From positions 2,886,638 through 2,950,637 of the forward strand of contig CAVPVV010000003.1 of NCBI GenBank assembly GCA_963709325.1: 64,000 nucleotides of DNA. Reading direction: 5' to 3'. A program made the translations under genes and the position numbers. Of this stretch, positions 1-64,000 are shown in pieces (the stretch's first letter is position 1; every line of letters begins with the position of its first letter). The stretch is from an uncultured Acidobacteriota bacterium. GTDB taxonomy: Bacteria; Acidobacteriota; Vicinamibacteria; Vicinamibacterales; UBA2999. The notes under the pieces were generated by a model. That model was not told the origin of the DNA, did no database searches, and saw nothing but the letters and a program-made list of their open reading frames with translations.

Positions 1-3000
1 CTCTGCCAGGTTCAGCGCAGACTCCAGCGCCTCGAGCGCTACTTGCTCGAGTTCGTTTCGTGGAGCGACGCGATTCGGAGTCGAGTGGCTGACCGCCACC
101 CAGGGGCTCGGAAGGGACCGCCGGTCGACCTTTCCGTTTGGCAGCAGGGGAAGCGTCGCAATTTCGACGAAGTGCTGCGGAATCATGTAATCGGGCAACC
201 GTTCGCGGAGGTGAGAGCGAAGAGTGGCCGGTTCGGGGACAGCCTGCCGAGGGACGATGTAGGCAACGAGTCGGACGTCCCCAGGAGCGGCTTCGTGAGT
301 CTCCACGACAGCACCTTGAATCGAGGAGTGCTCCGCGAGACAGGCTTCGATCTCACCGGGTTCGATACGGTAGCCGCGAACCTTGATCTGAAAATCGAGC
401 CGGCCTTGATGCTCGAGCAGTTGGTCGTTGCGCCATTTTCCGCGATCGCCGGTACGATAGAGTCGGCTCGAACTGTGAGCCGCGAACGGATCAATCGCAA
501 AGCGTTTGCTGGTCAGGTCTGGACGTTCGAAGTAACCGGAAGTCACGCCCTCACCGCCAATGCAAATTTCGCCGGGCACGCCTATCGGGCAGGGCTGACC
601 ACCCGGACCGAGGACCCAAATCGATGTGTTCGCGATCGGACGGCCGATCGCGACACCGCTCTCGTTCACGACCGCGGCGTCCACTTTCCAGACTGCCGAC
701 CACACGGTCGTTTCAGTAGGACCATACATGTTCCAGACCTCGCTGCTTCGCTCGAGAAGCACTCTAGCGAGATCCGGGGGCAAGGTTTCGCCGCCGACCA
801 GGGCCTTGAAGGCGCCGCCCGGCCAGCCGGCGTCGATCACACTGCGCCACATTCCGGGCGTCGCCTGCATGATCGTTGCGCCAGTCCGCTCGAGCAACAG
901 GCCCAGCTCGCGGCCATCCATTGCGGTCTCACGAGGGACGATGATTGCCTCAGCTCCGACCGTCAACGGGAGCATGAGCTCGAGCACGGAGATGTCAAAT
1001 GACAACGTCGTAACCGCTGCGAGACGGTCGTTGATATTGATTCCCGGCTCACGCGCCATCGCGCATAGGAAGTTGACCACGGCGCGGTGCGGAACGACGA
1101 CACCCTTCGGAGCACCGGTCGAGCCGGAGGTGTAGATGACGTAGGCAGGAGTCTCGGGGTCGCAATCGTTCGGACTCTCGGGATGCACGGTCATCGGCTG
1201 TTCCAGCCATGCCGTGTTGACATCGAGGTTGATGACCCTGCCTGCGACATCGGCTCGCCACGCTCGCGGCGCCGCTTTCTGATGCGATTCGGTTATGAGG
1301 AATGCCAGGTTCGCGTCCGCAGCGTAGTAGGCCAGTCGGGCCGGTGGAAACCCCGGGTCGAGTGGGACGTAGGCGCCACCTGCCCTGAGTACCCCGATCA
1401 GCGCCGTGATCGTGTCGAGGCCGCGCGTCATGCACAGCCCCACCCGATCACCAGGCGTCAGGCCGCGAGCGCGCAGATAACGAGCCAACTGATTGGAACG
1501 GCGGTCGAGATCGGCGTAAGTCAGGCAGCGTCCGTCGCACGAAACCGCTACCCGATCCGGTGTCGATGCGGCTTGCCGTACGAATGCCGAGTACATCAAA
1601 TCGCTTCTTGGGAAATCAGTCGGGAGCGGCTGTAAAGCTTCCACTTCCCGGCGCAGCCCCGCCGATAGCCATGGCAAGGCTCCCAAAGGTAGTGAAGGAT
1701 CCGCCGCCACTGACTCGAGCAGCGACTCGTACGCGTCGAGCCACCGCTCGACGGAACGTTCATCGAAGAGGCCGGTATTGTATTGACATTCGAGCCGGAT
1801 CCCGTCGTCCACGTGCACGGCGTTCAAGGAGATCTCGAAGTTTTCGAACAGACGTGGAGTGGCCGAACATTCCACGGTGAGACCTGGAAATAAGTTCGAG
1901 CCGGGACGAATACCCGGATCAAGATTGAACATCGCGCTGACCAATGGCAGTCGGCTCGGATCCCTTCCGAGCGGCAGCTTCTTCAGCAACGTCCCATAGG
2001 TGAGCGCCTGATGTTCGAATGCGTCGAGCACGGTGGTCGACACGGATTGCAGGAAGTCGGTGAATGGCGTGTCCCGCTCCGCCCTGAGCCGTATTGGCAA
2101 CAGGTTGACGCAGTGCCCGACGAGCTCGGTCATACCGCTGGCCGCCTGCCCCGCCGCCGGAACGCCGATAACCAGGTCCTCCTGATCAGTCAGTCGGTGG
2201 ACAAGTGCGGCGAATGCGGCAAACAGCGTCGCAAATAGGCTGGATCGGGCCTGAGCGCCCAATCTGCGAACCGCGCTCACGACGTCGGCCCGGATATGGC
2301 GGTCAACCCGACGCGAATCGAACGTGCGCCGAGGTGGACGGGCCCTGTCCGAGGGAAGTTCGAGCGCCACGGATGCCGAACCCGCCAACGACTGAAGCCA
2401 GAATCGCTCGTGGTCCGCCATTTCAGGATTGGCTGCTTGTTCGGACGCCCACCTCACGTAGTCGGAGTAGCGCGCCGCGCTCGCCGGGGCGGCGCCGTCG
2501 CCCAGACGCTCACGGTACAGCGCCGCGAGATCCCGGGTAATGACACCCCACGACCACCCGTCGCACACGACATGGTGCGCGGTCATCAGGAGCAGATGAT
2601 CATCGGCACCGAGGCAGTAGCAGACCGCTCGAAACAGGGGACCTTGACTCAGATCAAACGGTTCCGACGCCGCGGCGGCTCTTTCCTGTGACAAGGTGGT
2701 CGCGCGCTGAACGCTGGTTTGGCCGCTCAGATCGACTATCGGCAGAATGAACGAACCTGGCGCCGCGATCAGCAGCTCGGCCCCGTCAGGATCGACGGTC
2801 GATCGCAACGATTGGTGGCGAGCGACCAATTGATTGATCCCCGCCGCCAGGGCGGCGATGTCGAGCGGGCCCCGGAGGCGAAACTCAACCGACTCATTGA
2901 AGGCTAGCGAAGCGTACCGCCCGAGCCGGCTCGCGAGCCACACTTCTACCTGCGCCGGGCTCAGAGGAACGACTTCCTCGAGAAACCATCCCGGGCCCGA

Positions 3001-3036
3001 ATCCGTGGCGGCAGGTTCCTGGTGTGGTGAGCTCAT
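1..3036 (-). CDS. Non-ribosomal peptide synthetase module (condensation - adenylation - start of carrier domain); 3' end lies beyond position 1
   Basis: Absent from the ORF track because it has no stop inside the window. The minus frame with first-base coordinate mod 3 = 0 is the only frame with no listed sub-ORF between 1 and 3036. ATG at 3036-3034 overlaps the TGA of the upstream megasynthase (tcat 3033-3036 = ATGA). Own translation: MSSPHQEPAATDSGPGWFLEEVVPLSPAQVEVWLASRL (C-domain N-terminal motif); AHHVVCDGWSWGV (HHxxxDG, ~2545-2585); VIYTSGSTGAPKG (A3, ~1100-1140); LPNGKVDRRSLP (A10, ~110-144); then the first residues of a carrier domain. Plus-strand ORFs 43..1002 and 626..1135 are its antisense shadow. 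Confidence 0.85.
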   Translation of the reverse strand, partial: MSSPHQEPAATDSGPGWFLEEVVPLSPAQVEVWLASRLGRYASLAFNESVEFRLRGPLDIAALAAGINQLVARHQSLRSTVDPDGAELLIAAPGSFILPIVDLSGQTSVQRATTLSQERAAAASEPFDLSQGPLFRAVCYCLGADDHLLLMTAHHVVCDGWSWGVITRDLAALYRERLGDGAAPASAARYSDYVRWASEQAANPEMADHERFWLQSLAGSASVALELPSDRARPPRRTFDSRRVDRHIRADVVSAVRRLGAQARSSLFATLFAAFAALVHRLTDQEDLVIGVPAAGQAASGMTELVGHCVNLLPIRLRAERDTPFTDFLQSVSTTVLDAFEHQALTYGTLLKKLPLGRDPSRLPLVSAMFNLDPGIRPGSNLFPGLTVECSATPRLFENFEISLNAVHVDDGIRLECQYNTGLFDERSVERWLDAYESLLESVAADPSLPLGALPWLSAGLRREVEALQPLPTDFPRSDLMYSAFVRQAASTPDRVAVSCDGRCLTYADLDRRSNQLARYLRARGLTPGDRVGLCMTRGLDTITALIGVLRAGGAYVPLDPGFPPARLAYYAADANLAFLITESHQKAAPRAWRADVAGRVINLDVNTAWLEQPMTVHPESPNDCDPETPAYVIYTSGSTGAPKGVVVPHRAVVNFLCAMAREPGININDRLAAVTTLSFDISVLELMLPLTVGAEAIIVPRETAMDGRELGLLLERTGATIMQATPGMWRSVIDAGWPGGAFKALVGGETLPPDLARVLLERSSEVWNMYGPTETTVWSAVWKVDAAVVNESGVAIGRPIANTSIWVLGPGGQPCPIGVPGEICIGGEGVTSGYFERPDLTSKRFAIDPFAAHSSSRLYRTGDRGKWRNDQLLEHQGRLDFQIKVRGYRIEPGEIEACLAEHSSIQGAVVETHEAAPGDVRLVAYIVPRQAVPEPATLRSHLRERLPDYMIPQHFVEIATLPLLPNGKVDRRSLPSPWVAVSHSTPNRVAPRNELEQVALEALESALNLAE

Positions 3037-6000
3037 GCCTTGGCGGCAACCTTCGCCGGGTCATATTTCGAGTATTTACTTGGCGCCTTGCCATCGGGAA
3101 CGAACCATGCCGGCTTGCCCTCGTTATCACGACAAAGTCGTGCGTCGGCGACTGGCGGACGCGATCTGTCCATGGCTTCGGTCGGTTCGACCCGCGTCGG
3201 CAGAAACCCGCCCTCCTGCAGTTCGGCAATCGAGTTCTTGAAGGCGGAGACCATCACGTCAACCTCCCCTGCCCCATGTGCGGTTGTCATGAAACACGGA
3301 AAGTTGTCGAGAATGTGAACTCCGCGACTACGCATCATCGCAAAGAGCAGGTCTTGAAACGGATGATCTTCGAGCCACGCAACCCGCCACAGTGATCCAC
3401 AGTGGCTAACCGAAATCGGGGCGCCCACCCGTTTACAGAACGCGTTCAACTCGCGCACCATCGTCTCCGTCGTCCGGTTCAAGGTCGTCTGGAGAGTGCC
3501 GCCCGCCGCCTTCAGATGGACCAGCGTCGCCTTGGCCGCGGCCAACGCGAGTGGATGCCGCACAAACGTCCCCGCGAAGTAGGTCACTCCGACCGTCGGA
3601 ATCGAGTCGTCGCCGAACTGCCACGACCCTCCGTCCAGTGCGTCCATGAAGTCGCGCCTGCCTGCCACCACCCCGATCGGCATCCCCCCGCCGATGACTT
3701 TACCGTAGCTCGCCAAATCCGCGTTTACACCGAACATCGCCTGGACGCCGCCCTGATGCAGACGAAATCCGGTGATCACTTCATCGAAGATCAGGCAAAC
3801 GCCGCAGCGTTGGGTGGCCGCGCGGAGCTGCTTCAGAAACTCGACCGGCTGGAACTCGGGCCGACGGCTTTGCACCGGCTCGACGAGCACCGCCGCCAAA
3901 TCGTCAGCATGGGCGTGAATGTATTCCAATGCCTCAGGGGAACCGTACTCGAGCACGCGCACGTCACCGAACATTCCCGCCATGATGCCAGGGGCTCCGG
4001 GAATGGCCTTTCCGCCTCTGCCACCGCGCACGACGACCTCGTCGAAGGTTCCGTGATACGACCCAGCGAACAACACAACTGTACTGCGACCGGTCACCGT
4101 GCGGGCGATGCGAATCGCGGCCATCACGGCCTCCGAACCCGTATTGCACAGCGCGGCGCGGTCGAACCCGGTCATCTCGCAGACCAATCTTGCGACTTCA
4201 CCCGCCAGTGGGTGCTGGGGGCCGATATCGTAACCCGTGTCCAGCTGGCTTCGAATCGCATCGGTCACGAAGTCGGGTCGCCACCCAAAAAGGTTCACGC
4301 CGAAGCCGTTCAGCGCGTCGACATACTCGTTTCCATCGACGTCCCACATGCGGGCGCCCTGCGAGCGCTCCATCACGATCTGATATGTAATTTCCTTCGT
4401 TATCGGGCGAAATCCATTGACGGTGCGAGGGTCTGCCAGATGACCACGATGCTCTGAGGCGTACGCCTTGCTTTGGACAGTCTTAGCTACGTAGCGCTTG
4501 ACAAACGCATCGAACCGGGCCTTCTGGCGGTCGGTGAGGGCGTTCGCCTCCGTGTGAATGCGTGCGATCGCGCCGAATGCCTTCTTGACGTCGTATCGTA
4601 CCTGGCGGAGATCGTCGGCAGTTCGCATTGAGTGAGGAACGGTAGCCGCGGGCTGGGCCTCGGAGCCGGCGGCGGCCAGGGATGGGCGCCCCGTGCCACT
4701 GCCGATCTGGCTGGGCCTGTCTAAACTGACGCTGGCGAGCAGGGCTAGCTGTTGGGACATCAACTCCATTTGTTGGCGAATGACCTGCTGAATGGGCGAC
4801 TCGCCCTGGTCGTTCGCGAATTGTGCGGCGGCGGGACCCGCAGATAGCGCTTCCGACGAGCCGGGTTCGGGCCCCTGTGAAGCTGCCACGGCGGCCACGG
4901 CGGTTACCGGCTCCATCGGCATCAGCCGGTTTAGGTGCCCGGCCAAGTCTCGGAGATTTCGATACTGCTCCATCAGCTCTCGAAATGTGATTGGAACCTT
5001 GAACCGCTTCTTGAGCATGGCAGCGGCTTGGGTGAGGACGAGTGAATCGAGACCCAATTCGATGAAACTCACGGACTCGTCCGCTTCGGAAAGGTCCAGT
5101 CCTGAAATGTCTTCGAAGAATCCGCGCAGCTCGGCGATCAGGCCCGGTATTGGTAATGCAGAAGGGGCCTTAGTGGGTTCGCTCACGGTCCTCTCTTGGC
5201 CTAATCGAGCCGAGCCGTCCGGATCAGCCGTTGGGACAACGGGGTTTCCGATAGACGCGGAAATCGAGACCATTGCATCCGACACATGGGGTATTGCCGA
5301 CTTCGCCGACGGAGGATCCAGCCAGAGTCTCTGGCGCTCGAACGGATAGGTCGGCAAGACTATCCGGTGTCTCAAATTTGAGGCTGACGTGGCAGGTTCC
5401 GATGCTTCAATGCCGGCCGTCCAGAGTTCGCCCAAGGCCAACAGCAATTGCGACGTCTCCAGTTCTGGCGAGTCGGCCATACACGGAACCGCGATCGAAC
5501 CCGGTCGGCGGCCACCGTGCTGGCGAACGAGGGTCGAGAGCGTGTCGCGGGGGCCGAGTTCGACGAAGGCCGCGTCTTCATGTCGAGCGATGCAATTCCG
5601 GACCGCCCCGGAAAAGCGAACAGGTTCCCTGAGGTGACGCCCCCAATAGCCTGGGTCGATCGCATCACTCGCCGTGAGCCAGGTTCCGGTCAACGTTGAG
5701 ATGATCGGCACCTGAGGGGCCCTCAGGTGTGCCGTCTCCACCTCGCAGTTGAACGGTGCCACAGCCCCGTCCATCATCGAGGAATGGAACGCGTGAGAGG
5801 TCTGTAGCAGGCGAGTCATGACGCCTTCAGCCTCGAGCACGTCCCTGAATGCGTTGACGTCAACGGTCGGTCCGGACACGACGGAGGCGCTCGGGCCGTT
5901 TTCAGCGGCAACGCAAAGGCGGGCGGGAAGGCGGGATGACAGAGGATCAGCCGGCAGTCGCACGGAGAGCATGCTTCCCGCGGGCAAATCCTGCATAAGC

Positions 6001-9000
6001 CGGCCTCGGAACGCCACTAGCCGTGCAGCATCTTGCAACGACATGACACCGGCCACGACGGCGGCGACGAACTCGCCAACACTATGGCCAATCAGCGCGG
6101 CGGGGCGGACGTCACGCGCCTCCAGGGTTCGAGCGAGCGCATATTCGAGGCAAAAGGTGGCTGGCTGTGTCGTCGCCGTTCCCGTCAAGGCGTTGGCGTC
6201 GCCTGAAAACATCCTCGCCAAGAGATCGAAGCCCGCGTGCTTCGACGCACTCTCGGCAGCCTCGTCCAACGCGTCGCGAAAGGTTCGATCACCGTCGTGC
6301 AACCCGCGCCCCATCCCCGCGTACTGGGCACCTTGGCCCGGAAACAGCCAGATTAGGGGCGGTATTGTCGCGCCCAAGGACCGGGAGACGCGATGCCGGT
6401 GCGTCGGCTCGCTCAAGACGTCGATCGCAGCGTCGACCGAACCAGCGACAAGGGCCAACCGCTCGGGAAATCGGCTTCGTCCTTCTCTCAGTGTGTAGGC
6501 GACATCAGCGAGATTGGTATTCGGATGAGCCTTCAAGTGTTCGGCCAATTGCGCCGCCATCGTCCCGAGCGCAGAGGGAGTTCTGGCCGACAACAACAAC
6601 AACTCGGGACTGGTTGAAGGGCCGACCTCGGGTCGATGAGGACCTTCTTCTAGGACGAGGTGGACGTTAGTGCCGCCGACCCCGAAGGAGCTTACACCGG
6701 CACGCCGAGGCTCCTTCGCTCGCGGCCACGGAGTCAAAGCCGTATTGACGAGGAACGGACTGGTCGCAAAGTCGATTGCCTGATTTGGCTTCTCGAAATT
6801 CACGCTGGGCGGCAGCATCTCATGGGAAAGAGCCAGGGCTGTCTTGATCACTCCGGCCGCGCCGGCGGCGGTGACCAGGTGGCCGACGTTGCTCTTGACG
6901 GACCCGATCCGGCAAAATCCCCGATCCGGCGTCGTCCGGCGAAAAGCCCGGGTGAGCGCCTCGATCTCAACCGGGTCACCGAGCGGCGTGGCCGTGCCAT
7001 GAGCCTCGATATAGGACACAGTGCGCGGATTGATGCCTGCAGCCTCGTAGGCGGCCGCGATCCCCGCGGCCTGTCCGCTTATGCTCGGCGCCGTGAAACT
7101 AGCCTTGTCACGGCCGTCGTTGTTGACAGCCAGGCCCCGAATGACCGCGTACACCATGTCACCGTCGGCGACGGCGTCGCCCAACCGCTTGAGCAGCACC
7201 ACGGCGGCGCCGTCGCTGAACACCGTACCCTGGGCGGCTGCATCGAAGGGTCGTGTCCGTCCATCGGGGGACAGCATCGCGCCTTCCTGGTATAGATAGC
7301 CGCTCCGCGGCGGGCAGGTGATCGCAACCCCTCCGGCAAGCGCCATGTCGCATTGATGCGATCTGAGCGCCGCGAACGCCTGCGCGATCGCAACTAGGGA
7401 CGTGGAGCAAGCGGTATGCACGCTGACGGCGGGCCCGGTCAGGTTCAGTCGGCTTGCGACGCGGGTCGCGATATAGTCCTTCTCATTGGCCAACATTACC
7501 TGAAATTCACCGAGCTTCTCGATTCGATCGGGATGATAGAGAACGTGCTTCTGGTAGTAGGTCGCGTTGTACATCCCCGCGAAGATGCCAATCGGCATGC
7601 GTGCTCGGTCCGGTGCATGTCCGCCGCGCTCCAAGCATTCCCAGCAGAGCTCGAGGAAGACTCGGTGCTGCGGGTCCATAACTTCCGCCTCACGAGCCGA
7701 GATGCCAAAGAACGTCGAATCAAACCTCTCGACGTCAGCAATTACACCACGCCGCTTAACGTACGCCGGATCCGCCGTGAGCGCTGGCGGCAACGAGGGA
7801 TCAAGTTCACTGTCCTCAAAGGATGTGATCGTCTCGCGTCCGTCACGCAGGTTGCGCCAGAACTCCTCCACAGTGGTCGCGCCTGGGAACCGGCCGGCCA
7901 TCGCGATGATGGCGACCGGCTCGTCGGATGGCGCGGGCCCCTTTCGACTCCTCGCCAGGCGCCGGGATTCGACGACCGACTCGGTCCGATCGACGATTGC
8001 ACGAGCAATAGCCTCGGGAGTCGGTTCGCGGAAGAAAAGATTCGTGGACAGGCCGCTCCGGTCCGGGTCCGGTAGCCGTCCGAGAACCTTCAACACCAGT
8101 AAGGAGTCACCCCCGAGGTCGAAGAAGTTGTCGAAGCGGCCCACGCGCTCGATGCCAAGCTCGGTGGCGAATGCCGCGCAGACCCGGGCCTCGATCTCGC
8201 CAACCGGTTCCGTGTACGGCTGGATGAGATCAGGCCTCTCAATCGGCGGCGGTGGCAGCGCGCGTCGATCGACCTTCCCGTTGACCGTCCGGGGTAGCGC
8301 ATCTAACCACACATAAGTCGCTGGCACCATGAAATCGGGCAGACGCGCGGCCAGATGCGCGCGCATCTGTTCCAAGGGGACCGGCTGGTCCCTGGCGATC
8401 GCATACGCAATGAGACGATGCGTCCCATTCGCGAGCTTCTCTGGCACCACAGCGCATGCTTTGATGCCGGCATGGGCGGCGAGTTGCGCCTCAATCTCAG
8501 CCGGCTCGATGCGGAACCCACGGATCTTCACTTGATCGTCCAAACGGCCAACGAACTCGATGATCCCATCCGCGGTGCAACTGGCAAGATCGCCGGTGCG
8601 GTACAGCCGCTCCCCACGCTGATCAAAGGGATTGGCGACGAACCGCTCATTCGTCAGCTCGGGTTGCCCGAGGTACCCGCGAGCGAGGCCACGTCCACCC
8701 AAATAGAGTTCGCCTACCTGCCCAGGCTCGAGGAGCTCCATCGAAGGGCCGAGGATGTACGCCTCCGTATCGGTAATAGGACGACCGATTGGCACAGCTC
8801 GAGCCTCCGCCGGCAAATCAGCGGGAATGCGAAATGTCGTCGCGAAGGTAGTGCATTCCGTGGGCCCGTACCCATTGATCAACATGACGGCCGGTGCCGC
8901 CGCGAGGAACCGCCGCACGTGCGGCACCGATAAAGCCTCGCCGCCAATGAGAAGTTCCTTCAAGGCCGCCAAATGCGTCGGATCGTCGTCCACGACCGCA

Positions 9001-9788
9001 TTGAACAGCGCTGCCGTGAGCCAGGCCGTCGTGACGCGATGTTTCTCGATCGTGCTCCTGAGCCCGGCAGCGGTCGGGAGATCCTCGTCGTGAATGACGC
9101 ATACACCACCGTTCAAGAGTGGAGCCCAGAGTTCGAAGGACGAGGCATCAAACCCCAGTGGTGCTGCTTGCATCACGACGCAGTCCGGTCCCAGGCTCAC
9201 ATACTTCGCATCGATGACAAGCCGGAGAACGGAGTCATGGCAGATCTCGATGCCTTTGGGGACGCCGGTCGAGCCTGATGTATACATCACATAGGCAAGC
9301 GATGCACCATCGCCGGGGTCGCAGAGTTGCGGCGCGGGTGCGCTGTCCGCCTGCTCGAGCAGCAGGGTCGGCAGATGCGATGGAAAACGCTCTCGCTGGG
9401 CTGCGGTCGTGACGACCGCCGCGGTGTGCGCGTCGTTGATCATCAATGCCAAGCGGTCGGTCGGGAATGCCAGTTCAAGTGGCATATATGCGGCGCCGGC
9501 TTTCAAAGTCCCCAAAATGCAAGTGACGGCTTCGAACGAGCGAGGGACTGCGATCGCGACAGTGGATCCGGGTCGGACCCCGAGATGCAGCAGGGCCGCC
9601 GCGACGCGATCCGATCGCGCATCCAGATCGCCGTAGGTCCATTCGTGTGCACGGTGAACGAGCGCCACTCGCTGCGGACCCTCGGCAGCGACACGCCGAA
9701 AGATCTCGTGGATCATTCCCCCCTTACCGCCAGGGAGCGACGTGGTATCCCTGGCGTGCACGCGATTAGGAACCTTGGAAGCGGACAT
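3033..9788 (-). CDS. Hybrid NRPS-PKS megasynthase: A - T - KS - AT - T - class-III (GSA-type) aminotransferase
   Basis: Intact 2251-aa ORF. Motifs with approximate forward coordinates: A domain LKAGAAYMPLE, FDASSFE (~9131-9160), YTSGSTGVPKG (~9256-9290), NGYGPTE, YRTGD, GRLDDQVKIRGFRIE, NGKVDRRAL. PCP FFDLGGDSLL (~8096-8133). KS VHTACSTSLVA (~7391-7425), EAHGTATPLGDP, GSVKSNVGHL. AT FPGQGAQYAGMG, GHSVGEF (~6069-6095), SHAFHS. ACP ELGLDSL (~5040-5069). Aminotransferase NTGSEAVMAAIRIAR, FDEVITGFR, YGKVIGGGMP (~3683-3712). No KR, DH, ER or TE motifs seen. Confidence 0.93.
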   Translation of the reverse strand: MSASKVPNRVHARDTTSLPGGKGGMIHEIFRRVAAEGPQRVALVHRAHEWTYGDLDARSDRVAAALLHLGVRPGSTVAIAVPRSFEAVTCILGTLKAGAAYMPLELAFPTDRLALMINDAHTAAVVTTAAQRERFPSHLPTLLLEQADSAPAPQLCDPGDGASLAYVMYTSGSTGVPKGIEICHDSVLRLVIDAKYVSLGPDCVVMQAAPLGFDASSFELWAPLLNGGVCVIHDEDLPTAAGLRSTIEKHRVTTAWLTAALFNAVVDDDPTHLAALKELLIGGEALSVPHVRRFLAAAPAVMLINGYGPTECTTFATTFRIPADLPAEARAVPIGRPITDTEAYILGPSMELLEPGQVGELYLGGRGLARGYLGQPELTNERFVANPFDQRGERLYRTGDLASCTADGIIEFVGRLDDQVKIRGFRIEPAEIEAQLAAHAGIKACAVVPEKLANGTHRLIAYAIARDQPVPLEQMRAHLAARLPDFMVPATYVWLDALPRTVNGKVDRRALPPPPIERPDLIQPYTEPVGEIEARVCAAFATELGIERVGRFDNFFDLGGDSLLVLKVLGRLPDPDRSGLSTNLFFREPTPEAIARAIVDRTESVVESRRLARSRKGPAPSDEPVAIIAMAGRFPGATTVEEFWRNLRDGRETITSFEDSELDPSLPPALTADPAYVKRRGVIADVERFDSTFFGISAREAEVMDPQHRVFLELCWECLERGGHAPDRARMPIGIFAGMYNATYYQKHVLYHPDRIEKLGEFQVMLANEKDYIATRVASRLNLTGPAVSVHTACSTSLVAIAQAFAALRSHQCDMALAGGVAITCPPRSGYLYQEGAMLSPDGRTRPFDAAAQGTVFSDGAAVVLLKRLGDAVADGDMVYAVIRGLAVNNDGRDKASFTAPSISGQAAGIAAAYEAAGINPRTVSYIEAHGTATPLGDPVEIEALTRAFRRTTPDRGFCRIGSVKSNVGHLVTAAGAAGVIKTALALSHEMLPPSVNFEKPNQAIDFATSPFLVNTALTPWPRAKEPRRAGVSSFGVGGTNVHLVLEEGPHRPEVGPSTSPELLLLSARTPSALGTMAAQLAEHLKAHPNTNLADVAYTLREGRSRFPERLALVAGSVDAAIDVLSEPTHRHRVSRSLGATIPPLIWLFPGQGAQYAGMGRGLHDGDRTFRDALDEAAESASKHAGFDLLARMFSGDANALTGTATTQPATFCLEYALARTLEARDVRPAALIGHSVGEFVAAVVAGVMSLQDAARLVAFRGRLMQDLPAGSMLSVRLPADPLSSRLPARLCVAAENGPSASVVSGPTVDVNAFRDVLEAEGVMTRLLQTSHAFHSSMMDGAVAPFNCEVETAHLRAPQVPIISTLTGTWLTASDAIDPGYWGRHLREPVRFSGAVRNCIARHEDAAFVELGPRDTLSTLVRQHGGRRPGSIAVPCMADSPELETSQLLLALGELWTAGIEASEPATSASNLRHRIVLPTYPFERQRLWLDPPSAKSAIPHVSDAMVSISASIGNPVVPTADPDGSARLGQERTVSEPTKAPSALPIPGLIAELRGFFEDISGLDLSEADESVSFIELGLDSLVLTQAAAMLKKRFKVPITFRELMEQYRNLRDLAGHLNRLMPMEPVTAVAAVAASQGPEPGSSEALSAGPAAAQFANDQGESPIQQVIRQQMELMSQQLALLASVSLDRPSQIGSGTGRPSLAAAGSEAQPAATVPHSMRTADDLRQVRYDVKKAFGAIARIHTEANALTDRQKARFDAFVKRYVAKTVQSKAYASEHRGHLADPRTVNGFRPITKEITYQIVMERSQGARMWDVDGNEYVDALNGFGVNLFGWRPDFVTDAIRSQLDTGYDIGPQHPLAGEVARLVCEMTGFDRAALCNTGSEAVMAAIRIARTVTGRSTVVLFAGSYHGTFDEVVVRGGRGGKAIPGAPGIMAGMFGDVRVLEYGSPEALEYIHAHADDLAAVLVEPVQSRRPEFQPVEFLKQLRAATQRCGVCLIFDEVITGFRLHQGGVQAMFGVNADLASYGKVIGGGMPIGVVAGRRDFMDALDGGSWQFGDDSIPTVGVTYFAGTFVRHPLALAAAKATLVHLKAAGGTLQTTLNRTTETMVRELNAFCKRVGAPISVSHCGSLWRVAWLEDHPFQDLLFAMMRSRGVHILDNFPCFMTTAHGAGEVDVMVSAFKNSIAELQEGGFLPTRVEPTEAMDRSRPPVADARLCRDNEGKPAWFVPDGKAPSKYSKYDPAKVAAKA

Positions 9789-9913
9789 TTGATTCGCGGC
9801 GGTTCATCGTTAGTCTCTTCAACGGTTGGAGGTCAGGCCAACGTGAGCGGCCTCTGTCAGGACTCACGTTTGTCATAGTTACCTGAGCGAACAATTTCAA
9901 CTCACTTCACACA

Positions 9914-11173
9914 TCAAAACGGACGTCGGATTGTCTCCGCGTCGGCCTGCACACTCCCGACTAAACCGACGGTGCCGGAAGGGTCGGCCAGGCGCCCGAT
10001 AGCCGAGGCCGGGACTATATCGAAATGAAACCCGAAGCGTACGTTCAACGCGGTTAACAAGTCGCGCGCCCACAAACCGTTCCAGACAGTCCCTGCGTGG
10101 TTGTCGGCGAGAATCGCGTTTCGCGGATCGTCACCTCTGGTGTACTCGATGGCAATGGGACCGCCCAGCGACAAGCTTCGATACGCCGGACGGCCTTGTT
10201 CATCGCGGGCGCCCCAGACGTGTTTGAACCACGCCCGGTCGTCCCAGAAAAGGACGTTTCCATCCTGCCCCGACATTTCTCGAAGCCGCTCATCGTAGAC
10301 ATCCAACACCGCCGAGATGTTGTCGAGCTCGCGTCGGGACCGCCACTTTTCCAGCCACGGAACCAGATCGGCGTTATTGAGGACGCCGACCAGGACGATC
10401 CGGGTGGTACTGTGATGCCGCCGAATTTCGGTAACTGTACGCTCAACGTAGTTCGCACAGTCGATTGCCAGTTGCCGCGCATCGGGCGTAAGACCGCCGT
10501 TGGCAAACCGGTCGAGGACCACTTCTTTTCCCAGGTCGTTGATCCCGATACGGATCAACACGATTCCGTTCTGCCAGGCCTCAGGGTCTCCATCCATGAA
10601 GTACACCAATCGTTGGGCCTGACGTGACATGCCATCCAATAGGTTGTGACAACCGGCGCCCGAGACGGCAAAGTTGTACCGAAAGTCTTGTTTGCGAGGG
10701 GCCCGCCCTTCAAGGCCAACCCAGGTCAGAAGTTCAGCGACTGTTCCGCGATTCCCCCAGACGCCCCATGCGCCCATGTCGATTTGATGGGCGTTGAAGC
10801 GCTGGATGATCTCCGTCCACTGGTAGCTGACCGATCGGAATGCCCCACCGCGAAGTTCCGGCTCCGGGAGCAGGACTGAGTCGTGGAAGGAGTGAGAGTC
10901 GGAGTCGCCAAGTACTCCGAACTTGACGATGCTGGAGGAAACGGCCGGTGACCTGCTGCACGACTCCCCGAACATGGCCAACCCCCAGCTGCCGATGACC
11001 AGCGCGAGGACCCGCGGGAGAGAAGTCAATCCGTGCCAGTAACGTCGGCCTGGTTCCATGACGGCATGGTTTTTCCTCAAAACCGTGTCTGCAGGGCTGT
11101 GCTCCATCGGACCGTACGATCGACAACTCGACACTGATACCAAGCAAAGTCCGCACCCGAAACTGCCGGCCAA
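9914..11173 (-). CDS. SGNH/GDSL-family hydrolase with N-terminal membrane/signal segment
   Basis: 419-aa ORF. Block I FGVLGDSDSHSF, block III IRIGINDLG, C-terminal ADNHAG (DxxH-like), hydrophobic LPRVLALVIGSWGLAMF near the N-terminus. The ORF start at 11173 is a TTG; internal ATGs at 11107 or 11059 are equally possible true starts. Confidence 0.7.
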   Translation of the reverse strand: MAGSFGCGLCLVSVSSCRSYGPMEHSPADTVLRKNHAVMEPGRRYWHGLTSLPRVLALVIGSWGLAMFGESCSRSPAVSSSIVKFGVLGDSDSHSFHDSVLLPEPELRGGAFRSVSYQWTEIIQRFNAHQIDMGAWGVWGNRGTVAELLTWVGLEGRAPRKQDFRYNFAVSGAGCHNLLDGMSRQAQRLVYFMDGDPEAWQNGIVLIRIGINDLGKEVVLDRFANGGLTPDARQLAIDCANYVERTVTEIRRHHSTTRIVLVGVLNNADLVPWLEKWRSRRELDNISAVLDVYDERLREMSGQDGNVLFWDDRAWFKHVWGARDEQGRPAYRSLSLGGPIAIEYTRGDDPRNAILADNHAGTVWNGLWARDLLTALNVRFGFHFDIVPASAIGRLADPSGTVGLVGSVQADAETIRRPF

Positions 11174-11358
11174 AATGAGCTTCGCCTCGGAAAAGGCAAT
11201 TGATCCGGCGACTTCTGGTCGTCAAATTCGCAGATAATCTGGCACCAATAGTCAGAATTGCGGACTATTCAAGCGACAGTCCGAGTCGTTTCGCAGACTC
11301 GATCGGTTCGAATCTTGCACAGCAAGTGCATCCACCCTTCCCGTAGCGCGAGGTCACA

Positions 11359-12330
11359 ATGGGTTCTGGAGAAGTGGCACCGGTCAAAGCGGCACACGAA
11401 GGATCAGCGTTCGGGGCCGCGTACCCGACGCGAGACTGCTGCACAATCTCGCCGGCAGGAGAGCGCCCCTTCTCCACGCGCCGAATCGGCGCGCTCGAGC
11501 ATACGTTTCATCGGCACCCGTTGCTGCAACTCTCACCACTCGCGAACCTCGCCAGGGCCTTGTATCCGACGCGCCAGTGTCGATTCATGTCACCTGGGAC
11601 AACCCAGGGCTCTCCTTTCAGCCATGCTGACCACAGCTTCGACGGTAAATCGATCGACGATGTCTTCAACCGAATCGAGGAGCCTGGATCTTGGGTGGCT
11701 CTCTATAATGTGGAGACTCACCCGGACTACAAGGTTCTGTTGGATAACGTGATTCGTGAGGTGAGTCTTCTAGTCACCTCAGAGCAGCCCGGGATAACCA
11801 AAGTCGGCGGATTCATCTTCATCTCGGCGCCGCCGTCCGTGACACCGTTTCACATCGATCGTGAAAACAATTTCTGGCTTCAGATCGCCGGCCGGAAGAC
11901 CATCAACGTCTGGGATCACTGCGACCGAGACGTGGTGAGCGGAGGTGACGTCGAGGAGTTCATCCTGTCCGGATCTCTCGCTGGTGTCAGACTCGACGCC
12001 GACCACCGATCACGCAGCCAGGAGTTTGACGCAGGTCCCGGAGACGGGGTTTATTTCCCGAGCACGTCACCGCACATGACCCGCAGCAACAGTGACTGGG
12101 TGACCCCAGGAAACGGGGTTTCAATCTCAATGGGAGTTGTGTTCTACACTTCCGCAACTCGGCGCGACGCCTACGTGCATGCATTCAATCGCGTGTTGCG
12201 GAAGGCTCGACTGTCACCCCGAGAACCCGGCCGTTCGCAATGGCTCGATCGTGTCAAATATCCGCTCGGCCTCGCGACGATCTGGGGCCGAAGACGGCTG
12301 CGCGGCCATCAGCCGAACGCCAGTTTCTGA
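11359..12330 (+). CDS. Cupin-8/JmjC-like protein (probable Fe(II)/2-oxoglutarate oxygenase, aspartyl/asparaginyl beta-hydroxylase-like)
   Basis: 323-aa ORF divergent from the SGNH gene. Segment FHRHPLLQLSPLANLARAL ... GGFIFISAPPSVTPFHIDRENNFWLQIAGRKTINVW matches the cupin-8 pattern, including an HxD iron-ligand motif (FHIDRE). Family assignment is from memory, not a search. Confidence 0.6.
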   Translation: MGSGEVAPVKAAHEGSAFGAAYPTRDCCTISPAGERPFSTRRIGALEHTFHRHPLLQLSPLANLARALYPTRQCRFMSPGTTQGSPFSHADHSFDGKSIDDVFNRIEEPGSWVALYNVETHPDYKVLLDNVIREVSLLVTSEQPGITKVGGFIFISAPPSVTPFHIDRENNFWLQIAGRKTINVWDHCDRDVVSGGDVEEFILSGSLAGVRLDADHRSRSQEFDAGPGDGVYFPSTSPHMTRSNSDWVTPGNGVSISMGVVFYTSATRRDAYVHAFNRVLRKARLSPREPGRSQWLDRVKYPLGLATIWGRRRLRGHQPNASF

Positions 12331-12380
12331 TTCGCCAGTCAGCGCGCTCGAGTCGGTCATCCGGCGGGGGCAGAACCAGG

Positions 12381-13254
12381 ATGAGGTATTCAAGGATTCG
12401 GAGCATAGTCGACAAGCTCGAGCGAATACCGGTAATCCGCAGCCGTCGCCGAGCAGCCGTCGAGCGCCGCTTCGAAAACAACACAAACCAGAATCTGTTC
12501 CGAGGCGTGTACGAGTCGTTTACCGCAGCGTTGGCTTCAGCACCGACAACGCGTCCCCTCGGTTACGACAATCCTGAATCGGCTGACCTGTATCTTAATC
12601 GGCTGTGGGTGGACGATTACGATTACCCCTCCATCTTCTGGCTTGCGGACGGGATCACGAACGGGATGAGGAGGATAGCGGATCTCGGAGGTTCAGTGGG
12701 AATCAAATACTTGGCGTTCCGACGGATCACAAGATTCCCAGAGGACATCGCGTGGCGTGTCATCAGAGGTACCGGCGGTCGCCGATCGCGGTCGCCGGCT
12801 CGCTGCTGAAAGCGCGACTGCCAGTGTGCTGCAATTCTCGACCGACACCGACGCCGCCGATGGCTCAGACGTGCTCTTCGCGTCAGGTTCGTTGCAGTAC
12901 CTTCCTACGTCGTTGTCAGATATCCTGGCGCGTCTGAAACAGAAACCGCGACGGTTGATTGTCAATACCGTCCCGATTCATCCGACTGACAGCTTTTTCA
13001 CGCTGAACAGCATCGGCACGGCGTATTGCGCGTACCGGGTACAAGCTCGAGCCCCGTTCGTGACCTCGATAGAAGCGCAGGGCTATCGAATGCGCGATCA
13101 ATGGAGAAATCTCGGCAAGACCATGATCGTACCGTTCGCACCGTCACTGAGTCTTGATCACTATTCAGGTTTCTGCTTCGACCGGTTCGACGACGCTCTC
13201 GCTGCCGACAGGCCCACGCTGTTGAGCGGCTCTAAAACTGACAGTTGTCGGTGA
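12381..13254 (+). pseudogene. TIGR04325-like putative methyltransferase, interrupted by one frame change near 12760
   Basis: ATG at 12381. N-terminal part (ORF 12240..12809, frame 0): MRYSRIRSIVDKLERIPV...NLFRGVYESFTAALASAP..GYDNPESADLY...AWRVI. It continues in frame 1 (ORF 12757..13254): EVPAVADRGRRLAAE...LFASGSLQYLPTSLSDILARLKQKPRRLIVNTVPIH. Joined length of about 290 aa fits the family. The shift is equivalent to one extra base. Confidence 0.6.
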
Positions 13255-13264
13255 AAATCTGATA

Positions 13265-13289
13265 GCCGGCAGCGCGGTCAGGCTGCCGG
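13265..13289 (+). terminator. GC-rich hairpin downstream of the methyltransferase gene
   Basis: Perfect 9-bp stem gccggcagc (13265-13273) / gctgccggc (13281-13289) with a 7-nt loop, 11 nt after the stop at 13252-13254. No T-tract follows. Confidence 0.35.
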
Positions 13290-13389
13290 CTGCGAGCTCC
13301 TGGCCGGTGATTCCACCAGGATGCGTTCCCCACAAGCGGAAGCGCGATGTTCGAACGGAGACGCGGATGCTACTCAGGCATTACCTCGA

Positions 13390-13600
13390 GCTCGGTAAGA
13401 GCAACAGCGCCTGGCGCGAGGCCGCGCTACGCGCTGCTGGTCGTGCTCGGGTGCTCGCGGCTGTTGTGGCGTCGTTTCGCGCCGCGTCAAGATATGCGCA
13501 CGCTGCTCACCGCGCTCGAGGAGGCGTTCCTGGACGGGCCGCGTGAGATCGTGCTCCCCAACTTGCTCGAGTCGGACCTCGGGGCCGAGACCTCGGCTCG
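13390..13600 (+). mobile_element. Relic of an IS21-family (IstA-like, DDE/rve) transposase gene
   Basis: Frame of ORF 13347..13754 reads RYALLVVLGCSRLLWRRFAPRQDMRTLLTALEEAFLDGPREIVLPNLLES. This resembles the IstA core pattern (..V.VLGYSR..Y..F...Q....LL.CH..AF..FGGVPREILYDN.K). Only about 70 aa are recognisable. No start, no intact ORF and no inverted repeats were identified. Confidence 0.45.
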
Positions 13601-13648
13601 CGATTCGGGGGTGGCGAACCCGGTACGGCGGTGTCGGGGCGGGCTCGC

Positions 13649-14530
13649 TCATGCTCCGGAGTCGGAGACAGGGTGTTCGGTGAGGCGCTTTCGTCCTACG
13701 ATCACCCTAGCGGTACCGGCGGCATCGTACATCGCCACGACCGGCGCGTCGTAGTGGCGGGCGCGCCCAAAAAGAAGTGTCACTTGGCGGTCCTGGCCGG
13801 CACCAATCTCGAACAGTAGATGTCCGCCAGGCTTGAGGAACGGCACGGCGTCGCGCAAGACGCGTTGGAAAATCGAGACGCCGTAGGGCCCTCCGTCGAA
13901 CGCCTCGCGTGGCTCGTGCACCAACAGCTCGGCGCGTGCGTTCGATAGTTTGCCGGTCGAGATGTACGGGGGATTGCAGACCACGATATCGATCGTACCC
14001 TCGAGCCCTCGCTCGCCGAGTGGCTCGAACAAATCTCCTTGCAATACGGTGACTCGTCCGCCAAGCCGAAGGTGTTCGACGTTGGCGCGCGCTACCTCAA
14101 CCGCACCGTCGGTAAGGTCCGATGCCCACACCTGAAGCGTTGGATGATTTGCCGCCAGCGCACAGGCGAGATTTCCGGATCCACAGCACATATCGATGGC
14201 GCGCAGGCGGGTCGAGGAGTCGCAGGAGTTCAGCAACTCGAGCGAGGTGCGCGCCAGTAGCTCCGTCTCTTCCCGCGGAACGAGGGCGCCCGGCGCCACG
14301 ATGAGGTCCACACCCATGAACCGCGGTCCTTCCGGTGAGATAGGCGAGCGGGCGTCCCGGCGACGCGTTCGGCAGCCAACTCGAGAGCCCGTGAGGCAGA
14401 GGCCTCCGGCACCGACCTGGCGAATGGCGGCTTCCAGGAGGCGTATCGCTTCGTCGGTCGGGTCCGGCCATTCCGGCGGCGGCAAGGAGCCGCACGATTC
14501 GTCCACGGGGCCTTGCGGAGGGAGACTCAT
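13649..14530 (-). CDS. PrmC/HemK-like N5-glutamine-type SAM-dependent methyltransferase
   Basis: ATG 14530-14528 overlaps the TGA of the upstream ligase (ATGA). C-terminal 200 aa: DLIVAPGALVPREETELL, AIDMCCGSGNLACALA (SAM motif I), DIVVCNPPYI (NPPY motif). The frame is open throughout, but the conserved GRPLAYLTGR segment is readable only in other frames at ~14290-14410 (see findings). Confidence 0.7.
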   Translation of the reverse strand: MSLPPQGPVDESCGSLPPPEWPDPTDEAIRLLEAAIRQVGAGGLCLTGSRVGCRTRRRDARSPISPEGPRFMGVDLIVAPGALVPREETELLARTSLELLNSCDSSTRLRAIDMCCGSGNLACALAANHPTLQVWASDLTDGAVEVARANVEHLRLGGRVTVLQGDLFEPLGERGLEGTIDIVVCNPPYISTGKLSNARAELLVHEPREAFDGGPYGVSIFQRVLRDAVPFLKPGGHLLFEIGAGQDRQVTLLFGRARHYDAPVVAMYDAAGTARVIVGRKRLTEHPVSDSGA

Positions 14531-16091
14531 GACAGGCCGGTCTTCTTGATCTTTCCGGTCGTGGTCTTCGGCAGCTCGGCGATGATCTCGACGAACTTCG
14601 GCACCATGAAATTCTCGAGCCGCTTGCGCACATTCACCGAGAATGTCGCGTTCCGTCACGGTCGAGCCGGCATCGAGCACGACCAGTGCCTTCACCGCCT
14701 GTCCGAGGATATCGTCCGGGACACCGATCACCGCGACTTCCCTGACGCCCGGTGATGTTGACGATGACGCTCTCCACTTCTTTCGGCGCGACCTTCTCGC
14801 CACGCGACTTGATGATGTCGTCCATCCGTCCGACGAAATACAGGTAGCCTTCTTCGTCGAGCTTGCAGTAGTCACCGGTGTATAGCACCATCTCGCCCGG
14901 CAGCGGCCCGGGACGCAGTTTCCTGGCCGTTTCTTCGGGCTTCTCCCAGTAGCCGCGCATCACGGTGGCGCCTCGGATCACGAGCTGCCCGACTTCTCCT
15001 GGACCGACGCGCTCGTCTCTGCTCGTTGACGATCCAGAGCTCCGTGTTGGGAATCGGCACTCCGACCGAGAGCGGCTTGCGGTCGATGTCTTCGGGAGGC
15101 AGATAGGTGCAACGCTTGCACTCCGTCAGCCCATACATCGAAAAGACCTTGGCGCTTGGGAAACATCCGGCGAAGCATGTCGATGTGCTTGGTCGACAGC
15201 GCCGCCGCGGTGTTCGAGACGTAGCGAATCTTCGAAAAGTCGTACTGTTCGATATTTCGAAGGCCGCCGAGAATCGCGAAGATCGTCGGAACGCCCGGAA
15301 ACCCGGTGACCCCTTCGTCGACAACACGCCTTCAGGACTTCGGCCGGATAGGTGAACGAGCGCTCCAGGACGAGCCGTGCACCGACCCGGAAGGCCATGA
15401 TCATCTGATACAGCCCGTAGTCGAACGAGAGCGGCAGCAGGCCGACGATCACGTCGTCCTCTACGTTCTCGAGGTAGGTGCTTACCGACGTGGCCGCGGT
15501 CAGCATGTTGCGATGCGTCAGCATGACGCCCTTGGGATCGCCCGTGCTGCCCGACGTGTAGATGATCGACGCCAGATCGATGTCGATGCTTCGTCGCGGC
15601 GGCGGCGCTGCAACAGGGCCCTCGCCGAGCGCAGCTTCCCAACCGACGACCTCCGCTACCGCGCCGAGCCGCGACCAGCTCCATCGGACCGGACACGACC
15701 GCCGCCGACGAGATGTTCTGCCTTCTGCGACGGCGGGGACCAGCGTCGAAGCCAGGTGCGCGTCGCTGATGATCGCCCGGGCCCTGCAGTCGTTGAGCAG
15801 ATAGGCCAGCTTGTCCTCCTTGGTCTGTGGATTGACCATCGACACGACCGCATTGGCCTTCAGCACTGCCCAGAACGAGACGACGGCTGCAACCGTGTTG
15901 TCGGCAAAGACGACGACGCGGTCGCCGCGCCGCACGCCGCGTCGCACCAGCGCGTGGGCCAGGGCATTCGATTGGTGATTCAGCTCGGCGTAGGTGAGAC
16001 GCTGACCCTGACAGACCAGGGCCACCTTGTTCGGCAGGCGCTCCGCCGAGTGAATCAGGTAGTCGTGTAGCTGGGGGATACCGTTGTGCAT
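14527..16091 (-). pseudogene. Acyl-CoA ligase (AMP-forming), exosortase-system-associated type; at least 5 frame changes
   Basis: Recognisable pieces in successive frames. MHNGIPQLHDYLIHSAERLPNKVALV...IIYTSGSTGDPKGVMLTHRN...ERSFTYPAEVLK (frame 2). VVDEGVTGFPGVPTIFAILGG...STKHIDMLRRMFPK (frame 1). KVFSMYGLTECKRCTYLPPEDIDRKPLSVGVPIPNTELWIVNE (frame 0). DERVGPGEVGQLVIRGATVMRGYWEKPEETA...YTGDYCKLDEEGYLYFVGRMDDIIKSRGEKVAPKEVE (frame 2). VREVAVIGVPDDILGQAVKALVVL (frame 1). KRLENFMVPKFVEIIAELPKTTTGKIKKTGLS-stop (frame 0). Confidence 0.8.
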
Positions 16092-16094
16092 ATC

Positions 16095-16986
16095 GAGGAG
16101 ACACCGGAGAGGCGAGGTCGCGCGAGAGCGCGACAGCCGCGCCGTCCCGAGCACCTCGCGTGACCGTGCCGAACCGAAACTCGCGCAGCAGCCGGCGTAG
16201 CCGCGCCTCGGTCTTGTTCAGATTGTAGTAATGCCGTAGGCGCGACGCAGCGCCAACGCGGATTCGTGGCTGGTGCGGGTCAATCTCCCACGGATGAAGA
16301 TAGAAGATTGCCGGGCATTGCTCGGCGTCATTCAGAGCCTTCATCCCGCCTGCCTCGTCCAGTCGTAGGGCAGCAACCGAAAGTAACCGCCGCCGCCGAA
16401 CGGCAGATTGACACCCGCCCGTCGAATCGTGGACCCCGGAAGTTCCCAGATGCTGCCGTCCACCCGTTCGACGCATTCGATGTGCCTGGACCAGGCGGGA
16501 ATCCCGTATCGATCGTGGCGGATCGGATAGATGCTGCAATCGTACCTGTAGCCCTCGCTCACGAGCACGTCGAAGCGCCCAGAGCGATCGCTCGGTAATC
16601 GAGAAGCTCGGTGCTCTGATACCCGTAGATGCGCGATCGCCGGCCGCGTTTTCGATGGCCGACCTGGCGCGCCACAAATCGAGCGCGGAATGCCTCCGGC
16701 GTGCTGTCGTACACGAGGCCGTGCTCGTGGCTGTGCGACGCCAGTTCATGACCGGCGCGGTGAATGCGCTGCACGAGTTCGGGAAATCGTTCCGCGACCC
16801 ATCCCAAGACGAAAAACGTGGCATGGACGCCGGCGTGCTCGAAGATGCCAAGCAGCCTGTCGGTGTTCTGGCAGACCCGGCTCTCCATCGACTCCCACTC
16901 GGACCGACGTACACAACCTGGCGAACGCCGATACCTGAAAGTAGTCTTCCACGTCGACGGTAAGGGCGTTCAGGATCGTGGGTCAT
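16095..16986 (-). pseudogene. Polysaccharide deacetylase, PEP-CTERM-locus subfamily; multiple frame changes (3' boundary approximate)
   Basis: ATG at 16986. Pieces: ILNALTVDVEDYFQVSAFA; SMESRVCQNTDRLLGIFEHAGVHATFFVLGWVAERFPELVQRIHRAGHELASHSHEHG; IENAAGDR..GIRAPSFSITERSLWAL; VSEGYRYDCSIYPIRHDRYGIPAW...LPFGGGGYFRLLPY; KALNDAEQCPAIFYLHPWEIDPHQPRI...RHYYNLNKTEARLRRLLREFRFGTV. These lie in frames 0>2>1>0>2>0. Confidence 0.75.
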
Positions 16987-16988
16987 CA

Positions 16989-18397
16989 CTACGACCCGCT
17001 TCGCACGAGCACTGTCTTGACGGTCTCGATCACGATGAACAGGTCGAACGCGATCGACTGGTGCTTGATGTAGTAGAGGTCATACTGCAGCTTCTGAAGA
17101 GCATCGTCCACCGACGAACCGTAGCAATGCCGGACCTGTGCCCACCCGGTGACGCCGGGCCGGACGACGTGGCGCTGTCCGTAAAACGGGATCTGCGTGC
17201 TCAGATCCGGCCACGAACTCGGGTCGCTCCGGGCGTGGCCCGACGAAGCTCATCTCACCAATCAGGACGTTCCACAACTGCGGAATCTCGTCGAGCCGGG
17301 TCCGGCGCAAGAACCGTCCGACCTGCGTCACGCGCGGGTCGTCTGCGGTCGCCCAGACGGCGCCACTGACAGCCTCGGCGTCCACCCGCATCGATCGAAA
17401 CTTGTGAATGGTGAAGGTCGTCGCCGTCCTTGCCGACCCGGCGCTGGCTGTAGAGGATCGGACCTGGTGAGGTGGCTCGAAGTGCCACGAGCCACGAGCC
17501 ACCATGACCGGGGCGGCGAGGATCAAGCCGATCGAGGCCAGCACGACGTCGAAAGCGCGCTTGACCGCCTGCCTGCGTCGCGCTCTTGCGGAATCCTTCT
17601 GAAAAAATCATCCAGCTCGGTCGCAGGTTCTCGACGGCGATCTTCCCGGTGTACTGCTCATAAACGGAGGCAAGATGGTCGAACCGCACACCCTGATTCA
17701 GCCTCATGTCGAGCAGCTCGTCCATGTTCAGTTTGCCCCGCGCATCGGCAAGGCTCACGACGACGCGATCGACCCGCCGGTGACGGACGATGCCCGGAAT
17801 GTCGCTGATGGTACCGATCACGCCGGGGATTGATCACCGGAGTGCCGACCAGGGCGGGGTCGGCATCGACGAACCCGACGATCTCGGCACCGAGCTCCGC
17901 TGCGGCGTTCGAAGATTTCCCGGGCCAGCGCTCACCGCCGCCTGACCGGTTCCGACGATCAGAAGGCGCTCTCGTCGGGCCGACCGCGAATGGACCACCA
18001 CTCGAACGTCAACCGCCATCCGGCAATGAGACCGATGATCGGAAGGGATGCGATGGCGACAACCCCGCGGCCGATGACAAGGGCCGGGATCAGATAATAC
18101 AGAAGGGCTAAAATCACCGATGCTGCCCCAAGTGCCCGCAGCAGCCCAGTGAAGAGGTCGCGGCGCTCGGACAGCGCACGCAGGTCGTAGAGATCGCAAT
18201 AATGTAGGCAGACCTGCAGCACCACCGCGACCAACATGGCGCGCCCGACCAGCTCGGTCACGGCCACTGCTGGCGTGTCGCGGCATGCTGAGGCTGACCA
18301 CGGCCGCGCCGAGCACGGCCACGACGATCAACCCGTGCTCGACGAGCACCAGGGCAATCCACCGTCCGTTGAGGTTGCCAGCCAACGGCCCTTGCAT
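16989..18397 (-). pseudogene. Polyprenyl-phosphate glycosyl-phosphotransferase (bacterial sugar transferase, PEP-CTERM-system EpsB-like); multiple frame changes
   Basis: Pieces: MQGPLAGNLNGRWIALVLVEHGLIVVAVLG; AVTELVGRAMLVAVVLQVCLHYCDLYD...; RLLIVGTGQAAVS; LAREIFERRSGA; ELGAEIVGFVDADPALVGTPVINP; VIGTISDIPGIVRHRRVDRVVVSLAD...; [14 protein letters not shown]; [16 protein letters not shown]; [15 protein letters not shown]...[29 protein letters not shown]; [20 protein letters not shown]...[31 protein letters not shown]-stop (TAG at 16989-16991). One shift sits in a G4 run at 17825-17828 where CCC GGC is expected. Confidence 0.8.
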
Positions 18398-19307
18398 CAG
18401 AGCCTCTTGCTCTTCGGGTCGGGGACTGCCGTAATAGCCGTAATATGCGATTTCGTCTTCGCGAGCGACGCCGTTGAGCACCACGCCCGAGGATCCGATC
18501 TCGCCCGAGGCCGTCGATTGCCCTCTGGACGGCGCTGAATTGTGTTTTCCCGGCGTGAACGACGAACAGCGTGCCGCCGACCATCTCCGTGAGCAGGTGC
18601 GGCATCGGCGGTGGCTCCTACAGGAGGGGAGTCGAGGATCACCCAATCGAACCGAGTGATGGCCTCGCTCAGAATCTGCCGCATGCGCGGAGACGTACAG
18701 GGCCTCGAGTGAATTGGCGATCGGCTGCCCGGCCGGCAGCAACGTCAGACGGGGCGAGAGATTGATGAGCGCGAGCCTCTGTTCCGTCGTAGCCACAAGC
18801 GCGTCACTGAGCCCGCAGCCCGCAGTCGGATCGATGACACTCGGGGATGGACGGACGTCGAAGATCAGCATCCACGAGCAGCACGCGGGCGCGATACGAT
18901 TCAGCCAGCACGAAGGCGACGTTGATGGCGGTGAGGGTCTTGCCGTCGCCAGGCATCGCGCTGGTCACCATCACACTGCGTAACCCGTTCGCGGCTTGGG
19001 CATGATGGAGCACACCGGCCAGTCGGCGGAACTGTTCGACCAACGCCGGGTCCCCCTCCGAGCCGCTCGCCAGACACTCCCGCCACTTGGAGGAAAAACC
19101 CTGCACGCCGGCACTAGCCACCATCGGACCGGCGTCCGGTAGCAGTGCGAGTTTTCGAGCGGCGGATGGTGCGGGCTCCTCCTCTGGCCGGTCCGGCCCG
19201 TTCTCGGGCCATGCCGACGTAAAGTGCCGCTGCCCGTCCGGGCTGGATTCTCCCGCCTTCCGGCCGACCTCGTCGACGCGTCGTAGCGCTTCGTGGATTC
19301 GACTCAC
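18397..19307 (-). pseudogene. Exopolysaccharide-locus P-loop ATPase / BY-type tyrosine autokinase-like protein; about 4 frame changes
   Basis: GTG at 19307. Pieces: MSRIHEALRR...SVMVTSAMPGDGKTLTAINVAFVLAESYRARVLLVDADLRRPS (Walker A and A'); VIDPTAGCGLSDALV...LTLLPAGQPIANSLEAL; MRQILSEAITRFDWVILDSPPVG (Walker B); LLTEMVGGTLFVVHAGKTQFSAVQRAIDGLGRDRILG; VVLNGVAREDEIAYYGYYGSP (Tyr cluster). Frames run 2>1>0>2>1. Confidence 0.8.
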
Positions 19308-19317
19308 ACGTTCTCCA

Positions 19318-20925
19318 TCATGTCAGGCTGTTCCAAAGCTTCAGAGTCCACGTGACGTAGCAGACCCCGAAGAGGCAGACCGCTCCTGCGACGGAGAGCC
19401 ACAGAGTTCGGCGCCTGCGCTGGGCACGGACGGCAGTCGTTGCGATATAGGGCACACTGGCCAGTACCGGCAAGCCCAGCAAATCGACGATCTCGGCGTT
19501 GGTGCGAAAAGACTCGTCCCTGTACCTCGAGTAGCGCAGCGATGCCGAGTCCGAGTAAGAGTCCGAGCGCGAGCCCGCCGGCGTTGATCTTGCGGCGAAT
19601 CGATGGTCGCGGGTGGACCGGCACCCCCGCCGGATCGACGATGCGGAAGTGCTCGCCGATCTGTTGCTGCTCGAGATCGACGGCAACTTTTGACGCCTCG
19701 CTCTTCGAGAGCAGGTCCTTGTACGCCAGTTGCTGTGTTTCGTAGTCCCGGGTCAGCGCCGCCCATTCGGATTCCAGGCCGGGCACGGCTTCGATGCGGC
19801 GCTGGTATTCGCCGATCTCATCACGCACTCGACGTTCCTCCGATTCCTTGAACGCGATTTGCCGAGACAGGCTCTCGATCTCGGCCGTCATCTGCCCCAG
19901 CCGTTCGCGCCGTCGGATTTCGGCGTCGGATGCGCCACGCCGGAACTTCCGGTGTGGCGCCCGCGGCTTCCGCGGCGACCTGTGCTTCGAGAGTCGCAAT
20001 CAGACGCTTGGTTCGCCGAATGTCCGGATGATCGGGTTTGTAGCGGAGTTCGAGGTTCGCGAGTGTCGCGCGCGCGGTTGCCAGCTGCTGCGAAGTGGAC
20101 GCCTCTGCAACCACGGTCCCGCTCGCGCCGCGGGGGTTGGCCAGCCGGCATCGGGGCGGCTGGCAATGGCGTTTCAACCGCATCGTTGTACAAGCGCTCG
20201 AGCATCTGCTTGCGATCGCGATCGCGTGCGAGCGATTCGTTCATCGACTGCAGTTGCATCTGCGCATTCATGTTCGCCTGCATATTGGTCTGCATCTGCG
20301 TCGGCAGTTCCTTGCCATGGCGTTGACGAAACGCCTCGAGCCGGCTTTCCTGAATTTCGAGGCGCTGACGCGCGTCGGCGAGCTGCGTCTCGAGGAAGCG
20401 ATTGGTGGACTCGGCACGCGCGCTACGGTCCTGGACGTTCTGTGCCACGTACAGCGATCCGAGCTGCTGGGTCACCTCCGCGGCGATCCGCGGATCCGGG
20501 TGGGTAAAGCGCACGTGAAACGCGTGAGGCCCTCCTTCACGTCCTTGGCTCCGCTCCAGCTCCACGAAGATGTTCTTCCTCATCAGCGCCGACGACGTCC
20601 TCGATCGGCAGAACCTGACGCTGTTCAGGATAGAGATCGACGGCTTCTCGATGATTCGTTCGAGGGAGGTTCGGCTCATCACCTGGACGGAGATGGCATC
20701 CATTCGCAGTTCGGTCCCGAGCGTCACGGTGGATCGCACGAAATTGTCCGGGACTCGTTGCGGGTCGATCGCAATCAGCATGTCGGACTCGTACAGGTTC
20801 GGCACCCGCGACGACCAGAGCAGCGCGGCGAACAAGGTGACGATCGGCGGAAGCACGATCAGCCATCACCGTCGTCTCGCCATCTGCAACACGTCAACCG
20901 GCGTGAACGTTTTTCCAGGCAACAT
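19318..20925 (-). pseudogene. Polysaccharide chain-length determinant (Wzz-like, PEP-CTERM-locus type); in-frame TGA plus 3 frame changes
   Basis: ATG at 20925. MLPGKTFTPVDVLQMARRR-TGA(20868-20866)-WLIVLPPIVTLFAALLWSSRVPNLYESDMLIAIDPQRVP... (frame 0). STSQQLATARATLANLELRYKPDHPDIRRTKRLIATLEAQV (frame 2). RRERLGQMTAEIESLS...ESEWAALTRDYETQQLAYKDLLSKSEASKVAVDLEQQQIGEHFRIVDPA...GLGIAALLE (frame 1). YRDESFRTNAEIVDLLGLPVLASVPYI...stop at 19318-19320 (frame 0). Confidence 0.8.
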
Positions 20926-20935
20926 ACGCGCTCCG

Positions 20936-22288
20936 CTAGACGATGCCGTAGAGTGGCAACCAGAAGGAGAGTCCGACCCGCACCGAATGACGGTCGTAGC
21001 GAGCGGGATATCCGGTCGGGGTACTCGAGATTTCCAACAACCGATGTCTGTAGAAGTTGTAGCCAACGAACAGGCCGCACCATCGCGCCATCGCGTACTG
21101 CACCTGAGCCGTGGCACCCGTGGCCTCGAAGGATCCCGTGTCGGTCGCGAGTCCGGCACCTCTGGAGATTGCGCCGGACACCCCGACACTGACCCGCTCG
21201 GCCATAACCCCCGCGATTTGCAAAGACCCGACATTGGTCGCGAAGGGCTCCGGTGACAAGCCTTCGAGCACCGTCACCGTCCGATCAAATCCCGCTGAGA
21301 CGTTCCAGTAACGAGCCAGGTCGAGGCGAGCCGTGGCGGCGGCAATCGGAACCCAATACGTTTGGAGGGCCTCACGTTCCGCGTCGGCCCCCGGTGCCGC
21401 GGCCGGTCTCACGCGGGCGTAGGAAGCCCCGCCGCCGAAAGTGAAAGTGGCGCCTCGCGTAGGCGAGATCCGTCGTTCGATCTGCACACCGGTATCGGCC
21501 GTGTGGGTCTGAACCGGCTGAAGAATCAGAGTCTGATCGGTCTGCTGGCTTTCGTTGTAGCGATAGGAGAATTGGAATCCGCCGTTGGGGTGCGGGTTCC
21601 ATCGATGTCGGACCGAGGCGGCCTGTGTCCGACTGCGGGTGCCAGGGCCTGTCCTCGGGTCCCTCACCGCCGCCGCATAGAGGAGGTCCATGCGTTGCCG
21701 CGGCGTCCAATGTCGGTAAACGTCTACAGAACCCCGTCCCGCCAGCCACTGCTGTTCGACGACGCCCTGTGGCGCAGTGCCGTCGGGCATCACGCTCTGG
21801 GCATTCGGTCCGACGAGCGGTCCGAGCGCGCTGAACAATACGCTGGGTTCGTAGGCAGCTCCCCCATCGAACGTGATCCCGGCGCGGCGACCGAGTTGCG
21901 TTTCGCCGCGTACATGCGTGTTTCCACCGCTAAGGCGTGTGTCGGTGGCGTACAGTTGATTGACGAAGCCGCCGCCCGACATCTCGAAGGAATGGCCGGT
22001 TCGCCCACGCCAGAAATCCGCCGCTACCTCCCCGGTGGTTGCAAATCCGTTCTCCAAGGGGTTGACCGTGCCGATCGGACGCCCATCCGACCCGACAGTC
22101 GTATCGTAGCCGCTGCCGAGGTTGAACGTGACAGTGAATTCCTGTGAGGTCCGGTTTGGATCGCGAACGTGCCCCCCAAACAGCCCGCCGAGCTCGCGCG
22201 GTGGCCGATCGACCACCTGCGCGAACGCCGGCGACGCGGTAGTCGTCAGCAGCAGCGACACGACAAATTGGGAGAGCGAGGACTTCAT
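20936..22288 (-). CDS. Putative outer-membrane beta-barrel protein of the EPS locus
   Basis: Intact 450-aa ORF with signal peptide MKSSLSQFVVSLLLTTTASPAFAQ. Gly/Tyr/Arg-rich amphipathic alternation is typical of beta-barrels. Its position between the Wza-like and chain-length genes matches PEP-CTERM-type loci. Confidence 0.65.
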   Translation of the reverse strand: MKSSLSQFVVSLLLTTTASPAFAQVVDRPPRELGGLFGGHVRDPNRTSQEFTVTFNLGSGYDTTVGSDGRPIGTVNPLENGFATTGEVAADFWRGRTGHSFEMSGGGFVNQLYATDTRLSGGNTHVRGETQLGRRAGITFDGGAAYEPSVLFSALGPLVGPNAQSVMPDGTAPQGVVEQQWLAGRGSVDVYRHWTPRQRMDLLYAAAVRDPRTGPGTRSRTQAASVRHRWNPHPNGGFQFSYRYNESQQTDQTLILQPVQTHTADTGVQIERRISPTRGATFTFGGGASYARVRPAAAPGADAEREALQTYWVPIAAATARLDLARYWNVSAGFDRTVTVLEGLSPEPFATNVGSLQIAGVMAERVSVGVSGAISRGAGLATDTGSFEATGATAQVQYAMARWCGLFVGYNFYRHRLLEISSTPTGYPARYDRHSVRVGLSFWLPLYGIV

Positions 22289-22304
22289 ACCAGTACCATC
22301 GAGG

Positions 22305-22934
22305 CTACGGAACGACGACGGTGTCCCCGGGTTTGAGTTGGATGTTCTGCTCCAGACTTCTGCCCTTGGAAATCTCCTTATAGTTGACTTTCAAGCTCTT
22401 CGTGGCGCCGTTCTCCTCGCGTACTACCGTGATGCTCTTGGCGTCGGCATACTCGGTGAGACCACCTGCGAGCGCAATCAACTGGAGGACGGTCCGAGGT
22501 CCCGTCAGCGGATACGTTCCGGGAGTTGTCACACGGCCGGTGATGAACACCTTTCTGCTGTTAATCGTCCGGACGACAACCGCCACGTTCGCGTCGCTGA
22601 CGTATTTGCCGGCCGCGGTCAGGATTCGCGCCTTCAACGCCTCGGGACGGAGGCCTGCAGCCTCGATTTCGCCAATGACCGGAAGACTGATTCGACCGTC
22701 AGGTCGGACAGTCACGTCTCCGCTCAGGTCCGGCTCGCGCCAGAACACCACCCCGAGGACGTCTTCCGGTCCGATGACATAGTCCGGTGGAAGCTCGACT
22801 CCTGTCGGTACCTGTCGACTCTCCGCCGCCGGTTGCGTCGCGAGTGGTCGCTCGGCATCGGCCTGGGCCGCCCGCGTCGAGCCGCAGACCGCAAGCGCCA
22901 GTGTGAGCACAATTGCGCAGAATGGTAGGTTCAT
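22305..22934 (-). CDS. Polysaccharide export protein (Wza/EpsE-like periplasmic component)
   Basis: ATG at 22934, 6 nt after the stop of the upstream gene (22940). Signal peptide MNLPFCAIVLTLALAVCG. Poly_export pattern YVIGPEDVLGVVFWREPDLSGDVTVRPDGRISLPVIGEIEAAGL. SLBB-like FITGRVTTPGTYPLTGPRTVLQLIALAGG. The 136 codons upstream in the track ORF (to 23342) overlap the preceding gene and look non-coding. Confidence 0.85.
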   Translation of the reverse strand: MNLPFCAIVLTLALAVCGSTRAAQADAERPLATQPAAESRQVPTGVELPPDYVIGPEDVLGVVFWREPDLSGDVTVRPDGRISLPVIGEIEAAGLRPEALKARILTAAGKYVSDANVAVVVRTINSRKVFITGRVTTPGTYPLTGPRTVLQLIALAGGLTEYADAKSITVVREENGATKSLKVNYKEISKGRSLEQNIQLKPGDTVVVP

Positions 22935-22939
22935 GACAT

Positions 22940-24133
22940 TTAAGAGAAGAAGGAGAACCGGCCTTTCTTGGGTTTCAAGGAGCTGAACATCAGTCCCTCC
23001 TCGCCGTCGGCGGTCGCGGGAGCGCGAGGCGGAATCTGGTTTGGTGCGGCCAGTCGTTCGTTCGGCTTCACGGGTGGAGCTGTATTCCCCGCAGGCAGGT
23101 CGAAGTCCCGACAGACCTCCTTGATCACATCCACAGGAATCGGTTTGACTTGCGACGCGAAGCCGCCCAGAAGCGCGTTCTCGCAGAGCACGTTGATCGT
23201 TCGCGGGATACCTGAGGACGTTTCGAAGATGGCGACGACCGTCTCGCGCGTGAAGATCTGGCTGGGCGATCCCCCAGCGATGCGGAGTCGCCCAGAAATA
23301 TACGCCGCGGTTTCCTGGAGGTTGAGAGCTCCGAGCTGACAACGCAGCGCGATCCGTTGCTTGAGCTGCCGTAACCCGGTGTCGTTCAACCGGTCTGCCA
23401 GCTCGGGTTGGCCTGACAAGACGATGTTGAGCAGCTTCGCCGTGGCCGTCTCAATATTGCCGAGGAGCCGGATTTCCTCCAGCAACTCGTGAGGCAGACT
23501 CTGTGCCTCATCGATGATCAGGCCCGACAGTCCCCCGGCTGCGAATCGCGCCTCGACATCCCGCTTTAACGCAGAAAGGAAACGGGGTTTCGACACGGCA
23601 GCTTCTTCGCCCAGACCAAATTCTCGCGCCAGATGCTCGCAAAACTCGGCGCGAGTAAGGGTCGGATTGTTGACCATCACGTACCGACTCGCGCTTCCGC
23701 CGAGTTCCGCCAAGGCGGTCCGAACCAGCGTCGTTTTCCCTGTTCCGGCCTCCCCAAGTATCAGGGTGAATCCCCTGGATGTCGCGAGCGCATACCGCAG
23801 ATTGCTGAGGGCCTCGCGCTGACGCTCCGACAGGAACAAGAATCGCGGATTCGGGGTGAGATCGAATGGCGATTCTGCAAGGCCATAGAACCCGCCATAG
23901 AGAGGTTGGCGTACGCCGACTAAACCGCCTTCATCCCAAGGCTCACGTGGCCAGCCAGGCGTCGTGACCCGGAGATCCGAACGGCGGGGCGCGTCAGCCT
24001 GGGCGCGGTTGGTTGGTTGCGCTTCCGGTGCATTTCGCGGATCGCTAGTGGTCATGGTCGAAGCGGGCTGCCACCAAGGCTGTGCAAATGGAGCACCCGC
24101 GCCTTGACAAGCCCCATGTTGGGGCGTAAACAT
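22940..24133 (-). CDS. ExeA-like AAA ATPase (PEP-CTERM/XrtA-system-associated ATPase type)
   Basis: 397-aa ORF. FYGLAESPFDLTPNPRFLFLSERQREALSNLRYAL, Walker A LILGEAGTGKTTL, Walker B GLIIDEAQSL, LSGQPEL. Alternative start at 24055 (MTTSDPR). Confidence 0.85.
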   Translation of the reverse strand: MFTPQHGACQGAGAPFAQPWWQPASTMTTSDPRNAPEAQPTNRAQADAPRRSDLRVTTPGWPREPWDEGGLVGVRQPLYGGFYGLAESPFDLTPNPRFLFLSERQREALSNLRYALATSRGFTLILGEAGTGKTTLVRTALAELGGSASRYVMVNNPTLTRAEFCEHLAREFGLGEEAAVSKPRFLSALKRDVEARFAAGGLSGLIIDEAQSLPHELLEEIRLLGNIETATAKLLNIVLSGQPELADRLNDTGLRQLKQRIALRCQLGALNLQETAAYISGRLRIAGGSPSQIFTRETVVAIFETSSGIPRTINVLCENALLGGFASQVKPIPVDVIKEVCRDFDLPAGNTAPPVKPNERLAAPNQIPPRAPATADGEEGLMFSSLKPKKGRFSFFS

Positions 24134-24481
24134 TTCATAATAGAGAACTTACAGCCGGAGAGCGCATCTTCTCAGGTGTTTCGAGAAGATCCGGAAAGGG
24201 TCCTCTCGCAACTAAAGTCGCCAATCCGGCCGACTTTTTCATCGCTGGGTAAACGAACTCATCAAAGCGCCCTGAGGCCACCCAAACGGGGCCCGACCCA
24301 TACGGACGCGGATCGAGCCTCAACCCACCGACCAGTTCAGGATGGTAGCTTACCGCGGGCACTGCGTTCCCTACCCCTCACCTCCCAAGGCAGGCCCGCG
24401 ACGAGGACACTGTGTGGGCGAGGCCCTTCGCGGCACGCTTCCCGCCCACTCCGGCGACTCTGCAGTCGGTACAATCCTCAG

Positions 24482-25804
24482 GTGGCGCGCGTCTGGGCAC
24501 TGGTGCTGGTCACCGTCCTCGCGGTCGTGGCGATCTTCTTCATCCAGGTGCGGCGATCGGGCCTGACGATCGGCGAGATGCTCTCGGGGGCGCCGACCAC
24601 GGTTGCCGGCGCGATCGAAGCCCAGCGGGCTGCCGCACGCGTGGGCGCCAGGACCGAATTCCTCACGCCCCAGCCGGTCGGCTTGCCGGTTGGTCCGGAC
24701 GATCGGCCGCTGATTGCCCAGGTCAGCGTGGCCGATCTCGATCGCGACGGGCTCGCTGACATCATCGTCTGCGACGCCGCCGCCAATCGCGTCAGCTGGA
24801 TCCGCCAGTCGCCCGCTGGCACGTTTACCGAGACGCCGCTGGCTGAAGTGGCTGGTCCGGCCCACGCGCAGGCGGTGGATCTCGACAAGGACGGCCACCT
24901 CGATCTGATCGTCGCGAGCCTTGGCGTGCTGTTCCCGAACAACGCGCCGATCGGCGCGGTGATCGTGCTCGAGAACGACGGACGCCAGTCGTTCACCAAA
25001 CACGTCTTGATCGACAAGTTGGCCCGGGTCTCCGACGTGCGGGCTGGGGATCTCGATGGTGACGGCGACCTGGATCTTGCGGTGGCGCAGTTCGGCTACG
25101 ACCAGGGCGAGACGCGGTGGCTGGAGAACCGCGGACAGTGGCGCTTCGAGAGCCATCTTCTGCAAAGCCTTTCCGGGCCCATCAACGCCGAAATCGCGGA
25201 TGCGGATGGCGATGGCGATCTCGACATCATTTCGCTCGTGAGCCAGGAGTGGGAAGAGATCTACGTCTTCGAGAACGACGGGCACGGCGGGTTCACGCCG
25301 CGACGGGTCTTCGGCGCGAGCAACGAAGACTTCGGTTCGAGCTGGATCAGCCTGTCGGATCTCGACAAGGACGGCGACGTCGACATCGTCTACAGCAACG
25401 GGGACGCGTTCGACTACGCGCCGCCGACGGGGCGCGGCTGGAACGGGCTGCAGTGGCTCGAGAACCGCGGCGGCCTGACCTTCCGCTATCATCGTATCGG
25501 CGATTTCTCCGGCGCGTCGAGCCCCCAGGCCGTCGACATGGATGGTGACGGCGACATCGACGTGGCACTGGTCAGCGCCTACAACAACTGGGATCGTCCC
25601 GACGCGCTCAGCCTGGCGTGGTTCGAGAACGACGGGAACATGAACTTCACGCTTCGGCCGGTCACCGGCACGCCGACTCACCTGATTACGCTGGCGGTGG
25701 CCGACATGAACGGGGATCGGCTTCCCGATCTCGTGACCGGCGGCATGCACATGAGTTACCCCTACGACCGCATGTCGCGCGTCACGGTCTGGATGCATCG
25801 ATAA
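24482..25804 (+). CDS. FG-GAP/VCBS repeat protein (ASPIC/UnbV-CRTAC1-like) with N-terminal membrane anchor
   Basis: Repeated DLDRDGLADI, DLDKDGHLDL, DLDGDGDLDL, DADGDGDLDI, DLDKDGDVDI, DMDGDGDIDV and ENDG/ENRG motifs. Start chosen at GTG 24482 (VARVWALVLVTVLAVVAIFF) because TACAAT (24470-24475) lies exactly 6 nt upstream. The track ORF extends to 24017 through Arg/Ser/Pro-rich non-coding-looking sequence. Confidence 0.8.
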   Translation: MARVWALVLVTVLAVVAIFFIQVRRSGLTIGEMLSGAPTTVAGAIEAQRAAARVGARTEFLTPQPVGLPVGPDDRPLIAQVSVADLDRDGLADIIVCDAAANRVSWIRQSPAGTFTETPLAEVAGPAHAQAVDLDKDGHLDLIVASLGVLFPNNAPIGAVIVLENDGRQSFTKHVLIDKLARVSDVRAGDLDGDGDLDLAVAQFGYDQGETRWLENRGQWRFESHLLQSLSGPINAEIADADGDGDLDIISLVSQEWEEIYVFENDGHGGFTPRRVFGASNEDFGSSWISLSDLDKDGDVDIVYSNGDAFDYAPPTGRGWNGLQWLENRGGLTFRYHRIGDFSGASSPQAVDMDGDGDIDVALVSAYNNWDRPDALSLAWFENDGNMNFTLRPVTGTPTHLITLAVADMNGDRLPDLVTGGMHMSYPYDRMSRVTVWMHR

Positions 25805-25950
25805 ACCCCCACTCACGGGTCACTTTAGATTGCGTTTTACAGCCGGTTGTTCGCTGGACGGTCATCCGCGGACCACTCGCGCGGCCGTGTTACTATCCGC
25901 GGCAAACAACGCCCCCGCGTCAGGTCGGCTCACATTCCTCGGAGGTGCAA

Positions 25951-26092
25951 ATGCGGGCCCTGTGTGCACTCCTCTCGGTCGTGCTGTACCTCGCGACTCC
26001 GGTCAAGGTCGCGGCGCAGACGCCCACTTTCAACGTCGAGGGCGTCGTCTCCGATGCGCAGCAGGCGGTGCTACCCGGCGTCACTGTGACGC
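25951..26092 (+). other. Detached 5' segment (SD + signal peptide + first beta-strands) of the TonB-dependent receptor, in a different frame from the body
   Basis: ggaggtg (25941-25947) then ATG 25951: MRALCALLSVVLYLATPVKVAAQTPTFNVEGVVSDAQQAVLPGVTVT in frame 1. The body continues MRNVATGLVRSATTDNDGRYVF in frame 2 from 26093. Frame 2 has TGA at 26087-26089. Confidence 0.7.
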
Positions 26093-28723
26093 ATGCGCAA
26101 CGTCGCCACCGGTCTCGTGCGCTCGGCGACCACCGACAACGACGGCCGCTACGTCTTCACCAACCTGCCGCCCGAGGGACGCTACGAGTTGCAGGCGGAG
26201 CTGTCCGGCTTCGCCACGCACCTTCGGCAGAATCTCGTGTTCAACGCCGGCCAGCGCGTGGTGCTCAACATCCAGCTGCAACTGTCGACCGTCCAGGAAA
26301 CGGTGACGGTGTCGGGCGACAACCCGATCGTCCAGGCGACCTCCGCTGAGGTCTCGACCACGATCGATCGGCAGCAGTTCGAGACGCTCCCGGTGAAGGA
26401 GCGCAATTACATGCGGCTGCTGACGCTCGACTCCAACGTCGTGCAGAGCCGCCCCGGCACCAACGCCGTCAACGTCGGCGGCGGCGAAGTCTGGAACTTC
26501 GGCACCTACGTCGACGGCACGAACAACTTCTCCAAGTGGCTGACGCTCCAGCGCGCGCCGCAGCTGGGCTCCGGCGGGTTCGCCCTCGAAACCGTCAAGG
26601 AAATGCAGATCATCACGAACCAGTTCTCGGCCGAGTTCGGCGGTCATGCCGCGGGCGTGTCCAGCATGATCACCAAGAGCGGCACCAATTCGCTGGCGGG
26701 GTCCGCGTTCGTGATGATCCGCCCGGGTGACTGGGACGCGCGGCCGCCGCTGGCCTCGACGAAGGCCCCCTACAACCAGCAGCAGCTCGGCGGCACCGCG
26801 GGCGGGCCCTTGATCAAGGATCGCGCCTTCTACTTCGGCAGCTACGAGTACCGGCGCGAGCGCAGCGAGGTAGCACTGACCTCGCCCGAGGCGACCGATC
26901 CGGTCGTGAAGACGCCGGCCGACGAACACCAGGCCCAGTTCCGGGCCGACCTGCGCTTCACCGACAAGACCTCGCTGGCGGTCCGCTACAACATGGTGCG
27001 CTGGCACAAGGACAACGAGAGCGGCGGCCTCAACCTGCCCGGCACCGGCTTCCTGTGGGACAACAACGTCGACACGGTGCACGGCTCGCTCACGAGCATC
27101 CGCTCGGAGCGGTTCCTGAACGAGGTGCGCGGCCAGTTCTCGCGTTACACCGATTCGCGCCAGGCCAAGTGCGAAGGCGTGGCGATCGTGCGCACCGCCT
27201 ACTCGACCAGCGGCTGCTACGACCAGGGCACGTGGGGTGTGATACCTGAGGACACCTACGACGTGGCCGACACCGTGTCGTTGTGGATGGGCGCTCACAC
27301 GATCAAGACCGGCGGCTCGCTCACCTATGACGTGACCACGCAGCTGTTCGCACCGCTGCAGAACGGCGTCTACCGGTTCGCGGGATCGCCGAGCGTGGCG
27401 CCGACGCCGTTCCAGTACGACCAGGCATTCGCACTCGTCCCCGAAGCTCGCCTGATGTACCCGAAGGCCTACGTCGTCACCAGCTTCATCCAGGACGACT
27501 GGCGCATCAGAAACAATCTGACGTTGAACCTCGGTGCGCGCTATGACATCGAGTTCATCAAGAACGTGCCCGACTACCCGGCCCCGGCCGACAAGAACAA
27601 CTTCGATCCGCGGCTCGGTTTTGCGTGGGATCCGACTGGCGAACAGAAGTGGGCGATTCGCGGCGGCACCGGCTGGTTCACTCAGCAGCACCCGATCTTC
27701 ACGATCGTGAAGGGCGGCGTCGGCGGCCGGAACGGCCTGGTGACGCTGAACCTGACGCCGACCAGCCCGCTGTTCCCGACCTACCCGAACGCGATTCCGT
27801 CGCTGCCGTCGGACACGGTGCTGCCGATCCGGTCGATCCAGGAGATCTCGCCGACACTCGAGAACGAGCGCGCCTGGACCGCCTCGTTCGGGGTGCAGCG
27901 CCAGATCGGCGCCCGCAGCAGCGTGGCGATCGATGCCAACATCAACCGCGGCCAGAAGCACGGCTTCCTCGACGAGAACGCCCCAGCGTCGGTGCCCAAG
28001 GAGGTCCTGAACGCCGCGAACGGTGCGACTGTGCGGACCGTGGCGCAGGCCGACTTGACGCGGCCGACGCTGCCGGTGCCGAACGGCTTCCGGCGCGTCG
28101 AGATTCTCACCAACGAGGGTCGCTTCTGGTATCAGGGCATTCGCTTCTCCGGAACCCACCGCACCGAGCCGCTCACGCTATCGGTGTCCTACACCTACTC
28201 GAAGGCCGAGGACCGGCTGAACCACTGGTTCGCTCCCGAAGACAGTAACGATCCCGAGCTCGATCGGGGCCGCACCGGCGCCGATACGCCGCACAACTTC
28301 GTAGGCAGCTTCACCTGGAACGTGCCGGGTGGCGAGAACATCATCACCCGGGACTGGCGGTTGAGCGGCGTTTCGCGCTCGATGAGCGGGACGCCGTACT
28401 CGCTGCGCTACGCCGGCGACCCGACCGGCACGCAGCTGACGCAGTGCAGCACCCGTGGGTGCCAGGCGGCCCGGCCCGGCGCACGCAATACCGAACGCGG
28501 CGATCACATCAACTTCACCGACTTCACACTCGCGCGCATTTTCAGGGTCGGGCAGGACCGCATCGAGTTCAGGGCTGACATCTTCAACGCGTTCAACAAC
28601 TGGAACGTGATCGCCGACGGCTACGTGAACGTGGTCACCGCGGCGAACTTCGGCCAGCACACAGGAGGTAGCGCCGTCTGGCCGGGCAGACAGTTCCAGT
28701 TCGCGGCCACCTATCGCTTCTAG
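26093..28723 (+). CDS. TonB-dependent receptor-like outer-membrane protein with carboxypeptidase-regulatory-like N-domain (lacks its own signal peptide as assembled)
   Basis: 876-aa ORF. CarboxypepD_reg pattern [38 protein letters not shown]. Plug-like region [15 protein letters not shown]. Long beta-barrel ending [10 protein letters not shown] (aromatic C-terminus). Confidence 0.85.
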   Translation: [876 protein letters not shown]

Positions 28724-28759
28724 GTGCGAGGGTTGCGACGGGTGCAACAGGAGTTGTCG

Positions 28760-28870
28760 ATGACGAGTGAGCGCGTGACACGGCGGCAGTTCGTCGGAAT
28801 GGTCGCCGGCGCTGCCGCTGTTGGAGCGGGTTCCACGGCCCTCGTTCGCGGGCAGACCACGTCTGGCGGC
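28760..28870 (+). other. Detached twin-arginine (Tat) signal peptide of the cyclophilin gene, in a different frame from the mature domain
   Basis: caggag then ATG 28760: MTSERVTRRQFVGMVAGAAAVGAGSTALVRGQT in frame 2. The catalytic domain is in frame 0. Confidence 0.6.
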
Positions 28871-29414
28871 GCGCGTTCGCGTTCGCGTCCAGACCGAGCT
28901 CGGGGACATCGTCCTCGAGCTCGATCCGAACCGGGCGCCGGGCACCACCGCGAACTTCCTGCGCTATGTCGACGCCGGTCACTACGATGGGGGGACGTTC
29001 CATCGCACCGTGAAGCCGGACAACCAGCCGGAAAGCACGGTGAAGATCGAGGTGATCCAGGCCGGCGTCAATCCCGATCGCGCCAAGCAGGGATTTGCGG
29101 CGATTCCGCTGGAGCGCACCTCGGCCACCGGCCTCGCGCACAAGGACGGCGCGGTATCGATGGCCCGCGGCGCCCCGGACTCGGCAACGTCAGGCTGGTT
29201 CATCTGCATCAACGATCAGCCGTCGCTCGATTTCGGCGGCGCGCGCAATCCGGACGGCCAGGGCTTTGCTGCGTTCGGCCGCGTGGTATCCGGGATGGAC
29301 GTGGTCCGCCGGATCCAGCAGGCGCCGTCCTCGTCGGATCGCACCAGCAACACCGAGGCGCAGAAGCTGACGCCGCCGATCCGGATCAGCAAGGTGTCGC
29401 GTGTGACACCGTAG
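28821..29414 (+). CDS. Peptidyl-prolyl cis-trans isomerase, cyclophilin type
   Basis: VQTELGDIVLELDPNRAPGTTANFLRYVDAGHYDGGTFHRTV...GAVSMARGAPDSATSGWFICINDQPSLDF...GFAAFGRVVSGMDVVRRI: cyclophilin signature. The start shown in the track (28821) is an artefact of the frame change and cannot be trusted. Confidence 0.8.
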   Translation: MERVPRPSFAGRPRLAARVRVRVQTELGDIVLELDPNRAPGTTANFLRYVDAGHYDGGTFHRTVKPDNQPESTVKIEVIQAGVNPDRAKQGFAAIPLERTSATGLAHKDGAVSMARGAPDSATSGWFICINDQPSLDFGGARNPDGQGFAAFGRVVSGMDVVRRIQQAPSSSDRTSNTEAQKLTPPIRISKVSRVTP

Positions 29415-29423
29415 AATTCGAGG

Positions 29424-31052
29424 GTGCCGCCCGCCAAGCGTCGGCGCGGAGGAGCCGCGCCCGCCAATCCCGCCGCGCCCTCGCCGGCCCGTACCGAGAG
29501 CGGGAACCCGCGGGGCTCGAACTGGCAACCTCCGGCGGTGCCAATCGTCGTCGCGGTTCTGGTAATCGCGGCGGCGTGGATCGGCGCGGATCGCCTGGCA
29601 CATCGCGCGAAGGCCGGCGCGGCTTTGCCTGTGCCTGGCAGTCTCGCGGCGTTGCCGGAACCAGCTCGCGCGCAGGTGCAGGCGGCTGCTGCCCGCGTCC
29701 AAGGCTCTCCCGAGTCGGGCGACGCCGCCGGCGAGCTTGGCCGGGCGCTCCACGCCAGCCTGTTGAGCGACGCCGCCATCGCCGCCTACGCCAGAGCAGA
29801 ACAGATCGATGACGCATCCTGGCGATGGCCCTACCTCCGTGCGGTGCTGCTCGAGGAACGCAGCCGCCTCGACGACGCGCGCACGGCCCTTCAATCCGCG
29901 ATTGACAGAAACGGGGCGCCGGGGCTGGCGTGGTTCCGGCTCGCCGAGATTGCCTTCAAGCAGGGACGGCTCGATGACGCCGAGGCTGCGTATCGGCGCG
30001 CTGCGGACATGCCACCCGCGGACCCGTTTCGCCCGGGCGGCGTCACGTCCCGGCGCGTCCTCCCGATGAATACCTACGCGCAACTCGGCCTGGCCCGCAT
30101 CGCCCTGGATCGGCGGCAAACGTCGCAGGCCGCCGCGATGATCGACGCGATTCTCGCTTCGCAGCCGACGTTCGGCCCCGCGCGATCGCTGCGAGCCAGC
30201 TTCGATGCAAGTACGGCGGTGGCGCCGGCATCGAGCCGCGCCTACGTGCCGCCCAACGATCCAGAGGTCGACTCGATCGTGGCGATGTCAGCCATGCGCG
30301 ACCTGCTCCTCAAGCACGCGGCAGTCGCGGCGCGCGGCGGCGATCGCGAGTGGCGCGAGTTCCTCGTCCGCCGTGCCGCCGAACTCAATCCGCGAGACCC
30401 GAACGTGCTGATGGAACTCGCGGCGATGCTCCAGGCGACGAACCGAGCGACCGAGGCTCTCGAGGTCCTGCGGCAGCACGAGCAGTTCGTGCCTGGGGAT
30501 CACCACACGCTGGTGGAGCAGGGCCGCTGCCTCGCGGACCTGGGCCGGCTCGAGGAGGCGGAGGTCGTTCTTCGGCGCGCCGCCCGGGTGCGTGACGCGG
30601 CCGCCGAGTACAACCTCGGCACGGTCGTCGATCGGCTCGGGCGTTCGGATGAGGCCCGGGCACACTACGAAAAGGCTCTGGCAATCGATCCTTTTCACTC
30701 TCGCGCGTTGAACAATCTGGGCGTCCTGCTCGATCGACACGGTCAGGGTGCCGAGGCGATTCGGACGCTCGAGCGGGCGATTCAAGCCGATCCCGACAAC
30801 GCGGATGCCTATTCGAACCTTGGCAGCGCGTTGATTGGCGCCCGCCGGCTGCCTGACGCGCTTCGCACCATCGAAGTCGCCATCGCCCTAGATCCCGACG
30901 CGGCCGACCCGCACAACAACCGCGGCATCGCGCTGGCGCAGTCGGGCCGTCTTCAGGAAGCGATCGCGGAATTTAACACGGCCCTTCGCCTCGATCCCGC
31001 CCACGTCAACGCGCGCCGCAATCTCGGACAGGTGCAGCGGCTGGCCCGATGA
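29424..31052 (+). CDS. Tetratricopeptide-repeat protein with N-terminal membrane anchor
   Basis: 542-aa ORF, GTG start with TAGAAT 6 nt upstream. TM segment VPIVVAVLVIAAAWIG. Multiple TPR units in the C-terminal half (AEYNLGTVVDRLGRSDEARAHYEKALAIDP, ALNNLGVLLDRHGQGAEAIRTLERAIQADP, AYSNLGSALIG..., HNNRGIALAQSGRLQEAIAEFNTALRLDP). Confidence 0.85.
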   Translation: MPPAKRRRGGAAPANPAAPSPARTESGNPRGSNWQPPAVPIVVAVLVIAAAWIGADRLAHRAKAGAALPVPGSLAALPEPARAQVQAAAARVQGSPESGDAAGELGRALHASLLSDAAIAAYARAEQIDDASWRWPYLRAVLLEERSRLDDARTALQSAIDRNGAPGLAWFRLAEIAFKQGRLDDAEAAYRRAADMPPADPFRPGGVTSRRVLPMNTYAQLGLARIALDRRQTSQAAAMIDAILASQPTFGPARSLRASFDASTAVAPASSRAYVPPNDPEVDSIVAMSAMRDLLLKHAAVAARGGDREWREFLVRRAAELNPRDPNVLMELAAMLQATNRATEALEVLRQHEQFVPGDHHTLVEQGRCLADLGRLEEAEVVLRRAARVRDAAAEYNLGTVVDRLGRSDEARAHYEKALAIDPFHSRALNNLGVLLDRHGQGAEAIRTLERAIQADPDNADAYSNLGSALIGARRLPDALRTIEVAIALDPDAADPHNNRGIALAQSGRLQEAIAEFNTALRLDPAHVNARRNLGQVQRLAR

Positions 31053-31058
31053 GGCGTC

Positions 31059-33557
31059 TCACCTCGTTGACAGGGCGCAGATGTCGTTCAGGATCCCGGC
31101 CGCGGTGACAGCCGGGCCGGCGCCGGGGCCGCTTATCACTAGGGGCTCGTTCCGGTAGCGATCCGAAGTGAAGCTGATGATGTTGCGCGTACCCGTGGCC
31201 GCGCCCATCGGGCTCTCGATCGGCACAGCCACGAGGCGTGCGGAAACCGTCCTGGGAGTGGCGCTGACCACGTAACGAAGCACCCGTCCGCGCGCGTTCT
31301 CCGTCTCCACCTTCGTCCGCCATTCATCGTCGAGCGTCGGCAGGCAGTCCATGAACGCCGCGAGCGGCAGCTTCCGCAACTTCGGCGGGACCAGATCGTC
31401 CGGGGCCGCGGCGGGTCCGTGGTAGCCCATCATTCGCGCGAGGATGAGGCCCTTGCGACCGGCGTCCTGGCCCGAGAGGTCCTCGCGTGGATCGGGCTCT
31501 GCGTAACCGCGCTCGACGGCTTCGCGGACCGCGGCCGAGAACGGGCGGCCTGCCGAGATCTCCGACAGCACGAACATCAAGGTGCCGCTCACGCAGCCGT
31601 CGATTCGCCTGACGCGATCGCCGGTTTCTTCCAGCTTGTTGAAAGTATCGATGATCGGCAGGCCCGCGCCCACGGTGGCCTCGAAGCGCACGTTGCGGCC
31701 CGTGGTCCGGGCCGCGTCGAACAATTTCGAGTAACTCTCGGAGGGACCGGCCAGCGGCTTCTTGTTCGCGAGCACGACATGAAAGCCGGCGCGGGCCGCC
31801 AGCAGCAGAAGATCACCGGTTTCTTCGCCCGTGACGTCGACGACGACCGGCCGGGACACCGCGTGCTCGGCCATCCACGCGAGCGCCGCTTCGGCGCCAG
31901 CCCGAGTGCCGCCCAGGTCCGCGAGCAGGCGCCCGGCATCCTTCTGTTTCGCGAGCCGCAGCAGCCGTGCGCGCGACAGCCCCGACGCGTCGAAGACGAA
32001 GCCGGAACGATCCAGGAGGCCCACCATTCGCACCTGGCGCCTGGTGTCGAGCGCGGCAACCTGGTCGGCAAGGGCACGTCCGACCCGGCCGAAGCCAAGC
32101 AGCACGACGTCAGTCTGATGCGCAGTACGGGCCCGGCCGCCGCCGATCTTCGACAGCTGGAAGGCCGCGTGAACGCGCCTGGCCGCGTCGGGTGCTTCCT
32201 TGGCCACGACGACGAACGAGATGTTCCGTTCCGACGAGCCCTGCGCGATTGCGACGACGTTGAGACCGCCAGCCTCGAGCGCCGAGAACACGCGCGCAGC
32301 GATGCCGGGCGTCCCGGCCATGCCCTCGCCGACCACCGCAATCACCGCCATACCCTTTCGCGCGGAGACCCCGTCGATGAGCCCGGTTTCGATTTCGTGA
32401 CGGAACGCCTTGCTCACGCTGGCGACGGCGCGGTCGGCCTCGCTTTCCGCCACCGTGAACCCGATTGAGCTCTCCGACGAGCCCTGGAAGATCGTCGAGA
32501 CCGACAGCCGCTCGCCGTCGACGGCGGCAAACGTGCGCGCGGCGATGCCGTGCACACCGACCATGCCCTTGCCGGCGACCGTCACCACCGCCTGTCCCGG
32601 CAGGATGGCGAGCGCCTTCACCGGGAATCCGGGCTCGACGTGGCGAGCCGTGACCTCGGTTCCGGGGATGTCGGGATTGATGAACGAGCGGACGTGCAGC
32701 GCGATCCGCGTGCCGGAAATCGGAATCAGGGCCCGCGGGTGCAGGACCTTGGCGCCGTAATGCGCGACCTCTGCTGCCTCCTGGTGGTGTAGTTCGGGAA
32801 TGAGCCGCGCGTCGGGGACGAGCCGTGGATCCGCAGTCAGAATCCCTGGCACGTCCTTCCACAGCACCACCCGGCGCGCCCCCAGCACGCGACCGAGGAG
32901 TGTCGCCGTCAGATCGGATCCGCCGCGCCCCAGCGTCGTGATGCTGCCGTCGCGGGCCCGCCCGATGTAGCCGGTCACGACCGGGACGATGCCGCGCGAC
33001 AGGGACGGCTTGATCAGCTCCTTCGCGAGCACGCCAGTCTCGGAAATCAAGGGTGCGGCGCCGCCATGGTCGTCGTCGGTGCGGACGACGTCGAGGGCAT
33101 CGACGAATCGCGACGACCCGATCGCTGCAGCCAGGAGCCGTGCAGAGAGCTGCTCACCTCTGCAAACCATTGCGTCGCGAGTGCGTGCCTCGAGGTGCCG
33201 CAGCACGCTCACCGCCCGACACAGCTCGCGAAACTCGGTCGCCGAGCGATCGATTTCGGCAATCACGTCGGCGAGCGCCGCGCGATCCTTCACCGCGGTC
33301 CTGGCCGCGGCGTGGTGTCGCGACTGGAACGTCTCGGCGGCGAGCTCGGCCTCGACCATCCGCCCATCGACCGCATGCCCGGCGGCGGCGATCAGCAGAT
33401 CGGTCATGCCGCCCAGCGCCGAGGCGACGATGACCAGCGGCCCGCCATGCGCGGCGATGCGCGCCGCGGCGCGAGTGATCGCCTCGCCGTCGGCGAGCGA
33501 CGCGCCGCCGAATTTCCAGACTTCCAGTGCCGGCTTTCGGGCCGTTGCCGCTGTCAC
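31059..33557 (-). CDS. thrA: Bifunctional aspartokinase / homoserine dehydrogenase (ThrA-like)
   Basis: 832-aa ORF with GTG start and AGGAG 6 nt upstream. VWKFGGASLADGEAI (AK N-terminus), TTLGRGGSDLTA, two ACT-like regions, LLGFGRVGRALADQV (Rossmann fold), homoserine dehydrogenase C-terminal domain. Confidence 0.9.
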   Translation of the reverse strand: MTAATARKPALEVWKFGGASLADGEAITRAAARIAAHGGPLVIVASALGGMTDLLIAAAGHAVDGRMVEAELAAETFQSRHHAAARTAVKDRAALADVIAEIDRSATEFRELCRAVSVLRHLEARTRDAMVCRGEQLSARLLAAAIGSSRFVDALDVVRTDDDHGGAAPLISETGVLAKELIKPSLSRGIVPVVTGYIGRARDGSITTLGRGGSDLTATLLGRVLGARRVVLWKDVPGILTADPRLVPDARLIPELHHQEAAEVAHYGAKVLHPRALIPISGTRIALHVRSFINPDIPGTEVTARHVEPGFPVKALAILPGQAVVTVAGKGMVGVHGIAARTFAAVDGERLSVSTIFQGSSESSIGFTVAESEADRAVASVSKAFRHEIETGLIDGVSARKGMAVIAVVGEGMAGTPGIAARVFSALEAGGLNVVAIAQGSSERNISFVVVAKEAPDAARRVHAAFQLSKIGGGRARTAHQTDVVLLGFGRVGRALADQVAALDTRRQVRMVGLLDRSGFVFDASGLSRARLLRLAKQKDAGRLLADLGGTRAGAEAALAWMAEHAVSRPVVVDVTGEETGDLLLLAARAGFHVVLANKKPLAGPSESYSKLFDAARTTGRNVRFEATVGAGLPIIDTFNKLEETGDRVRRIDGCVSGTLMFVLSEISAGRPFSAAVREAVERGYAEPDPREDLSGQDAGRKGLILARMMGYHGPAAAPDDLVPPKLRKLPLAAFMDCLPTLDDEWRTKVETENARGRVLRYVVSATPRTVSARLVAVPIESPMGAATGTRNIISFTSDRYRNEPLVISGPGAGPAVTAAGILNDICALSTR

Positions 33558-33742
33558 GCTGCGCTCCTGTCACGGACGGGAACACGAAGGCCACGAAGAG
33601 CACGAAGGACACGAAAGGTTTGAGTGATCAAGGAGGACACTGTTGGACTGTGGCGGGTTTGTGGGAAGGCGTGAACTACGTGCTCGAAGACCTTCGTGAT
33701 CTTCGTGTCCTTTGTGGGCTTCGTGTTCCCTCGGGCGTTCAT
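33554..33742 (-). CDS. Candidate 62-codon bridging/leader ORF, (x-Thr-Lys)x4 at its 5' end (hypothetical)
   Basis: Own reverse-complement translation: MNARGNTKPTKDTKITKVFEHVVHAFPQTRHSPTVSSLITQTFRVLRALRGLRVPVRDRSAA. Its ATG (33742-33740) overlaps the TGA of the upstream PLP-enzyme gene (ATGA). Its TGA (33556-33554) overlaps the GTG start of thrA (GTGA). In a high-GC genome an open frame alone is weak evidence. Confidence 0.3.
   Translation of the reverse strand: MNARGNTKPTKDTKITKVFEHVVHAFPQTRHSPTVSSLITQTFRVLRALRGLRVPVRDRSAA
33578..33730. repeat. Long imperfect inverted repeat whose arms are 9-nt-period tandem repeats (NNCACGAAG x4 / revcomp)
   Basis: Arm 1, 33578-33618: gggaacacgaaggccacgaagagcacgaaggacacgaaagg. 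Arm 2, 33689-33730: gaccttcgtgatcttcgtgtcctttgtgggcttcgtgttccc. The outer 12 bp are perfectly complementary and about 33 of 40 positions pair overall. The spacer is about 70 nt. Confidence 0.85.
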
Positions 33743-35112
33743 TGCACACCGAGCTCGGCGATTCGTTCCCGCTGCCATGCCGCCACATCGTCGGGCGAGA
33801 TCGTATCGGCGTAGTGCAGCGTCCAGTTCAGCGACGCGATCAGATCGTCGGCCTCCTCGAGACCCACTCCGAGGCGAATCAGCCGATCGAATCCGTTGCG
33901 CTTGAGTTGCGCCGGCGCCGTGAAGTACTCGGACACTGTCTGGTGGTGGTTCACCTTCGTTGCCAGCCCGTCGAATGACAGTGCGTAGCGGACGACGACG
34001 GTGGTCGCGAGGACGTCGGCGATATGCCGGGTCTGCGCTTCGTCGGCGCCGGCCACCCGGAACGACAGCAGCGATCCGTGCCGCACGTATTGATCTCGGA
34101 TGATCGCCGCGTCCGGGTGCGAGGGCAGCGACGGGTGAAACACTTCCGACACGCGCGGGTGCGCGGCCAGAAACGCGGCCACGCGCGAGGCAGTGGCCGA
34201 ACGCCGGGAGTGCGCATCGCGTGCGCCGTCCCAGCTCTCGAGGATGGCGGTTGCGCGCCGCCAGTCGAGGATGCCGCCGCGCATCGCGAGCAAATCCATC
34301 ACCCCGTTGCCAAGCGCGAGGTCGTTGGTGGCGATGTATCCCCAGAGGTCTCGATCGGTACCGCCGAGCGCTTTCGTACCGCTGCCGATCACGACGTCCA
34401 CGCCCTGGTCGAGGAGCGGCCGGCTGAACGCCCACGGTGTCGCGATGGTCGAATCGACAATCAGCCGCAGGTCCGGTGCGCCTCGACGCGCCTCAGCGAT
34501 CGTCGAGCGCAGCCTGGTGATGTCCTGCGCCCTCACCAGCGGGTTCGTGAAGGTCTCGGCGAAGACCAACGCGGTCTCCGGACGGATTGCCTCCTCGAGC
34601 GCCGACCAGTCGCCGTCGTCCACGATCGTCACGCTGCCGCCGACCCGGCCGGCCAGCGATTCGAGGTAGGTGCGCGTTTTGTTGTAGACCTGCCGCATCA
34701 GCACGGCGTGACGATCGCGCGTCATCAGCTCGTCGAACACGAGCGCCGTGGCCTGCATGCCCGAATCGCACGCGAGCGCCCCGCGCGCGTTTTCGAGCGA
34801 GCGCAACCGAGCCAGCAAATCAGCAGTGGGGCCGGTACCGTATCGCGCGTAGAGCTGCGGGAGCGCCGACCAGCAATGCTCGCCGAGGAACACGCTGGCC
34901 GCCTTCCCCTGCTGCCAGGCGATGACCCGCGTCGATCCGAACACGTCGAGCTGCACCGTAGGATCCGAGGGGTGCAAGTATGGCGTTCCCGAACGGCGGG
35001 CATGCGCGTCCAGAGCGTTGTGGAGATCGCGAGTGGCGCGGCCCATCGCGTCGAGCGAAGGGCGCTCCGGCGGGCACTGCCGTGGATCCAGCCAGGCTCC
35101 AACGCCGCTCAT
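33739..35112 (-). CDS. Cys/Met-metabolism PLP-dependent enzyme (O-acetylhomoserine sulfhydrylase / cystathionine gamma-synthase-like)
   Basis: The track ORF starts at 35130. ATG at 35112 gives an ATGA overlap with the stop of the upstream fusion gene and is preferred. PLP-lysine region VVIGSGTKALGGTDRDLWGY. The context (metX-hom upstream, thrA downstream) supports a methionine-branch role. Confidence 0.75.
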   Translation of the reverse strand: MSGVGAWLDPRQCPPERPSLDAMGRATRDLHNALDAHARRSGTPYLHPSDPTVQLDVFGSTRVIAWQQGKAASVFLGEHCWSALPQLYARYGTGPTADLLARLRSLENARGALACDSGMQATALVFDELMTRDRHAVLMRQVYNKTRTYLESLAGRVGGSVTIVDDGDWSALEEAIRPETALVFAETFTNPLVRAQDITRLRSTIAEARRGAPDLRLIVDSTIATPWAFSRPLLDQGVDVVIGSGTKALGGTDRDLWGYIATNDLALGNGVMDLLAMRGGILDWRRATAILESWDGARDAHSRRSATASRVAAFLAAHPRVSEVFHPSLPSHPDAAIIRDQYVRHGSLLSFRVAGADEAQTRHIADVLATTVVVRYALSFDGLATKVNHHQTVSEYFTAPAQLKRNGFDRLIRLGVGLEEADDLIASLNWTLHYADTISPDDVAAWQRERIAELGVQ

Positions 35113-37457
35113 TCCATCACCCCGAGCCACAGGCAGTCGTCAACCCGCGCCAGCCGCGCGACAGCGTCGCAGACCTGCGCGACAGCCGTATCGGTGCTGG
35201 CGGAGATCGTGAATCCCAGGTGCACGCGAGCATCTTCCGCTCGGGTCGCGCGGTTCTGAACCACCAGGCCGGCGCGGCGGACGAGACTCTCGACCCTCCG
35301 GTCGAGGCCGGGATGCGGCTCGCCCGTGACGCGCAGGTAATGACGGCGGGTGAGGCGGACGGAACTAGGGTCGGCTAGCGGCAGCTGCTGCGGCGCCGGC
35401 CAGCGGACGGTATTGTTCTGCGCGAGATCGATCAGGTCGCCGAGCACCGCAGTCGCCGTCGGCAGCGCGCCGGCGCCTTTGCCGAAGAGACTGAGGTCGC
35501 CAGACGCAGCGCACTTCAGGTACACCGCGTTGTATTCCTCTTCGACCGAGGCCAGCAGGTGCCATGCCGGCAGCAAGAGCGGTTCGACCGCCACGTCGAG
35601 CGCGCCCTCGACACGAGCGGCGCGGGCAATGAGCCGGATCCGGCCGCCGAGCGTCTCGGCCAGATCGCAGTCGTGCGGGCCAAGCCCGGTGATGCCGCGC
35701 ACGCCGAACGCACCCGGCCGCATCCAGGCGCCGAATGCGCGATAGGTGAGAATCGACAGCTTGGCGGCGGCGTCGCCGCCTTCGAGATCCGCGCGCGGGT
35801 CGGCCTCGGCGAACCCGAGAGCCTGCGCCTCGGCGACCGCAGCCTCGACCGGCAACTCTTCCTGTTCCATTCGCGTCATCACGAAGTTGCACGTGCCATT
35901 GAGGATGCCGGCGAAGCTCTCCACTTCGTCGGCCCGGTGGCTCAGGTGACGCAGGATCGGGAGCGCGGCCGCGGCGGCCGCTTCGCAGTAAAGCGGCGTG
36001 GCGGTCCGCTGCGCCAGGACGGCCAACTCGTCGAGCCGGTCGGCGAGGAGCATCGTGTTCGCGGTGACCACCGGCTTGCCGGCTGCAAGCGCCGCGCGCA
36101 ACGCGGGCTCGACCGCGGTGCCACCCGCGACCTCGACGACGACGTCCACCTCTGGGTCCGAGACCAGTGACAGCGCGTCGCTACCGATCGGAATGCCCTG
36201 GGCCAGCGGGCCGCGTTCCTTCGACAGGTTGCGCACGGCAATCCGCGTGACCTGAAAGCGAACGCCGTAACGCTCGCGCACCGGCCCCCGCTCACGGACG
36301 ATCATCTCGAGCAGTCCGCGCCCGACGGTGCCGCACCCGATCAGGCCGATTCGAATATCGCGGACCGGCTGCTCGCCGACACCGGAAAAGCGGGCCCGCG
36401 TTGCGGGGAGCGTGTCGCCGCCGAACGTACTGGCGCCACGCAGCAAATCCGCGAGCCGCTCCTGGTCCGCGAGGAACGCGTCGTGGCCGAAATCTGAATC
36501 GAGCTTCCAGAGCGAGGACTGCGCCCCGGCGGCCTGCAATTCCCGATGCAGTTCTTCCTGGAGCGCCCACGGAAAGAGCATGTCGCCGGGGACGCCGACG
36601 ATGATCGTGTCCGCGGTGACCCGCTCCAGCGCCGCGCGGAGTGCAGCCGGCGAATCGGCGATCGACCCGCGATCGATGGCCTCGCTGAGGAGCAGGAACG
36701 TTCTCATCGGGAACTGTTCAGCGAAGCGGCGGCCGTGATGGTCGAGATACTCGGCGACGGGTGGACGCTCGAGTCCTGGCACGAGACGGCCGAATCGCAC
36801 ATCCAGCTCGACGCGGCCGCGATATGTCAGCATGCCCAGCTGCCGGGCCCGGCTCATCCCGGTCGTGACGTCGCCGTTGCGCCAACCGTCACGCACCAGC
36901 TCCCGCTGCAGGTGGCGCGTCGCCGTGCCCCAGCCGTCGGGCCGCAGGCCCGCCGAGATCGTGACGAGGCGCCGGCAGCGCGCCGAGTGGCGCACCGCGA
37001 ACGCGACGCCGACCATGCCGCCGAGGCTCGCGCCGACGAACGTCACCGGCGTCGTACATCCGCAGCCTTCGAGCCAGGTGGCAACCAGATCGGCGAGGCC
37101 GAGGACCGAGATTGTCGTCGTAGCCTCAGGGTTATCGAAGCCGTGCCAGGTCGAGCCATTGCCCGGCCAGCACGGACAGAGGACCGTCGTGGTCGCGGGA
37201 TCGATGAGCCCGGCGCCCGCCATCGACGGCCACCACGGGTCTACCCCGCCTTCCTGCGCCGGACGGCCGTCGCCAAATGGAAACGGCGAGGCGGTGATCC
37301 CGCCGACGATCACTGCGACCGGCGCCGTCCCGAGCTCCGGTCCGTACACCCAACCGCCGAGCACCACATCGTCGAGCAGCTGTCCTTCGACGGTGAGCGA
37401 TGGCCGATGCACCCGGAGTGGCCGTGGCGCGAGGGCGGCAAGGGTGGGAACGGGCAT
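35109..37457 (-). CDS. Fusion protein: homoserine O-acetyltransferase (MetX-like alpha/beta hydrolase) + homoserine dehydrogenase with C-terminal ACT-like region
   Basis: 782-aa intact ORF. N-terminal half: nucleophile elbow FVGASLGGMVGVAFA, VGVPGDMLFP, DSDFGHDAFLADQERL (MetX C-terminal pattern). From about aa 370: IRIGLIGCGTVGRGLLEMI (NAD-binding), KPVVTANTMLLA, GILNGTCNFVMTRM, EADPRADLEGGDAAAKLSIL (homoserine dehydrogenase signatures). Confidence 0.85.
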   Translation of the reverse strand: MPVPTLAALAPRPLRVHRPSLTVEGQLLDDVVLGGWVYGPELGTAPVAVIVGGITASPFPFGDGRPAQEGGVDPWWPSMAGAGLIDPATTTVLCPCWPGNGSTWHGFDNPEATTTISVLGLADLVATWLEGCGCTTPVTFVGASLGGMVGVAFAVRHSARCRRLVTISAGLRPDGWGTATRHLQRELVRDGWRNGDVTTGMSRARQLGMLTYRGRVELDVRFGRLVPGLERPPVAEYLDHHGRRFAEQFPMRTFLLLSEAIDRGSIADSPAALRAALERVTADTIIVGVPGDMLFPWALQEELHRELQAAGAQSSLWKLDSDFGHDAFLADQERLADLLRGASTFGGDTLPATRARFSGVGEQPVRDIRIGLIGCGTVGRGLLEMIVRERGPVRERYGVRFQVTRIAVRNLSKERGPLAQGIPIGSDALSLVSDPEVDVVVEVAGGTAVEPALRAALAAGKPVVTANTMLLADRLDELAVLAQRTATPLYCEAAAAAALPILRHLSHRADEVESFAGILNGTCNFVMTRMEQEELPVEAAVAEAQALGFAEADPRADLEGGDAAAKLSILTYRAFGAWMRPGAFGVRGITGLGPHDCDLAETLGGRIRLIARAARVEGALDVAVEPLLLPAWHLLASVEEEYNAVYLKCAASGDLSLFGKGAGALPTATAVLGDLIDLAQNNTVRWPAPQQLPLADPSSVRLTRRHYLRVTGEPHPGLDRRVESLVRRAGLVVQNRATRAEDARVHLGFTISASTDTAVAQVCDAVARLARVDDCLWLGVME

Positions 37458-37500
37458 GAGCGAAGGGTCCGACGCCCAAGCCTATACCACAAAGCAACAA

Positions 37501-37516
37501 ATCTATCTACATAGAT
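37501..37516. promoter_or_regulatory. AT-rich palindrome ATCTAT-ctac-ATAGAT in the promoter region of the metX-hom operon
   Basis: Perfect 6-bp inverted repeat with a 4-nt spacer, 44-59 nt upstream of the ATG at 37457. It sits in the only AT-rich patch of the 121-nt intergenic region. Confidence 0.3.
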
Positions 37517-37578
37517 GCCATGCACCCGGTCCGACAGGAGCGACGGGTTCGACAGCCAGGAGCCTCGGGTCCGACCGC

Positions 37579-38598
<1,020 letters not shown>

Positions 38599-38612
38599 GA
38601 TGCCACCGCTCG

Positions 38613-38763
38613 CTACGCGCCGGTCAGCGTCCGCACCCGGACCAGCCAATGGTTGGCGGCAATGAAGAGTGTGCCGTAACCCCCACGCGACGTTGCCGAG
38701 CGGCACGCCGACGACGATGCGGCCGAGGCGTGTTCCGTCTGGCGTAAACACGTGCACGCCGCC
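38613..38763 (-). pseudogene. 3' remnant of an SMP-30/gluconolactonase-family gene (frameshifted fragment)
   Basis: [28 protein letters not shown] (38680-38763, frame 0) followed in frame 2 by [19 protein letters not shown]-stop (38613-38672). This resembles the last two blades of the family. No upstream coding part is recognisable. Confidence 0.4.
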
Positions 38764-39147
38764 TGGCCCGGTTGCGGGTCCGCACGGGCCATATCGCGGC
38801 CATCGTACGCCACGCGGGCGCTGCTCGATCGAGCACGCCGCGGCCTGCTCCGCCTTCACAGGCCAGCCTCAAATCTGTGCTGCTGCAGCACAAAAACGCG
38901 ATCTGCATGAGTTGTGCTTCGCGCCGAGCGGCCGCGAAGGCGCGTGCAGTCGAGCGCCAGCGCGTGACGTCGTGACATCCGTGGCCGGGCTGGCCTGCTT
39001 TTTTCAGCCTGCCTCGCCCGAATGAGGCCGCAGCGCATCGATTCGTGCCCCAACGTTCCGCCAGGCCCCCCTGCCTGTGTTCGCCCTTTGTGGGGCGTAA
39101 CTGACAACACGTCGTGCTTCGCGGCTCTGTCCAGCGCAGGGCCTTGG

Positions 39148-41199
39148 GTGACTGCTGTGCGTAGTATTTCGTTTCGTTCGACCGTGCCTGCCGTGTTGAC
39201 GGCAGGCCTGATGCTGCTGGTTCTGAGTGTGGCGTCTGCGCAGGCGCAAACCACTGTCACCGCCACGTGGGACCCGAACTCGGACGCGTACACCGCGGGC
39301 TACCGCGTCTACTACGGCACCTCTTCGGGCTCCTATCAGTGGAGCGTCGACGCGGGCAGCCAGCTGAGCGCTCCGATCAACGTGTCCCCTGGCAGCATGT
39401 ATTACTTTGCTGTTCGCGCCTACAACTCGCTCACGGAATACGGTCCGGCGTCCTCCGAAGCGGCGCTCGACCTTCGCCCGCCGACGGCACAGATCACCGC
39501 CACGGTCGGCGCCAACAACGTGGCGACCGTCAGCTGGCAGGCCGGCGGCAACGCGACATCCGCGTCGATCAACGGCACCGCGGTGGCGTTGTCCGGTTCG
39601 ACGACGGTGACGATCAGCGCCCAGACGACGTTCACGCTCACCGCACGCAACGCCACCGGCCAGACCGCGACGGCGAGCGCCACCGTGTCGACGATTCCGT
39701 CGCCGACCGCACAAATCAGCTCCACGCTCGGTGCCAACAACCTGGCCACCCTGACGTGGCAGACCACCAACGCCACGTCCGTCACGATCAATGGCGGTCC
39801 CGCGGCGCTGTCAGGAACGGCGACGATAACCGTGAACGTGCAGACGAGCTTCACGATCGTCGCGACGAATGCCGCGGGCCAGACGGCGACGGCCGTGACG
39901 GTCGTCACCCCGACCGCGGGAGCGCCGACCGCGCAAATCACGGCGACATTGGGCGCCAACAATGTCGCGACGGTGACGTGGCAGACGACCAACGCCACCT
40001 CCGCCACCATTAATGGCACGGCGGTCGGGTTGTCGGGCAGTACCACCACGCCAGTGACGGCGCCGACGACCTTCACCCTGGTTTCGCGCAACGCCGCGGG
40101 CCAGACGGCCACCGCCAGCGCGACGGTCACCCCGACCGCCGCACCGGCGCCGACTGCGCAGATCACCGCCACCCTGCAGACGAACAACACCGCGCTGGTG
40201 AGTTGGCAGACGACCAACGCCGCGTCGGCAGCGATCAATGGCACCTCGGTGGCGCTGTCCGGTTCGTCGAGCGTCGCCGTGAGTGCGACCACCACGTTCA
40301 CGCTGGTCGGGACCGCGGCTGACGGTCGCACCGCGACCGCCAGCGCCACGGTAACGGTGCCGACGCAGACCGCACCTGGGGCGCCCTCCAGCATGACCGC
40401 GTCGGTGTCCGGTTCGCGCGCCACCCTCGGCTGGCGAGCTCCGACCAGTGGCAGCTCGCCGAGCAGCTACCTCCTCGACGTCGGCACGGCGTCTGGCACG
40501 TCGAATGTCGCCGCCAGTTACAACGTCGGCAACACTCTCGGCGTCTACGGCGACCTGCCGCGCGGCACCTACTACGCTCGCGTGAGAGCGGCCAATGGCA
40601 CGGGCGTTTCGCTCTTCTCGAACGAGGTGCGATTCTCGATTGGCAAGAAGCTGCGGACGCCGACCGGCTTCAGGGTGTCGTGGACGGGGACGACTGCCAC
40701 GCTGTCCTGGACGGCCTCGGCCGCCGACGGAGTCGACGAAGAGCCGACCAACTACGTGCTCGAAGCGGGCACGGCTCCGGGTGCGAGCAATGTCGCGACC
40801 GTCAACGTCGGGAACACCACGACGTTCCGAACCGAGGTTTCGTCGGGCAACTACTTCGTGCGGGTGAAGGCCCAGAACTCGCTCGGTGAATCGGATCCGT
40901 CCGAGGAGCTCGAGATTCGCGCGCCAGGCACGCCACAGGCACCGACTGCGCTGATCTCGGTCGGGTCGGGCGGGCGCGTCGATCTGCGATGGACCGCGTC
41001 CGCGGGTGGCTACGCGCCGGCCGGGTACGTGATCGAAGCAGGAAGCGCTCCGGGCCGCTCCGACCTGGCGAGCCTGCGGGTTGGCAACGTAACCCGCTTC
41101 ACGACCACCGCGCCTCCGGGGGTGTATTACGTGCGGGTGCGGGCCTACAACGAGAAGGGCAACAGCCTTCCCTCGAACGAAGTCGTGATCAGGCCGTGA
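39148..41199 (+). CDS. Secreted Fn3-type multidomain protein, paralog 1 (N-Fn3 + 4 x 75-aa repeat + 3 Fn3)
   Basis: Start set at GTG 39148 (VTAVRSISFRSTVPAVLTAGLMLLVLSVASAQAQ) by nucleotide and peptide homology with the start of paralog 2. N-domain TVTATWDPNSDAYTAGYRVYYGTSSGSYQWSVDAG...MYYFAVRAYN. Repeats PTAQITAT.GANNVATV.WQ..NATS..ING..V.LSG....V...TTFTL..RNA.GQTATASATV. C-terminal modules end YYARVRAANGTGVS, YFVRVKAQNSLGES, YYVRVRAYNEKGNS. Confidence 0.85.
   Translation: MTAVRSISFRSTVPAVLTAGLMLLVLSVASAQAQTTVTATWDPNSDAYTAGYRVYYGTSSGSYQWSVDAGSQLSAPINVSPGSMYYFAVRAYNSLTEYGPASSEAALDLRPPTAQITATVGANNVATVSWQAGGNATSASINGTAVALSGSTTVTISAQTTFTLTARNATGQTATASATVSTIPSPTAQISSTLGANNLATLTWQTTNATSVTINGGPAALSGTATITVNVQTSFTIVATNAAGQTATAVTVVTPTAGAPTAQITATLGANNVATVTWQTTNATSATINGTAVGLSGSTTTPVTAPTTFTLVSRNAAGQTATASATVTPTAAPAPTAQITATLQTNNTALVSWQTTNAASAAINGTSVALSGSSSVAVSATTTFTLVGTAADGRTATASATVTVPTQTAPGAPSSMTASVSGSRATLGWRAPTSGSSPSSYLLDVGTASGTSNVAASYNVGNTLGVYGDLPRGTYYARVRAANGTGVSLFSNEVRFSIGKKLRTPTGFRVSWTGTTATLSWTASAADGVDEEPTNYVLEAGTAPGASNVATVNVGNTTTFRTEVSSGNYFVRVKAQNSLGESDPSEELEIRAPGTPQAPTALISVGSGGRVDLRWTASAGGYAPAGYVIEAGSAPGRSDLASLRVGNVTRFTTTAPPGVYYVRVRAYNEKGNSLPSNEVVIRP
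39481..40377 (+). repeat. Four diverged tandem copies of the ~225-bp (75-aa) intragenic repeat in paralog 1
   Basis: Each copy starts with CCGACNGCNCARATC (PTAQI), at about 39481, 39706, 39931 and 40153. The copies differ at many positions, unlike those in paralog 2. Confidence 0.8.
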
Positions 41200-41212
41200 G
41201 CGCACTGGATTC

Positions 41213-41246
41213 GGTGAGGGCGGGTTTTCGCAGACGCCCTCACCGC
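41213..41246 (+). terminator. Hairpin after paralog 1
   Basis: 11-bp stem cggtgagggcg (41213-41223) / cgccctcaccg (41236-41246) with a 12-nt loop containing tttt, 14 nt after the stop. No downstream T-tract. Confidence 0.45.
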
Positions 41247-41643
41247 GTTCTTCGCTGTAAGACCTACACGCCGTGTAAGTTCTGCTCAGTCTGCTTACAC
41301 GCGACGAGTAGGGCTCGAAGACCCCCCAAGCGACACGAGCGCCCTCGAGAGTTCAGCCAGGAAACTGGCCCTGTTTTAGCAAGGCGGGCGCCGGTTCCGA
41401 TCCGGACTGATGCGCCGCAGCCTCTCGAAATCAACGCCGGTCATACGCGCCAAATTCGTCTGGGGCAACCGCCCCGGAGGCTCCCCCAACGGTCATCAGG
41501 TAGCCCCCCTCACCGACTTCCGGCGGACGCCGTCGGTGATTCGTGCACGGACGTTCCCCCGCGTCCACCCAGGCGCTCGCGCCTAACCCCCTAAGTGCAG
41601 CGCAGTTCTTGACGTAAGGCGGCCGTGTGAACGCGGGCCATGG

Positions 41644-44151
41644 GTGACTACCGTGGGGATTTCCTTGTTCCGTTCGAAGGTGTTGACCGCGCTGGCGGCA
41701 GCACTTCTACTTCTGGTCTGTGCAGCGGCGACTGCGTCGGCGCAAACGGTGACGGCTTCGTGGGACCGCAACGCCGATTCCTATACGGCGGGGTACCGGC
41801 TGTATTACGGCACGGCGTCGGGGACTTATCAGTGGAGCCTCGACGCCGGTAACCAAGTCAGCGCGCCGGTCAACCTCTCCCCCGGCAACGTTTACTACTT
41901 CGTGGTTCGCGCCTACAACGCGCAGTACGCCTACGGTGCGGCGTCCAATGAAACCACCGTCGATCTGCGCTCGACTCCGCCGACCGCACAAATCACCTCC
42001 ACGCTCGGCGCCAACAACCAGGCCACCCTGACATGGCGGACCACCAACGCCACCTCGGCCACCATCAACGGCGGTGCCGTGGCGCTGTCCGGCACGACGA
42101 CGATAACCGTCAACGTGGAGACGAGCTTCACGCTGGTCGCGCGAAATGCCGCGGGCCAGACCGGGACGGCCACGACGATCGTCAGCCCGGCAGCACCCTC
42201 GGCGCCGACCGCGCAGATCACGGCGACCCTGGGGGCGAACAACGTCGCGACCGTGACGTGGCGGACCACGAACGCCACCTCCGCCACCATCAACGGCGCC
42301 GGCGTCGCCCTGTCGGGTACGACCACAACTACCGTGAGCGGTCAAACAACATTCACGCTCGTGGCACGAAATGCCGCCGGTCAGACGGCAACGGCGAGTG
42401 CCACGGTGACACCATCGGCACCCTCGGCACCGACCGCGCAGATCACGGCAACCCTGGGGGCGAACAACGTCGCGACCGTGACGTGGCGGACCACGAACGC
42501 CACCTCCGCCACCATCAACGGCGCCGGCGTCGCCCTGTCGGGTACGACCACAACTACCGTGAGCGGTCAAACAACATTCACGCTCGTGGCACGAAATGCC
42601 GCCGGTCAGACGGCAACGGCGAGTGCCACCGTGACACCATCGGCACCCTCGGCACCGACCGCGCAGATCACGGCAACCCTGGGGGCGAACAACGTCGCGA
42701 CCGTGACGTGGCGGACCACGAACGCCACCTCCGCCACCATCAACGGCGCCGGCGTCGCCCTGTCGGGTACGACCACAACTACCGTGAGCGGTCAAACAAC
42801 ATTCACGCTCGTGGCACGAAATGCCGCCGGTCAGACGGCAACGGCGAGTGCCACCGTGACACCATCGGCACCCTCGGCGCCGACCGCGCAGATCACGGCA
42901 ACCCTGGGGGCGAACAACGTCGCGACCGTGACGTGGCGGACCACGAACGCCACCTCCGCCACCATCAACGGCGCCGGCGTCGCCCTGTCGGGTACGACCA
43001 CAACTACCGTGAGCGGTCAAACAACATTCACGCTCGTGGCACGAAATGCCGCCGGTCAGACGGCAACGGCGAGTGCCACGGTGACACCATCGGCACCCTC
43101 GGCACCGACCGCGCAGATCACGGCAACCCTGGGGGCGAACAACGTCGCGACCGTGACGTGGCGGACCACGAACGCCACCTCCGCCACCATCAACGGCGCC
43201 GGCGTCGCCCTGTCGGGTACGACCACAACTACCGTGAGCGGTCAAACAACATTCACGCTCGTGGCACGAAATGCCGCCGGCCAGACGGCGACCGCCAGTG
43301 CCACGGTCACGGCGACTTCGCCAACGCCGGGAGCTCCGACGAGCATGGCGGCCTCGGTGGCCGGCTCGCGCGTGACTCTCAGCTGGCGGCCGTCGACGAC
43401 GGGGGCTGCACCGACGTCCTACATCATCGACGTCAGCACGACGTCGGGCGCCTCGAACATCGCCCAGGGCTACAACGTGGGTAATGTCCTCAGCGTCGCC
43501 GGCGACCTCGGGAAGGGAACCTATTACGCGCGCGTCAGGGCCGCGAACGCCGCCGGCGTGTCGGCCAGCTCCAACGAAGTGCGGTTCTCGGTCGGAAAGA
43601 AGTTGCGGACACCGGGCAGCCTGGCGGTGAACTGGACCGGCACGACGGCGACGCTCTCGTGGACGGCGCCCGCCGCTGACGGAGTCGACGAGGTCGCGAC
43701 CAGCTACGTCGTCGAGGCCGGCACGTCCCCCGGTTCGAGCAATGTCGGCACCGTGAACGTGGGGAACACGACCACGATCCGCGCCGACGTTCCGTCCGGC
43801 ACGTACTACGTGCGCGTCCGGGCGCTGAACGACTACGGCGAGTCGGATGCGTCCGACGATGTCGAGGTCCGCGCGCCGGGCGCGCCTCACGCACCCGCCA
43901 GTCTGGTGTCGAGGGGGTCCAGCGGGGATGTCAATCTCTCGTGGAGCGCGCCGAACGGCGGCCCCCCGCCAGCTGGTTATGTGATCGAGGCGGGGAGCGC
44001 CCCGGGCCTGGCCGACCTCGCGAGCCTCAACGTGGGTAACGTCACCAGCTTCACCACGACGGCGCCGCCGGGTGTGTATTACGTCCGTGTCAGGGCCGTC
44101 AACGATCGGGGCACGAGTGCTCCCTCTAACGAGGTTGTCGTTCAACGATGA
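41644..44151 (+). CDS. Secreted Fn3-type multidomain protein, paralog 2 (N-Fn3 + 6 x 75-aa repeat + 3 Fn3)
   Basis: 835-aa ORF with GTG start. Signal peptide ...LTALAAALLLLVCAAATASAQ. Same architecture as paralog 1. C-terminal modules end YYARVRAANAAGVS, YYVRVRALNDYGES, YYVRVRAVNDRGTS. Confidence 0.9.
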   Translation: MTTVGISLFRSKVLTALAAALLLLVCAAATASAQTVTASWDRNADSYTAGYRLYYGTASGTYQWSLDAGNQVSAPVNLSPGNVYYFVVRAYNAQYAYGAASNETTVDLRSTPPTAQITSTLGANNQATLTWRTTNATSATINGGAVALSGTTTITVNVETSFTLVARNAAGQTGTATTIVSPAAPSAPTAQITATLGANNVATVTWRTTNATSATINGAGVALSGTTTTTVSGQTTFTLVARNAAGQTATASATVTPSAPSAPTAQITATLGANNVATVTWRTTNATSATINGAGVALSGTTTTTVSGQTTFTLVARNAAGQTATASATVTPSAPSAPTAQITATLGANNVATVTWRTTNATSATINGAGVALSGTTTTTVSGQTTFTLVARNAAGQTATASATVTPSAPSAPTAQITATLGANNVATVTWRTTNATSATINGAGVALSGTTTTTVSGQTTFTLVARNAAGQTATASATVTPSAPSAPTAQITATLGANNVATVTWRTTNATSATINGAGVALSGTTTTTVSGQTTFTLVARNAAGQTATASATVTATSPTPGAPTSMAASVAGSRVTLSWRPSTTGAAPTSYIIDVSTTSGASNIAQGYNVGNVLSVAGDLGKGTYYARVRAANAAGVSASSNEVRFSVGKKLRTPGSLAVNWTGTTATLSWTAPAADGVDEVATSYVVEAGTSPGSSNVGTVNVGNTTTIRADVPSGTYYVRVRALNDYGESDASDDVEVRAPGAPHAPASLVSRGSSGDVNLSWSAPNGGPPPAGYVIEAGSAPGLADLASLNVGNVTSFTTTAPPGVYYVRVRAVNDRGTSAPSNEVVVQR
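42205..43329 (+). repeat. Five head-to-tail 225-bp units, near-identical at nucleotide level, inside paralog 2 (plus one diverged copy at ~41980-42204)
   Basis: Unit starts (ccgaccgcgcagatcacggc) at 42205, 42430, 42655, 42880 and 43105, so the spacing is exactly 225 nt. Only a handful of differences are visible, e.g. cggcGaccctg vs cggcAaccctg, gccacGgtgac vs gccacCgtgac, ctcggcAcc vs ctcggcGcc. The last ~60 nt of copy 5 diverge. Confidence 0.95.
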
Positions 44152-44195
44152 TCATCGGGGGTGATGAAGTCACACCCCGTGTAGATCCGACCGGG

Positions 44196-44225
44196 TACCG
44201 CCGATACATTAAGTGATCGGCGGTA
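44196..44225 (+). terminator. Hairpin after paralog 2
   Basis: Perfect 10-bp stem taccgccgat (44196-44205) / atcggcggta (44216-44225) with a 10-nt AT-rich loop, 45 nt after the stop. Confidence 0.45.
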
Positions 44226-44278
44226 GCCCACCAAGATCCCCCCAGGGCACACCAAATCGATCGAGCCTGGTGTCCCTG

Positions 44279-45448
44279 ATGCTCAACCTCACGCGCTTCG
44301 CTGTCGACAGGCCCTGCCGTGGCAAGGTCATTTCCGGGCGTCTCGCTCGTCTGGTCGTCGTCGCACTCTTCCTCTTACCGGCGGTGCCCGCGTCCGCGCA
44401 GACTTACTCGCTGTCGTGGCGCGCAAATATCGACCCGCTCACGACCGGATATCGCGTCTTTGCCGGAACGCGTTCAGGCGTCTATCGGTGGAACGCTGAC
44501 GTCGGCAACGTCACGGCCGTGCGCATTCCGGAGCTCAACGACCCAGGGACTTACTACTTCGCCGTTCGCGCCTACGATCACTTTGGCGGGATGTCCGATC
44601 CCTCGATTGAGGTCACATTCGACGTCGGCCCTCCCGGGGCGCCGCCGGCGTTGGCGGCTTCCGCGATCGGTTCGCGAGTCGCGCTGCGATGGGGAAGCGC
44701 TCCGGGTCTGGTTCCCGCCACGCACTACCTGCTCTACGTCGGGACGCAGCCCAACACTGCGAACATCGCCAGCGCGTATCCGGTTGGCAATCAGCTCAGT
44801 GTGACCGGAGACCTCCCACGAGGCCGTTACTACGTTCGCGTCCAGGCCGCGAACCGGTTCGGCGCTGGTCCTCTGTCATCCGAGGTCGTGGTCGACGTCG
44901 GGCCGATGGAGGCGCCCGGCAGCCCTCAGGGACTGGATCAAACGTGGCACGGCAGCGTGCTCACGCTGGCTTGGAACCGGGTGCCGAACGCGACCTCCTA
45001 CGTCGTCGAGGCCGGGAGCCGGCCCGGCGCCGCCGATCTCGCGCGGGTTGTCGCCGCGACGAACGGGCTCGTCGTCAATGTGCCGCCGGGAACTTTCTAC
45101 GTCCGGGTCAGAGCGGTCAACGCCGCCGGCGTCTCGGCTCCATCGCGCGAAATCATCGTGCGCGGACCGGGGGCGCCGATGCCGCCCGCCAATTTGAGCT
45201 TCACGCAGTCGTCGACATCGGTCACCCTGAGTTGGTCGCCGCCCGCGTCAGGGCCCGAGCCAGCCGGCTACGTGATCGAGGCTGGCAGTCAGCCCGGACT
45301 GGCGGATCTGGCGGTGCTGCGCGTGTCGGCGCAGACCTCGTACAGCGCCGTGGCTCCTCCGGGAACCTATTACCTCCGAGTCCGCGCGACGAGCGCGGGT
45401 GGCCGCAGCGAAGCTTCGAACGAGATCGCCGTTACGATTCGAGACTGA
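44279..45448 (+). CDS. Secreted Fn3-type multidomain protein, paralog 3 (N-Fn3 + 3 Fn3, no 75-aa repeats)
   Basis: ATG 44279 (MLNLTRFAVDRPCRGKVISGRLARLVVVALFLLPAVPASAQ). TYSLSWRANIDPLTTGYRVFAGTRSGVYRWNADVG...YYFAVRAYD. Modules end YYVRVQAANRFGAG, FYVRVRAVNAAGVS, YYLRVRATSAGGRS. Confidence 0.85.
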   Translation: MLNLTRFAVDRPCRGKVISGRLARLVVVALFLLPAVPASAQTYSLSWRANIDPLTTGYRVFAGTRSGVYRWNADVGNVTAVRIPELNDPGTYYFAVRAYDHFGGMSDPSIEVTFDVGPPGAPPALAASAIGSRVALRWGSAPGLVPATHYLLYVGTQPNTANIASAYPVGNQLSVTGDLPRGRYYVRVQAANRFGAGPLSSEVVVDVGPMEAPGSPQGLDQTWHGSVLTLAWNRVPNATSYVVEAGSRPGAADLARVVAATNGLVVNVPPGTFYVRVRAVNAAGVSAPSREIIVRGPGAPMPPANLSFTQSSTSVTLSWSPPASGPEPAGYVIEAGSQPGLADLAVLRVSAQTSYSAVAPPGTYYLRVRATSAGGRSEASNEIAVTIRD

Positions 45449-45472
45449 CCGCGCGACAGCAACCAGGCAGGA

Positions 45473-46402
45473 TCACGGTGTGCGACGCGGGAGCACGAGG
45501 GTGTTCCCGACATACTCCGTGATCGACAGGCGGCATGCCGGATCCGGTCCGGTGTATCTCGTGGCGTGCCAGGTGCCCGCCGGCACGTACACGACGTCGC
45601 CTTCGCTGGCGATGAACGGCTCCTGCCCTTCGAACGCGTAGCGAATCTTCCCGGCGAACACCAGCCAGAATTCCGCGCTCTCGGCGTGGAAGTGTCCTTT
45701 GTCCGACGGATCGAGCGGTGGCAGGTTCTTCTCGTGTCCGTAGAGCACGAGCATCTCCGACTTGTCGTCGCGAATGAAGCGTCCGCCCGAGTAGCTCGGG
45801 TTCCGAGCCGCTTCCTCGTGAATGTTCAGGTGCGGCTTGTTGAACTCGTCGTAGCGGCCCGGGGTGCGATTGATCGTCGATTCCACCCACTGCATGCCGG
45901 GTGGCGGCGCTGGCGGCGCTGCGGCGTCGGCGACGAACGCGGTCTTGGCACCGGCGACGTTTACGACGAAACGCAGGCTCGGTGTCGTCCCGATGGTCTC
46001 GATCGAGTAGATGGTGAGGCGCGGAACGTTCACGAGCGAGCCGCGGGCCGCAACGATTGGCGCCTGACCCTCGATCTCGACGCGCACCTGTCCCTCGACC
46101 ACCGCAAACCACTCGCGCGTGTCGGGGTGAAACCGCTTCGCCACGATCGAGCCCGGGGCCGCGGCCACGTACTCCGCGGTCAGCCGGCCGTCGTCGACGA
46201 GTCGTTCGGTCCAGCTCGACTCGGTGCGGTGCGCGGCCTTGAGGTCGGCGAGTTTCACCCACGGCCGCTCGGGCGGGGTGTAGCCCGGCAGTGTCACCGG
46301 TTTGGGCACCCACACCGCGGTTGGCACCGGTTTGTCCTGGGCCGCCATGGCGGCGCACCCCAGCAAAAAGATGACGGGCAGGCTCTGAACACAACGATTC
46401 AT
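45473..46402 (-). CDS. Secreted bicupin-domain protein
   Basis: 309-aa ORF with signal peptide MNRCVQSLPVIFLLGCAAMAAQ. Two cupin-like halves: KRFHPDTREWFAVVEGQVRVEIEGQ...GSLVNVP and GHFHAESAEFWLVFAGKIRYAFEGQEPFIASEGDVVYVPAGTWH. Confidence 0.75.
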   Translation of the reverse strand: MNRCVQSLPVIFLLGCAAMAAQDKPVPTAVWVPKPVTLPGYTPPERPWVKLADLKAAHRTESSWTERLVDDGRLTAEYVAAAPGSIVAKRFHPDTREWFAVVEGQVRVEIEGQAPIVAARGSLVNVPRLTIYSIETIGTTPSLRFVVNVAGAKTAFVADAAAPPAPPPGMQWVESTINRTPGRYDEFNKPHLNIHEEAARNPSYSGGRFIRDDKSEMLVLYGHEKNLPPLDPSDKGHFHAESAEFWLVFAGKIRYAFEGQEPFIASEGDVVYVPAGTWHATRYTGPDPACRLSITEYVGNTLVLPRRTP

Positions 46403-46530
46403 GGGCTCTCCGCGGGGCGCATTTTATCTACACGGCGAGTCGATTATCATGCCGGGCGACAGTTATCATGCCGAGCGGCAGTGCGCTCGAACTGGTCGCG
46501 GCAGAGCCGCAGTGAACCTGGAGAATCCCG

Positions 46531-47331
46531 ATGACGCGATACCCGGCGCTTCGTACGTTGTTGATCGTCGCGTGCCTGCTGGCCGCCGCTACGGCGTCCG
46601 CGCAGACGCAGACCAAACCGTTCGAGCCTACCGTGGGCCAGGCGGGCAAGGACGTCGTGTGGGTGCCCACGCCGCAGGCGCTCGTGGACAAGATGCTCGA
46701 CCTCGCCAAGCTCACGCCGCAGGACTTCCTGATGGATCTCGGCTCGGGTGACGGACGCACGGTCATCACCGCCGCGAAGCGCGGCGCACGCTCGCTCGGG
46801 ATCGAGTTCAACCCCGACATGGTCGAGCTCTCGCGCAAGAACGCCACCGCCGCCGGGGTGACCGATCGGGCCACGTTCGAGAAGGGCGACCTGTTCGAAG
46901 CGGATCTCTCCAAGGCGCAGGTGATCACGATGTTCCTGTTGCCGTCGATCAACATGAAGCTGCGGCCCAAGCTGCTCGAGCTGAAGCCGGGGACCCGGAT
47001 CGTGTCGAACTCGTTCACGATGGAAGACTGGGTCGCGGACGAGCAGGCGAACGTCACCGAGAACTGCACGAGCTGGTGCACGGCGCTCCTCTGGATCATT
47101 CCGGCAAAGGTCCAGGGCACGTGGGCGATGCCACAGGGCGTGCTGACGCTGACCCAGCAGTTCCAGATGCTCTCAGGCACGCTCGGCGGCGCGACGATCT
47201 CCGATGCGCGCATGCGCGGCGATCAAATCGAGTTCAGCGCCGGCGGCGTGAAGTTCACGGGAACCGTGTCCGGGAACACGATCAAGGGCAACGCGACCAG
47301 CGGCGGAGCGTTCACGGCGACGAAGAAATAG
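46531..47331 (+). CDS. Class I SAM-dependent methyltransferase-fold protein with N-terminal signal peptide
   Basis: GGAG upstream. MTRYPALRTLLIVACLLAAATASAQ. SAM motif I FLMDLGSGDGRTVITAAKRGA..LGIEFNP. Acidic post-II motif GDLFEADL. C-terminal beta-rich extension. Confidence 0.8.
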   Translation: MTRYPALRTLLIVACLLAAATASAQTQTKPFEPTVGQAGKDVVWVPTPQALVDKMLDLAKLTPQDFLMDLGSGDGRTVITAAKRGARSLGIEFNPDMVELSRKNATAAGVTDRATFEKGDLFEADLSKAQVITMFLLPSINMKLRPKLLELKPGTRIVSNSFTMEDWVADEQANVTENCTSWCTALLWIIPAKVQGTWAMPQGVLTLTQQFQMLSGTLGGATISDARMRGDQIEFSAGGVKFTGTVSGNTIKGNATSGGAFTATKK

Positions 47332-47381
47332 GCAGCAGCGGGCAGAATAGAGCGCATTTCAAAGAACTTTATAAGACACTA

Positions 47382-47410
47382 TTGACCTGAACGGGACTGT
47401 TCGGTATCAT
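47382..47410 (+). promoter_or_regulatory. Sigma-70-type promoter for the PilZ gene
   Basis: TTGACC (47382-47387), a 17-nt spacer, then TATCAT (47405-47410). It is preceded by an AT-rich stretch (47341-47381) unusual for this genome. Confidence 0.55.
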
Positions 47411-47435
47411 CATCGCCATCCCCCGGAAGACGGCG

Positions 47436-47789
47436 ATGATTAACGAACAGCCCGCGCTTGAAGCGCGCATCAACGTGAGCGTCGCGACGGCCGACCGGCG
47501 ATCGAGTGAACGGGTGCCCGGTCCGTTCGATGCCTGGCGTATCGGAATGCTCGAGACGCCGGTACGAATCTACGACATCAGCCTCGGCGGCTGCTTCGTG
47601 CACGCGATGCACGAGCAGGATCCCGGCGTGGTAGTGATGCTGAAGATTCACTTGCCGGGCGAGCAGTGGGTGGAGGTCAAGGCCGAGACCCTGTATCGCC
47701 GTCCCGGCTTCGGCTTCGCGGTCAAGTTCGTCGACGTGCCGGACGAGACGCGTGCGCGTCTCGTCCGCGCGCTGGATTTGCGCGACTAG
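47436..47789 (+). CDS. PilZ-domain protein (putative c-di-GMP receptor)
   Basis: 117 aa. RRSSER (RxxxR) and DISLGGCF (D/NxSxxG) motifs at the canonical spacing. Confidence 0.8.
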   Translation: MINEQPALEARINVSVATADRRSSERVPGPFDAWRIGMLETPVRIYDISLGGCFVHAMHEQDPGVVVMLKIHLPGEQWVEVKAETLYRRPGFGFAVKFVDVPDETRARLVRALDLRD

Positions 47790-49201
47790 CGATCGTTCAA
47801 CCGGATCGACTGGCCGATGCGGTCAAACGTCTGGCCGTAGCGCTGAGCCTCTCGGTCCGGAACGACGGTGGCGTAATAGAACAGGCTTCCGTCGGCGAGC
47901 AACGTCGTGTAAACGCCGACGCGCTCGTCGCCCCCGAGCGCCGACCGCCCGATGAGGGGCGTCCCCAGTCCGGTGCGTCCCGAGAGCCGGACCGTGGTCG
48001 AATTACCGGCCACGCGCATTCCCGGATTGCCCTGCAGAAACGATTGAATCAAGGTATCCGTGGCCTCGCCGAGGTCACGCGACGAGGCTCGCGCGACGCC
48101 GATCTCGACGCCGTGCGTCAGCACCGTCTGCCCGCGGAAATCGCCATACCCGTTCTCCGGCACGTACTTCACCGCATTGGTTGATGCGACTGGCGTCCAG
48201 TTATTTGGTACTGATGCCTGGAACAGGCGGCCCCCCTGCACGGTGCGGTATTGCGACGATGGCGTGGGCACGGGCTCTCCGACCGTTCCGACCGACGTAG
48301 ATTCCTCGCCGCGGCTCCGCCCGCCTCCCGATCTCGAGAGATCGGCCATTGATTTCGCCGGCGGCAGCGACGAGAACCGGCTCTTGGCGTTCTCGAAACC
48401 GCTGTCGTCGGCCCGGCGCGCGATCTGAAGCTGGCTGGCTTCCTGGGTGATGTACTGAGTGCGATTGCCTGGATCGGGGTGGCTGCTCAGCCACTGCGGC
48501 GGCGCGCCGTTGCCCTGGCGTTGAATTGTCTCGAACATGTGCGCCAGGTCTCGTGGATCGTATCCGGCGCGGGCCATCAGCTGTGCGCCGAGCAGATCGG
48601 CCTGCTTCTCATACTCGCGGCTGTACTTCAGCAGCCACGTGCCGAGCCCGAACTGCGAGCCCTGTGAGATCGCCTGGCCCCAGCCGCCGCCGATCACCGC
48701 GCCGGCAATCGCGCCGGCCAGCGCGCCGAGCTGAAAGCCTTCCGCCTTGGTCGCGTTCGCGGTGCCGTGACGCAGCAGCACGTGCGAGAGCTCGTGCGCC
48801 ATGACGCCGACCACCTCGCCCTCGGTCCTGGCGGCATCGAACATTCCGCGGTTGACGAACATCGGCCCGCCCGGAAGCGCGAACGCGTTGATGTCCTTCA
48901 GGTTCACCGGCGTGAACGAGTAGCGGAACTCCGGTCGATTGAGCTCGGGAGGCGCGACCGCGACGAGCCGTCGCCCGAGCTCGTCGAGGTACGAGCCGAT
49001 GCGCTCGTCCCTGATGATCGGATATTCGCGGCGCACTTCGGCCGCCGCTTCCTCGCCCAGCTTCACATCGTCAGCGGGCGAATACTTGTTCTTCGGCGGC
49101 GTGATAGTCGTCTGCGCGCTGACGACGGTCGTGCACAGCGCGAGCACGACGAGCGGCCGCAAGCCAGCCCATCGGTTCGGTTGAGGCGATCGTCCACTCA
49201 T
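47786..49201 (-). CDS. M48-family zinc metallopeptidase (BepA/YfgC-like), secreted
   Basis: 471 aa. Signal peptide ...LVVLALCTTVVSAQ. HELSHVLLRH (HExxH). The stop overlaps the PilZ stop (CTAG at 47786-47789). Confidence 0.85.
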   Translation of the reverse strand: MSGRSPQPNRWAGLRPLVVLALCTTVVSAQTTITPPKNKYSPADDVKLGEEAAAEVRREYPIIRDERIGSYLDELGRRLVAVAPPELNRPEFRYSFTPVNLKDINAFALPGGPMFVNRGMFDAARTEGEVVGVMAHELSHVLLRHGTANATKAEGFQLGALAGAIAGAVIGGGWGQAISQGSQFGLGTWLLKYSREYEKQADLLGAQLMARAGYDPRDLAHMFETIQRQGNGAPPQWLSSHPDPGNRTQYITQEASQLQIARRADDSGFENAKSRFSSLPPAKSMADLSRSGGGRSRGEESTSVGTVGEPVPTPSSQYRTVQGGRLFQASVPNNWTPVASTNAVKYVPENGYGDFRGQTVLTHGVEIGVARASSRDLGEATDTLIQSFLQGNPGMRVAGNSTTVRLSGRTGLGTPLIGRSALGGDERVGVYTTLLADGSLFYYATVVPDREAQRYGQTFDRIGQSIRLNDR

Positions 49202-49316
49202 GGCTCTAGTCCCCCAGCGTTAGCGGACTTCGCTGCAGCATTCGTACCGTCGTGCCAGCGCGGCCTTGTGGATGTCGGGTACACGCCTTGCTGGGTAAAG
49301 AAGGCAGGGGGACGAG

Positions 49317-50171
49317 ATGGCGCGTGTATGGACACTCGTGGGGACACTCTTACTGGCGGGAGTGGTCACGCTGGCGCAGAGCGACTCGGCGCAACTGTCG
49401 GGTCTGGATCAACGATTGACCGATGCTCACGCCGCGCTGGATCGGGCCGCGGGACTGACTGCCGTCGATCGCTCGAGCCTCGAGCGAGAGCTCCGGAATC
49501 TCGAGGACGAAGTCGCCTATCTGCGAGTCAAGAGCCGCAAGGGCGAGCGCATCGACGATCGCGAGACCCGCGACCTCGGTGAGCGGATCGATCGGTTCGT
49601 GCAGCGGACCAACGATCGCAACTACAACAGCAGCACGAGCCCCGGCACCAGCGGCCCGTCTCGAGGACGGGTGATTCCGATCAACACCGAGCTCGACGTG
49701 CGGCTGCAGACGCCGCTCAACTCCGGCACCGCGCAGGTCGAGCAGCGGGTCGAGGCGACGACGATGGTCAACCTGTATCGTGAGGATGACCTGATTGTCC
49801 CGGCCGGTTCCCTGCTCGTCGGTTATGTCGCCTCGGTCGAGCCCGCGACGCGAACCGATCGCAAGGGGAAGCTGTCGCTGCAGTTCACGCGGCTGACCGT
49901 CAACCAGCGTTCGTATGACGTTCGCGTCTCCGTGACCCAGGCGATCGAGAGTGAGGGCGTCAAGGGAGAGATCGGGAAGATCGGCGCGGGCTCGGCGGTC
50001 GGCGCGATCATCGGTGGAATCCTCGGCGGCGCCAAGGGAGCCATTGCCGGCATCCTGGTCGGCGGCGGTGGCGTACTCGTCGCTACCGAGGGCAAGGACG
50101 TGGATTTGCAGTCGGGAACGGTGCTGCGCGTGCGCTTCGACTCGGAGGTCCCCCTGGATCTGAGTCGGTGA
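49317..50171 (+). CDS. Secreted hypothetical protein with C-terminal glycine-zipper segment
   Basis: 284 aa. Signal peptide MARVWTLVGTLLLAGVVTLAQS, coiled-coil-like N-region, GAGSAVGAIIGGILGGAKGAIAGILVGGGGVLVA near the C-terminus. Confidence 0.65.
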   Translation: MARVWTLVGTLLLAGVVTLAQSDSAQLSGLDQRLTDAHAALDRAAGLTAVDRSSLERELRNLEDEVAYLRVKSRKGERIDDRETRDLGERIDRFVQRTNDRNYNSSTSPGTSGPSRGRVIPINTELDVRLQTPLNSGTAQVEQRVEATTMVNLYREDDLIVPAGSLLVGYVASVEPATRTDRKGKLSLQFTRLTVNQRSYDVRVSVTQAIESEGVKGEIGKIGAGSAVGAIIGGILGGAKGAIAGILVGGGGVLVATEGKDVDLQSGTVLRVRFDSEVPLDLSR

Positions 50172-50172
50172 C

Positions 50173-50262
50173 AAGGCAGAAGGCACAAGGCAGAAGGCAG
50201 AAGGCAGAAATCCCACGCTGAAGGGTGGCTTAGCCCTTTTGCCTTCTGCCTTTTGTCTTGCC
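50173..50262. repeat. Hairpin built from 7-nt tandem repeats (AAGGCAG x5 / CTGCCTT-like x3-4) that exactly fills the gap between two convergent stop codons
   Basis: Left arm 50173-50207: aaggcag aaggcac aaggcag aaggcag aaggcag. Right arm 50239-50262: ttgcctt ctgcctt ttgtctt gcc. Stop codons lie at 50169-50171 (+) and 50263-50265 (-). Confidence 0.85.
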
Positions 50263-51432
50263 TCAAAACGTCTTCCGGGCCACCCATTCCCGATACAGGG
50301 AGTCGGAAGCGACGTAACGAGTGCCGTCCTTCATGACTACGTCCTGTTTCGTGAGGGCGGCGAGCGCCGACTGCACGCTCGACGCGACCGGGAGGCGATG
50401 GCGCGCACGCACGTCTGCCGACATCAACTCTTTGCCGTCCTGGAGGACCAGCGCACGCAGCACCGCCCGCTGGGTCAGGGTGAGACGTTGCCACTGTTCC
50501 TCGAAGGCGGTCTGGTGCTCGCCGAGCAGCCGCGTCAGCGTCGCGTGAAGGTCCTCAACGGTGGCGCTTCGCCGGCCGGCCACCCGAGCGTCGTCCCAGG
50601 TCTCGTGCGCCAGACGCTGCACGTCGTAGGGCACGTTGGCAGCGAGATCGACGATGGCGGCGCCGAGCCCGGGCTCGGGCTTCAGGCCCGAGTCGGTGAA
50701 TCGCGTTTCGATGAACTCGGCGAAGACATCGGGGTCGATCTTCTCGAGGCGCATCACCGGGCCCGCCTTGTAGAACGGCCGCTTCGACTCGAGCATGCGC
50801 TCCATCAGCGACGGCTCGGAACCGGCGAAAACGTAGCCGACGCTTCGTTGATCCTGGACGGCGGCGCGAAGCGCGTGCTCGACGTTGCCGCCGTCGAACG
50901 AGGCGACCGCCTGGAACTCGTCGAGCGCGATCGCCAGCCGCTGCTTGCGGGCGGCGGCAATCCGGGCGGGCAGCGCGAACACCTCGCCGGCCAGCCGCGC
51001 GGTATCGCGGGCTGAGCGGACCGTCGGAAAGGCGACGGTGACGCGGCCCGACGACGAGGAGCCGCCGCCGGTCATCGAGGGGCCGTCGATCCGGACTTCC
51101 GGCCGGACCGCGTCGAGCAGGTCCTGGGCCCAGCGCCGGATCCGGCCGACCGGCGTCTCGGCGGTGAGAAGCGCGCGGGCGTAGGACTCCAGGAAGCCGA
51201 CGTAGGAGCTGGAAGCCGCCACCGTCACCTCGACGGTGAGAACCCGCTGCCGGGCCAGGCCGCGGAGCACGTCCCGGACCAGTGATGACTTGCCGTAACG
51301 GCGCGGCGAGATCAGGAATACTTTCTGACCTTCGGCGAGATCCTGGGAGAGCCGGGCCCGCTCCTGCTCGCGATCGGCGAACGCGCCGGCCGAGACGATC
51401 TCGCCGTAGACGAACGGGTTGTCCTGCGCCAT
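50263..51432 (-). CDS. ATP-binding protein of the Arch_ATPase (ATPase_2)-like family with C-terminal winged-helix-like region
   Basis: MAQDNPFVYGEIVSAGAFADREQERARL, Walker A FLISPRRYGKSSL, Walker B LAIALDEFQ. The second ATG (51432) is preferred over 51453 because TATAAT (51444-51439, minus strand) lies exactly 6 nt upstream of it. Confidence 0.75.
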   Translation of the reverse strand: MAQDNPFVYGEIVSAGAFADREQERARLSQDLAEGQKVFLISPRRYGKSSLVRDVLRGLARQRVLTVEVTVAASSSYVGFLESYARALLTAETPVGRIRRWAQDLLDAVRPEVRIDGPSMTGGGSSSSGRVTVAFPTVRSARDTARLAGEVFALPARIAAARKQRLAIALDEFQAVASFDGGNVEHALRAAVQDQRSVGYVFAGSEPSLMERMLESKRPFYKAGPVMRLEKIDPDVFAEFIETRFTDSGLKPEPGLGAAIVDLAANVPYDVQRLAHETWDDARVAGRRSATVEDLHATLTRLLGEHQTAFEEQWQRLTLTQRAVLRALVLQDGKELMSADVRARHRLPVASSVQSALAALTKQDVVMKDGTRYVASDSLYREWVARKTF

Positions 51433-51509
51433 TACGGCATTATACGTAACCATTACCGAGAATCACGTAACCGGCCGGCGGGACCCTCGGATTGGCGTAG
51501 ACTGGCGCC

Positions 51510-51938
51510 ATGCGAGCACTTCTGGCATGCGCGGCGGCGGCAGGTGTGGCGGTGAGCGCGGCCGCGCAGCAGCCGCAACAGGAAAAGCCGGTGCCCAAGG
51601 ACTCGATCCGGATCACGATTCCGGGCTGCTCCAAGGGCACGGCCTTCACGGTGATGGAAAGCCCCGAGCACGAGTCGCGATCCTCCGTCGCTCCGGGACG
51701 CCGCTTCCGGCTCGCCGGCAAGAAGGACGTGCTCGCCGACATCAAGAAGGCCGAGGGGCAGATGATCGAAATCACCGGGATCATCAAGAAGGGCCAGCAG
51801 GACCCCACTGGCGGCCGCGTGAAGATCACCCCGGGGCCGATGTCAGGAAACACCAGCGTGGGCAGCAACCCCAGCTACGAGCAGGTCATCCTGGACGTGG
51901 AAGGCTTCCGCGCCTTGGCGGCCGATTGCCCGAGGTGA
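51510..51938 (+). CDS. Small secreted hypothetical protein
   Basis: 142 aa. Signal peptide MRALLACAAAAGVAVSAAAQ. TAGACT lies 6 nt upstream of the ATG. No recognisable domain. Confidence 0.55.
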   Translation: MRALLACAAAAGVAVSAAAQQPQQEKPVPKDSIRITIPGCSKGTAFTVMESPEHESRSSVAPGRRFRLAGKKDVLADIKKAEGQMIEITGIIKKGQQDPTGGRVKITPGPMSGNTSVGSNPSYEQVILDVEGFRALAADCPR

Positions 51939-51983
51939 ATCGACCTCTAGAGCCTCACACCCCTAGGCCCCATAGCCCACGCC

Positions 51984-52898
51984 TTAACCCCTCACTGTGA
52001 GCACCGGGCAGGTGGCGGCGCGAACGACGTGGTTCGCGGTGGAGCCGAAGAAGCCGATGTCGATCGAGCTCCTGCCGCCGACGCCCATGACGATGAGGTC
52101 GGCCTCGCGCTCGCGGGCGGATGCGACCAGCTCGGTGTAGGCCTTTCCGAATCGGACTTCGATCGCCACGTCGCGGCCCGGGAGCAGTGAGGCCGCAAGA
52201 TTCTTCAGGCCGTCGGCGGCGCCCGTCTCGAGGTAGCGTCGGGTGTCCAGGAGCGCTTCCGCCTGCGCCGCTGGCAGGCCGTCCATTCCCGGCACCGGCG
52301 GCTCGTGCCACGGCCACTCGAGCACGTGAACGAGCGTCACCGCCGCGCCGGAGCCGTCGGTCATGGCTGCCGCGGCCTTCACGGCCAGCCGCGACCAGTC
52401 GGAGAAGTCGACGGCGACGATCACGCGGCCGAAGGACGCAGCGGGAGCGCCGGCGGCACGCGGCGGTACAGTCAATACCGGGCAAGCGGCCTTGCGAAGC
52501 ACTTTCTCGGTGACGGAGCCGAGGATCAGGTGCTGGAAACCGCTTGTCCCGTGCGTGCCCATGACGATCAGGTCCACGTCGTTCGACGCCGCGTGCTCGA
52601 GAATCGTCGGCGCCGGCGCTCCGCCAACGATGATGATGCTGAGCTTCGCGGCGGCGTCGACGGCCGAGCGGCAGGCCGCGGTCACCCTGGCGCGCAGTTC
52701 CTCGAGATCCTCGGGTTCGACGATCTTCGCGGTGGCGGGGTCGAGCGCGCTCATGCCGGCCGTCGGCATCACCGAGAGGAAGACGTGCAGCACCGTGAGC
52801 CGCGCACCGGTCGCCCGGGCCAGGACGCCCGCCTGCTCGAGTGCGTGTTCCGAAACGTCCGAGAAATCGAACGGGCTCAGGATGTGGCCGAGTGTCAT
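51984..52898 (-). CDS. Tandem universal stress protein (two UspA domains)
   Basis: Start taken at MTLGHILSPFDFSD (ATG 52898). The 30 codons upstream in the track ORF are translated repeat DNA. GTHGTSGFQHLILGSVTEKVLRKAACPVLTV and MGVGGRSSIDIGFFGSTANHVVRAATCPVLTV are the two Usp ATP-binding C-terminal motifs. Confidence 0.85.
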   Translation of the reverse strand: MTLGHILSPFDFSDVSEHALEQAGVLARATGARLTVLHVFLSVMPTAGMSALDPATAKIVEPEDLEELRARVTAACRSAVDAAAKLSIIIVGGAPAPTILEHAASNDVDLIVMGTHGTSGFQHLILGSVTEKVLRKAACPVLTVPPRAAGAPAASFGRVIVAVDFSDWSRLAVKAAAAMTDGSGAAVTLVHVLEWPWHEPPVPGMDGLPAAQAEALLDTRRYLETGAADGLKNLAASLLPGRDVAIEVRFGKAYTELVASAREREADLIVMGVGGRSSIDIGFFGSTANHVVRAATCPVLTVRG

Positions 52899-53027
52899 GA
52901 TCGTGTCCTCTGGCGATTGGTTGACTGGCGATTGGCGATCGGCGCCCATCGGGGGATTGGGCGATGGAGCGAATTGCCCAATCACCAACCACCAATCGTC
53001 AGTAAATCATCAGTCAATCCTCAATCC
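52899..53027. repeat. 7-nt-period low-complexity element with hairpin potential that fills the intergenic gap
   Basis: Read in heptads: ggcgatt ggttgac tggcgat tggcgat cggcgcc catcggg ggattgg gcgatgg agcgaat tgcccaa tcaccaa ccaccaa tcgtcag taaatca tcagtca atcctca atcctca. The left half (GGCGATT-like) is complementary to the right half (AATCACC/AATCGTC-like). Inner stem gattgggc/gcccaatc. Confidence 0.75.
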
Positions 53028-55601
53028 TCAACGGACAGGCGGTCGCGCCAGCCAGTCCTGTGGCGCCTCACCAATTGGCGCGCCCGGCGGAGCGGGCGCG
53101 GCCGGAAGCTGCTTGGCTGCATCGCCAGGCCGCTCGAGAAAGCGCTTGATATCGGCGGCGAGCAGCGTGTCTTGCGCGACGTCGGCGTCGGTCTTGGTCC
53201 CATTCACGCGCAGCCGCGTGGCCAAACGCTGCAGCTTCAGCGAGGCAAGAGCTCGGACCTGGCCGTTCTGCGCCGCTGCCGCCAGGCCCGAGAGCCGATC
53301 GACCAGCACGCGCTGAGTGGCACGGCGCACTTCGGCTTCGTACGGCGTGGCCGTTGTCGCATCGAAGGTCGCTTTGACGAGCCGGTCCACGACTTCCTCC
53401 AGGCCAGGCAGCGCAGGATCGACGGCGTGCTGGGCCACCAGCCGCGCAGCGCGATCGGGCTGAAGGATGAAGCCGATTGTCACGTCGGAGGCGATGGTCG
53501 CCGGGCTGAGCGGGTCGAAGCCCTCGCCGGTCGTCCGCGGGAAGAGCTCGCGGTGGATGCCCCAGGCAGGGGGCCGGGGCGGGATGCTGTCGAGGATCTT
53601 CTTCGGCACGGTCAACTCCGACGGCTTGAGCGTCGCCGAGAGCGATTCGAGGGCCTTGCGCTGATTGTCCGCCGACTCCCACTTCATCGGCGTCCGGCCG
53701 TCGCCGCGCATCGCGTAGATGAAATCCTGCCCGCCCAGCATCGAGGCCGCGCCCTCGACCGCGTAGCGGTGATACATCCAGATCGGCACCAGCGGCTCCT
53801 CGATGGTCGTCATCGGGGCGCCGAGCCGGATCGTGTGCTCGCCGATCCGGCCAAGTGCCGCCCGGCGGACCTTCATCAGCCGATCGAGCTCGTCCGCCTG
53901 GTTCACCCCGTTCGACCATTGCTCGGTGCGCGGGTGGATGTCGGTGTCCTGGTTCGTGAAGTAGCGCAGGTCCTGGTCCCAGGCCTCGTCGAGAATCTTC
54001 GCGAGCGCCTGCTGCTCGTTGGCGCCGGCCGGGAACTCCCGGTAGCCGTAGTTGATGGTGACCTTGTCCCAGTCGCCGATCCGCTGCGGGTAGGCGTTCG
54101 CGATGTCGATGGTGCCGTCCGCCTTCAGCTCCTCGAGCGGATGCGGGTAGTCCATCACCGAGATCCAGCCCTTGGTGCTGTCGTAGTAGTTGTGGCCGAG
54201 ACCGAGGGTATGCCCGACCTCATGGGCCGACAACTGGCGGATGCGCTTCAGCGCCGTCTCGTACAGAATCGGCGGCCGCTCGGTGCCGGTCGCGTACGGC
54301 GACAAGAGGCCCTCGAAAATCAGGTAGTCCTGCCGGTCGCGCAGCGAGCCAAGCGTGACCGTCGCCTTGATGATCTCGCCGGTGCGCGGATCGGTGACGG
54401 AGCCGCCCGAGCTCCAGCCGCGCGTCGAGCGGTGGACCCAGTTGATCATGTTGTAGCGGATGTCCATCGGATCCGCGCCGTCGGGGAGCACGTCGACCTT
54501 GAACGCGTTGCGGAAACCGGCCGCCTCGAACGCCTGGTTCCACCAGCTGGCGCCTTCGACGAGCGCCTTCTTGACGTCTTCCGGCGCGCCCGAGTCCACC
54601 CAGTACTGGATTGGCGTCACCGGCTCGCTCATCGCCGCCGCCGGGTCCTTCTTCACCAGCCGGTGGCGGCGGATGTAGCGGAACTGGATTGACTCGGCGA
54701 TCGGCTGGCTGAAATCGACAAACGAAATGCCGCCGTATCCGGCACGCGGGTCGTCGATGCGCGGCTTGTAGTTGCCATCGGGCAGCTCGACGAACGAGAC
54801 GTGCTCCCGCATCGTCACCGAGTCTGGCGTCGGCGTGACGCTGGCGACCGTGCCGGAGAATATCCCCTGGCGTCCGAAGTTGCCGGCTACTTCCGGCGCC
54901 GCAATCGGCGCCGGGCCCTGCTGCGGTCCACCGGCGCCGCCGCGGCCGCCGCCACCCGCCTCGTTCACGAACGTGAGCAGGAGATCGATCTCGGTGTTCT
55001 TGGGGAAGTTCTTCGTGTTCGGCAGGTAGACCGCGCTGCGGGTGCGCTCCACGCGATAGTTGCCGGGCCGTAGCGCCGCGCCCGCGCCGTGCACGTCGCG
55101 CATCAGGAAATCGGTGGCGTCCACCACGACGCGTCCATTCGACTCGGCCGCAACGGCGAAGCCCCACAATACCGACTTGGCGAACGAGTCCTCGACCGCC
55201 TTGCGTTCGAGCGGATTCTTGGCGCTCGAGCGGAACGTCTGGTTCCCCTGCACGAGCATCACTCGCGGGCCCATCCGCTGGAACGTGACGACACGGCCCT
55301 GGCCGCCCTGGCCGCGGTCGAGACCGATGTCGTTCGAGCCGAGGCCGGCCGAGAGGCCGGTCGAGAACAGGAACTCGGTATCGAAACGCGGGATCTCGAG
55401 CAGCAGCGCGCCCGCGCGCTCGTCCCAGTAGAGCGGAAAGTAGCCGTCGATCTTGCGCAGCCCGTTGACGCGATCGTCGATCGAGGGGACCGGTCCGCCG
55501 GCGCGCGGACCGCCGCCGGCTGCCGCCGGCTGCTGCGCGGTCGGTTGCGCCGCGCCGGCAAGCAGCAGGACTCCAAGTGCCAGGACACTCTGTTTCAGCA
55601 T
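53028..55601 (-). CDS. Secreted zinc-dependent metalloprotease (metzincin-like, DUF4953/DUF5117-type)
   Basis: Start at ATG 55601 (MLKQSVLALGVLLLAGAAQPTAQQ) with AAGGAG 6 nt upstream. HEVGHTLGLGHN (HExxHxxGxxH). Total length about 857 aa. Confidence 0.85.
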   Translation of the reverse strand: MLKQSVLALGVLLLAGAAQPTAQQPAAAGGGPRAGGPVPSIDDRVNGLRKIDGYFPLYWDERAGALLLEIPRFDTEFLFSTGLSAGLGSNDIGLDRGQGGQGRVVTFQRMGPRVMLVQGNQTFRSSAKNPLERKAVEDSFAKSVLWGFAVAAESNGRVVVDATDFLMRDVHGAGAALRPGNYRVERTRSAVYLPNTKNFPKNTEIDLLLTFVNEAGGGGRGGAGGPQQGPAPIAAPEVAGNFGRQGIFSGTVASVTPTPDSVTMREHVSFVELPDGNYKPRIDDPRAGYGGISFVDFSQPIAESIQFRYIRRHRLVKKDPAAAMSEPVTPIQYWVDSGAPEDVKKALVEGASWWNQAFEAAGFRNAFKVDVLPDGADPMDIRYNMINWVHRSTRGWSSGGSVTDPRTGEIIKATVTLGSLRDRQDYLIFEGLLSPYATGTERPPILYETALKRIRQLSAHEVGHTLGLGHNYYDSTKGWISVMDYPHPLEELKADGTIDIANAYPQRIGDWDKVTINYGYREFPAGANEQQALAKILDEAWDQDLRYFTNQDTDIHPRTEQWSNGVNQADELDRLMKVRRAALGRIGEHTIRLGAPMTTIEEPLVPIWMYHRYAVEGAASMLGGQDFIYAMRGDGRTPMKWESADNQRKALESLSATLKPSELTVPKKILDSIPPRPPAWGIHRELFPRTTGEGFDPLSPATIASDVTIGFILQPDRAARLVAQHAVDPALPGLEEVVDRLVKATFDATTATPYEAEVRRATQRVLVDRLSGLAAAAQNGQVRALASLKLQRLATRLRVNGTKTDADVAQDTLLAADIKRFLERPGDAAKQLPAAPAPPGAPIGEAPQDWLARPPVR

Positions 55602-55672
55602 TGCTTCTCCTTCGCGCGACATTCTAGCTGCCCGGTCTTTTCCGGCCATAATTCGACTCCCGGAGCCGACCC

Positions 55673-56527
55673 ATGATCAGAACCCTCGCACTCACGCTCC
55701 TGCTCGGCGTCTCGCTCGCCGCCTCCGAGCACGGTCCCGACAAGGGCACCCTCGTCATCGTTGGCGGCAACATGCAGGATCCGGCCATCGTCAAGCGATT
55801 CATCGACCTTGCCGGCGGTCCGGATCAGCCAATCGTCATCATTCCCACGGCCGGTGAAGACGACGAGCGCGATCCGTACGATCAGAACTGGTCGGGCTTG
55901 AAGCAGTGGCGGGAGAACGGGGCGAAGAACCTGAGCGTCCTGCACACCCGCGATCGCAAGGTGGCTGACACCGAGGCGTTTGCCAGGCCGATTCGCACCG
56001 CGCGCGGGGTGTTCTTCACCGGCGGCCGCCAGTGGCGGCTGGCCGATTCCTATCTCGACACCGTCACGCACCGCGAACTGTCCGCCCTGCTTAGCCGCGG
56101 AGGGGTCATCGGCGGCTCGTCGGCCGGCGCCTCAATCCTCGCCTCGTTCATGGTTCGCGGCGACACCAAGGGCAACGACAAGATGATCGGCGATCACACC
56201 GTCGGGCTCGGGTTCCTGAAGAACGCCGCCGTCGATCAGCACCTGCTGCGCCGCAACCGGCAGTTCGACATGCTCGAAGTGATCGACGCGCATCCGCAAC
56301 TGCTCGGCATCGGCCTCGACGAGGACACGGCGATCGTCGTGCAGGGCGATCAGTTCGACGTGATCGGGAAGAGCTACGCGGTGATCTACAGCAACCGGCC
56401 GGTCGCCGGAGCCAGCGGCCGGTTCTTCTTCATGGGCGCGGGCGACCGCTTCGACATGGACGCCAGGAAGGCGATGCGGCGCGCCGCGGAGTGGCGGCCG
56501 CTCGAGGGCGTTCGACCGCCGAAATAG
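55673..56527 (+). CDS. Peptidase S51 family protein (cyanophycinase-like)
   Basis: 284 aa. Signal-like N-terminus, LVIVGGN...PIVIIPTAGEDD, FFTGGRQWRL, GGSSAGASILASFMVRGD (nucleophile Ser region). Confidence 0.75.
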   Translation: MIRTLALTLLLGVSLAASEHGPDKGTLVIVGGNMQDPAIVKRFIDLAGGPDQPIVIIPTAGEDDERDPYDQNWSGLKQWRENGAKNLSVLHTRDRKVADTEAFARPIRTARGVFFTGGRQWRLADSYLDTVTHRELSALLSRGGVIGGSSAGASILASFMVRGDTKGNDKMIGDHTVGLGFLKNAAVDQHLLRRNRQFDMLEVIDAHPQLLGIGLDEDTAIVVQGDQFDVIGKSYAVIYSNRPVAGASGRFFFMGAGDRFDMDARKAMRRAAEWRPLEGVRPPK

Positions 56528-56539
56528 GCCGGCCGCGCC

Positions 56540-58138
56540 TCAGGGAACGGTCAAAGCTTCGCCAGGAAGCGCAGGCGTGTTGCGAGGCAGACGCCGCGCC
56601 TTCGAAGCCTGCTCGAACGAGTACCCGAGTGCGAGCAGCTTCGACTCGCTGTAAGCAGGGCCGAAAAACGAGATGGTGACCGGCAGCCGGTCGCTGGTGA
56701 AGCCGGCCGGCACAATCAGGTCGGGATAACCGGTCAGGTTCGCGATGTTCGTCGCCGACGGCGTGCCCGACGGGTCACCAGAACCGGCGATCAGGCTCGG
56801 GCGGCGTGACGAGGTCGGGTAAACGATCGCGTCGAGCGTGTTGGTCTGCAGCAGTCCATCCACCACGACACGCACTGCCGGCAGCACGTGGTCATGCACC
56901 GCGACGTAGCGGGCGTCGGTCAGCGTTCCCGCGCCGGCCTCGCGGTTGAAGAGCGCCCAGCGCGGCGGGTTCGGCATCGCGCCATCCGGACGGGTGCCCA
57001 GGAACTGCTTCGACCTGGCGATCATCTCGTCCAGCGTCTTCGGGTACTTCGGACCGAGGGTCTTCAGGTAGGCCGCGATCTGCGGCGCGAACTCGGGCCA
57101 GCGCACCGCGGTATAGAAGTCGCCCTTGGCATCGAGCAGCCATTTCGGATATCGCACATCGATCGTGGTCGCGCCCGCCTTGCGCATCGCGTCCAGCGCC
57201 GAGTCCATCACCCAGTCCACGTCTTCGTCCGCGCCGAAGAAGTCGCGGGCGACGCCGATACGCGCGCCTTTGAGCGCATCCGGCTTCAGGAACTTCACGT
57301 AGTCGGTCTCAGCCCGCCCCTGGCTCGCCGCAGTGGCGGGATCGGCCGCATCCACGCCGGTCATCGCGCCCAGCGCGGCGGCGACGTCGTAGACACTGCG
57401 AGCCATCGGGCCGCCGGTGTCGAAGCTGAGCGCCAGCGGGATGATGCCGTCACGGCTGAGCAGCCCCAGCGTCGGCTTCAGCCCGACGATGCCGTTGGCG
57501 CTCGAGGGACCGCGCACCGAGCCGCCGGTGTCGGTGCCCATGCCGAACACCGCGAACCCGGCCGCTATCGACGCCCCGGTTCCACCGGACGAGCCCGACG
57601 GCGAGCGCGCCAGGTCGTGCGGGTTGAGCGTCTGGCCGCCAAGCGAGCTGAGCGCCGCTCCGGAGGCGAACTCGGACATGTTCACCTTGGCCAGCACGAT
57701 CGCGCCGGCCGCACGGAGCTTTTTCACCACGAATGCATCGTCGGGCGGAATCGAGCCTTCGAGCAGCACGGAGCCGCCGGTGGTCGGCATGTCGGCGGTG
57801 TCGAAATTGTCCTTGAGCACGAGCGGGATGCCGTGCAGCGGAGAGCGCGGTCCCTTGGCCTTGCGCTCGGCGTCGAGGGCGCGGGCGGTCTCGAGCGCCT
57901 TCGGGTTGAGCGTCAGGATCGCGTGGATCGACGGCCCCTTGCGGTCGTAGGCCTCGATGCGGGCGAGGAAGCGCTGCACGAGCTGTTCAGAGGTGAGCGT
58001 GCCGCCATTGAAGGCGGCATTCAGGTCCGCAATCGTGGCCTGATCCAGGTCCACGGACCGGGCCGCGCCCGCGGGCGCCTGCGTCAAGACGAGCGCGGCA
58101 ATCAGGGGGAGGAGCAGAAGGCGGAGCGCTATTCGCAT
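56540..58138 (-). CDS. Amidase-signature family amidase, secreted
   Basis: 532 aa. Signal peptide MRIALRLLLLPLIAALVLTQAPAGA. AS signature GGSSGGTGASIAAGFAVFGMGTDTGGSVRGPSSANGIVGLKPTLG. Confidence 0.9.
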   Translation of the reverse strand: MRIALRLLLLPLIAALVLTQAPAGAARSVDLDQATIADLNAAFNGGTLTSEQLVQRFLARIEAYDRKGPSIHAILTLNPKALETARALDAERKAKGPRSPLHGIPLVLKDNFDTADMPTTGGSVLLEGSIPPDDAFVVKKLRAAGAIVLAKVNMSEFASGAALSSLGGQTLNPHDLARSPSGSSGGTGASIAAGFAVFGMGTDTGGSVRGPSSANGIVGLKPTLGLLSRDGIIPLALSFDTGGPMARSVYDVAAALGAMTGVDAADPATAASQGRAETDYVKFLKPDALKGARIGVARDFFGADEDVDWVMDSALDAMRKAGATTIDVRYPKWLLDAKGDFYTAVRWPEFAPQIAAYLKTLGPKYPKTLDEMIARSKQFLGTRPDGAMPNPPRWALFNREAGAGTLTDARYVAVHDHVLPAVRVVVDGLLQTNTLDAIVYPTSSRRPSLIAGSGDPSGTPSATNIANLTGYPDLIVPAGFTSDRLPVTISFFGPAYSESKLLALGYSFEQASKARRLPRNTPALPGEALTVP

Positions 58139-58236
58139 GGCCCGGACACGTTACCAGACTGGTGCCGGAATGGAAGGCATGAGCTGGGTACAGCGTCGGT
58201 GCATCCGGGCGCGGAAAATGGATCTAGGCTAGGAGC

Positions 58237-59091
58237 ATGAAGACGGGCGGCAGGCGGATGGTCTGGGCCCTGGCGGGCTTCGTTGCCGTGGTCGGCGCCG
58301 GCGCTACGGCGGCATACGCCCAGCGGATCTGGGGCGGGTTCTACGGACGCACCCCGCCGAAGTTTCCCACTGCCGCCACGTTCGAGGGCTCTTTCCACTT
58401 CTGCCGCGTCCTGTTCACGAGCAATCGCCGCGAGAAGCAGGGCTGGGACACAGACTATCCCGGCGCCGACATCAACTTCAGCGTCCGTCTATCGGAGCTG
58501 ACCAAGGTCCGCGTCAAGTTCGTCGACGAAGCGGGTGAAGGCGAGGTGCCGGATGCGGTCGTCGTCAGGGTGACCGACGACGCCTTGTTCCAATGCCCGT
58601 TTGCGCTGATGGAAGACGCCGGGACGGCGCACTTCAGCGACGTCGAGGTGAAGCGGCTCCGCGAGTACCTGTTGAAGGGCGGTTTCCTGTTCGTGTCCGA
58701 CTATCACGGCAGCTGGGCAAAAGCGCAGTTCGACGAGGAGATCGGGCGGGCCCTGCCGCACGGCGAGTATCCGATCATCGATCTCACTCCGCCCACTCAC
58801 GCGATCTGGAACACGTTCTTTCCGGTGACCCACATCATTCAGCTGGCGTCGATTCAGACGTGGCGGCGTACCGGCGGTGGCACGATCGAACGTTGGAACG
58901 AAGACGGGTCGCCACCCGACGCCCGGGGAATCGCCGACTCGCACGGCCGGTTGATGGTGGTGATGGTCCACAACAGCGACATCCCGGACGCGTGGGAGCG
59001 CGAAGGCGAGAACCCCGAGTACTTCTACCGGTTCTCGCCGGATGCGTACGCGGTCGGCATCGACGTCCTGCTCTACGCCATGACTCACTGA
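58237..59091 (+). CDS. DUF4159-domain protein
   Basis: 284 aa. FHFCRVLFTSNRREKQGWDTDYPGADINFSVRLSELT, CPFALMEDAGTAHFSDVEVKRLREYLLKGGFLFVSDYHG: pattern recalled for DUF4159. TAGGCT lies 6 nt upstream of the ATG. Confidence 0.7.
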   Translation: MKTGGRRMVWALAGFVAVVGAGATAAYAQRIWGGFYGRTPPKFPTAATFEGSFHFCRVLFTSNRREKQGWDTDYPGADINFSVRLSELTKVRVKFVDEAGEGEVPDAVVVRVTDDALFQCPFALMEDAGTAHFSDVEVKRLREYLLKGGFLFVSDYHGSWAKAQFDEEIGRALPHGEYPIIDLTPPTHAIWNTFFPVTHIIQLASIQTWRRTGGGTIERWNEDGSPPDARGIADSHGRLMVVMVHNSDIPDAWEREGENPEYFYRFSPDAYAVGIDVLLYAMTH

Positions 59092-59119
59092 GCAGGCCCG
59101 GACGTCGCCGGCCGCGCGC

Positions 59120-59323
59120 TCACGCGTCGCGAAGGTGGCTCGCCGAGCCGTGTTCGTCGACGCTCGCGAGGACGCCGTCGAGATCGTCGGCTTCGATCGG
59201 GGCGCTCGCCTCAATCTCTGCGCTTTCGTCGAGAATCCGCTGCGCGTGCCAAAGACGAACGGCTTCCGCCGCGTCCTGCACGTCGTCGAGATGCGCGTCG
59301 AGCAGCAATGCTTCGAACGTCAT
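59120..59323 (-). CDS. Small acidic hypothetical protein
   Basis: 67-aa ORF. Third codon positions are strongly G/C-biased in this frame (own count, about 80 percent), favouring it over the overlapping + ORF 59135..59344. No recognisable domain. Confidence 0.4.
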   Translation of the reverse strand: MTFEALLLDAHLDDVQDAAEAVRLWHAQRILDESAEIEASAPIEADDLDGVLASVDEHGSASHLRDA

Positions 59324-59360
59324 GGCGGCTCCTCTCTCGAATGAACGGGGACGCGACGGC

Positions 59361-59627
59361 TCAGCGGGCCTCGGCGAGCGTCTGGCGCCACGCCCCGAGC
59401 TCCCTGAGGGCCTCGGCGCGCGCGAAACCGTAACGGGCCTGCAGCACGCTCACCAGCCGCTCGGCGTTGCCGCGCACGCTCTGCACGTCGGCGTCGGTCA
59501 ATTTGTCCCACCGCTGGCGGGCAGCGCTCATTACCCGGGCCCACCGCTCCGTCACGCGTCCGATTTCCTGAGCCATCGCGTCCTCCACGCGCTCCGAGCC
59601 CGATTGCCCGAGCGTTGCCTCGGTCAT
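59361..59627 (-). CDS. CsbD-like general stress protein
   Basis: RWDKLTDADVQSVRGNAERLVSVLQARYGFARAEALRELGAW matches the CsbD pattern (W.KLTDDDL..I.G....L.G.LQE.YG....EA..E). Start uncertain: ATG 59627 or 59576. Confidence 0.5.
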   Translation of the reverse strand: MTEATLGQSGSERVEDAMAQEIGRVTERWARVMSAARQRWDKLTDADVQSVRGNAERLVSVLQARYGFARAEALRELGAWRQTLAEAR

Positions 59628-59770
59628 TAGCAACCGGCGTGCCACGCGAACCGTGGTTTCGTGTCCACGACGCGATCGCAGTTGGAAGGCCGGTTCACAC
59701 ACTGGGTAGCTGGGGAAACCATGAAGCGCGGGGCGGAGGGAGCGGTTCGGTGGTGTAATCAGCACCGCCA

Positions 59771-60115
59771 ATGGCCGTCGTCTACAAAATCGTGTCCGAG
59801 TCATCGTGGCGCGAGGCCGAGGAGCGTGGAGCGTTCAGCGGCGCGCCGGTCGACGTCGCGGATGGGTTCATCCATTTTTCGACGGCCGGCCAGGTCGCCG
59901 AAACGGCAGCGCGCCATTTCGCGTCGCAGCGCGGCCTGCTGTTGGTCGCGGTATTGGCGGAGCAACTGGGCGACGCGCTCCGTTGGGAACCTTCGCGCGG
60001 CGGCGCACTGTTCCCGCACCTGTACGCACCGCTTCCGCTGAGCGCCGTGCTGTGGATAAAGCCACTGCCGCTCAACGCCGACGGCCGCCACGAGTTCCCG
60101 GCACTGGAGGATTAG
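59771..60115 (+). CDS. DUF952-domain protein
   Basis: 114 aa. VYKIVSESSWREAEERGAF.GAPVDVADGFIHFSTAGQVAETAARHF...LRWEPSRGGALFPHLY is the DUF952 pattern. Confidence 0.75.
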   Translation: MAVVYKIVSESSWREAEERGAFSGAPVDVADGFIHFSTAGQVAETAARHFASQRGLLLVAVLAEQLGDALRWEPSRGGALFPHLYAPLPLSAVLWIKPLPLNADGRHEFPALED

Positions 60116-60162
60116 CGGACCGGCCAACGGAATGAAACTTCACGAGCTAGACTTCTGTAGTC

Positions 60163-63100
60163 GTGCCCTGGTTGTTTCTCCTGGCCTACACCTGTTCCGG
60201 GTTGGCCGGTCTCGTCTACGAAGTCACCTGGACGCGGCTGCTCACGCTCTACATCGGCCACAGCACCGCGGCCGCTTCCGCAGTCGTTGCGGCGTTCCTC
60301 GGCGGGCTGGCAATCGGCGCCGCCGCCGGCGGCGACTTCGCGGCCGGCTGGACGCGGCAACGCGCCGCCCGCGCTTACGTCGCACTGGAACTGTTCGTCG
60401 CCGTGGCCGCGCTGGCGCTGCCGCTGGCGGTCCGCACGCTCACGCCGCTGTTGGCGTGGGCATACGGCAGCGACGGCAGCGGGCTGTTTCCCGCCGTTCG
60501 TCTGCTCGTGTGCCTGCTCGTGGTGCTGGTTCCCGCGGCGGCGCTCGGCGCGACGTTCCCAATGGCAATCCGCTGGTTTGCGAGTGAGAGCGGCCGCGCC
60601 GCGCGGCTGAGCGGCGCCCTTTACGCGCTGAACACGGCGGGGGCAGCGGTCGGCGCGATGCTGGCTGGTTTCGTGCTGATTCCCACGATTGGTCTTTCAG
60701 GCACGACGCTCGTCGGCGTGACGGGTTCGCTACTGGCGGCTACCGCGGTGTGGGTCGTGCAGCGCAGCGCGGCGAATGTCGAACGCTGGCAGCCAGTCGC
60801 CGGATTCCAGCCCGCCGCACGTCGAAGCAGATCTGGACGTGACTCCGCCGAGGTGCCCTCCGCGGCGAACGCGACTGACGGCGCCGACTACCGGTGGCTT
60901 GCGGCGATCGTATTGGGCGTGTCGGGCTTCGCGTCGCTCGCGCACGAGATTGCCTGGACGCGAATTCTTGCCCTCGTCCTCGGCCCGACGACATACGCGT
61001 TTGCCGCAACGCTGGCCGCGGTGATCTCCGGTGTCGCGCTCGGCTCGGCCGCGGGATCGTGGCTCGTCGGCCGCACGCGCCACTACGGCGCCTGGCTGGC
61101 CGCGGTGCTGGCCGCCGGCGCGGTGACCGTCAGCTACACCTACTCGCTGGCCGGTGAGAGATTTCCGCGGCTGGTCGCCGAGCAGATGGCCGGAGCGGAG
61201 GAACCGTTCAACGAACTCCTGCGGCAGGGGCTGCTCCTCACCGCCGCCTTGATCGTTCCTACCGCTGCCTGCCTCGGCAGCGCATTTCCGCTCGCGCTGG
61301 CAATGGCCGGCGACGGGGCCGATGCCACGCGACGCTTCGGCGTCGTCTATGCGGTCAACACGATCGGCGCGGTCATGGGCTCTCTTGCGGCTGGCTTCGT
61401 CCTCATCCCGCGGCTGGGACTTCAGGGCACACTTCAGGTGGCGAGCGGCGCGCTGGTCGCCGCTGCACTCGCGATTGTTGCTGGCGGTGAGCCGCGCTGG
61501 TCTCACCGTGTCGCCGGCCTGGCCGCGTCGGCGGCCGCAGTGCTCCTCCTCGTCTTTAGCGCCCCATGGGATCGCGAGCTGCTCGCGAGCGGGCCCTACA
61601 TGTACGCGCCGTTCGTGCCTGGCGATCTCGATCTCACAACCCAACTCAAGGCCGGCAGACTGCTTTACTACCGCGAGGGCGCGTCGGCGACGGTGTCGGT
61701 GAAGCGTCTCACCGGTACCACGACGCTCGCGGTTGACGGAAAAGTGGACGCCTCGAACCGAGGCGACATGCTGACCCAGAAACTCATCGCGCACCTGCCG
61801 TTGCTCGTCCACGACGCTCCGCGGCGAGTCGCCATTGTCGGTCTCGGCAGCGGCGTCACCGCCGGCGCGGCGCTCACCCACCCGATCGAGCGGGCTGACG
61901 TGCTCGAGATCTCGCCGGAGGTGGTGGATGCCTCGGCGTTCTTCACCGACGAGAACCGCGGCGCACTCAAGGATCCGCGTCTTCACCTGATCGTCGGCGA
62001 CGGCCGCTCGCACCTGCAGCTGTCCCGCGAGCGGTACGACGTCATCGTGTCCGAGCCATCGAACCCGTGGATTGCAGGTGTCGCGGCGCTCTTCACGCGC
62101 GAGTTCTTCGCCGCAGCGCGGGACCGGCTCGCCCCTGGCGGCGTGCTGTGCCATTGGGCGAACGCTTACAACATCAGCGAGCCCGACCTGCGCTCGATTG
62201 TGGCAACGTTCCAGTCGGTCTTCCCGGACGGCACGGTCTGGCTCGTCGGCAATGACGATGTCCTGATGCTCGGTTCAGACGGGCCGCTCGACGATCGGCT
62301 GTCGCGGCTGGCCGAGCACCTCGATCAGCCCGGCGTCCGCTCCGATCTCGCGTTGGTCGAGGTGCGCGATGCGTTCTCGATCCTCTCGCTCTTCGCCGCC
62401 GGTCCGGCCGCGCTCGCGTCGTACCTGCACGGCGTGCCGCTCCTCACCGACGACACCATGCGGCTCGAGTTTTCGGCGCCGCGAGAGCTCCATAACCGGC
62501 GGGCGGGAGACAATGTCGCCGCTTTGGTCGCTGCCGGCGAAGCCACAGCGGCGCCGCGTGCCGTTGCCGGCGTTCGTGCGCACGCGGGCGCGACCGAGTG
62601 GCGCAATCGGGGTGCGATGTTCTCCAAGGCCGACGTGTTCGGCCGCGCCAACGACGACTTCCTCACCGCCGTCGGCCAGGATCCTTCTGACCGCGAGGCG
62701 CTGGACGGTTTCGTTCGCACGGCGCTCGTCACCGGCCGGGCGGCCGAGGCGATCGCGAAACTGCGGGAGCGTCTCGGCGCAGCTGCCGCAGATCGTCCGC
62801 GCACGCTCGTCGCGCTCTCGAAACTGCAGGCGAGCTCAGGCGCGCGCGACGATGCGCTGACCACCGCGCAGCGGGCGGCGGACCTGGCGCCGTCCGATCC
62901 GGCCGGGCACGAACAACTCGCGTCGCTGTATGCGGATGCCGGCGATACAGTGCGGCTCGATCAGGCTGTCCGCACGCTGCAATCGACCGCCGGCGAGGAT
63001 GCCGCAGCCACGTTGTATTACGCGGCCGCGGCGCAGCTGCTCCACGGCAACCTGCCGCAGGCAATGGTCCTGGCCGAGCGCGGCATCGGTTTTCATCCCG

Positions 63101-63360
63101 ACTACGCGGCGCTCTACGACCTTGCCGGCGCGACCTACACGAAGCTCGGGCAGGTGTTTCGCGCCCGCTGGGCCTTCGACCAGTCACTGCGCTTCGACGC
63201 GCACGACAGCACTGCCTACGAGAATCTCGGCGTGCTGGCGTTCGAGGAGGGGAACTTGCCGGCGGCGCGCAACTACTTCGCCGAAGCCCTCTGGCTGAAC
63301 CCAAGCTCCGCGGTGGCCCGGCAGGGCGTGCAGCGGGCGATGTCTGGCGCGCCTCGCTGA
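60163..63360 (+). CDS. Polytopic membrane protein fused to a spermidine-synthase-like domain and C-terminal TPR repeats
   Basis: 1065 aa with GTG start. About 12 hydrophobic segments in the first 470 aa. RVAIVGLGSGVTAGAAL, VLEISPEVVDAS, LIVGDGRSHL, YDVIVSEPSNPWIAGVAALFTREFF (aminopropyltransferase fold). TPR units near the C-terminus. Confidence 0.85.
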   Translation: MPWLFLLAYTCSGLAGLVYEVTWTRLLTLYIGHSTAAASAVVAAFLGGLAIGAAAGGDFAAGWTRQRAARAYVALELFVAVAALALPLAVRTLTPLLAWAYGSDGSGLFPAVRLLVCLLVVLVPAAALGATFPMAIRWFASESGRAARLSGALYALNTAGAAVGAMLAGFVLIPTIGLSGTTLVGVTGSLLAATAVWVVQRSAANVERWQPVAGFQPAARRSRSGRDSAEVPSAANATDGADYRWLAAIVLGVSGFASLAHEIAWTRILALVLGPTTYAFAATLAAVISGVALGSAAGSWLVGRTRHYGAWLAAVLAAGAVTVSYTYSLAGERFPRLVAEQMAGAEEPFNELLRQGLLLTAALIVPTAACLGSAFPLALAMAGDGADATRRFGVVYAVNTIGAVMGSLAAGFVLIPRLGLQGTLQVASGALVAAALAIVAGGEPRWSHRVAGLAASAAAVLLLVFSAPWDRELLASGPYMYAPFVPGDLDLTTQLKAGRLLYYREGASATVSVKRLTGTTTLAVDGKVDASNRGDMLTQKLIAHLPLLVHDAPRRVAIVGLGSGVTAGAALTHPIERADVLEISPEVVDASAFFTDENRGALKDPRLHLIVGDGRSHLQLSRERYDVIVSEPSNPWIAGVAALFTREFFAAARDRLAPGGVLCHWANAYNISEPDLRSIVATFQSVFPDGTVWLVGNDDVLMLGSDGPLDDRLSRLAEHLDQPGVRSDLALVEVRDAFSILSLFAAGPAALASYLHGVPLLTDDTMRLEFSAPRELHNRRAGDNVAALVAAGEATAAPRAVAGVRAHAGATEWRNRGAMFSKADVFGRANDDFLTAVGQDPSDREALDGFVRTALVTGRAAEAIAKLRERLGAAAADRPRTLVALSKLQASSGARDDALTTAQRAADLAPSDPAGHEQLASLYADAGDTVRLDQAVRTLQSTAGEDAAATLYYAAAAQLLHGNLPQAMVLAERGIGFHPDYAALYDLAGATYTKLGQVFRARWAFDQSLRFDAHDSTAYENLGVLAFEEGNLPAARNYFAEALWLNPSSAVARQGVQRAMSGAPR

Positions 63361-63364
63361 AGCG

Positions 63365-63907
63365 CTAACCAGGTGTCTCGGTCGACGCAGTGATTTCAAC
63401 CACGTACATCGGCTCGCGCCGATACCGCGATCGCCGGGTGCCGAGCAGCCGTACGGCGTCGAGGCCGGCGTCGTTGAACAGACGCGTGAGGCTGCGGCGA
63501 CTCAGCGGATAGGGAATCCACGGATTGCCGGCGTCCGTGTCGTACTCGACAATGATGAAGCGTGGCTGCGTCATCGCCGCGGCGGCCCGTCGGATGAACG
63601 CCGGCTGGCCGGCGACGTAGTGCAGCGCGTTGGCCAGCATCACGCCGTCGGGCGCGTCGAATGGCCAGGGAAGACGCGTGAAATCGGCGGCGTGCGTGGC
63701 GATCGCCACGCTGCCATGCTGCCGGGGAATCGCACCAAGGGCCGCGGCGTCGCGATCAACGGCGTGAATCACGCTGCCAGCCGGCAGCAAGGTGGCCAGG
63801 GCGACGGTGAACGTGCCGTCGCCGCAGCCAAGGTCCGCCCACGTTTCGGGCCGTGTTCCGGAGCGTCGCGCCGGGCCAATCAAATCCGCAGCTTCGCCGA
63901 CCGTCAT
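63365..63907 (-). CDS. Class I SAM-dependent methyltransferase
   Basis: 180 aa. SAM motif I WADLGCGDGTFTVALATLL, motif II-like VIHAVDRD, DGVMLANALHY. Confidence 0.8.
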   Translation of the reverse strand: MTVGEAADLIGPARRSGTRPETWADLGCGDGTFTVALATLLPAGSVIHAVDRDAAALGAIPRQHGSVAIATHAADFTRLPWPFDAPDGVMLANALHYVAGQPAFIRRAAAAMTQPRFIIVEYDTDAGNPWIPYPLSRRSLTRLFNDAGLDAVRLLGTRRSRYRREPMYVVEITASTETPG

Positions 63908-63910
63908 CGA

Positions 63911-64000
63911 TCAACGCGCGAAGTCGATGAAGCCGCGGTCGACGTCCACTGATACCAGCCGAACCTGAAGCCGATCGCCGACATCCACACCTGCGAAGCC
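63911..64000 (-). CDS. 3' end of a gene running off the right edge; C-terminus resembles an S1 RNA-binding domain (RNase R/II-like)
   Basis: Own translation of the reverse complement: GFAGVDVGDRLQVRLVSVDVDRGFIDFAR-stop (TGA = 63913-63911). Only 29 residues are visible. Confidence 0.3.
   Translation of the reverse strand, partial: GFAGVDVGDRLQVRLVSVDVDRGFIDFAR

Follow-up and report, generated by a model that had tools for sequence, protein, structure and literature searches.

The window, that is, the whole analysed stretch of 64,000 nucleotides, begins with two large open reading frames (ORFs) on the minus strand, a hybrid NRPS-PKS megasynthase and an NRPS ORF that runs off the left window edge, and these are adjoined by accessory genes and an exopolysaccharide locus. 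The features are listed below; the specificity codes of the two adenylation domains, A1 and A2, are predictions.

1..3036, minus strand: NRPS ORF, 1012 codons, open at the left window edge
1-84, minus strand: T domain of the NRPS ORF, first ~28 residues only
130-1581, minus strand: A2 domain of the NRPS ORF, aa 486-969, predicted code DILQLGMVWK, Gly-type
1663-2979, minus strand: C domain of the NRPS ORF, aa 20-458, HHVVCDG
3033..3036, minus strand: ATGA stop/start overlap of the megasynthase and the NRPS ORF
3033..9788, minus strand: megasynthase ORF, A-T-KS-AT-ACP-AMT, 2251 codons from the first ATG
3195..4553, minus strand: aminotransferase (AMT) domain, MycA type, aa ~1746-2198, with Asp in FDEVITGFR and the PLP Lys (aa 2030) in YGKVIGGG
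4932..5132, minus strand: acyl carrier domain T2, LGLDSL
5520..6350, minus strand: acyltransferase (AT), aa 1147-1423, GHSVG and HAFH
6408-6788, minus strand: KS-AT linker, after the ketosynthase
6792..7922, minus strand: ketosynthase (KS), aa 623-999, with a Cys (TACSTS)/His (HGTAT)/His (NVGH) triad
7989..8201, minus strand: peptidyl carrier domain T1, Ser of GGDSL at aa 562
8274..9701, minus strand: adenylation domain A1, aa 30-505, predicted code DAFWLGGTFK, Val-type
9914..11173, minus strand: GDSL/SGNH-like hydrolase gene, 125 bp upstream of the megasynthase
11359..12330, plus strand: JmjC/cupin-8-like putative Fe(II)/2OG oxygenase, HxD...H present
12387..13254, plus strand: TIGR04325-family methyltransferase, split by a single frameshift at ~12765
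13652..24148, minus strand: XrtA/PEP-CTERM exopolysaccharide locus, context only

As an earlier note on this DNA had described, the megasynthase is a single unbroken ORF of 2251 aa with A, T, KS, AT, ACP and aminotransferase domains, which was confirmed by the ORF call, Pfam and a motif scan. Pfam assigned AMP-binding to aa 30-373 (E 9e-81), AMP-binding_C to 431-505, two PP-binding stretches, a KS to 623-999, KS-AT linker families, Acyl_transf_1 to 1147-1423 and Aminotran_3 to 1803-2160 (E 1.5e-45). Each catalytic motif was found once: YTSGSTG, FDASSFE, NGYGPTE, NGKVDR and GGDSL in A1 and T1, TACSTS, HGTAT, NVGH, GHSVG and HAFH in the KS and AT, and LGLDSL (aa 1578-1583), FDEVITGFR and YGKVIGGG in the ACP and AMT. 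We take GHSVG together with HAFH to be a malonyl-type motif. The claim that KR, DH and ER domains are missing also held, as these families had no Pfam match across the megasynthase and the GxGxxG and HxxxGxxxxP motifs were absent from its AT-ACP and ACP-AMT linkers. The true start of the ORF is probably Met25 (window position 9716), giving a protein of 2227 aa, because a Shine-Dalgarno-like run (AAGGGGGGA) lies just upstream and the sequence from Met25 is 100% identical to a 2227-aa database entry (P0001). The closest match among GTDB representatives showed 58-59% identity.

The TGA stop of the megasynthase (3033-3035) overlaps the ATG (3034-3036) of the NRPS ORF, which starts with a C domain directly downstream of the AMT. 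This overlap with a C-A-(T) ORF had been noted before, and Pfam verified the C domain, the A domain and the first residues of the T domain. ATGA or GTGA was also found at the corresponding junction in 44 of 57 loci of relatives. A TE and more modules had been expected to the left of the window; the relatives, whose NRPS runs on as T-C-T (~1660 aa in total), instead have just one more C-T or C-A-T and no TE. The downstream NRPS protein of the source genome is missing from the protein collection in which the megasynthase is present as P0001.

The same gene pair occurs in more than 50 species, among Burkholderiales, Xanthomonadales, Acidobacteria, Myxococcota and others. We surveyed the architecture of 80 species-representative loci: 41 complete loci have A-T-KS-AT-T-AMT followed by C-A-T-C-T on the second ORF, and in at least nine loci the second ORF ends as C-A-T-C-A-T, where the third A domain is again predicted to be Gly-type. 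The modal architecture of the relatives has no TE. For instance, the NRPS of Variovorax paradoxus (locus L017) holds C, A and T domains only, and its second C domain has an intact HHLVWDG motif. The architecture is thus that of a large conserved family and not a one-off, and the best explanation of the two ORFs is that they form the core of an NRPS-PKS cassette that is conserved and uncharacterised.

The earlier note had recognised no characterised pathway with this combination of domains, and our literature searches found none either; the layout itself was catalogued in a 2013 in silico survey of PLP domains, where Pedobacter heparinus C6XWU5 is given as 'A-CP-KS-AT-CP-PLP1' with the prediction Nrp-Mal-Gly (PMC3870968). 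This entry has an identical layout and a GSA-type assignment, and is listed without product, context or function. A published antiSMASH analysis of a Variovorax genome reported a 'T1PKS, NRPS-like, NRPS' cluster with no more than 21% similarity to its nearest MIBiG entry (PMC10946135), and this is a candidate counterpart. The Collimonas carenaemin cluster (PMC8313283) has KS/AT-AMT and was rejected, as it has no amino-acid loading module. The cassette was not described in the literature that we searched on Variovorax AMT domains and swarming or EPS, on exosortase together with ligase, decarboxylase and hydrolase or with NRPS/PKS, or on AMT together with vicinal diamines or gamma-diamino compounds.

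MycA/ItuA have the order KS-AT-ACP-AMT-C as well, and the best match of the AMT is that of MycA, so one could read the first domain as the fatty-acid loader of an ordinary iturin-like lipo-initiation module that makes a beta-amino fatty acid. The properties of A1 speak strongly against this. Its score of 407 bits exceeds the cut-off of 317 for TIGR01733 ('amino acid adenylation domain'), whereas it reached 150-230 bits on fatty-acid ligase models with cut-offs of 476-780; its top solved relatives are the A domains of LgrA, SrfA-C and TycA; Asp235 and Lys517 are kept and the predicted code, DAFWLGGTFK, is Val-type. Most of 120 A1 homologues carry DALWLGGTFK or DAFWLGGTFK, and some relatives have codes predicted as Thr-type or Pro-type at this position, which therefore varies like an amino-acid site. 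Hence the scores, the solved relatives and the code support the earlier assignment of A1 as an amino-acid A domain and rule out a fatty-acyl ligase as far as sequence comparison can, and we consider lipo-initiation to have next to no chance of being right. At the A2 position, many Variovorax domains carry the code DMPQ.GGVYK, to which we could assign no amino acid.

The AMT aligned with the solved MycA AMT (6kfm/6kfu) over ~450 residues with 433 bits (E 2e-128), compared with ~182 bits for GSA aminomutases. YGKVIGGG aligned over YGKIIGGG and FDEVITGFR over MDEIITGFR of MycA, and both the PLP Lys and the Asp that contacts the pyridine N are conserved, so the PLP-binding residues on which the earlier proposal depended are in place. 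A KS with its Cys-His-His triad and a carrier domain upstream of the AMT and a C domain downstream of it are all present. From collinearity we predict the following route. Valine would be loaded on T1 and condensed by the KS with malonyl-ACP to 4-amino-5-methyl-3-oxohexanoyl-ACP, in which the MycA-type AMT would replace the 3-keto group by an amine; the result would be a 3,4-diamino-5-methylhexanoyl thioester, a vicinal diamine. The C domain would then couple this diaminoacyl chain to Gly. The window ends in the first T domain of the NRPS; judging by the relatives, the protein would go on as C-T without a TE, and its last T domain would probably be Gly-loaded too, because the third A domain, where relatives have one, is again of the predicted Gly-type. 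The predicted chain is 3,4-diamino-5-methylhexanoyl-Gly(-Gly), with tethered diaminoacyl-Gly-Gly in the longer form. For diaminoacyl-Gly-Gly as predicted, we calculate C11H22N4O4 and an [M+H]+ of about 275.17.

A free 4-amino-3-oxoacyl thioester is set up for five-membered lactam formation. The gamma-amino-beta-ketoacyl intermediate might accordingly close to a tetramic acid-like lactam before or instead of transamination, and no vicinal diamine would be formed. This alternative draws on chemical plausibility, and under it A2, the AMT, both C domains and the later T domains would have no use, whereas dozens of species have retained every one of them with its motifs intact. We therefore regard it as very improbable and retain the vicinal diamine as the predicted product.

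Homologues of the GDSL-like protein (39-43% identity) adjoin the megasynthase in three other genera, JmjC-like homologues lie directly upstream of it in 12 loci, and the TIGR04325 methyltransferase recurs in 13 loci; the latter two are thus recurrent accessory genes. No sigma-70-like promoter was seen between the GDSL gene and the megasynthase. The XrtA locus contains a ligase_PEP_1 remnant, an XrtA deacetylase, a TIGR03013 glycosyltransferase, a tyrosine kinase, a chain-length determinant, an exporter and an ATPase, and its genes between 13.6 and 20.9 kb lie in at least 12 frame-shifted pieces. No exosortase gene and no tRNA genes were seen in the window, and a pattern search of the window for PEP-CTERM tails returned nothing convincing. 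GC content is lower in 1-26 kb than in the rest of the window. Random sequencing error was judged an unlikely cause of the frameshifts at 12.7-20.9 kb, because neither the adjoining 9.8 kb of NRPS-PKS nor the long genes at 26-64 kb show any interruption.

The decay next to the cassette raises the question of whether the cassette of the source genome is itself a non-functional relic despite its two open large ORFs. The frameshift at ~12765 in the accessory methyltransferase, the fragmentation of the adjoining XrtA locus and the lower GC of the 1-26 kb segment would agree with this, and the missing downstream NRPS protein would be consistent with a pseudogene annotation beyond the left edge. On the other hand, the 9.8 kb of NRPS-PKS coding sequence contains no stop or frameshift and all its catalytic motifs are intact, as are the JmjC-like and GDSL-like accessory genes. 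An intact core of 9.8 kb against at least 12 frameshifts in the next 8 kb argues for continued selection on the core, and we consider a relic unlikely.

Downstream of the cassette, a phosphopantetheinyl transferase (PPTase) gene is present in 49 of 80 loci of the relatives, and 53 of 80 have two alpha/beta-hydrolases there, hydrolase 2 followed by hydrolase 1; the Dyella-type loci are without the hydrolase pair. Hydrolase 1 has GxCSG/A in 53 of 53 cases and thus an invariant Cys, and hydrolase 2 has GxRxG in 51 of 53, so that the nucleophile is absent. Hydrolase 2 best matches TIGR03101 and hydrolase 1 TIGR03100, named 'exosortase A system-associated hydrolase 2' and '1', both well below cut-off in the relatives (92-96 bits against 203 for hydrolase 2, 52-60 bits against 168 for hydrolase 1). 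Compared with solved structures, both hydrolases and the JmjC-like protein gave generic or insignificant sequence matches only. It is most likely the Cys hydrolase that removes the chain, as a thioester, and it would hand this on to an acceptor.

As to this acceptor, polysaccharide genes are recurrent near the cassette, in about ten separate lineages, and not universal. In Dyella the cassette lies in an operon with a GT2, a PgaB-like deacetylase, a Wzy_C-like (ligase-like) protein and an stp2 GT4, with overlapping stops and starts. Variovorax loci have generic Wza/Wzc, a Thauera locus has a Wzx-like protein, a Methylibium locus (L003) has Poly_export and another locus (L064) has a TIGR03013 XrtA glycosyltransferase above cut-off. 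Among 125 flanking ORFs of 18 non-Variovorax loci, each polysaccharide family was matched by only 2-4 ORFs. Because the cassette recurs inside polysaccharide loci of many lineages and is operonic with such genes in Dyella, we consider an exopolysaccharide or some other glycan of the cell surface to be the most likely acceptor, and the product would furnish it with amines. Taken together, the missing TE, the Cys hydrolase with a nucleophile-less partner and the repeated polysaccharide operons suggest that the peptide-ketide ends up on a surface polymer and is not secreted. Our main reading is therefore the assembly of a Val-primed diaminoacyl-Gly(-Gly) chain with subsequent transfer, deduced from the gene context, to a surface glycan, and we give it a probability of roughly 50%.

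NRPS-PKS lines normally yield free metabolites, and the cassette might do the same. The product, a linear dicationic diaminoacyl-Gly-Gly, or a lactam or diazepanedione formed through the terminal C domain, would then be freed hydrolytically by the hydrolase pair, and the polysaccharide genes nearby would be there by chance or share no more than regulation with the cassette. Many loci have no polysaccharide genes, ordinary thioesterase genes occur near some (2 of 125 flanking ORFs) and, in the window, the EPS locus beside the intact megasynthase has decayed, all of which would suit a free product. It is less compatible with the modal architecture, which has no TE, with the tight operon that the Dyella NRPS forms with GT2, deacetylase and ligase-like genes and with the polysaccharide genes of some ten separate lineages. 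Furthermore, the Cys in place of Ser in every hydrolase 1, next to a partner that has no nucleophile, seems to fit acyl transfer better than hydrolysis. Thus a free diffusible metabolite is a possible outcome but a less likely one, and transfer to a surface glycan is probably the fate of the chain. A more specific version, to which we give little credence, is that the Cys hydrolase and the pseudo-hydrolase graft diaminoacyl-Gly-Gly on the surface glycan as an amine handle, whose amines would serve as the exosortase nucleophile for PEP-CTERM proteins. If true, the handle would do in Gram-negatives what the pentaglycine bridge does for sortase, and would explain the ligase/carrier/hydrolase cassette of XrtA systems.

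If the predicted chemistry is true, this would be, as far as we found, the first assembly line shown to beta-aminate an amino-acid-primed ketide, and its 3,4-diamino acid building block was not found in any characterised pathway in the literature searched. Transfer to a glycan, if true, would represent a novel mode of polysaccharide decoration in bacteria. The cassette also offers a testable lead on the role of the "exosortase A system-associated" hydrolases, and Variovorax paradoxus and Dyella are culturable, genetically tractable carriers of it.

The cassette shares individual traits with several known systems. In HMWP2 of yersiniabactin synthesis one A domain serves two carriers, and in the C-A-T-C-T relatives the second C and T likewise lack their own A domain; HMWP2, however, uses cyclisation domains and cysteine, and in the cassette A2 may load both T domains. 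The XrtA accessory cassette (TIGR03098-TIGR03101) comprises ligase_PEP_1, a carrier protein, a PLP decarboxylase, hydrolase 2 and hydrolase 1. As there, hydrolase 2 and then hydrolase 1 come after a carrier-based activating enzyme inside polysaccharide loci, and in the window the NRPS-PKS adjoins XrtA-system genes, as frameshifted fragments that include the ligase_PEP_1 remnant. In contrast, the scores of the hydrolases fall far short of the cut-offs of these families, and a multi-module NRPS-PKS replaces the simple ligase. A function of the canonical XrtA cassette was not found in the literature searched, and the 2006 PEP-CTERM paper makes no mention of the ligase or the hydrolases.

The McyE/NdaF modules of cyanobacterial toxins have the layout KS-AT-(CM)-ACP-AMT-C. 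Like the cassette, they are PKS modules with an AT in cis and a terminal AMT, after which comes a C domain, whereas they stand mid-chain in a long polyketide, have a C-methyltransferase and involve no amino-acid priming. Statine-type modules (A-T-KS-AT-KR-ACP) convert an amino acid and one malonyl to 4-amino-3-hydroxy acids. The extension of an amino acid by one malonyl on a hybrid module is common to both, but in the cassette the AMT stands in the place of the KR, of which neither family match nor motif is present, so that a 3-amine is predicted instead of a hydroxyl. The closest parallel to the AMT step is MycA/ItuA (subunit A of the mycosubtilin and iturin synthetases; see PMC3870968 for the role of the MycA AMT), where, as here, a C domain comes after a KS, a carrier and an AMT to take over the beta-aminoacyl chain. 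Nevertheless, the starter of the cassette would be an amino acid selected by a Val-type A domain and not a fatty acid activated by an acyl ligase, the AT acts in cis, there are only two or three modules and no TE, and the predicted product is a 3,4-diamino acid where MycA/ItuA provide a beta-amino fatty acid.

The megasynthase is encoded by one unbroken ORF of 2251 codons (3033..9788, minus strand), in which Pfam and motif searches located the following domains:

aa 30-505, A domain (AMP-binding; A1), motifs YTSGSTG, FDASSFE, NGYGPTE and NGKVDR
between A and KS, first carrier domain (T1), motif GGDSL
aa 623-999, KS, motifs TACSTS, HGTAT and NVGH
between KS and AT, KS-AT linker families
aa 1147-1423, AT, motifs GHSVG and HAFH
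aa 1553-1619, ACP (second carrier domain), motif LGLDSL
aa 1803-2160, class-III aminotransferase (AMT), motifs FDEVITGFR and YGKVIGGG

Every catalytic motif occurred once, Pfam returned no KR, DH or ER family on the megasynthase and no Rossmann or DH motif was found in its linkers, so both the domain set and the lack of KR, DH and ER described in an earlier note were borne out. The length of 2251 aa given there holds for the open frame, but the true start is probably Met25 (window position 9716), giving 2227 aa, because AAGGGGGGA stands just 5' of this codon and the database protein P0001 (2227 aa, 100% identical) begins there. As previously noted, the megasynthase is coupled through an ATGA, shared by its stop and the ATG start of the ORF that follows, to a C-A-(T) module; this second ORF reaches the window edge after 1012 open codons and encodes C (HHVVCDG), A (A2) and the first part of a T domain. 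An ATGA or GTGA junction was retained in 44 of 57 related loci.

Against the NCBIfam model for amino-acid adenylation, A1 scored 407 bits (cut-off 317), and its closest solved relatives are NRPS A domains, LgrA first. Priming with a fatty acid, which would require A1 to be a fatty-acyl ligase, is refuted at sequence level, the ligase models scoring far under their cut-offs. Specificity codes were read by alignment to GrsA-PheA, a reference that returned DAWTIAAICK at the canonical positions. The A1 code, DAFWLGGTFK, matches 9 of 10 positions of DAFWIGGTFK, reportedly the classical Val code described by Stachelhaus in 1999, and DALWLGGTFK or DAFWLGGTFK occurs in most of the best 120 homologues. 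The amino-acid loader proposed earlier thus stands, with a Val-type code. A2 carries the Gly-type DILQLGMVWK, and HAFH in the AT is a malonyl-type motif. Across lineages the starter code is mostly Val-type, in some Thr-type (DFWNIGMVHK) and in others Pro-like; the second module is Gly-type in nearly all related loci, as is the third A domain where present. Many second A domains of Variovorax (L009-L055) carry DMPQ.GGVYK, not the Gly-type DILQLGxVWK.

The AMT matched the solved AMT of mycosubtilin synthase MycA with 433 bits over about 450 residues, and the PLP Lys and Asp align; GSA aminomutases, which it resembles far less, reached only about 182 bits. The suggested MycA-like logic agrees with the data, and neither a fatty-acyl ligase loader, a known cluster nor an AMT lacking PLP residues was encountered.

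The architecture is a recurrent family rather than a one-off. The best 120 protein matches, from Variovorax, Thiomonas, Hydrogenophaga, Piscinibacter and many metagenomes, were all 55-65% identical with the same Pfam set, and the C-A protein, used to scan species-representative genomes, picked up 80 loci in Burkholderiales, Xanthomonadales (Dyella, Rhodanobacter, Frateuria, Lysobacter), Acidobacteria, Myxococcota, Planctomycetota and others. Domain mapping by tblastn gave A-T-KS-AT-T-AMT followed by a separate C-A-T-C-T protein in 41 loci, with several more clipped by contig ends, and C-A-T-C-A-T in at least 9. The V. paradoxus NRPS consists of C, A and T domains only, with an intact second C (HHLVWDG) and no TE domain. 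In five loci (L069, L071, L074, L076 and L059, from Acidobacteria and a Chitinispirillaceae MAG) a stand-alone A-T gene precedes a megasynthase about 400 aa longer, and an extra amino acid may therefore be added ahead of the ketide-forming module.

Several accessory genes recur, three of them in the window, all upstream of the megasynthase:

9914-11173, GDSL/SGNH-like hydrolase upstream of the megasynthase, recurring in three other genera
11359-12330, JmjC/cupin-8-like putative oxygenase upstream of the megasynthase (HxD...H present), with homologues directly upstream in 12 loci
12387-13254 (+), TIGR04325-family methyltransferase, recurring in 13 loci

A single-base frameshift at ~12765 divides the methyltransferase gene into two ORFs; the full-length L062 homologue aligns in frame 3 as far as 12764 and continues in frame 1 at 12766. 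In relatives, an alpha/beta-hydrolase pair (hydr1, hydr2) follows the NRPS gene in fixed order in 53 of 80 loci and a PPTase gene in 49. Of all families, TIGR03101 and TIGR03100 ("hydrolase 2/1, exosortase A system-associated") match the pair best, both well under cut-offs. All 53 hydr1 copies have a Cys nucleophile elbow (GxCSG/A), and 51 of 53 hydr2 copies have GxRxG, without a nucleophile. Cys-type alpha/beta-hydrolases such as SyrC/CmaE and PHA synthase perform acyl transfer rather than hydrolysis; by this likeness hydr1 and hydr2 could be a thioester-forming acyl-transferase and its non-catalytic partner.

A link to polysaccharide genes is recurrent, not universal:

Variovorax locus, cassette continuing into Wza, Wzc and an epimerase
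Dyella L037, JmjC-like, megasynthase, C-A-T-C-A-T, GT2, PgaB-like deacetylase, Wzy_C/PEP_O_lig-like, one unknown ORF and stp2 GT4
Solilutibacter L064, TIGR03013 XrtA-system glycosyltransferase (over cut-off) just upstream
Thauera L056, deacetylase, Wzx-like and GT4 genes
Methylibium L003, exporter

The Dyella genes lie on one strand with stops overlapping starts and lack the hydrolase pair. In a set of 125 ORFs flanking 18 non-Variovorax loci, the most frequent families were alpha/beta-hydrolases (9), PPTases (6), GT1/GT4 (4), polysaccharide deacetylases (4), GDSL (3), cupin-8 (3), sugar transferases (2), exporters (2) and Wzb-type phosphatases (2).

The window has an XrtA/PEP-CTERM locus of its own, at 13.6-24.1 kb. 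At its far end lie an FG-GAP/VCBS-repeat protein (24017-25804, +) and a large beta-barrel protein of the outer membrane that has a carboxypeptidase-regulatory-like domain (26093-28723, +); a PEP-CTERM tail was found on neither. The EPS genes at 13652-20865 (-) contain many frameshifts: the TIGR03013 glycosyltransferase and the XrtA polysaccharide deacetylase are each spread over three frames, ligase_PEP_1 is in at least four pieces, and the chain-length determinant and tyrosine kinase are split. The adjacent NRPS-PKS genes (9.8 kb) are intact, as are those at 26-64 kb, which suggests true decay of the EPS genes more than random sequencing error. At 13652-14959 (-), the C-terminal piece of a remnant exosortase-associated acyl-CoA ligase shares its reading frame with a HemK/PrmC-like N5-glutamine methyltransferase domain (TIGR03534, 170 bits, under cut-off); the two may be genuinely fused or merely brought together by the frameshifts. 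GC is 58-64% in 1-26000 versus 65-69% in 26000-64000, with third-position GC likewise lower; 1-26000 may be a horizontally acquired island. Neither a tRNA gene nor an obvious mobile element marks the ~26-kb border. The source genome's NRPS partner is absent from the protein collection (best match 61% identical) while the megasynthase is present, as P0001 on a 4.6-Mb contig; the NRPS gene may be annotated as a pseudogene past the window edge, or the collection may just not include it. This absence, the frameshifted methyltransferase and the decayed EPS locus would fit a cassette that is a relic in this genome, which we consider improbable given 9.8 kb of intact coding sequence and motifs beside 8 kb with at least 12 frameshifts.

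Inferring substrate choice and all later steps by collinearity from domain content and motifs, we propose that Val would be loaded on T1 and condensed with malonyl-ACP to 4-amino-5-methyl-3-oxohexanoyl-ACP, whose C3 the MycA-type AMT would transaminate, forming a vicinal diamine. Premature lactamisation is unlikely, the downstream domains all being conserved. The chain would then be condensed with Gly, probably also with a second Gly. In the C-T version, A2 may also load the last T, as suggested by the Gly-type third A domain elsewhere; it would resemble HMWP2, where one A domain loads more than one T. The tethered product would then be an aa1-derived 3,4-diaminoacyl-Gly-Gly. The Cys hydrolase would take the chain off the last T and pass it to a surface glycan, e.g. 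onto a sugar amine that the neighbouring deacetylase has freed. We favour such transfer over hydrolytic release because of the missing TE, the Cys/pseudo-enzyme pair and the operons with polysaccharide genes; a free diffusible product seems less likely.

The predicted chemistry is moderately unusual, and the conserved polysaccharide/exosortase-type link, directly testable in culturable hosts, is more surprising. As anticipated, a literature search found no characterised pathway with this logic. Published antiSMASH results for a Variovorax genome include a "T1PKS, NRPS-like, NRPS" cluster, probably this NRPS-PKS cassette; its nearest MIBiG entry is that of microsclerodermin, at a similarity of only 21% (PMC10946135). 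The layout itself has been listed before, as Pedobacter heparinus C6XWU5 ("A-CP-KS-AT-CP-PLP1", Nrp-Mal-Gly) in a 2013 in-silico survey that gave no function (PMC3870968); what we rate as new is the variant, a hybrid module with an AMT, primed by an amino acid, TE-less and linked to polysaccharide loci.

Follow-up and report, generated by a model that had tools for sequence, protein, structure and literature searches.

Does the 64-kb window analyzed here (the whole stretch of DNA) hold an exopolysaccharide (EPS) locus that is decaying, or one whose consensus sequence is wrong? An annotation taken at face value would give seven pseudogenes, and a first, sequence-only reading of the window had left both options standing.

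Extent and sign of the lesions

Seven genes are broken between 12,765 and 20,868, by ~44 frame-breaking lesions and one in-frame TGA. Six of them belong to a Vicinamibacterales XrtA/PEP-CTERM exopolysaccharide locus; the other is a plus-strand TIGR04325 methyltransferase. The frame changes can be seen in a listing of stop-free segments and in the GC3 profile, and a codon-phase HMM, which is homology-free, gave 6–8 switches per 2 kb at 12–20 kb vs 0–4 elsewhere. Frameshift-aware protein-to-DNA alignment against the proteins of an intact relative (L007) was used for event counts and yielded five in the chain-length determinant (plus the TGA), four in the kinase, 11 in the sugar transferase, nine in the deacetylase, eight in the ligase, and four in a HemK-like methyltransferase. 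The kinase count is five by DNA alignment to an environmental contig, L001. Each frame-breaking lesion adds sequence, mostly +1 and in a few cases +2, with no deletion among them (sign test, p ∼ 1e-13). The repeated frame changes reported by the sequence-only reading, nearly every one equal to one inserted base, were found where it had placed them and in larger number than it had listed. It had described the TGA at 20866 as the sole non-indel lesion.

Event positions, rates, and the phase HMM delimit a dense tract (14,321–20,868, no strand assigned) with ∼43 events in 6.5 kb. Spacing is Poisson-like at about one event per 150 nt, an insertion error of ∼0.7% for the patch. The 12,765 event is isolated, with ∼1.1 kb of testable coding sequence free of events up to the dense tract (P ∼ 6e-4). 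The interval 12760–20925 originally proposed has lesions at both ends, but only 14,321–20,868 is dense. The borders ignore gene structure: the tract starts 57 nt within one gene and ends ∼200 nt within another. As controls, three genes that lie upstream in this locus (minus strand, 20,936–23,902; a 450-aa OMP at 20936–22288, Poly_export, and AAA_22) were examined, and each has zero frameshifts. At the tract's rate, the probability of zero events over these ∼3 kb is ∼3.5e-9. The long genes elsewhere in the window had been described as free of frame changes, and no frame-breaking lesion was found in them. With same-locus upstream genes spared, an outside gene included, and borders that fall within genes, the suggestion that the cause is regional, and not selection acting on a single pathway, is borne out.

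Lesions and corrected products of the individual genes

The XrtA-system chain-length determinant (TIGR03007-like; minus strand, 19,318–20,925; 1608 nt here) carries, by DNA alignment to L001, extra bases at 20650–20649 (+2), 20588, 20131, 19939, and 19524, and the in-frame TGA lies at 20866–20868. Deletion of six bases gives exactly 533 aa, and the corrected protein spans TIGR03007 positions 7–495 of 498. No exact match to it was found in the protein collection with seven variants of the TGA codon. In the earlier gene-wise list the +2/+1 pair (20650, 20588) had been missed and the remaining coordinates were off by 50–170 nt, the real positions being 20131, 19939, and 19524. The XrtA-associated tyrosine autokinase (minus strand, 18,397–19,307; TIGR03018 positions 8–207 of 207) has extra bases at 18842, 18696, 18603, 18489, and 18409, the last of these absent from that list.

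In the TIGR03013 priming sugar transferase (minus strand, 16,989–18,397; corrected protein 469 bits, profile positions 12–442 of 443), extra bases were located at 18285, 17981, 17976, 17929, 17900, 17824, 17567, 17501, 17490, and 17212. One of these had been taken for an extra G in a G4 run at 17825–17828; the run is equally long in L001, and it is the C beside it, at 17824 on the plus strand, that is extra. A further +1 at ∼17,419 is common to the window and L001. The XrtA-system polysaccharide deacetylase (TIGR03006; minus strand, 16,055–16,992; corrected protein 379 bits, profile positions 1–271 of 272) has exactly placed extra bases at 16983, 16913, and 16684, and events placed within a few nt at ∼16637, 16631, 16617, 16576, 16356–16355 (+2), 16159, and 16138–16130.

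The exosortase-A-associated acyl-CoA ligase (TIGR03098-like; minus strand, 14,527–16,091; profile positions 2–514 of 517) has extra bases at 15729, 15706, 15679, 15330, 15154, 15021, 14754, and 14630, of which the first three are additions to those originally listed. The corrected 518-aa ligase is 89% identical to its L007 counterpart. Frameshift-aware alignment of the HemK/PrmC-like methyltransferase of the EPS locus (minus strand, 13,649–14,531) revealed four events that had also been overlooked, at ∼14454, 14399, 14352, and 14324, with no lesion from 14320 to the stop; the source's own annotation of this gene holds just a truncated 222-aa product (P0125). Outside the EPS locus, the TIGR04325 (LIC12133-type) methyltransferase (plus strand, 12,380–13,254) has a single extra base at ∼12765, in the context TC[A]GAG. 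Its NCBIfam profile is matched at 1–98 in one frame and 99–234 in the next, which corresponds to one +1 and agrees with the single change first noted near 12760. Between 16,670 and 12,760, lesions could be placed only against a relative of 70–89% identity.

Removal of the extra bases restores seven predicted full-length conserved genes. Corrected lengths vs the relative are 533/533, 466/466, 308/307, 518/518, and 281/280 aa, and the corrected proteins match TIGR03007, TIGR03018, TIGR03013, TIGR03006, and TIGR03098 end to end in NCBIfam. Two lie above the cut-off (TIGR03013, 469 vs 393; TIGR03006, 379 vs 276). For the other three the profile is the best match yet scores below its cut-off (TIGR03007, 269 vs 279; TIGR03018, 148 vs 231; TIGR03098, 483 vs 592). 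Gene order equals that of intact XrtA/PEP-CTERM loci of Vicinamibacterales such as L007, which share with the window AAA_22, Poly_export, OMP, chain-length determinant, kinase, sugar transferase, deacetylase, ligase, and HemK-like methyltransferase. The window's locus ends at the HemK-like gene, whereas that of L007 goes on with p285, CapK, p373, and MT257, none of which had a match within the window. No exosortase was found in the window by tblastn with a frameshift-damaged query, a weak test. A short IS21/IstA-like remnant (plus strand, 13,340–13,560), recognized by eye in the translations only and without a match in a Pfam search, separates the truncated EPS locus from the side of the biosynthetic gene cluster (BGC).

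Independent sequences, insertion contexts, and selection

L001 is 96% identical to the window over 20756–16670 and lacks 22 of the 23 window lesions in the 4.1 kb that it covers. DNA alignment over this stretch shows 28 extra bases in the window and zero in L001, and protein-guided alignment gives two lesions in L001 vs 23 in the window. L001 has an unbroken kinase ORF of 301 aa and a chain-length gene with a 4-bp deletion of its own. A Logan contig from ERR15459706 encodes 450-aa and 209-aa flanking proteins identical to those of the window and an intact chain-length gene (533 aa) of 1602 nt vs 1608 nt in the window, and this 6-nt difference equals the six extra bases found in the window. The short-read locus of L007 has no such frameshifts. 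These comparisons indicate that the bulk of the extra bases is specific to this assembly. Both the frameshift-aware alignment and the comparison with the orthologous locus of relatives had been proposed by the sequence-only reading; they placed the events, and in the stretch that L001 covers the extra bases were absent from it, with the one exception at ∼17,419. Searches for close relatives gave a best identity of 67% among GTDB species representatives and 74% among JGI metagenomes, and queries with the methyltransferase and the sugar-transferase C terminus found no relative above 84% besides the source's own truncated call.

The inserted base equals a neighboring base in five of 29 well-placed insertions, so 83% are non-homopolymer events. 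The expectation is 47% for random insertion (p ∼ 0.001) and 27% for a "doubled call" model (p ∼ 0.15). Insertion slots are spread evenly over codon phase, and inspection by eye of 23 contexts found no common motif of the kind that restriction, NHEJ, or methylation might leave. Homopolymer slippage was rejected, as 83% of events are outside runs, and simple random in silico spiking is disfavored because inserted bases avoid matching their neighbors (p ∼ 0.001).

The dN/dS of the corrected window genes vs L001 is 0.149, which places these genes under strong purifying selection. Outgroup polarization assigned four conservative derived amino-acid changes to the window and 22 to L001 (∼1,340 codons). 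Relaxed selection in the window lineage should have raised dN/dS and left a surplus of derived nonsynonymous changes; neither was seen. The dS vs L001 varies along the locus from 0.02 to 0.28.

The +1 shared with L001 (minus strand, 17,415–17,425) falls at the same residue, 325, in both sequences: the site reads GGC GAC GAC C TTC in the window and in L001, and GGC CAG ACG TTC in L007. Downstream of it dN/dS is 0.17. Judged from these alignments, an error confined to the window does not account for this lesion.

Weighing the explanations

On the sequence evidence, the tract is very probably a technical artefact, an insertion-biased consensus error in one patch of a long-read metagenome assembly (a single contig of 4.6 Mb), and not gene decay; the first of the two readings originally put forward was favored by every test run. 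Support comes from the insertion-only sign, the non-homopolymer contexts, the lack of a substitution load, and the absence of the extra bases from two independent environmental sequences, together with borders that ignore genes, clean flanking genes of the same locus, and analogous contig-wide errors in L097. The latter, an ENA contig with a Flye-style name, has 28 of 31 frameshift events of +1 or +2 over its whole 12.5 kb. The usual residual error of Nanopore data is dominated by deletions and homopolymers; the insertion-only pattern seen here is atypical and counts against an artefact, as do the TGA, a substitution outside the proposed error mode, the 17,419 +1 common to the window and L001, the 4-bp deletion in L001, and the missing exact match to the corrected chain-length protein.

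We infer that the patch was backed by very few or conflicting reads, perhaps because coverage dipped or because strains vary at the junction beside the IS remnant, and that consensus or polishing settled disagreements between reads by adding a base instead of choosing one. Such a step would produce insertions only, with a base usually unlike its neighbors and no substitution errors. Known indel errors of long-read assemblies (IDEEL-type tests; proovframe repair, PMC12818350) likewise split conserved genes and vanish against independent sequences. They are worse at low coverage, for example in soil metagenomes, whose long-read assemblies contain more frameshift errors than higher-coverage gut data sets (PMC13087279). 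The window differs in that the errors form one ∼6.5–8 kb patch in an otherwise clean 64 kb and are exclusively insertions, mostly off homopolymers, whereas those commonly described are homopolymer-length errors.

That this clone has very recently lost its EPS genes to pseudogenization, through an IS-associated truncation, loss of selection, and the accrual of real insertions, is quite improbable. The locus is indeed truncated after the HemK-like gene, without the p285, CapK, p373, and MT257 of L007; the 17,419 frameshift is common to L001, which has its own 4-bp deletion; and there is the nonsense TGA at 20866–20868. Decaying pathways in bacteria, for example in host-restricted or niche-shifted lineages, likewise show several adjacent broken genes, here near an IS remnant. 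Bacterial indel spectra, however, are deletion-biased and concentrated in homopolymers. Zero deletions vs ∼44 insertions, 83% of them non-homopolymer, is the opposite, and ∼44 neutral indels should bring hundreds of substitutions, where the window has four conservative amino-acid changes and a dN/dS of 0.15. Unlike decayed pseudogenes, the window thus shows no deletion bias, no homopolymer preference, and no surplus of substitutions or nonsynonymous changes, and its lesions are missing from near-identical environmental sequences. The locus's own upstream genes carry no lesions, a gene that does not belong to the locus has one, and the chain-length gene is intact in a population with identical flanking proteins. 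Of the 23 lesions in the stretch covered by L001, one (17,419) occurs in L001 as well and the others do not. The second original reading, recent decay, is thus unsupported for the bulk of the lesions by spectrum, dN/dS, and independent sequences.

A collapsed strain mixture, in which both alleles of a real SNP between co-assembled strains ended up next to each other in the consensus, is a sub-variant of the artefact and no biological rival; it is quite improbable. It would be insertion-only by construction, the inserted base is mostly unlike its neighbors, the window sequence looks "ancestral," like a population consensus, and divergence from L001 is uneven along the locus (the dS range given above). 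The even spread over codon phase speaks against it, and 11 of 21 slots fit a synonymous allele, a share close to a random ∼47% (estimated, not simulated) and below what would be predicted from real differences, 69% of which are synonymous; most of the implied allele pairs, assigned by hand, would be transversions. SNP doubling between strains was rejected as the main cause, the codon-phase and synonymous-allele tests being at chance level, and doubling of random read disagreements is possible. Expression despite the extra bases, by programmed ribosomal +1 frameshifting, transcriptional slippage, or RNA editing, is exceedingly improbable. Purifying selection is strong upstream and downstream of the lesions alike, the stretch past 17,419 included, and all shifts have a single sign. 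The sites lack a slippery motif, homopolymer, stop, or rare codon (contexts judged by eye), and 22 of the 23 lesions in the stretch covered by the 96%-identical L001 are absent from it, which means that selection was measured on a lineage without them. To our knowledge, 44 recoding sites in 8 kb would be unprecedented in bacteria. More broadly, it is very improbable that some or all of the extra bases are real, in a lineage that tolerates +1 shifts in EPS genes via recoding or that underwent a localized insertion-only mutational process. The sole positive hint is the 17,419 +1, found in two sequences 4% apart and followed by a frame under purifying selection.

With a consensus artefact preferred, the XrtA/PEP-CTERM EPS genes of the organism itself, AAA_22 to the HemK-like methyltransferase, are most likely all intact, with 17,419 as a possible exception, and the face-value picture of a decaying EPS locus beside a BGC is almost certainly false. 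The practical yield is a list of bases for removal and a signature by which this error class can be recognized without reads: every event an insertion, contexts outside homopolymers, no load of substitutions, and borders that ignore genes. Otherwise clean megabase-scale long-read contigs can conceal kilobase patches with ∼0.7% insertion error. Genuine lesions could amount to at most the 17,419 frameshift and possibly the TGA. The 4-bp chain-length deletion peculiar to L001 suggests that some real damage to the locus in this species is possible.

The exopolysaccharide locus and its frame changes

The window has a high GC content (0.60–0.70) and carries on its minus strand, from 23,902 to 13,649, an XrtA/PEP-CTERM-type exopolysaccharide (EPS) locus of a member of the Vicinamibacterales (Acidobacteriota). 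The encoded products are, in order, AAA_22, Poly_export, a 450-aa outer-membrane protein (OMP), a chain-length determinant, a tyrosine kinase, a TIGR03013 sugar transferase, a TIGR03006 deacetylase, an acyl-CoA ligase and a HemK-like methyltransferase. The same order is seen in the loci of intact relatives, e.g., L007. Repeated frame changes are visible in the stop-free segments and in GC3 phase, and a homology-free codon-phase HMM gave 6–8 switches per 2 kb within 12–20 kb and gene-sized segments elsewhere.

L007 proteins were aligned to the window with a purpose-written frameshift-aware protein-to-DNA aligner. Each upstream gene had 0 frameshift events; there were 5 (plus a TGA) in the chain-length gene, 4 in the kinase, 11 in the sugar transferase, 9 in the deacetylase, 8 in the ligase and 4 in the HemK-like gene, with the extra bases in the window in every case. 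The plus-strand TIGR04325 methyltransferase gene, beyond 13,650, is broken by its NCBIfam match at profile position 98/99 and therefore has one +1 at ~12,765. With the extra bases deleted, the encoded proteins have the same lengths as the relative's and align with their family models from one end to the other. The sequence-only reading, which had proposed a frameshift-aware alignment, is confirmed in its observation of dense, same-sign frame changes; its list was essentially right, if incomplete. The extra G it placed in a G4 run is an adjacent C at 17,824, and the run length is unchanged. The corrected acyl-CoA ligase (14,527–16,091) is 89% identical to that of L007 and the neighboring proteins just 58–81%; the ligase is unusually well conserved relative to the rest of this locus.

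Two environmental contigs offer independent comparisons. L001, a Logan contig from run ERR11571146, aligns to 20,756–16,670 with 96% identity, and each of the 28 gap columns marks an additional base in the window. Four of these (20,417/20,415; L001 ~330) in fact belong to a 4-bp deletion in the L001 chain-length gene, since the window keeps its reading frame at this point; the relative is itself not lesion-free. Protein-guided alignment of this interval gave 2 lesions in L001 versus 23 in the window. A second Logan contig (run ERR15459706) was compared through its encoded products and gene spans. Over a total of 659 aa, its Poly_export and OMP products do not differ from those of the window. 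Next, after a 10-nt gap as in the window, comes an intact chain-length gene (1,602 nt, 533 aa). The window copy spans 1,608 nt and contains exactly 6 extra bases.

Origin of the extra bases

The sequence-only reading allowed either insertion-biased consensus error or recent decay of the locus. We strongly favor a technical artifact, and genuine decay now seems improbable. Between the corrected window and L001 there are 91.5 synonymous and 41.5 nonsynonymous differences (dN/dS 0.149); with L007 as outgroup, four derived amino-acid changes (K>R, I>L, V>I, G>A) fall on the window lineage versus 22 on that of L001. Had about 44 indels built up neutrally, a much larger number of substitutions would be expected, the majority of them nonsynonymous. 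In bacteria, natural indels show a deletion bias and lie mostly in mononucleotide runs. No deletion occurs among the window's events, and the inserted base is the same as a neighbor in only 5 of 29 well-placed insertions, against the 47% expected for bases placed at random (p ~ 0.001). The tract starts 57 nt into the chain-length gene and stops about 200 nt into the HemK-like gene; upstream, 3 kb of genes belonging to the same locus are free of events (P ~ 3.5e-9), and a gene outside the locus is also affected. Since substitutions, sign, contexts, boundaries, spared upstream genes and outside gene all disagree with it, decay, whether selection-driven or neutral, is a misfit.

As to the artifact, insertion slots are spread evenly among the codon phases, the composition of inserted bases is that of the background and event spacing is roughly Poisson, at about one per 150 nt (the last two being hand estimates). 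Neighbor-matching bases are avoided, which fits a model where a disagreeing call is retained next to the called base; the match rate under this model would be 27%, and the observed rate is 17%. A test of whether actual SNPs between strains gave rise to the disagreement was negative. Uniform slots, Poisson spacing, neighbor avoidance and this negative test together suggest a patch that would have been thinly or inconsistently covered, within which the consensus step may have favored adding bases. The TGA at 20,866–20,868 is a substitution, which the proposed insertion mode does not produce; the chain-length gene of the ERR15459706 contig reads through this position.

The extra-base error mode occurs in public data. 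L097 (ENA ERZ25039541 'contig_147676', 280 kb), a long-read contig, carries a homologous EPS locus from another organism, with 31 frameshift events in four genes, 28 of them +1 or +2; the short-read L007 locus is clean. The L097 locus is shredded almost wholly by extra bases, and its phase switches span the whole 12.5 kb (L097:1–12,513). More frameshift errors are reported for long-read soil metagenome assemblies (PMC13087279), and frameshift repair is in routine use (PMC12818350). Besides a single shared frameshift, the main interest of the tract lies in quality control.

A shared frameshift and uneven divergence

That +1, at ~17,419 in the TIGR03013 sugar transferase (17,415–17,425, minus strand; L001 ~3308–3314), occurs at one and the same residue in the window and in L001: both read GGC GAC GAC C TTC versus GGC CAG ACG TTC in L007. 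The downstream frame has a dN/dS of 0.17 (16 synonymous versus 9 nonsynonymous differences) and is still subject to purifying selection. The insertion may be a genuine frameshift, either polymorphic or ancestral, or a systematic error common to both sequences. A recoding site is the least likely option, with no slippery motif evident at ~17,419, and recoding of the tract genes is very unlikely.

Synonymous divergence between the window (20,756–16,670) and L001 varies more than tenfold (kinase 0.02, chain-length 0.05, sugar transferase 0.15, deacetylase 0.28), which suggests recombination between strains.

The end of the locus

Past the HemK-like gene, the EPS locus stops abruptly at a short IstA-like remnant, recognized by eye only (beyond 13,650, within 13,250–13,700). 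The p285, CapK-like, p373 and methyltransferase genes that come next in the L007 locus are absent from the window. IS-mediated truncation or another real rearrangement may account for the end at ~13,650, or it may be a join made during assembly. Beyond it, on the BGC side, are a cupin-like gene and a GDSL hydrolase. An intact, 2,251-aa FAAL-KS-AT-ACP-aminotransferase megasynthase (3033–9788, minus strand), with an iturin/mycosubtilin-like loading architecture, adjoins the tract in this Vicinamibacterales genome.
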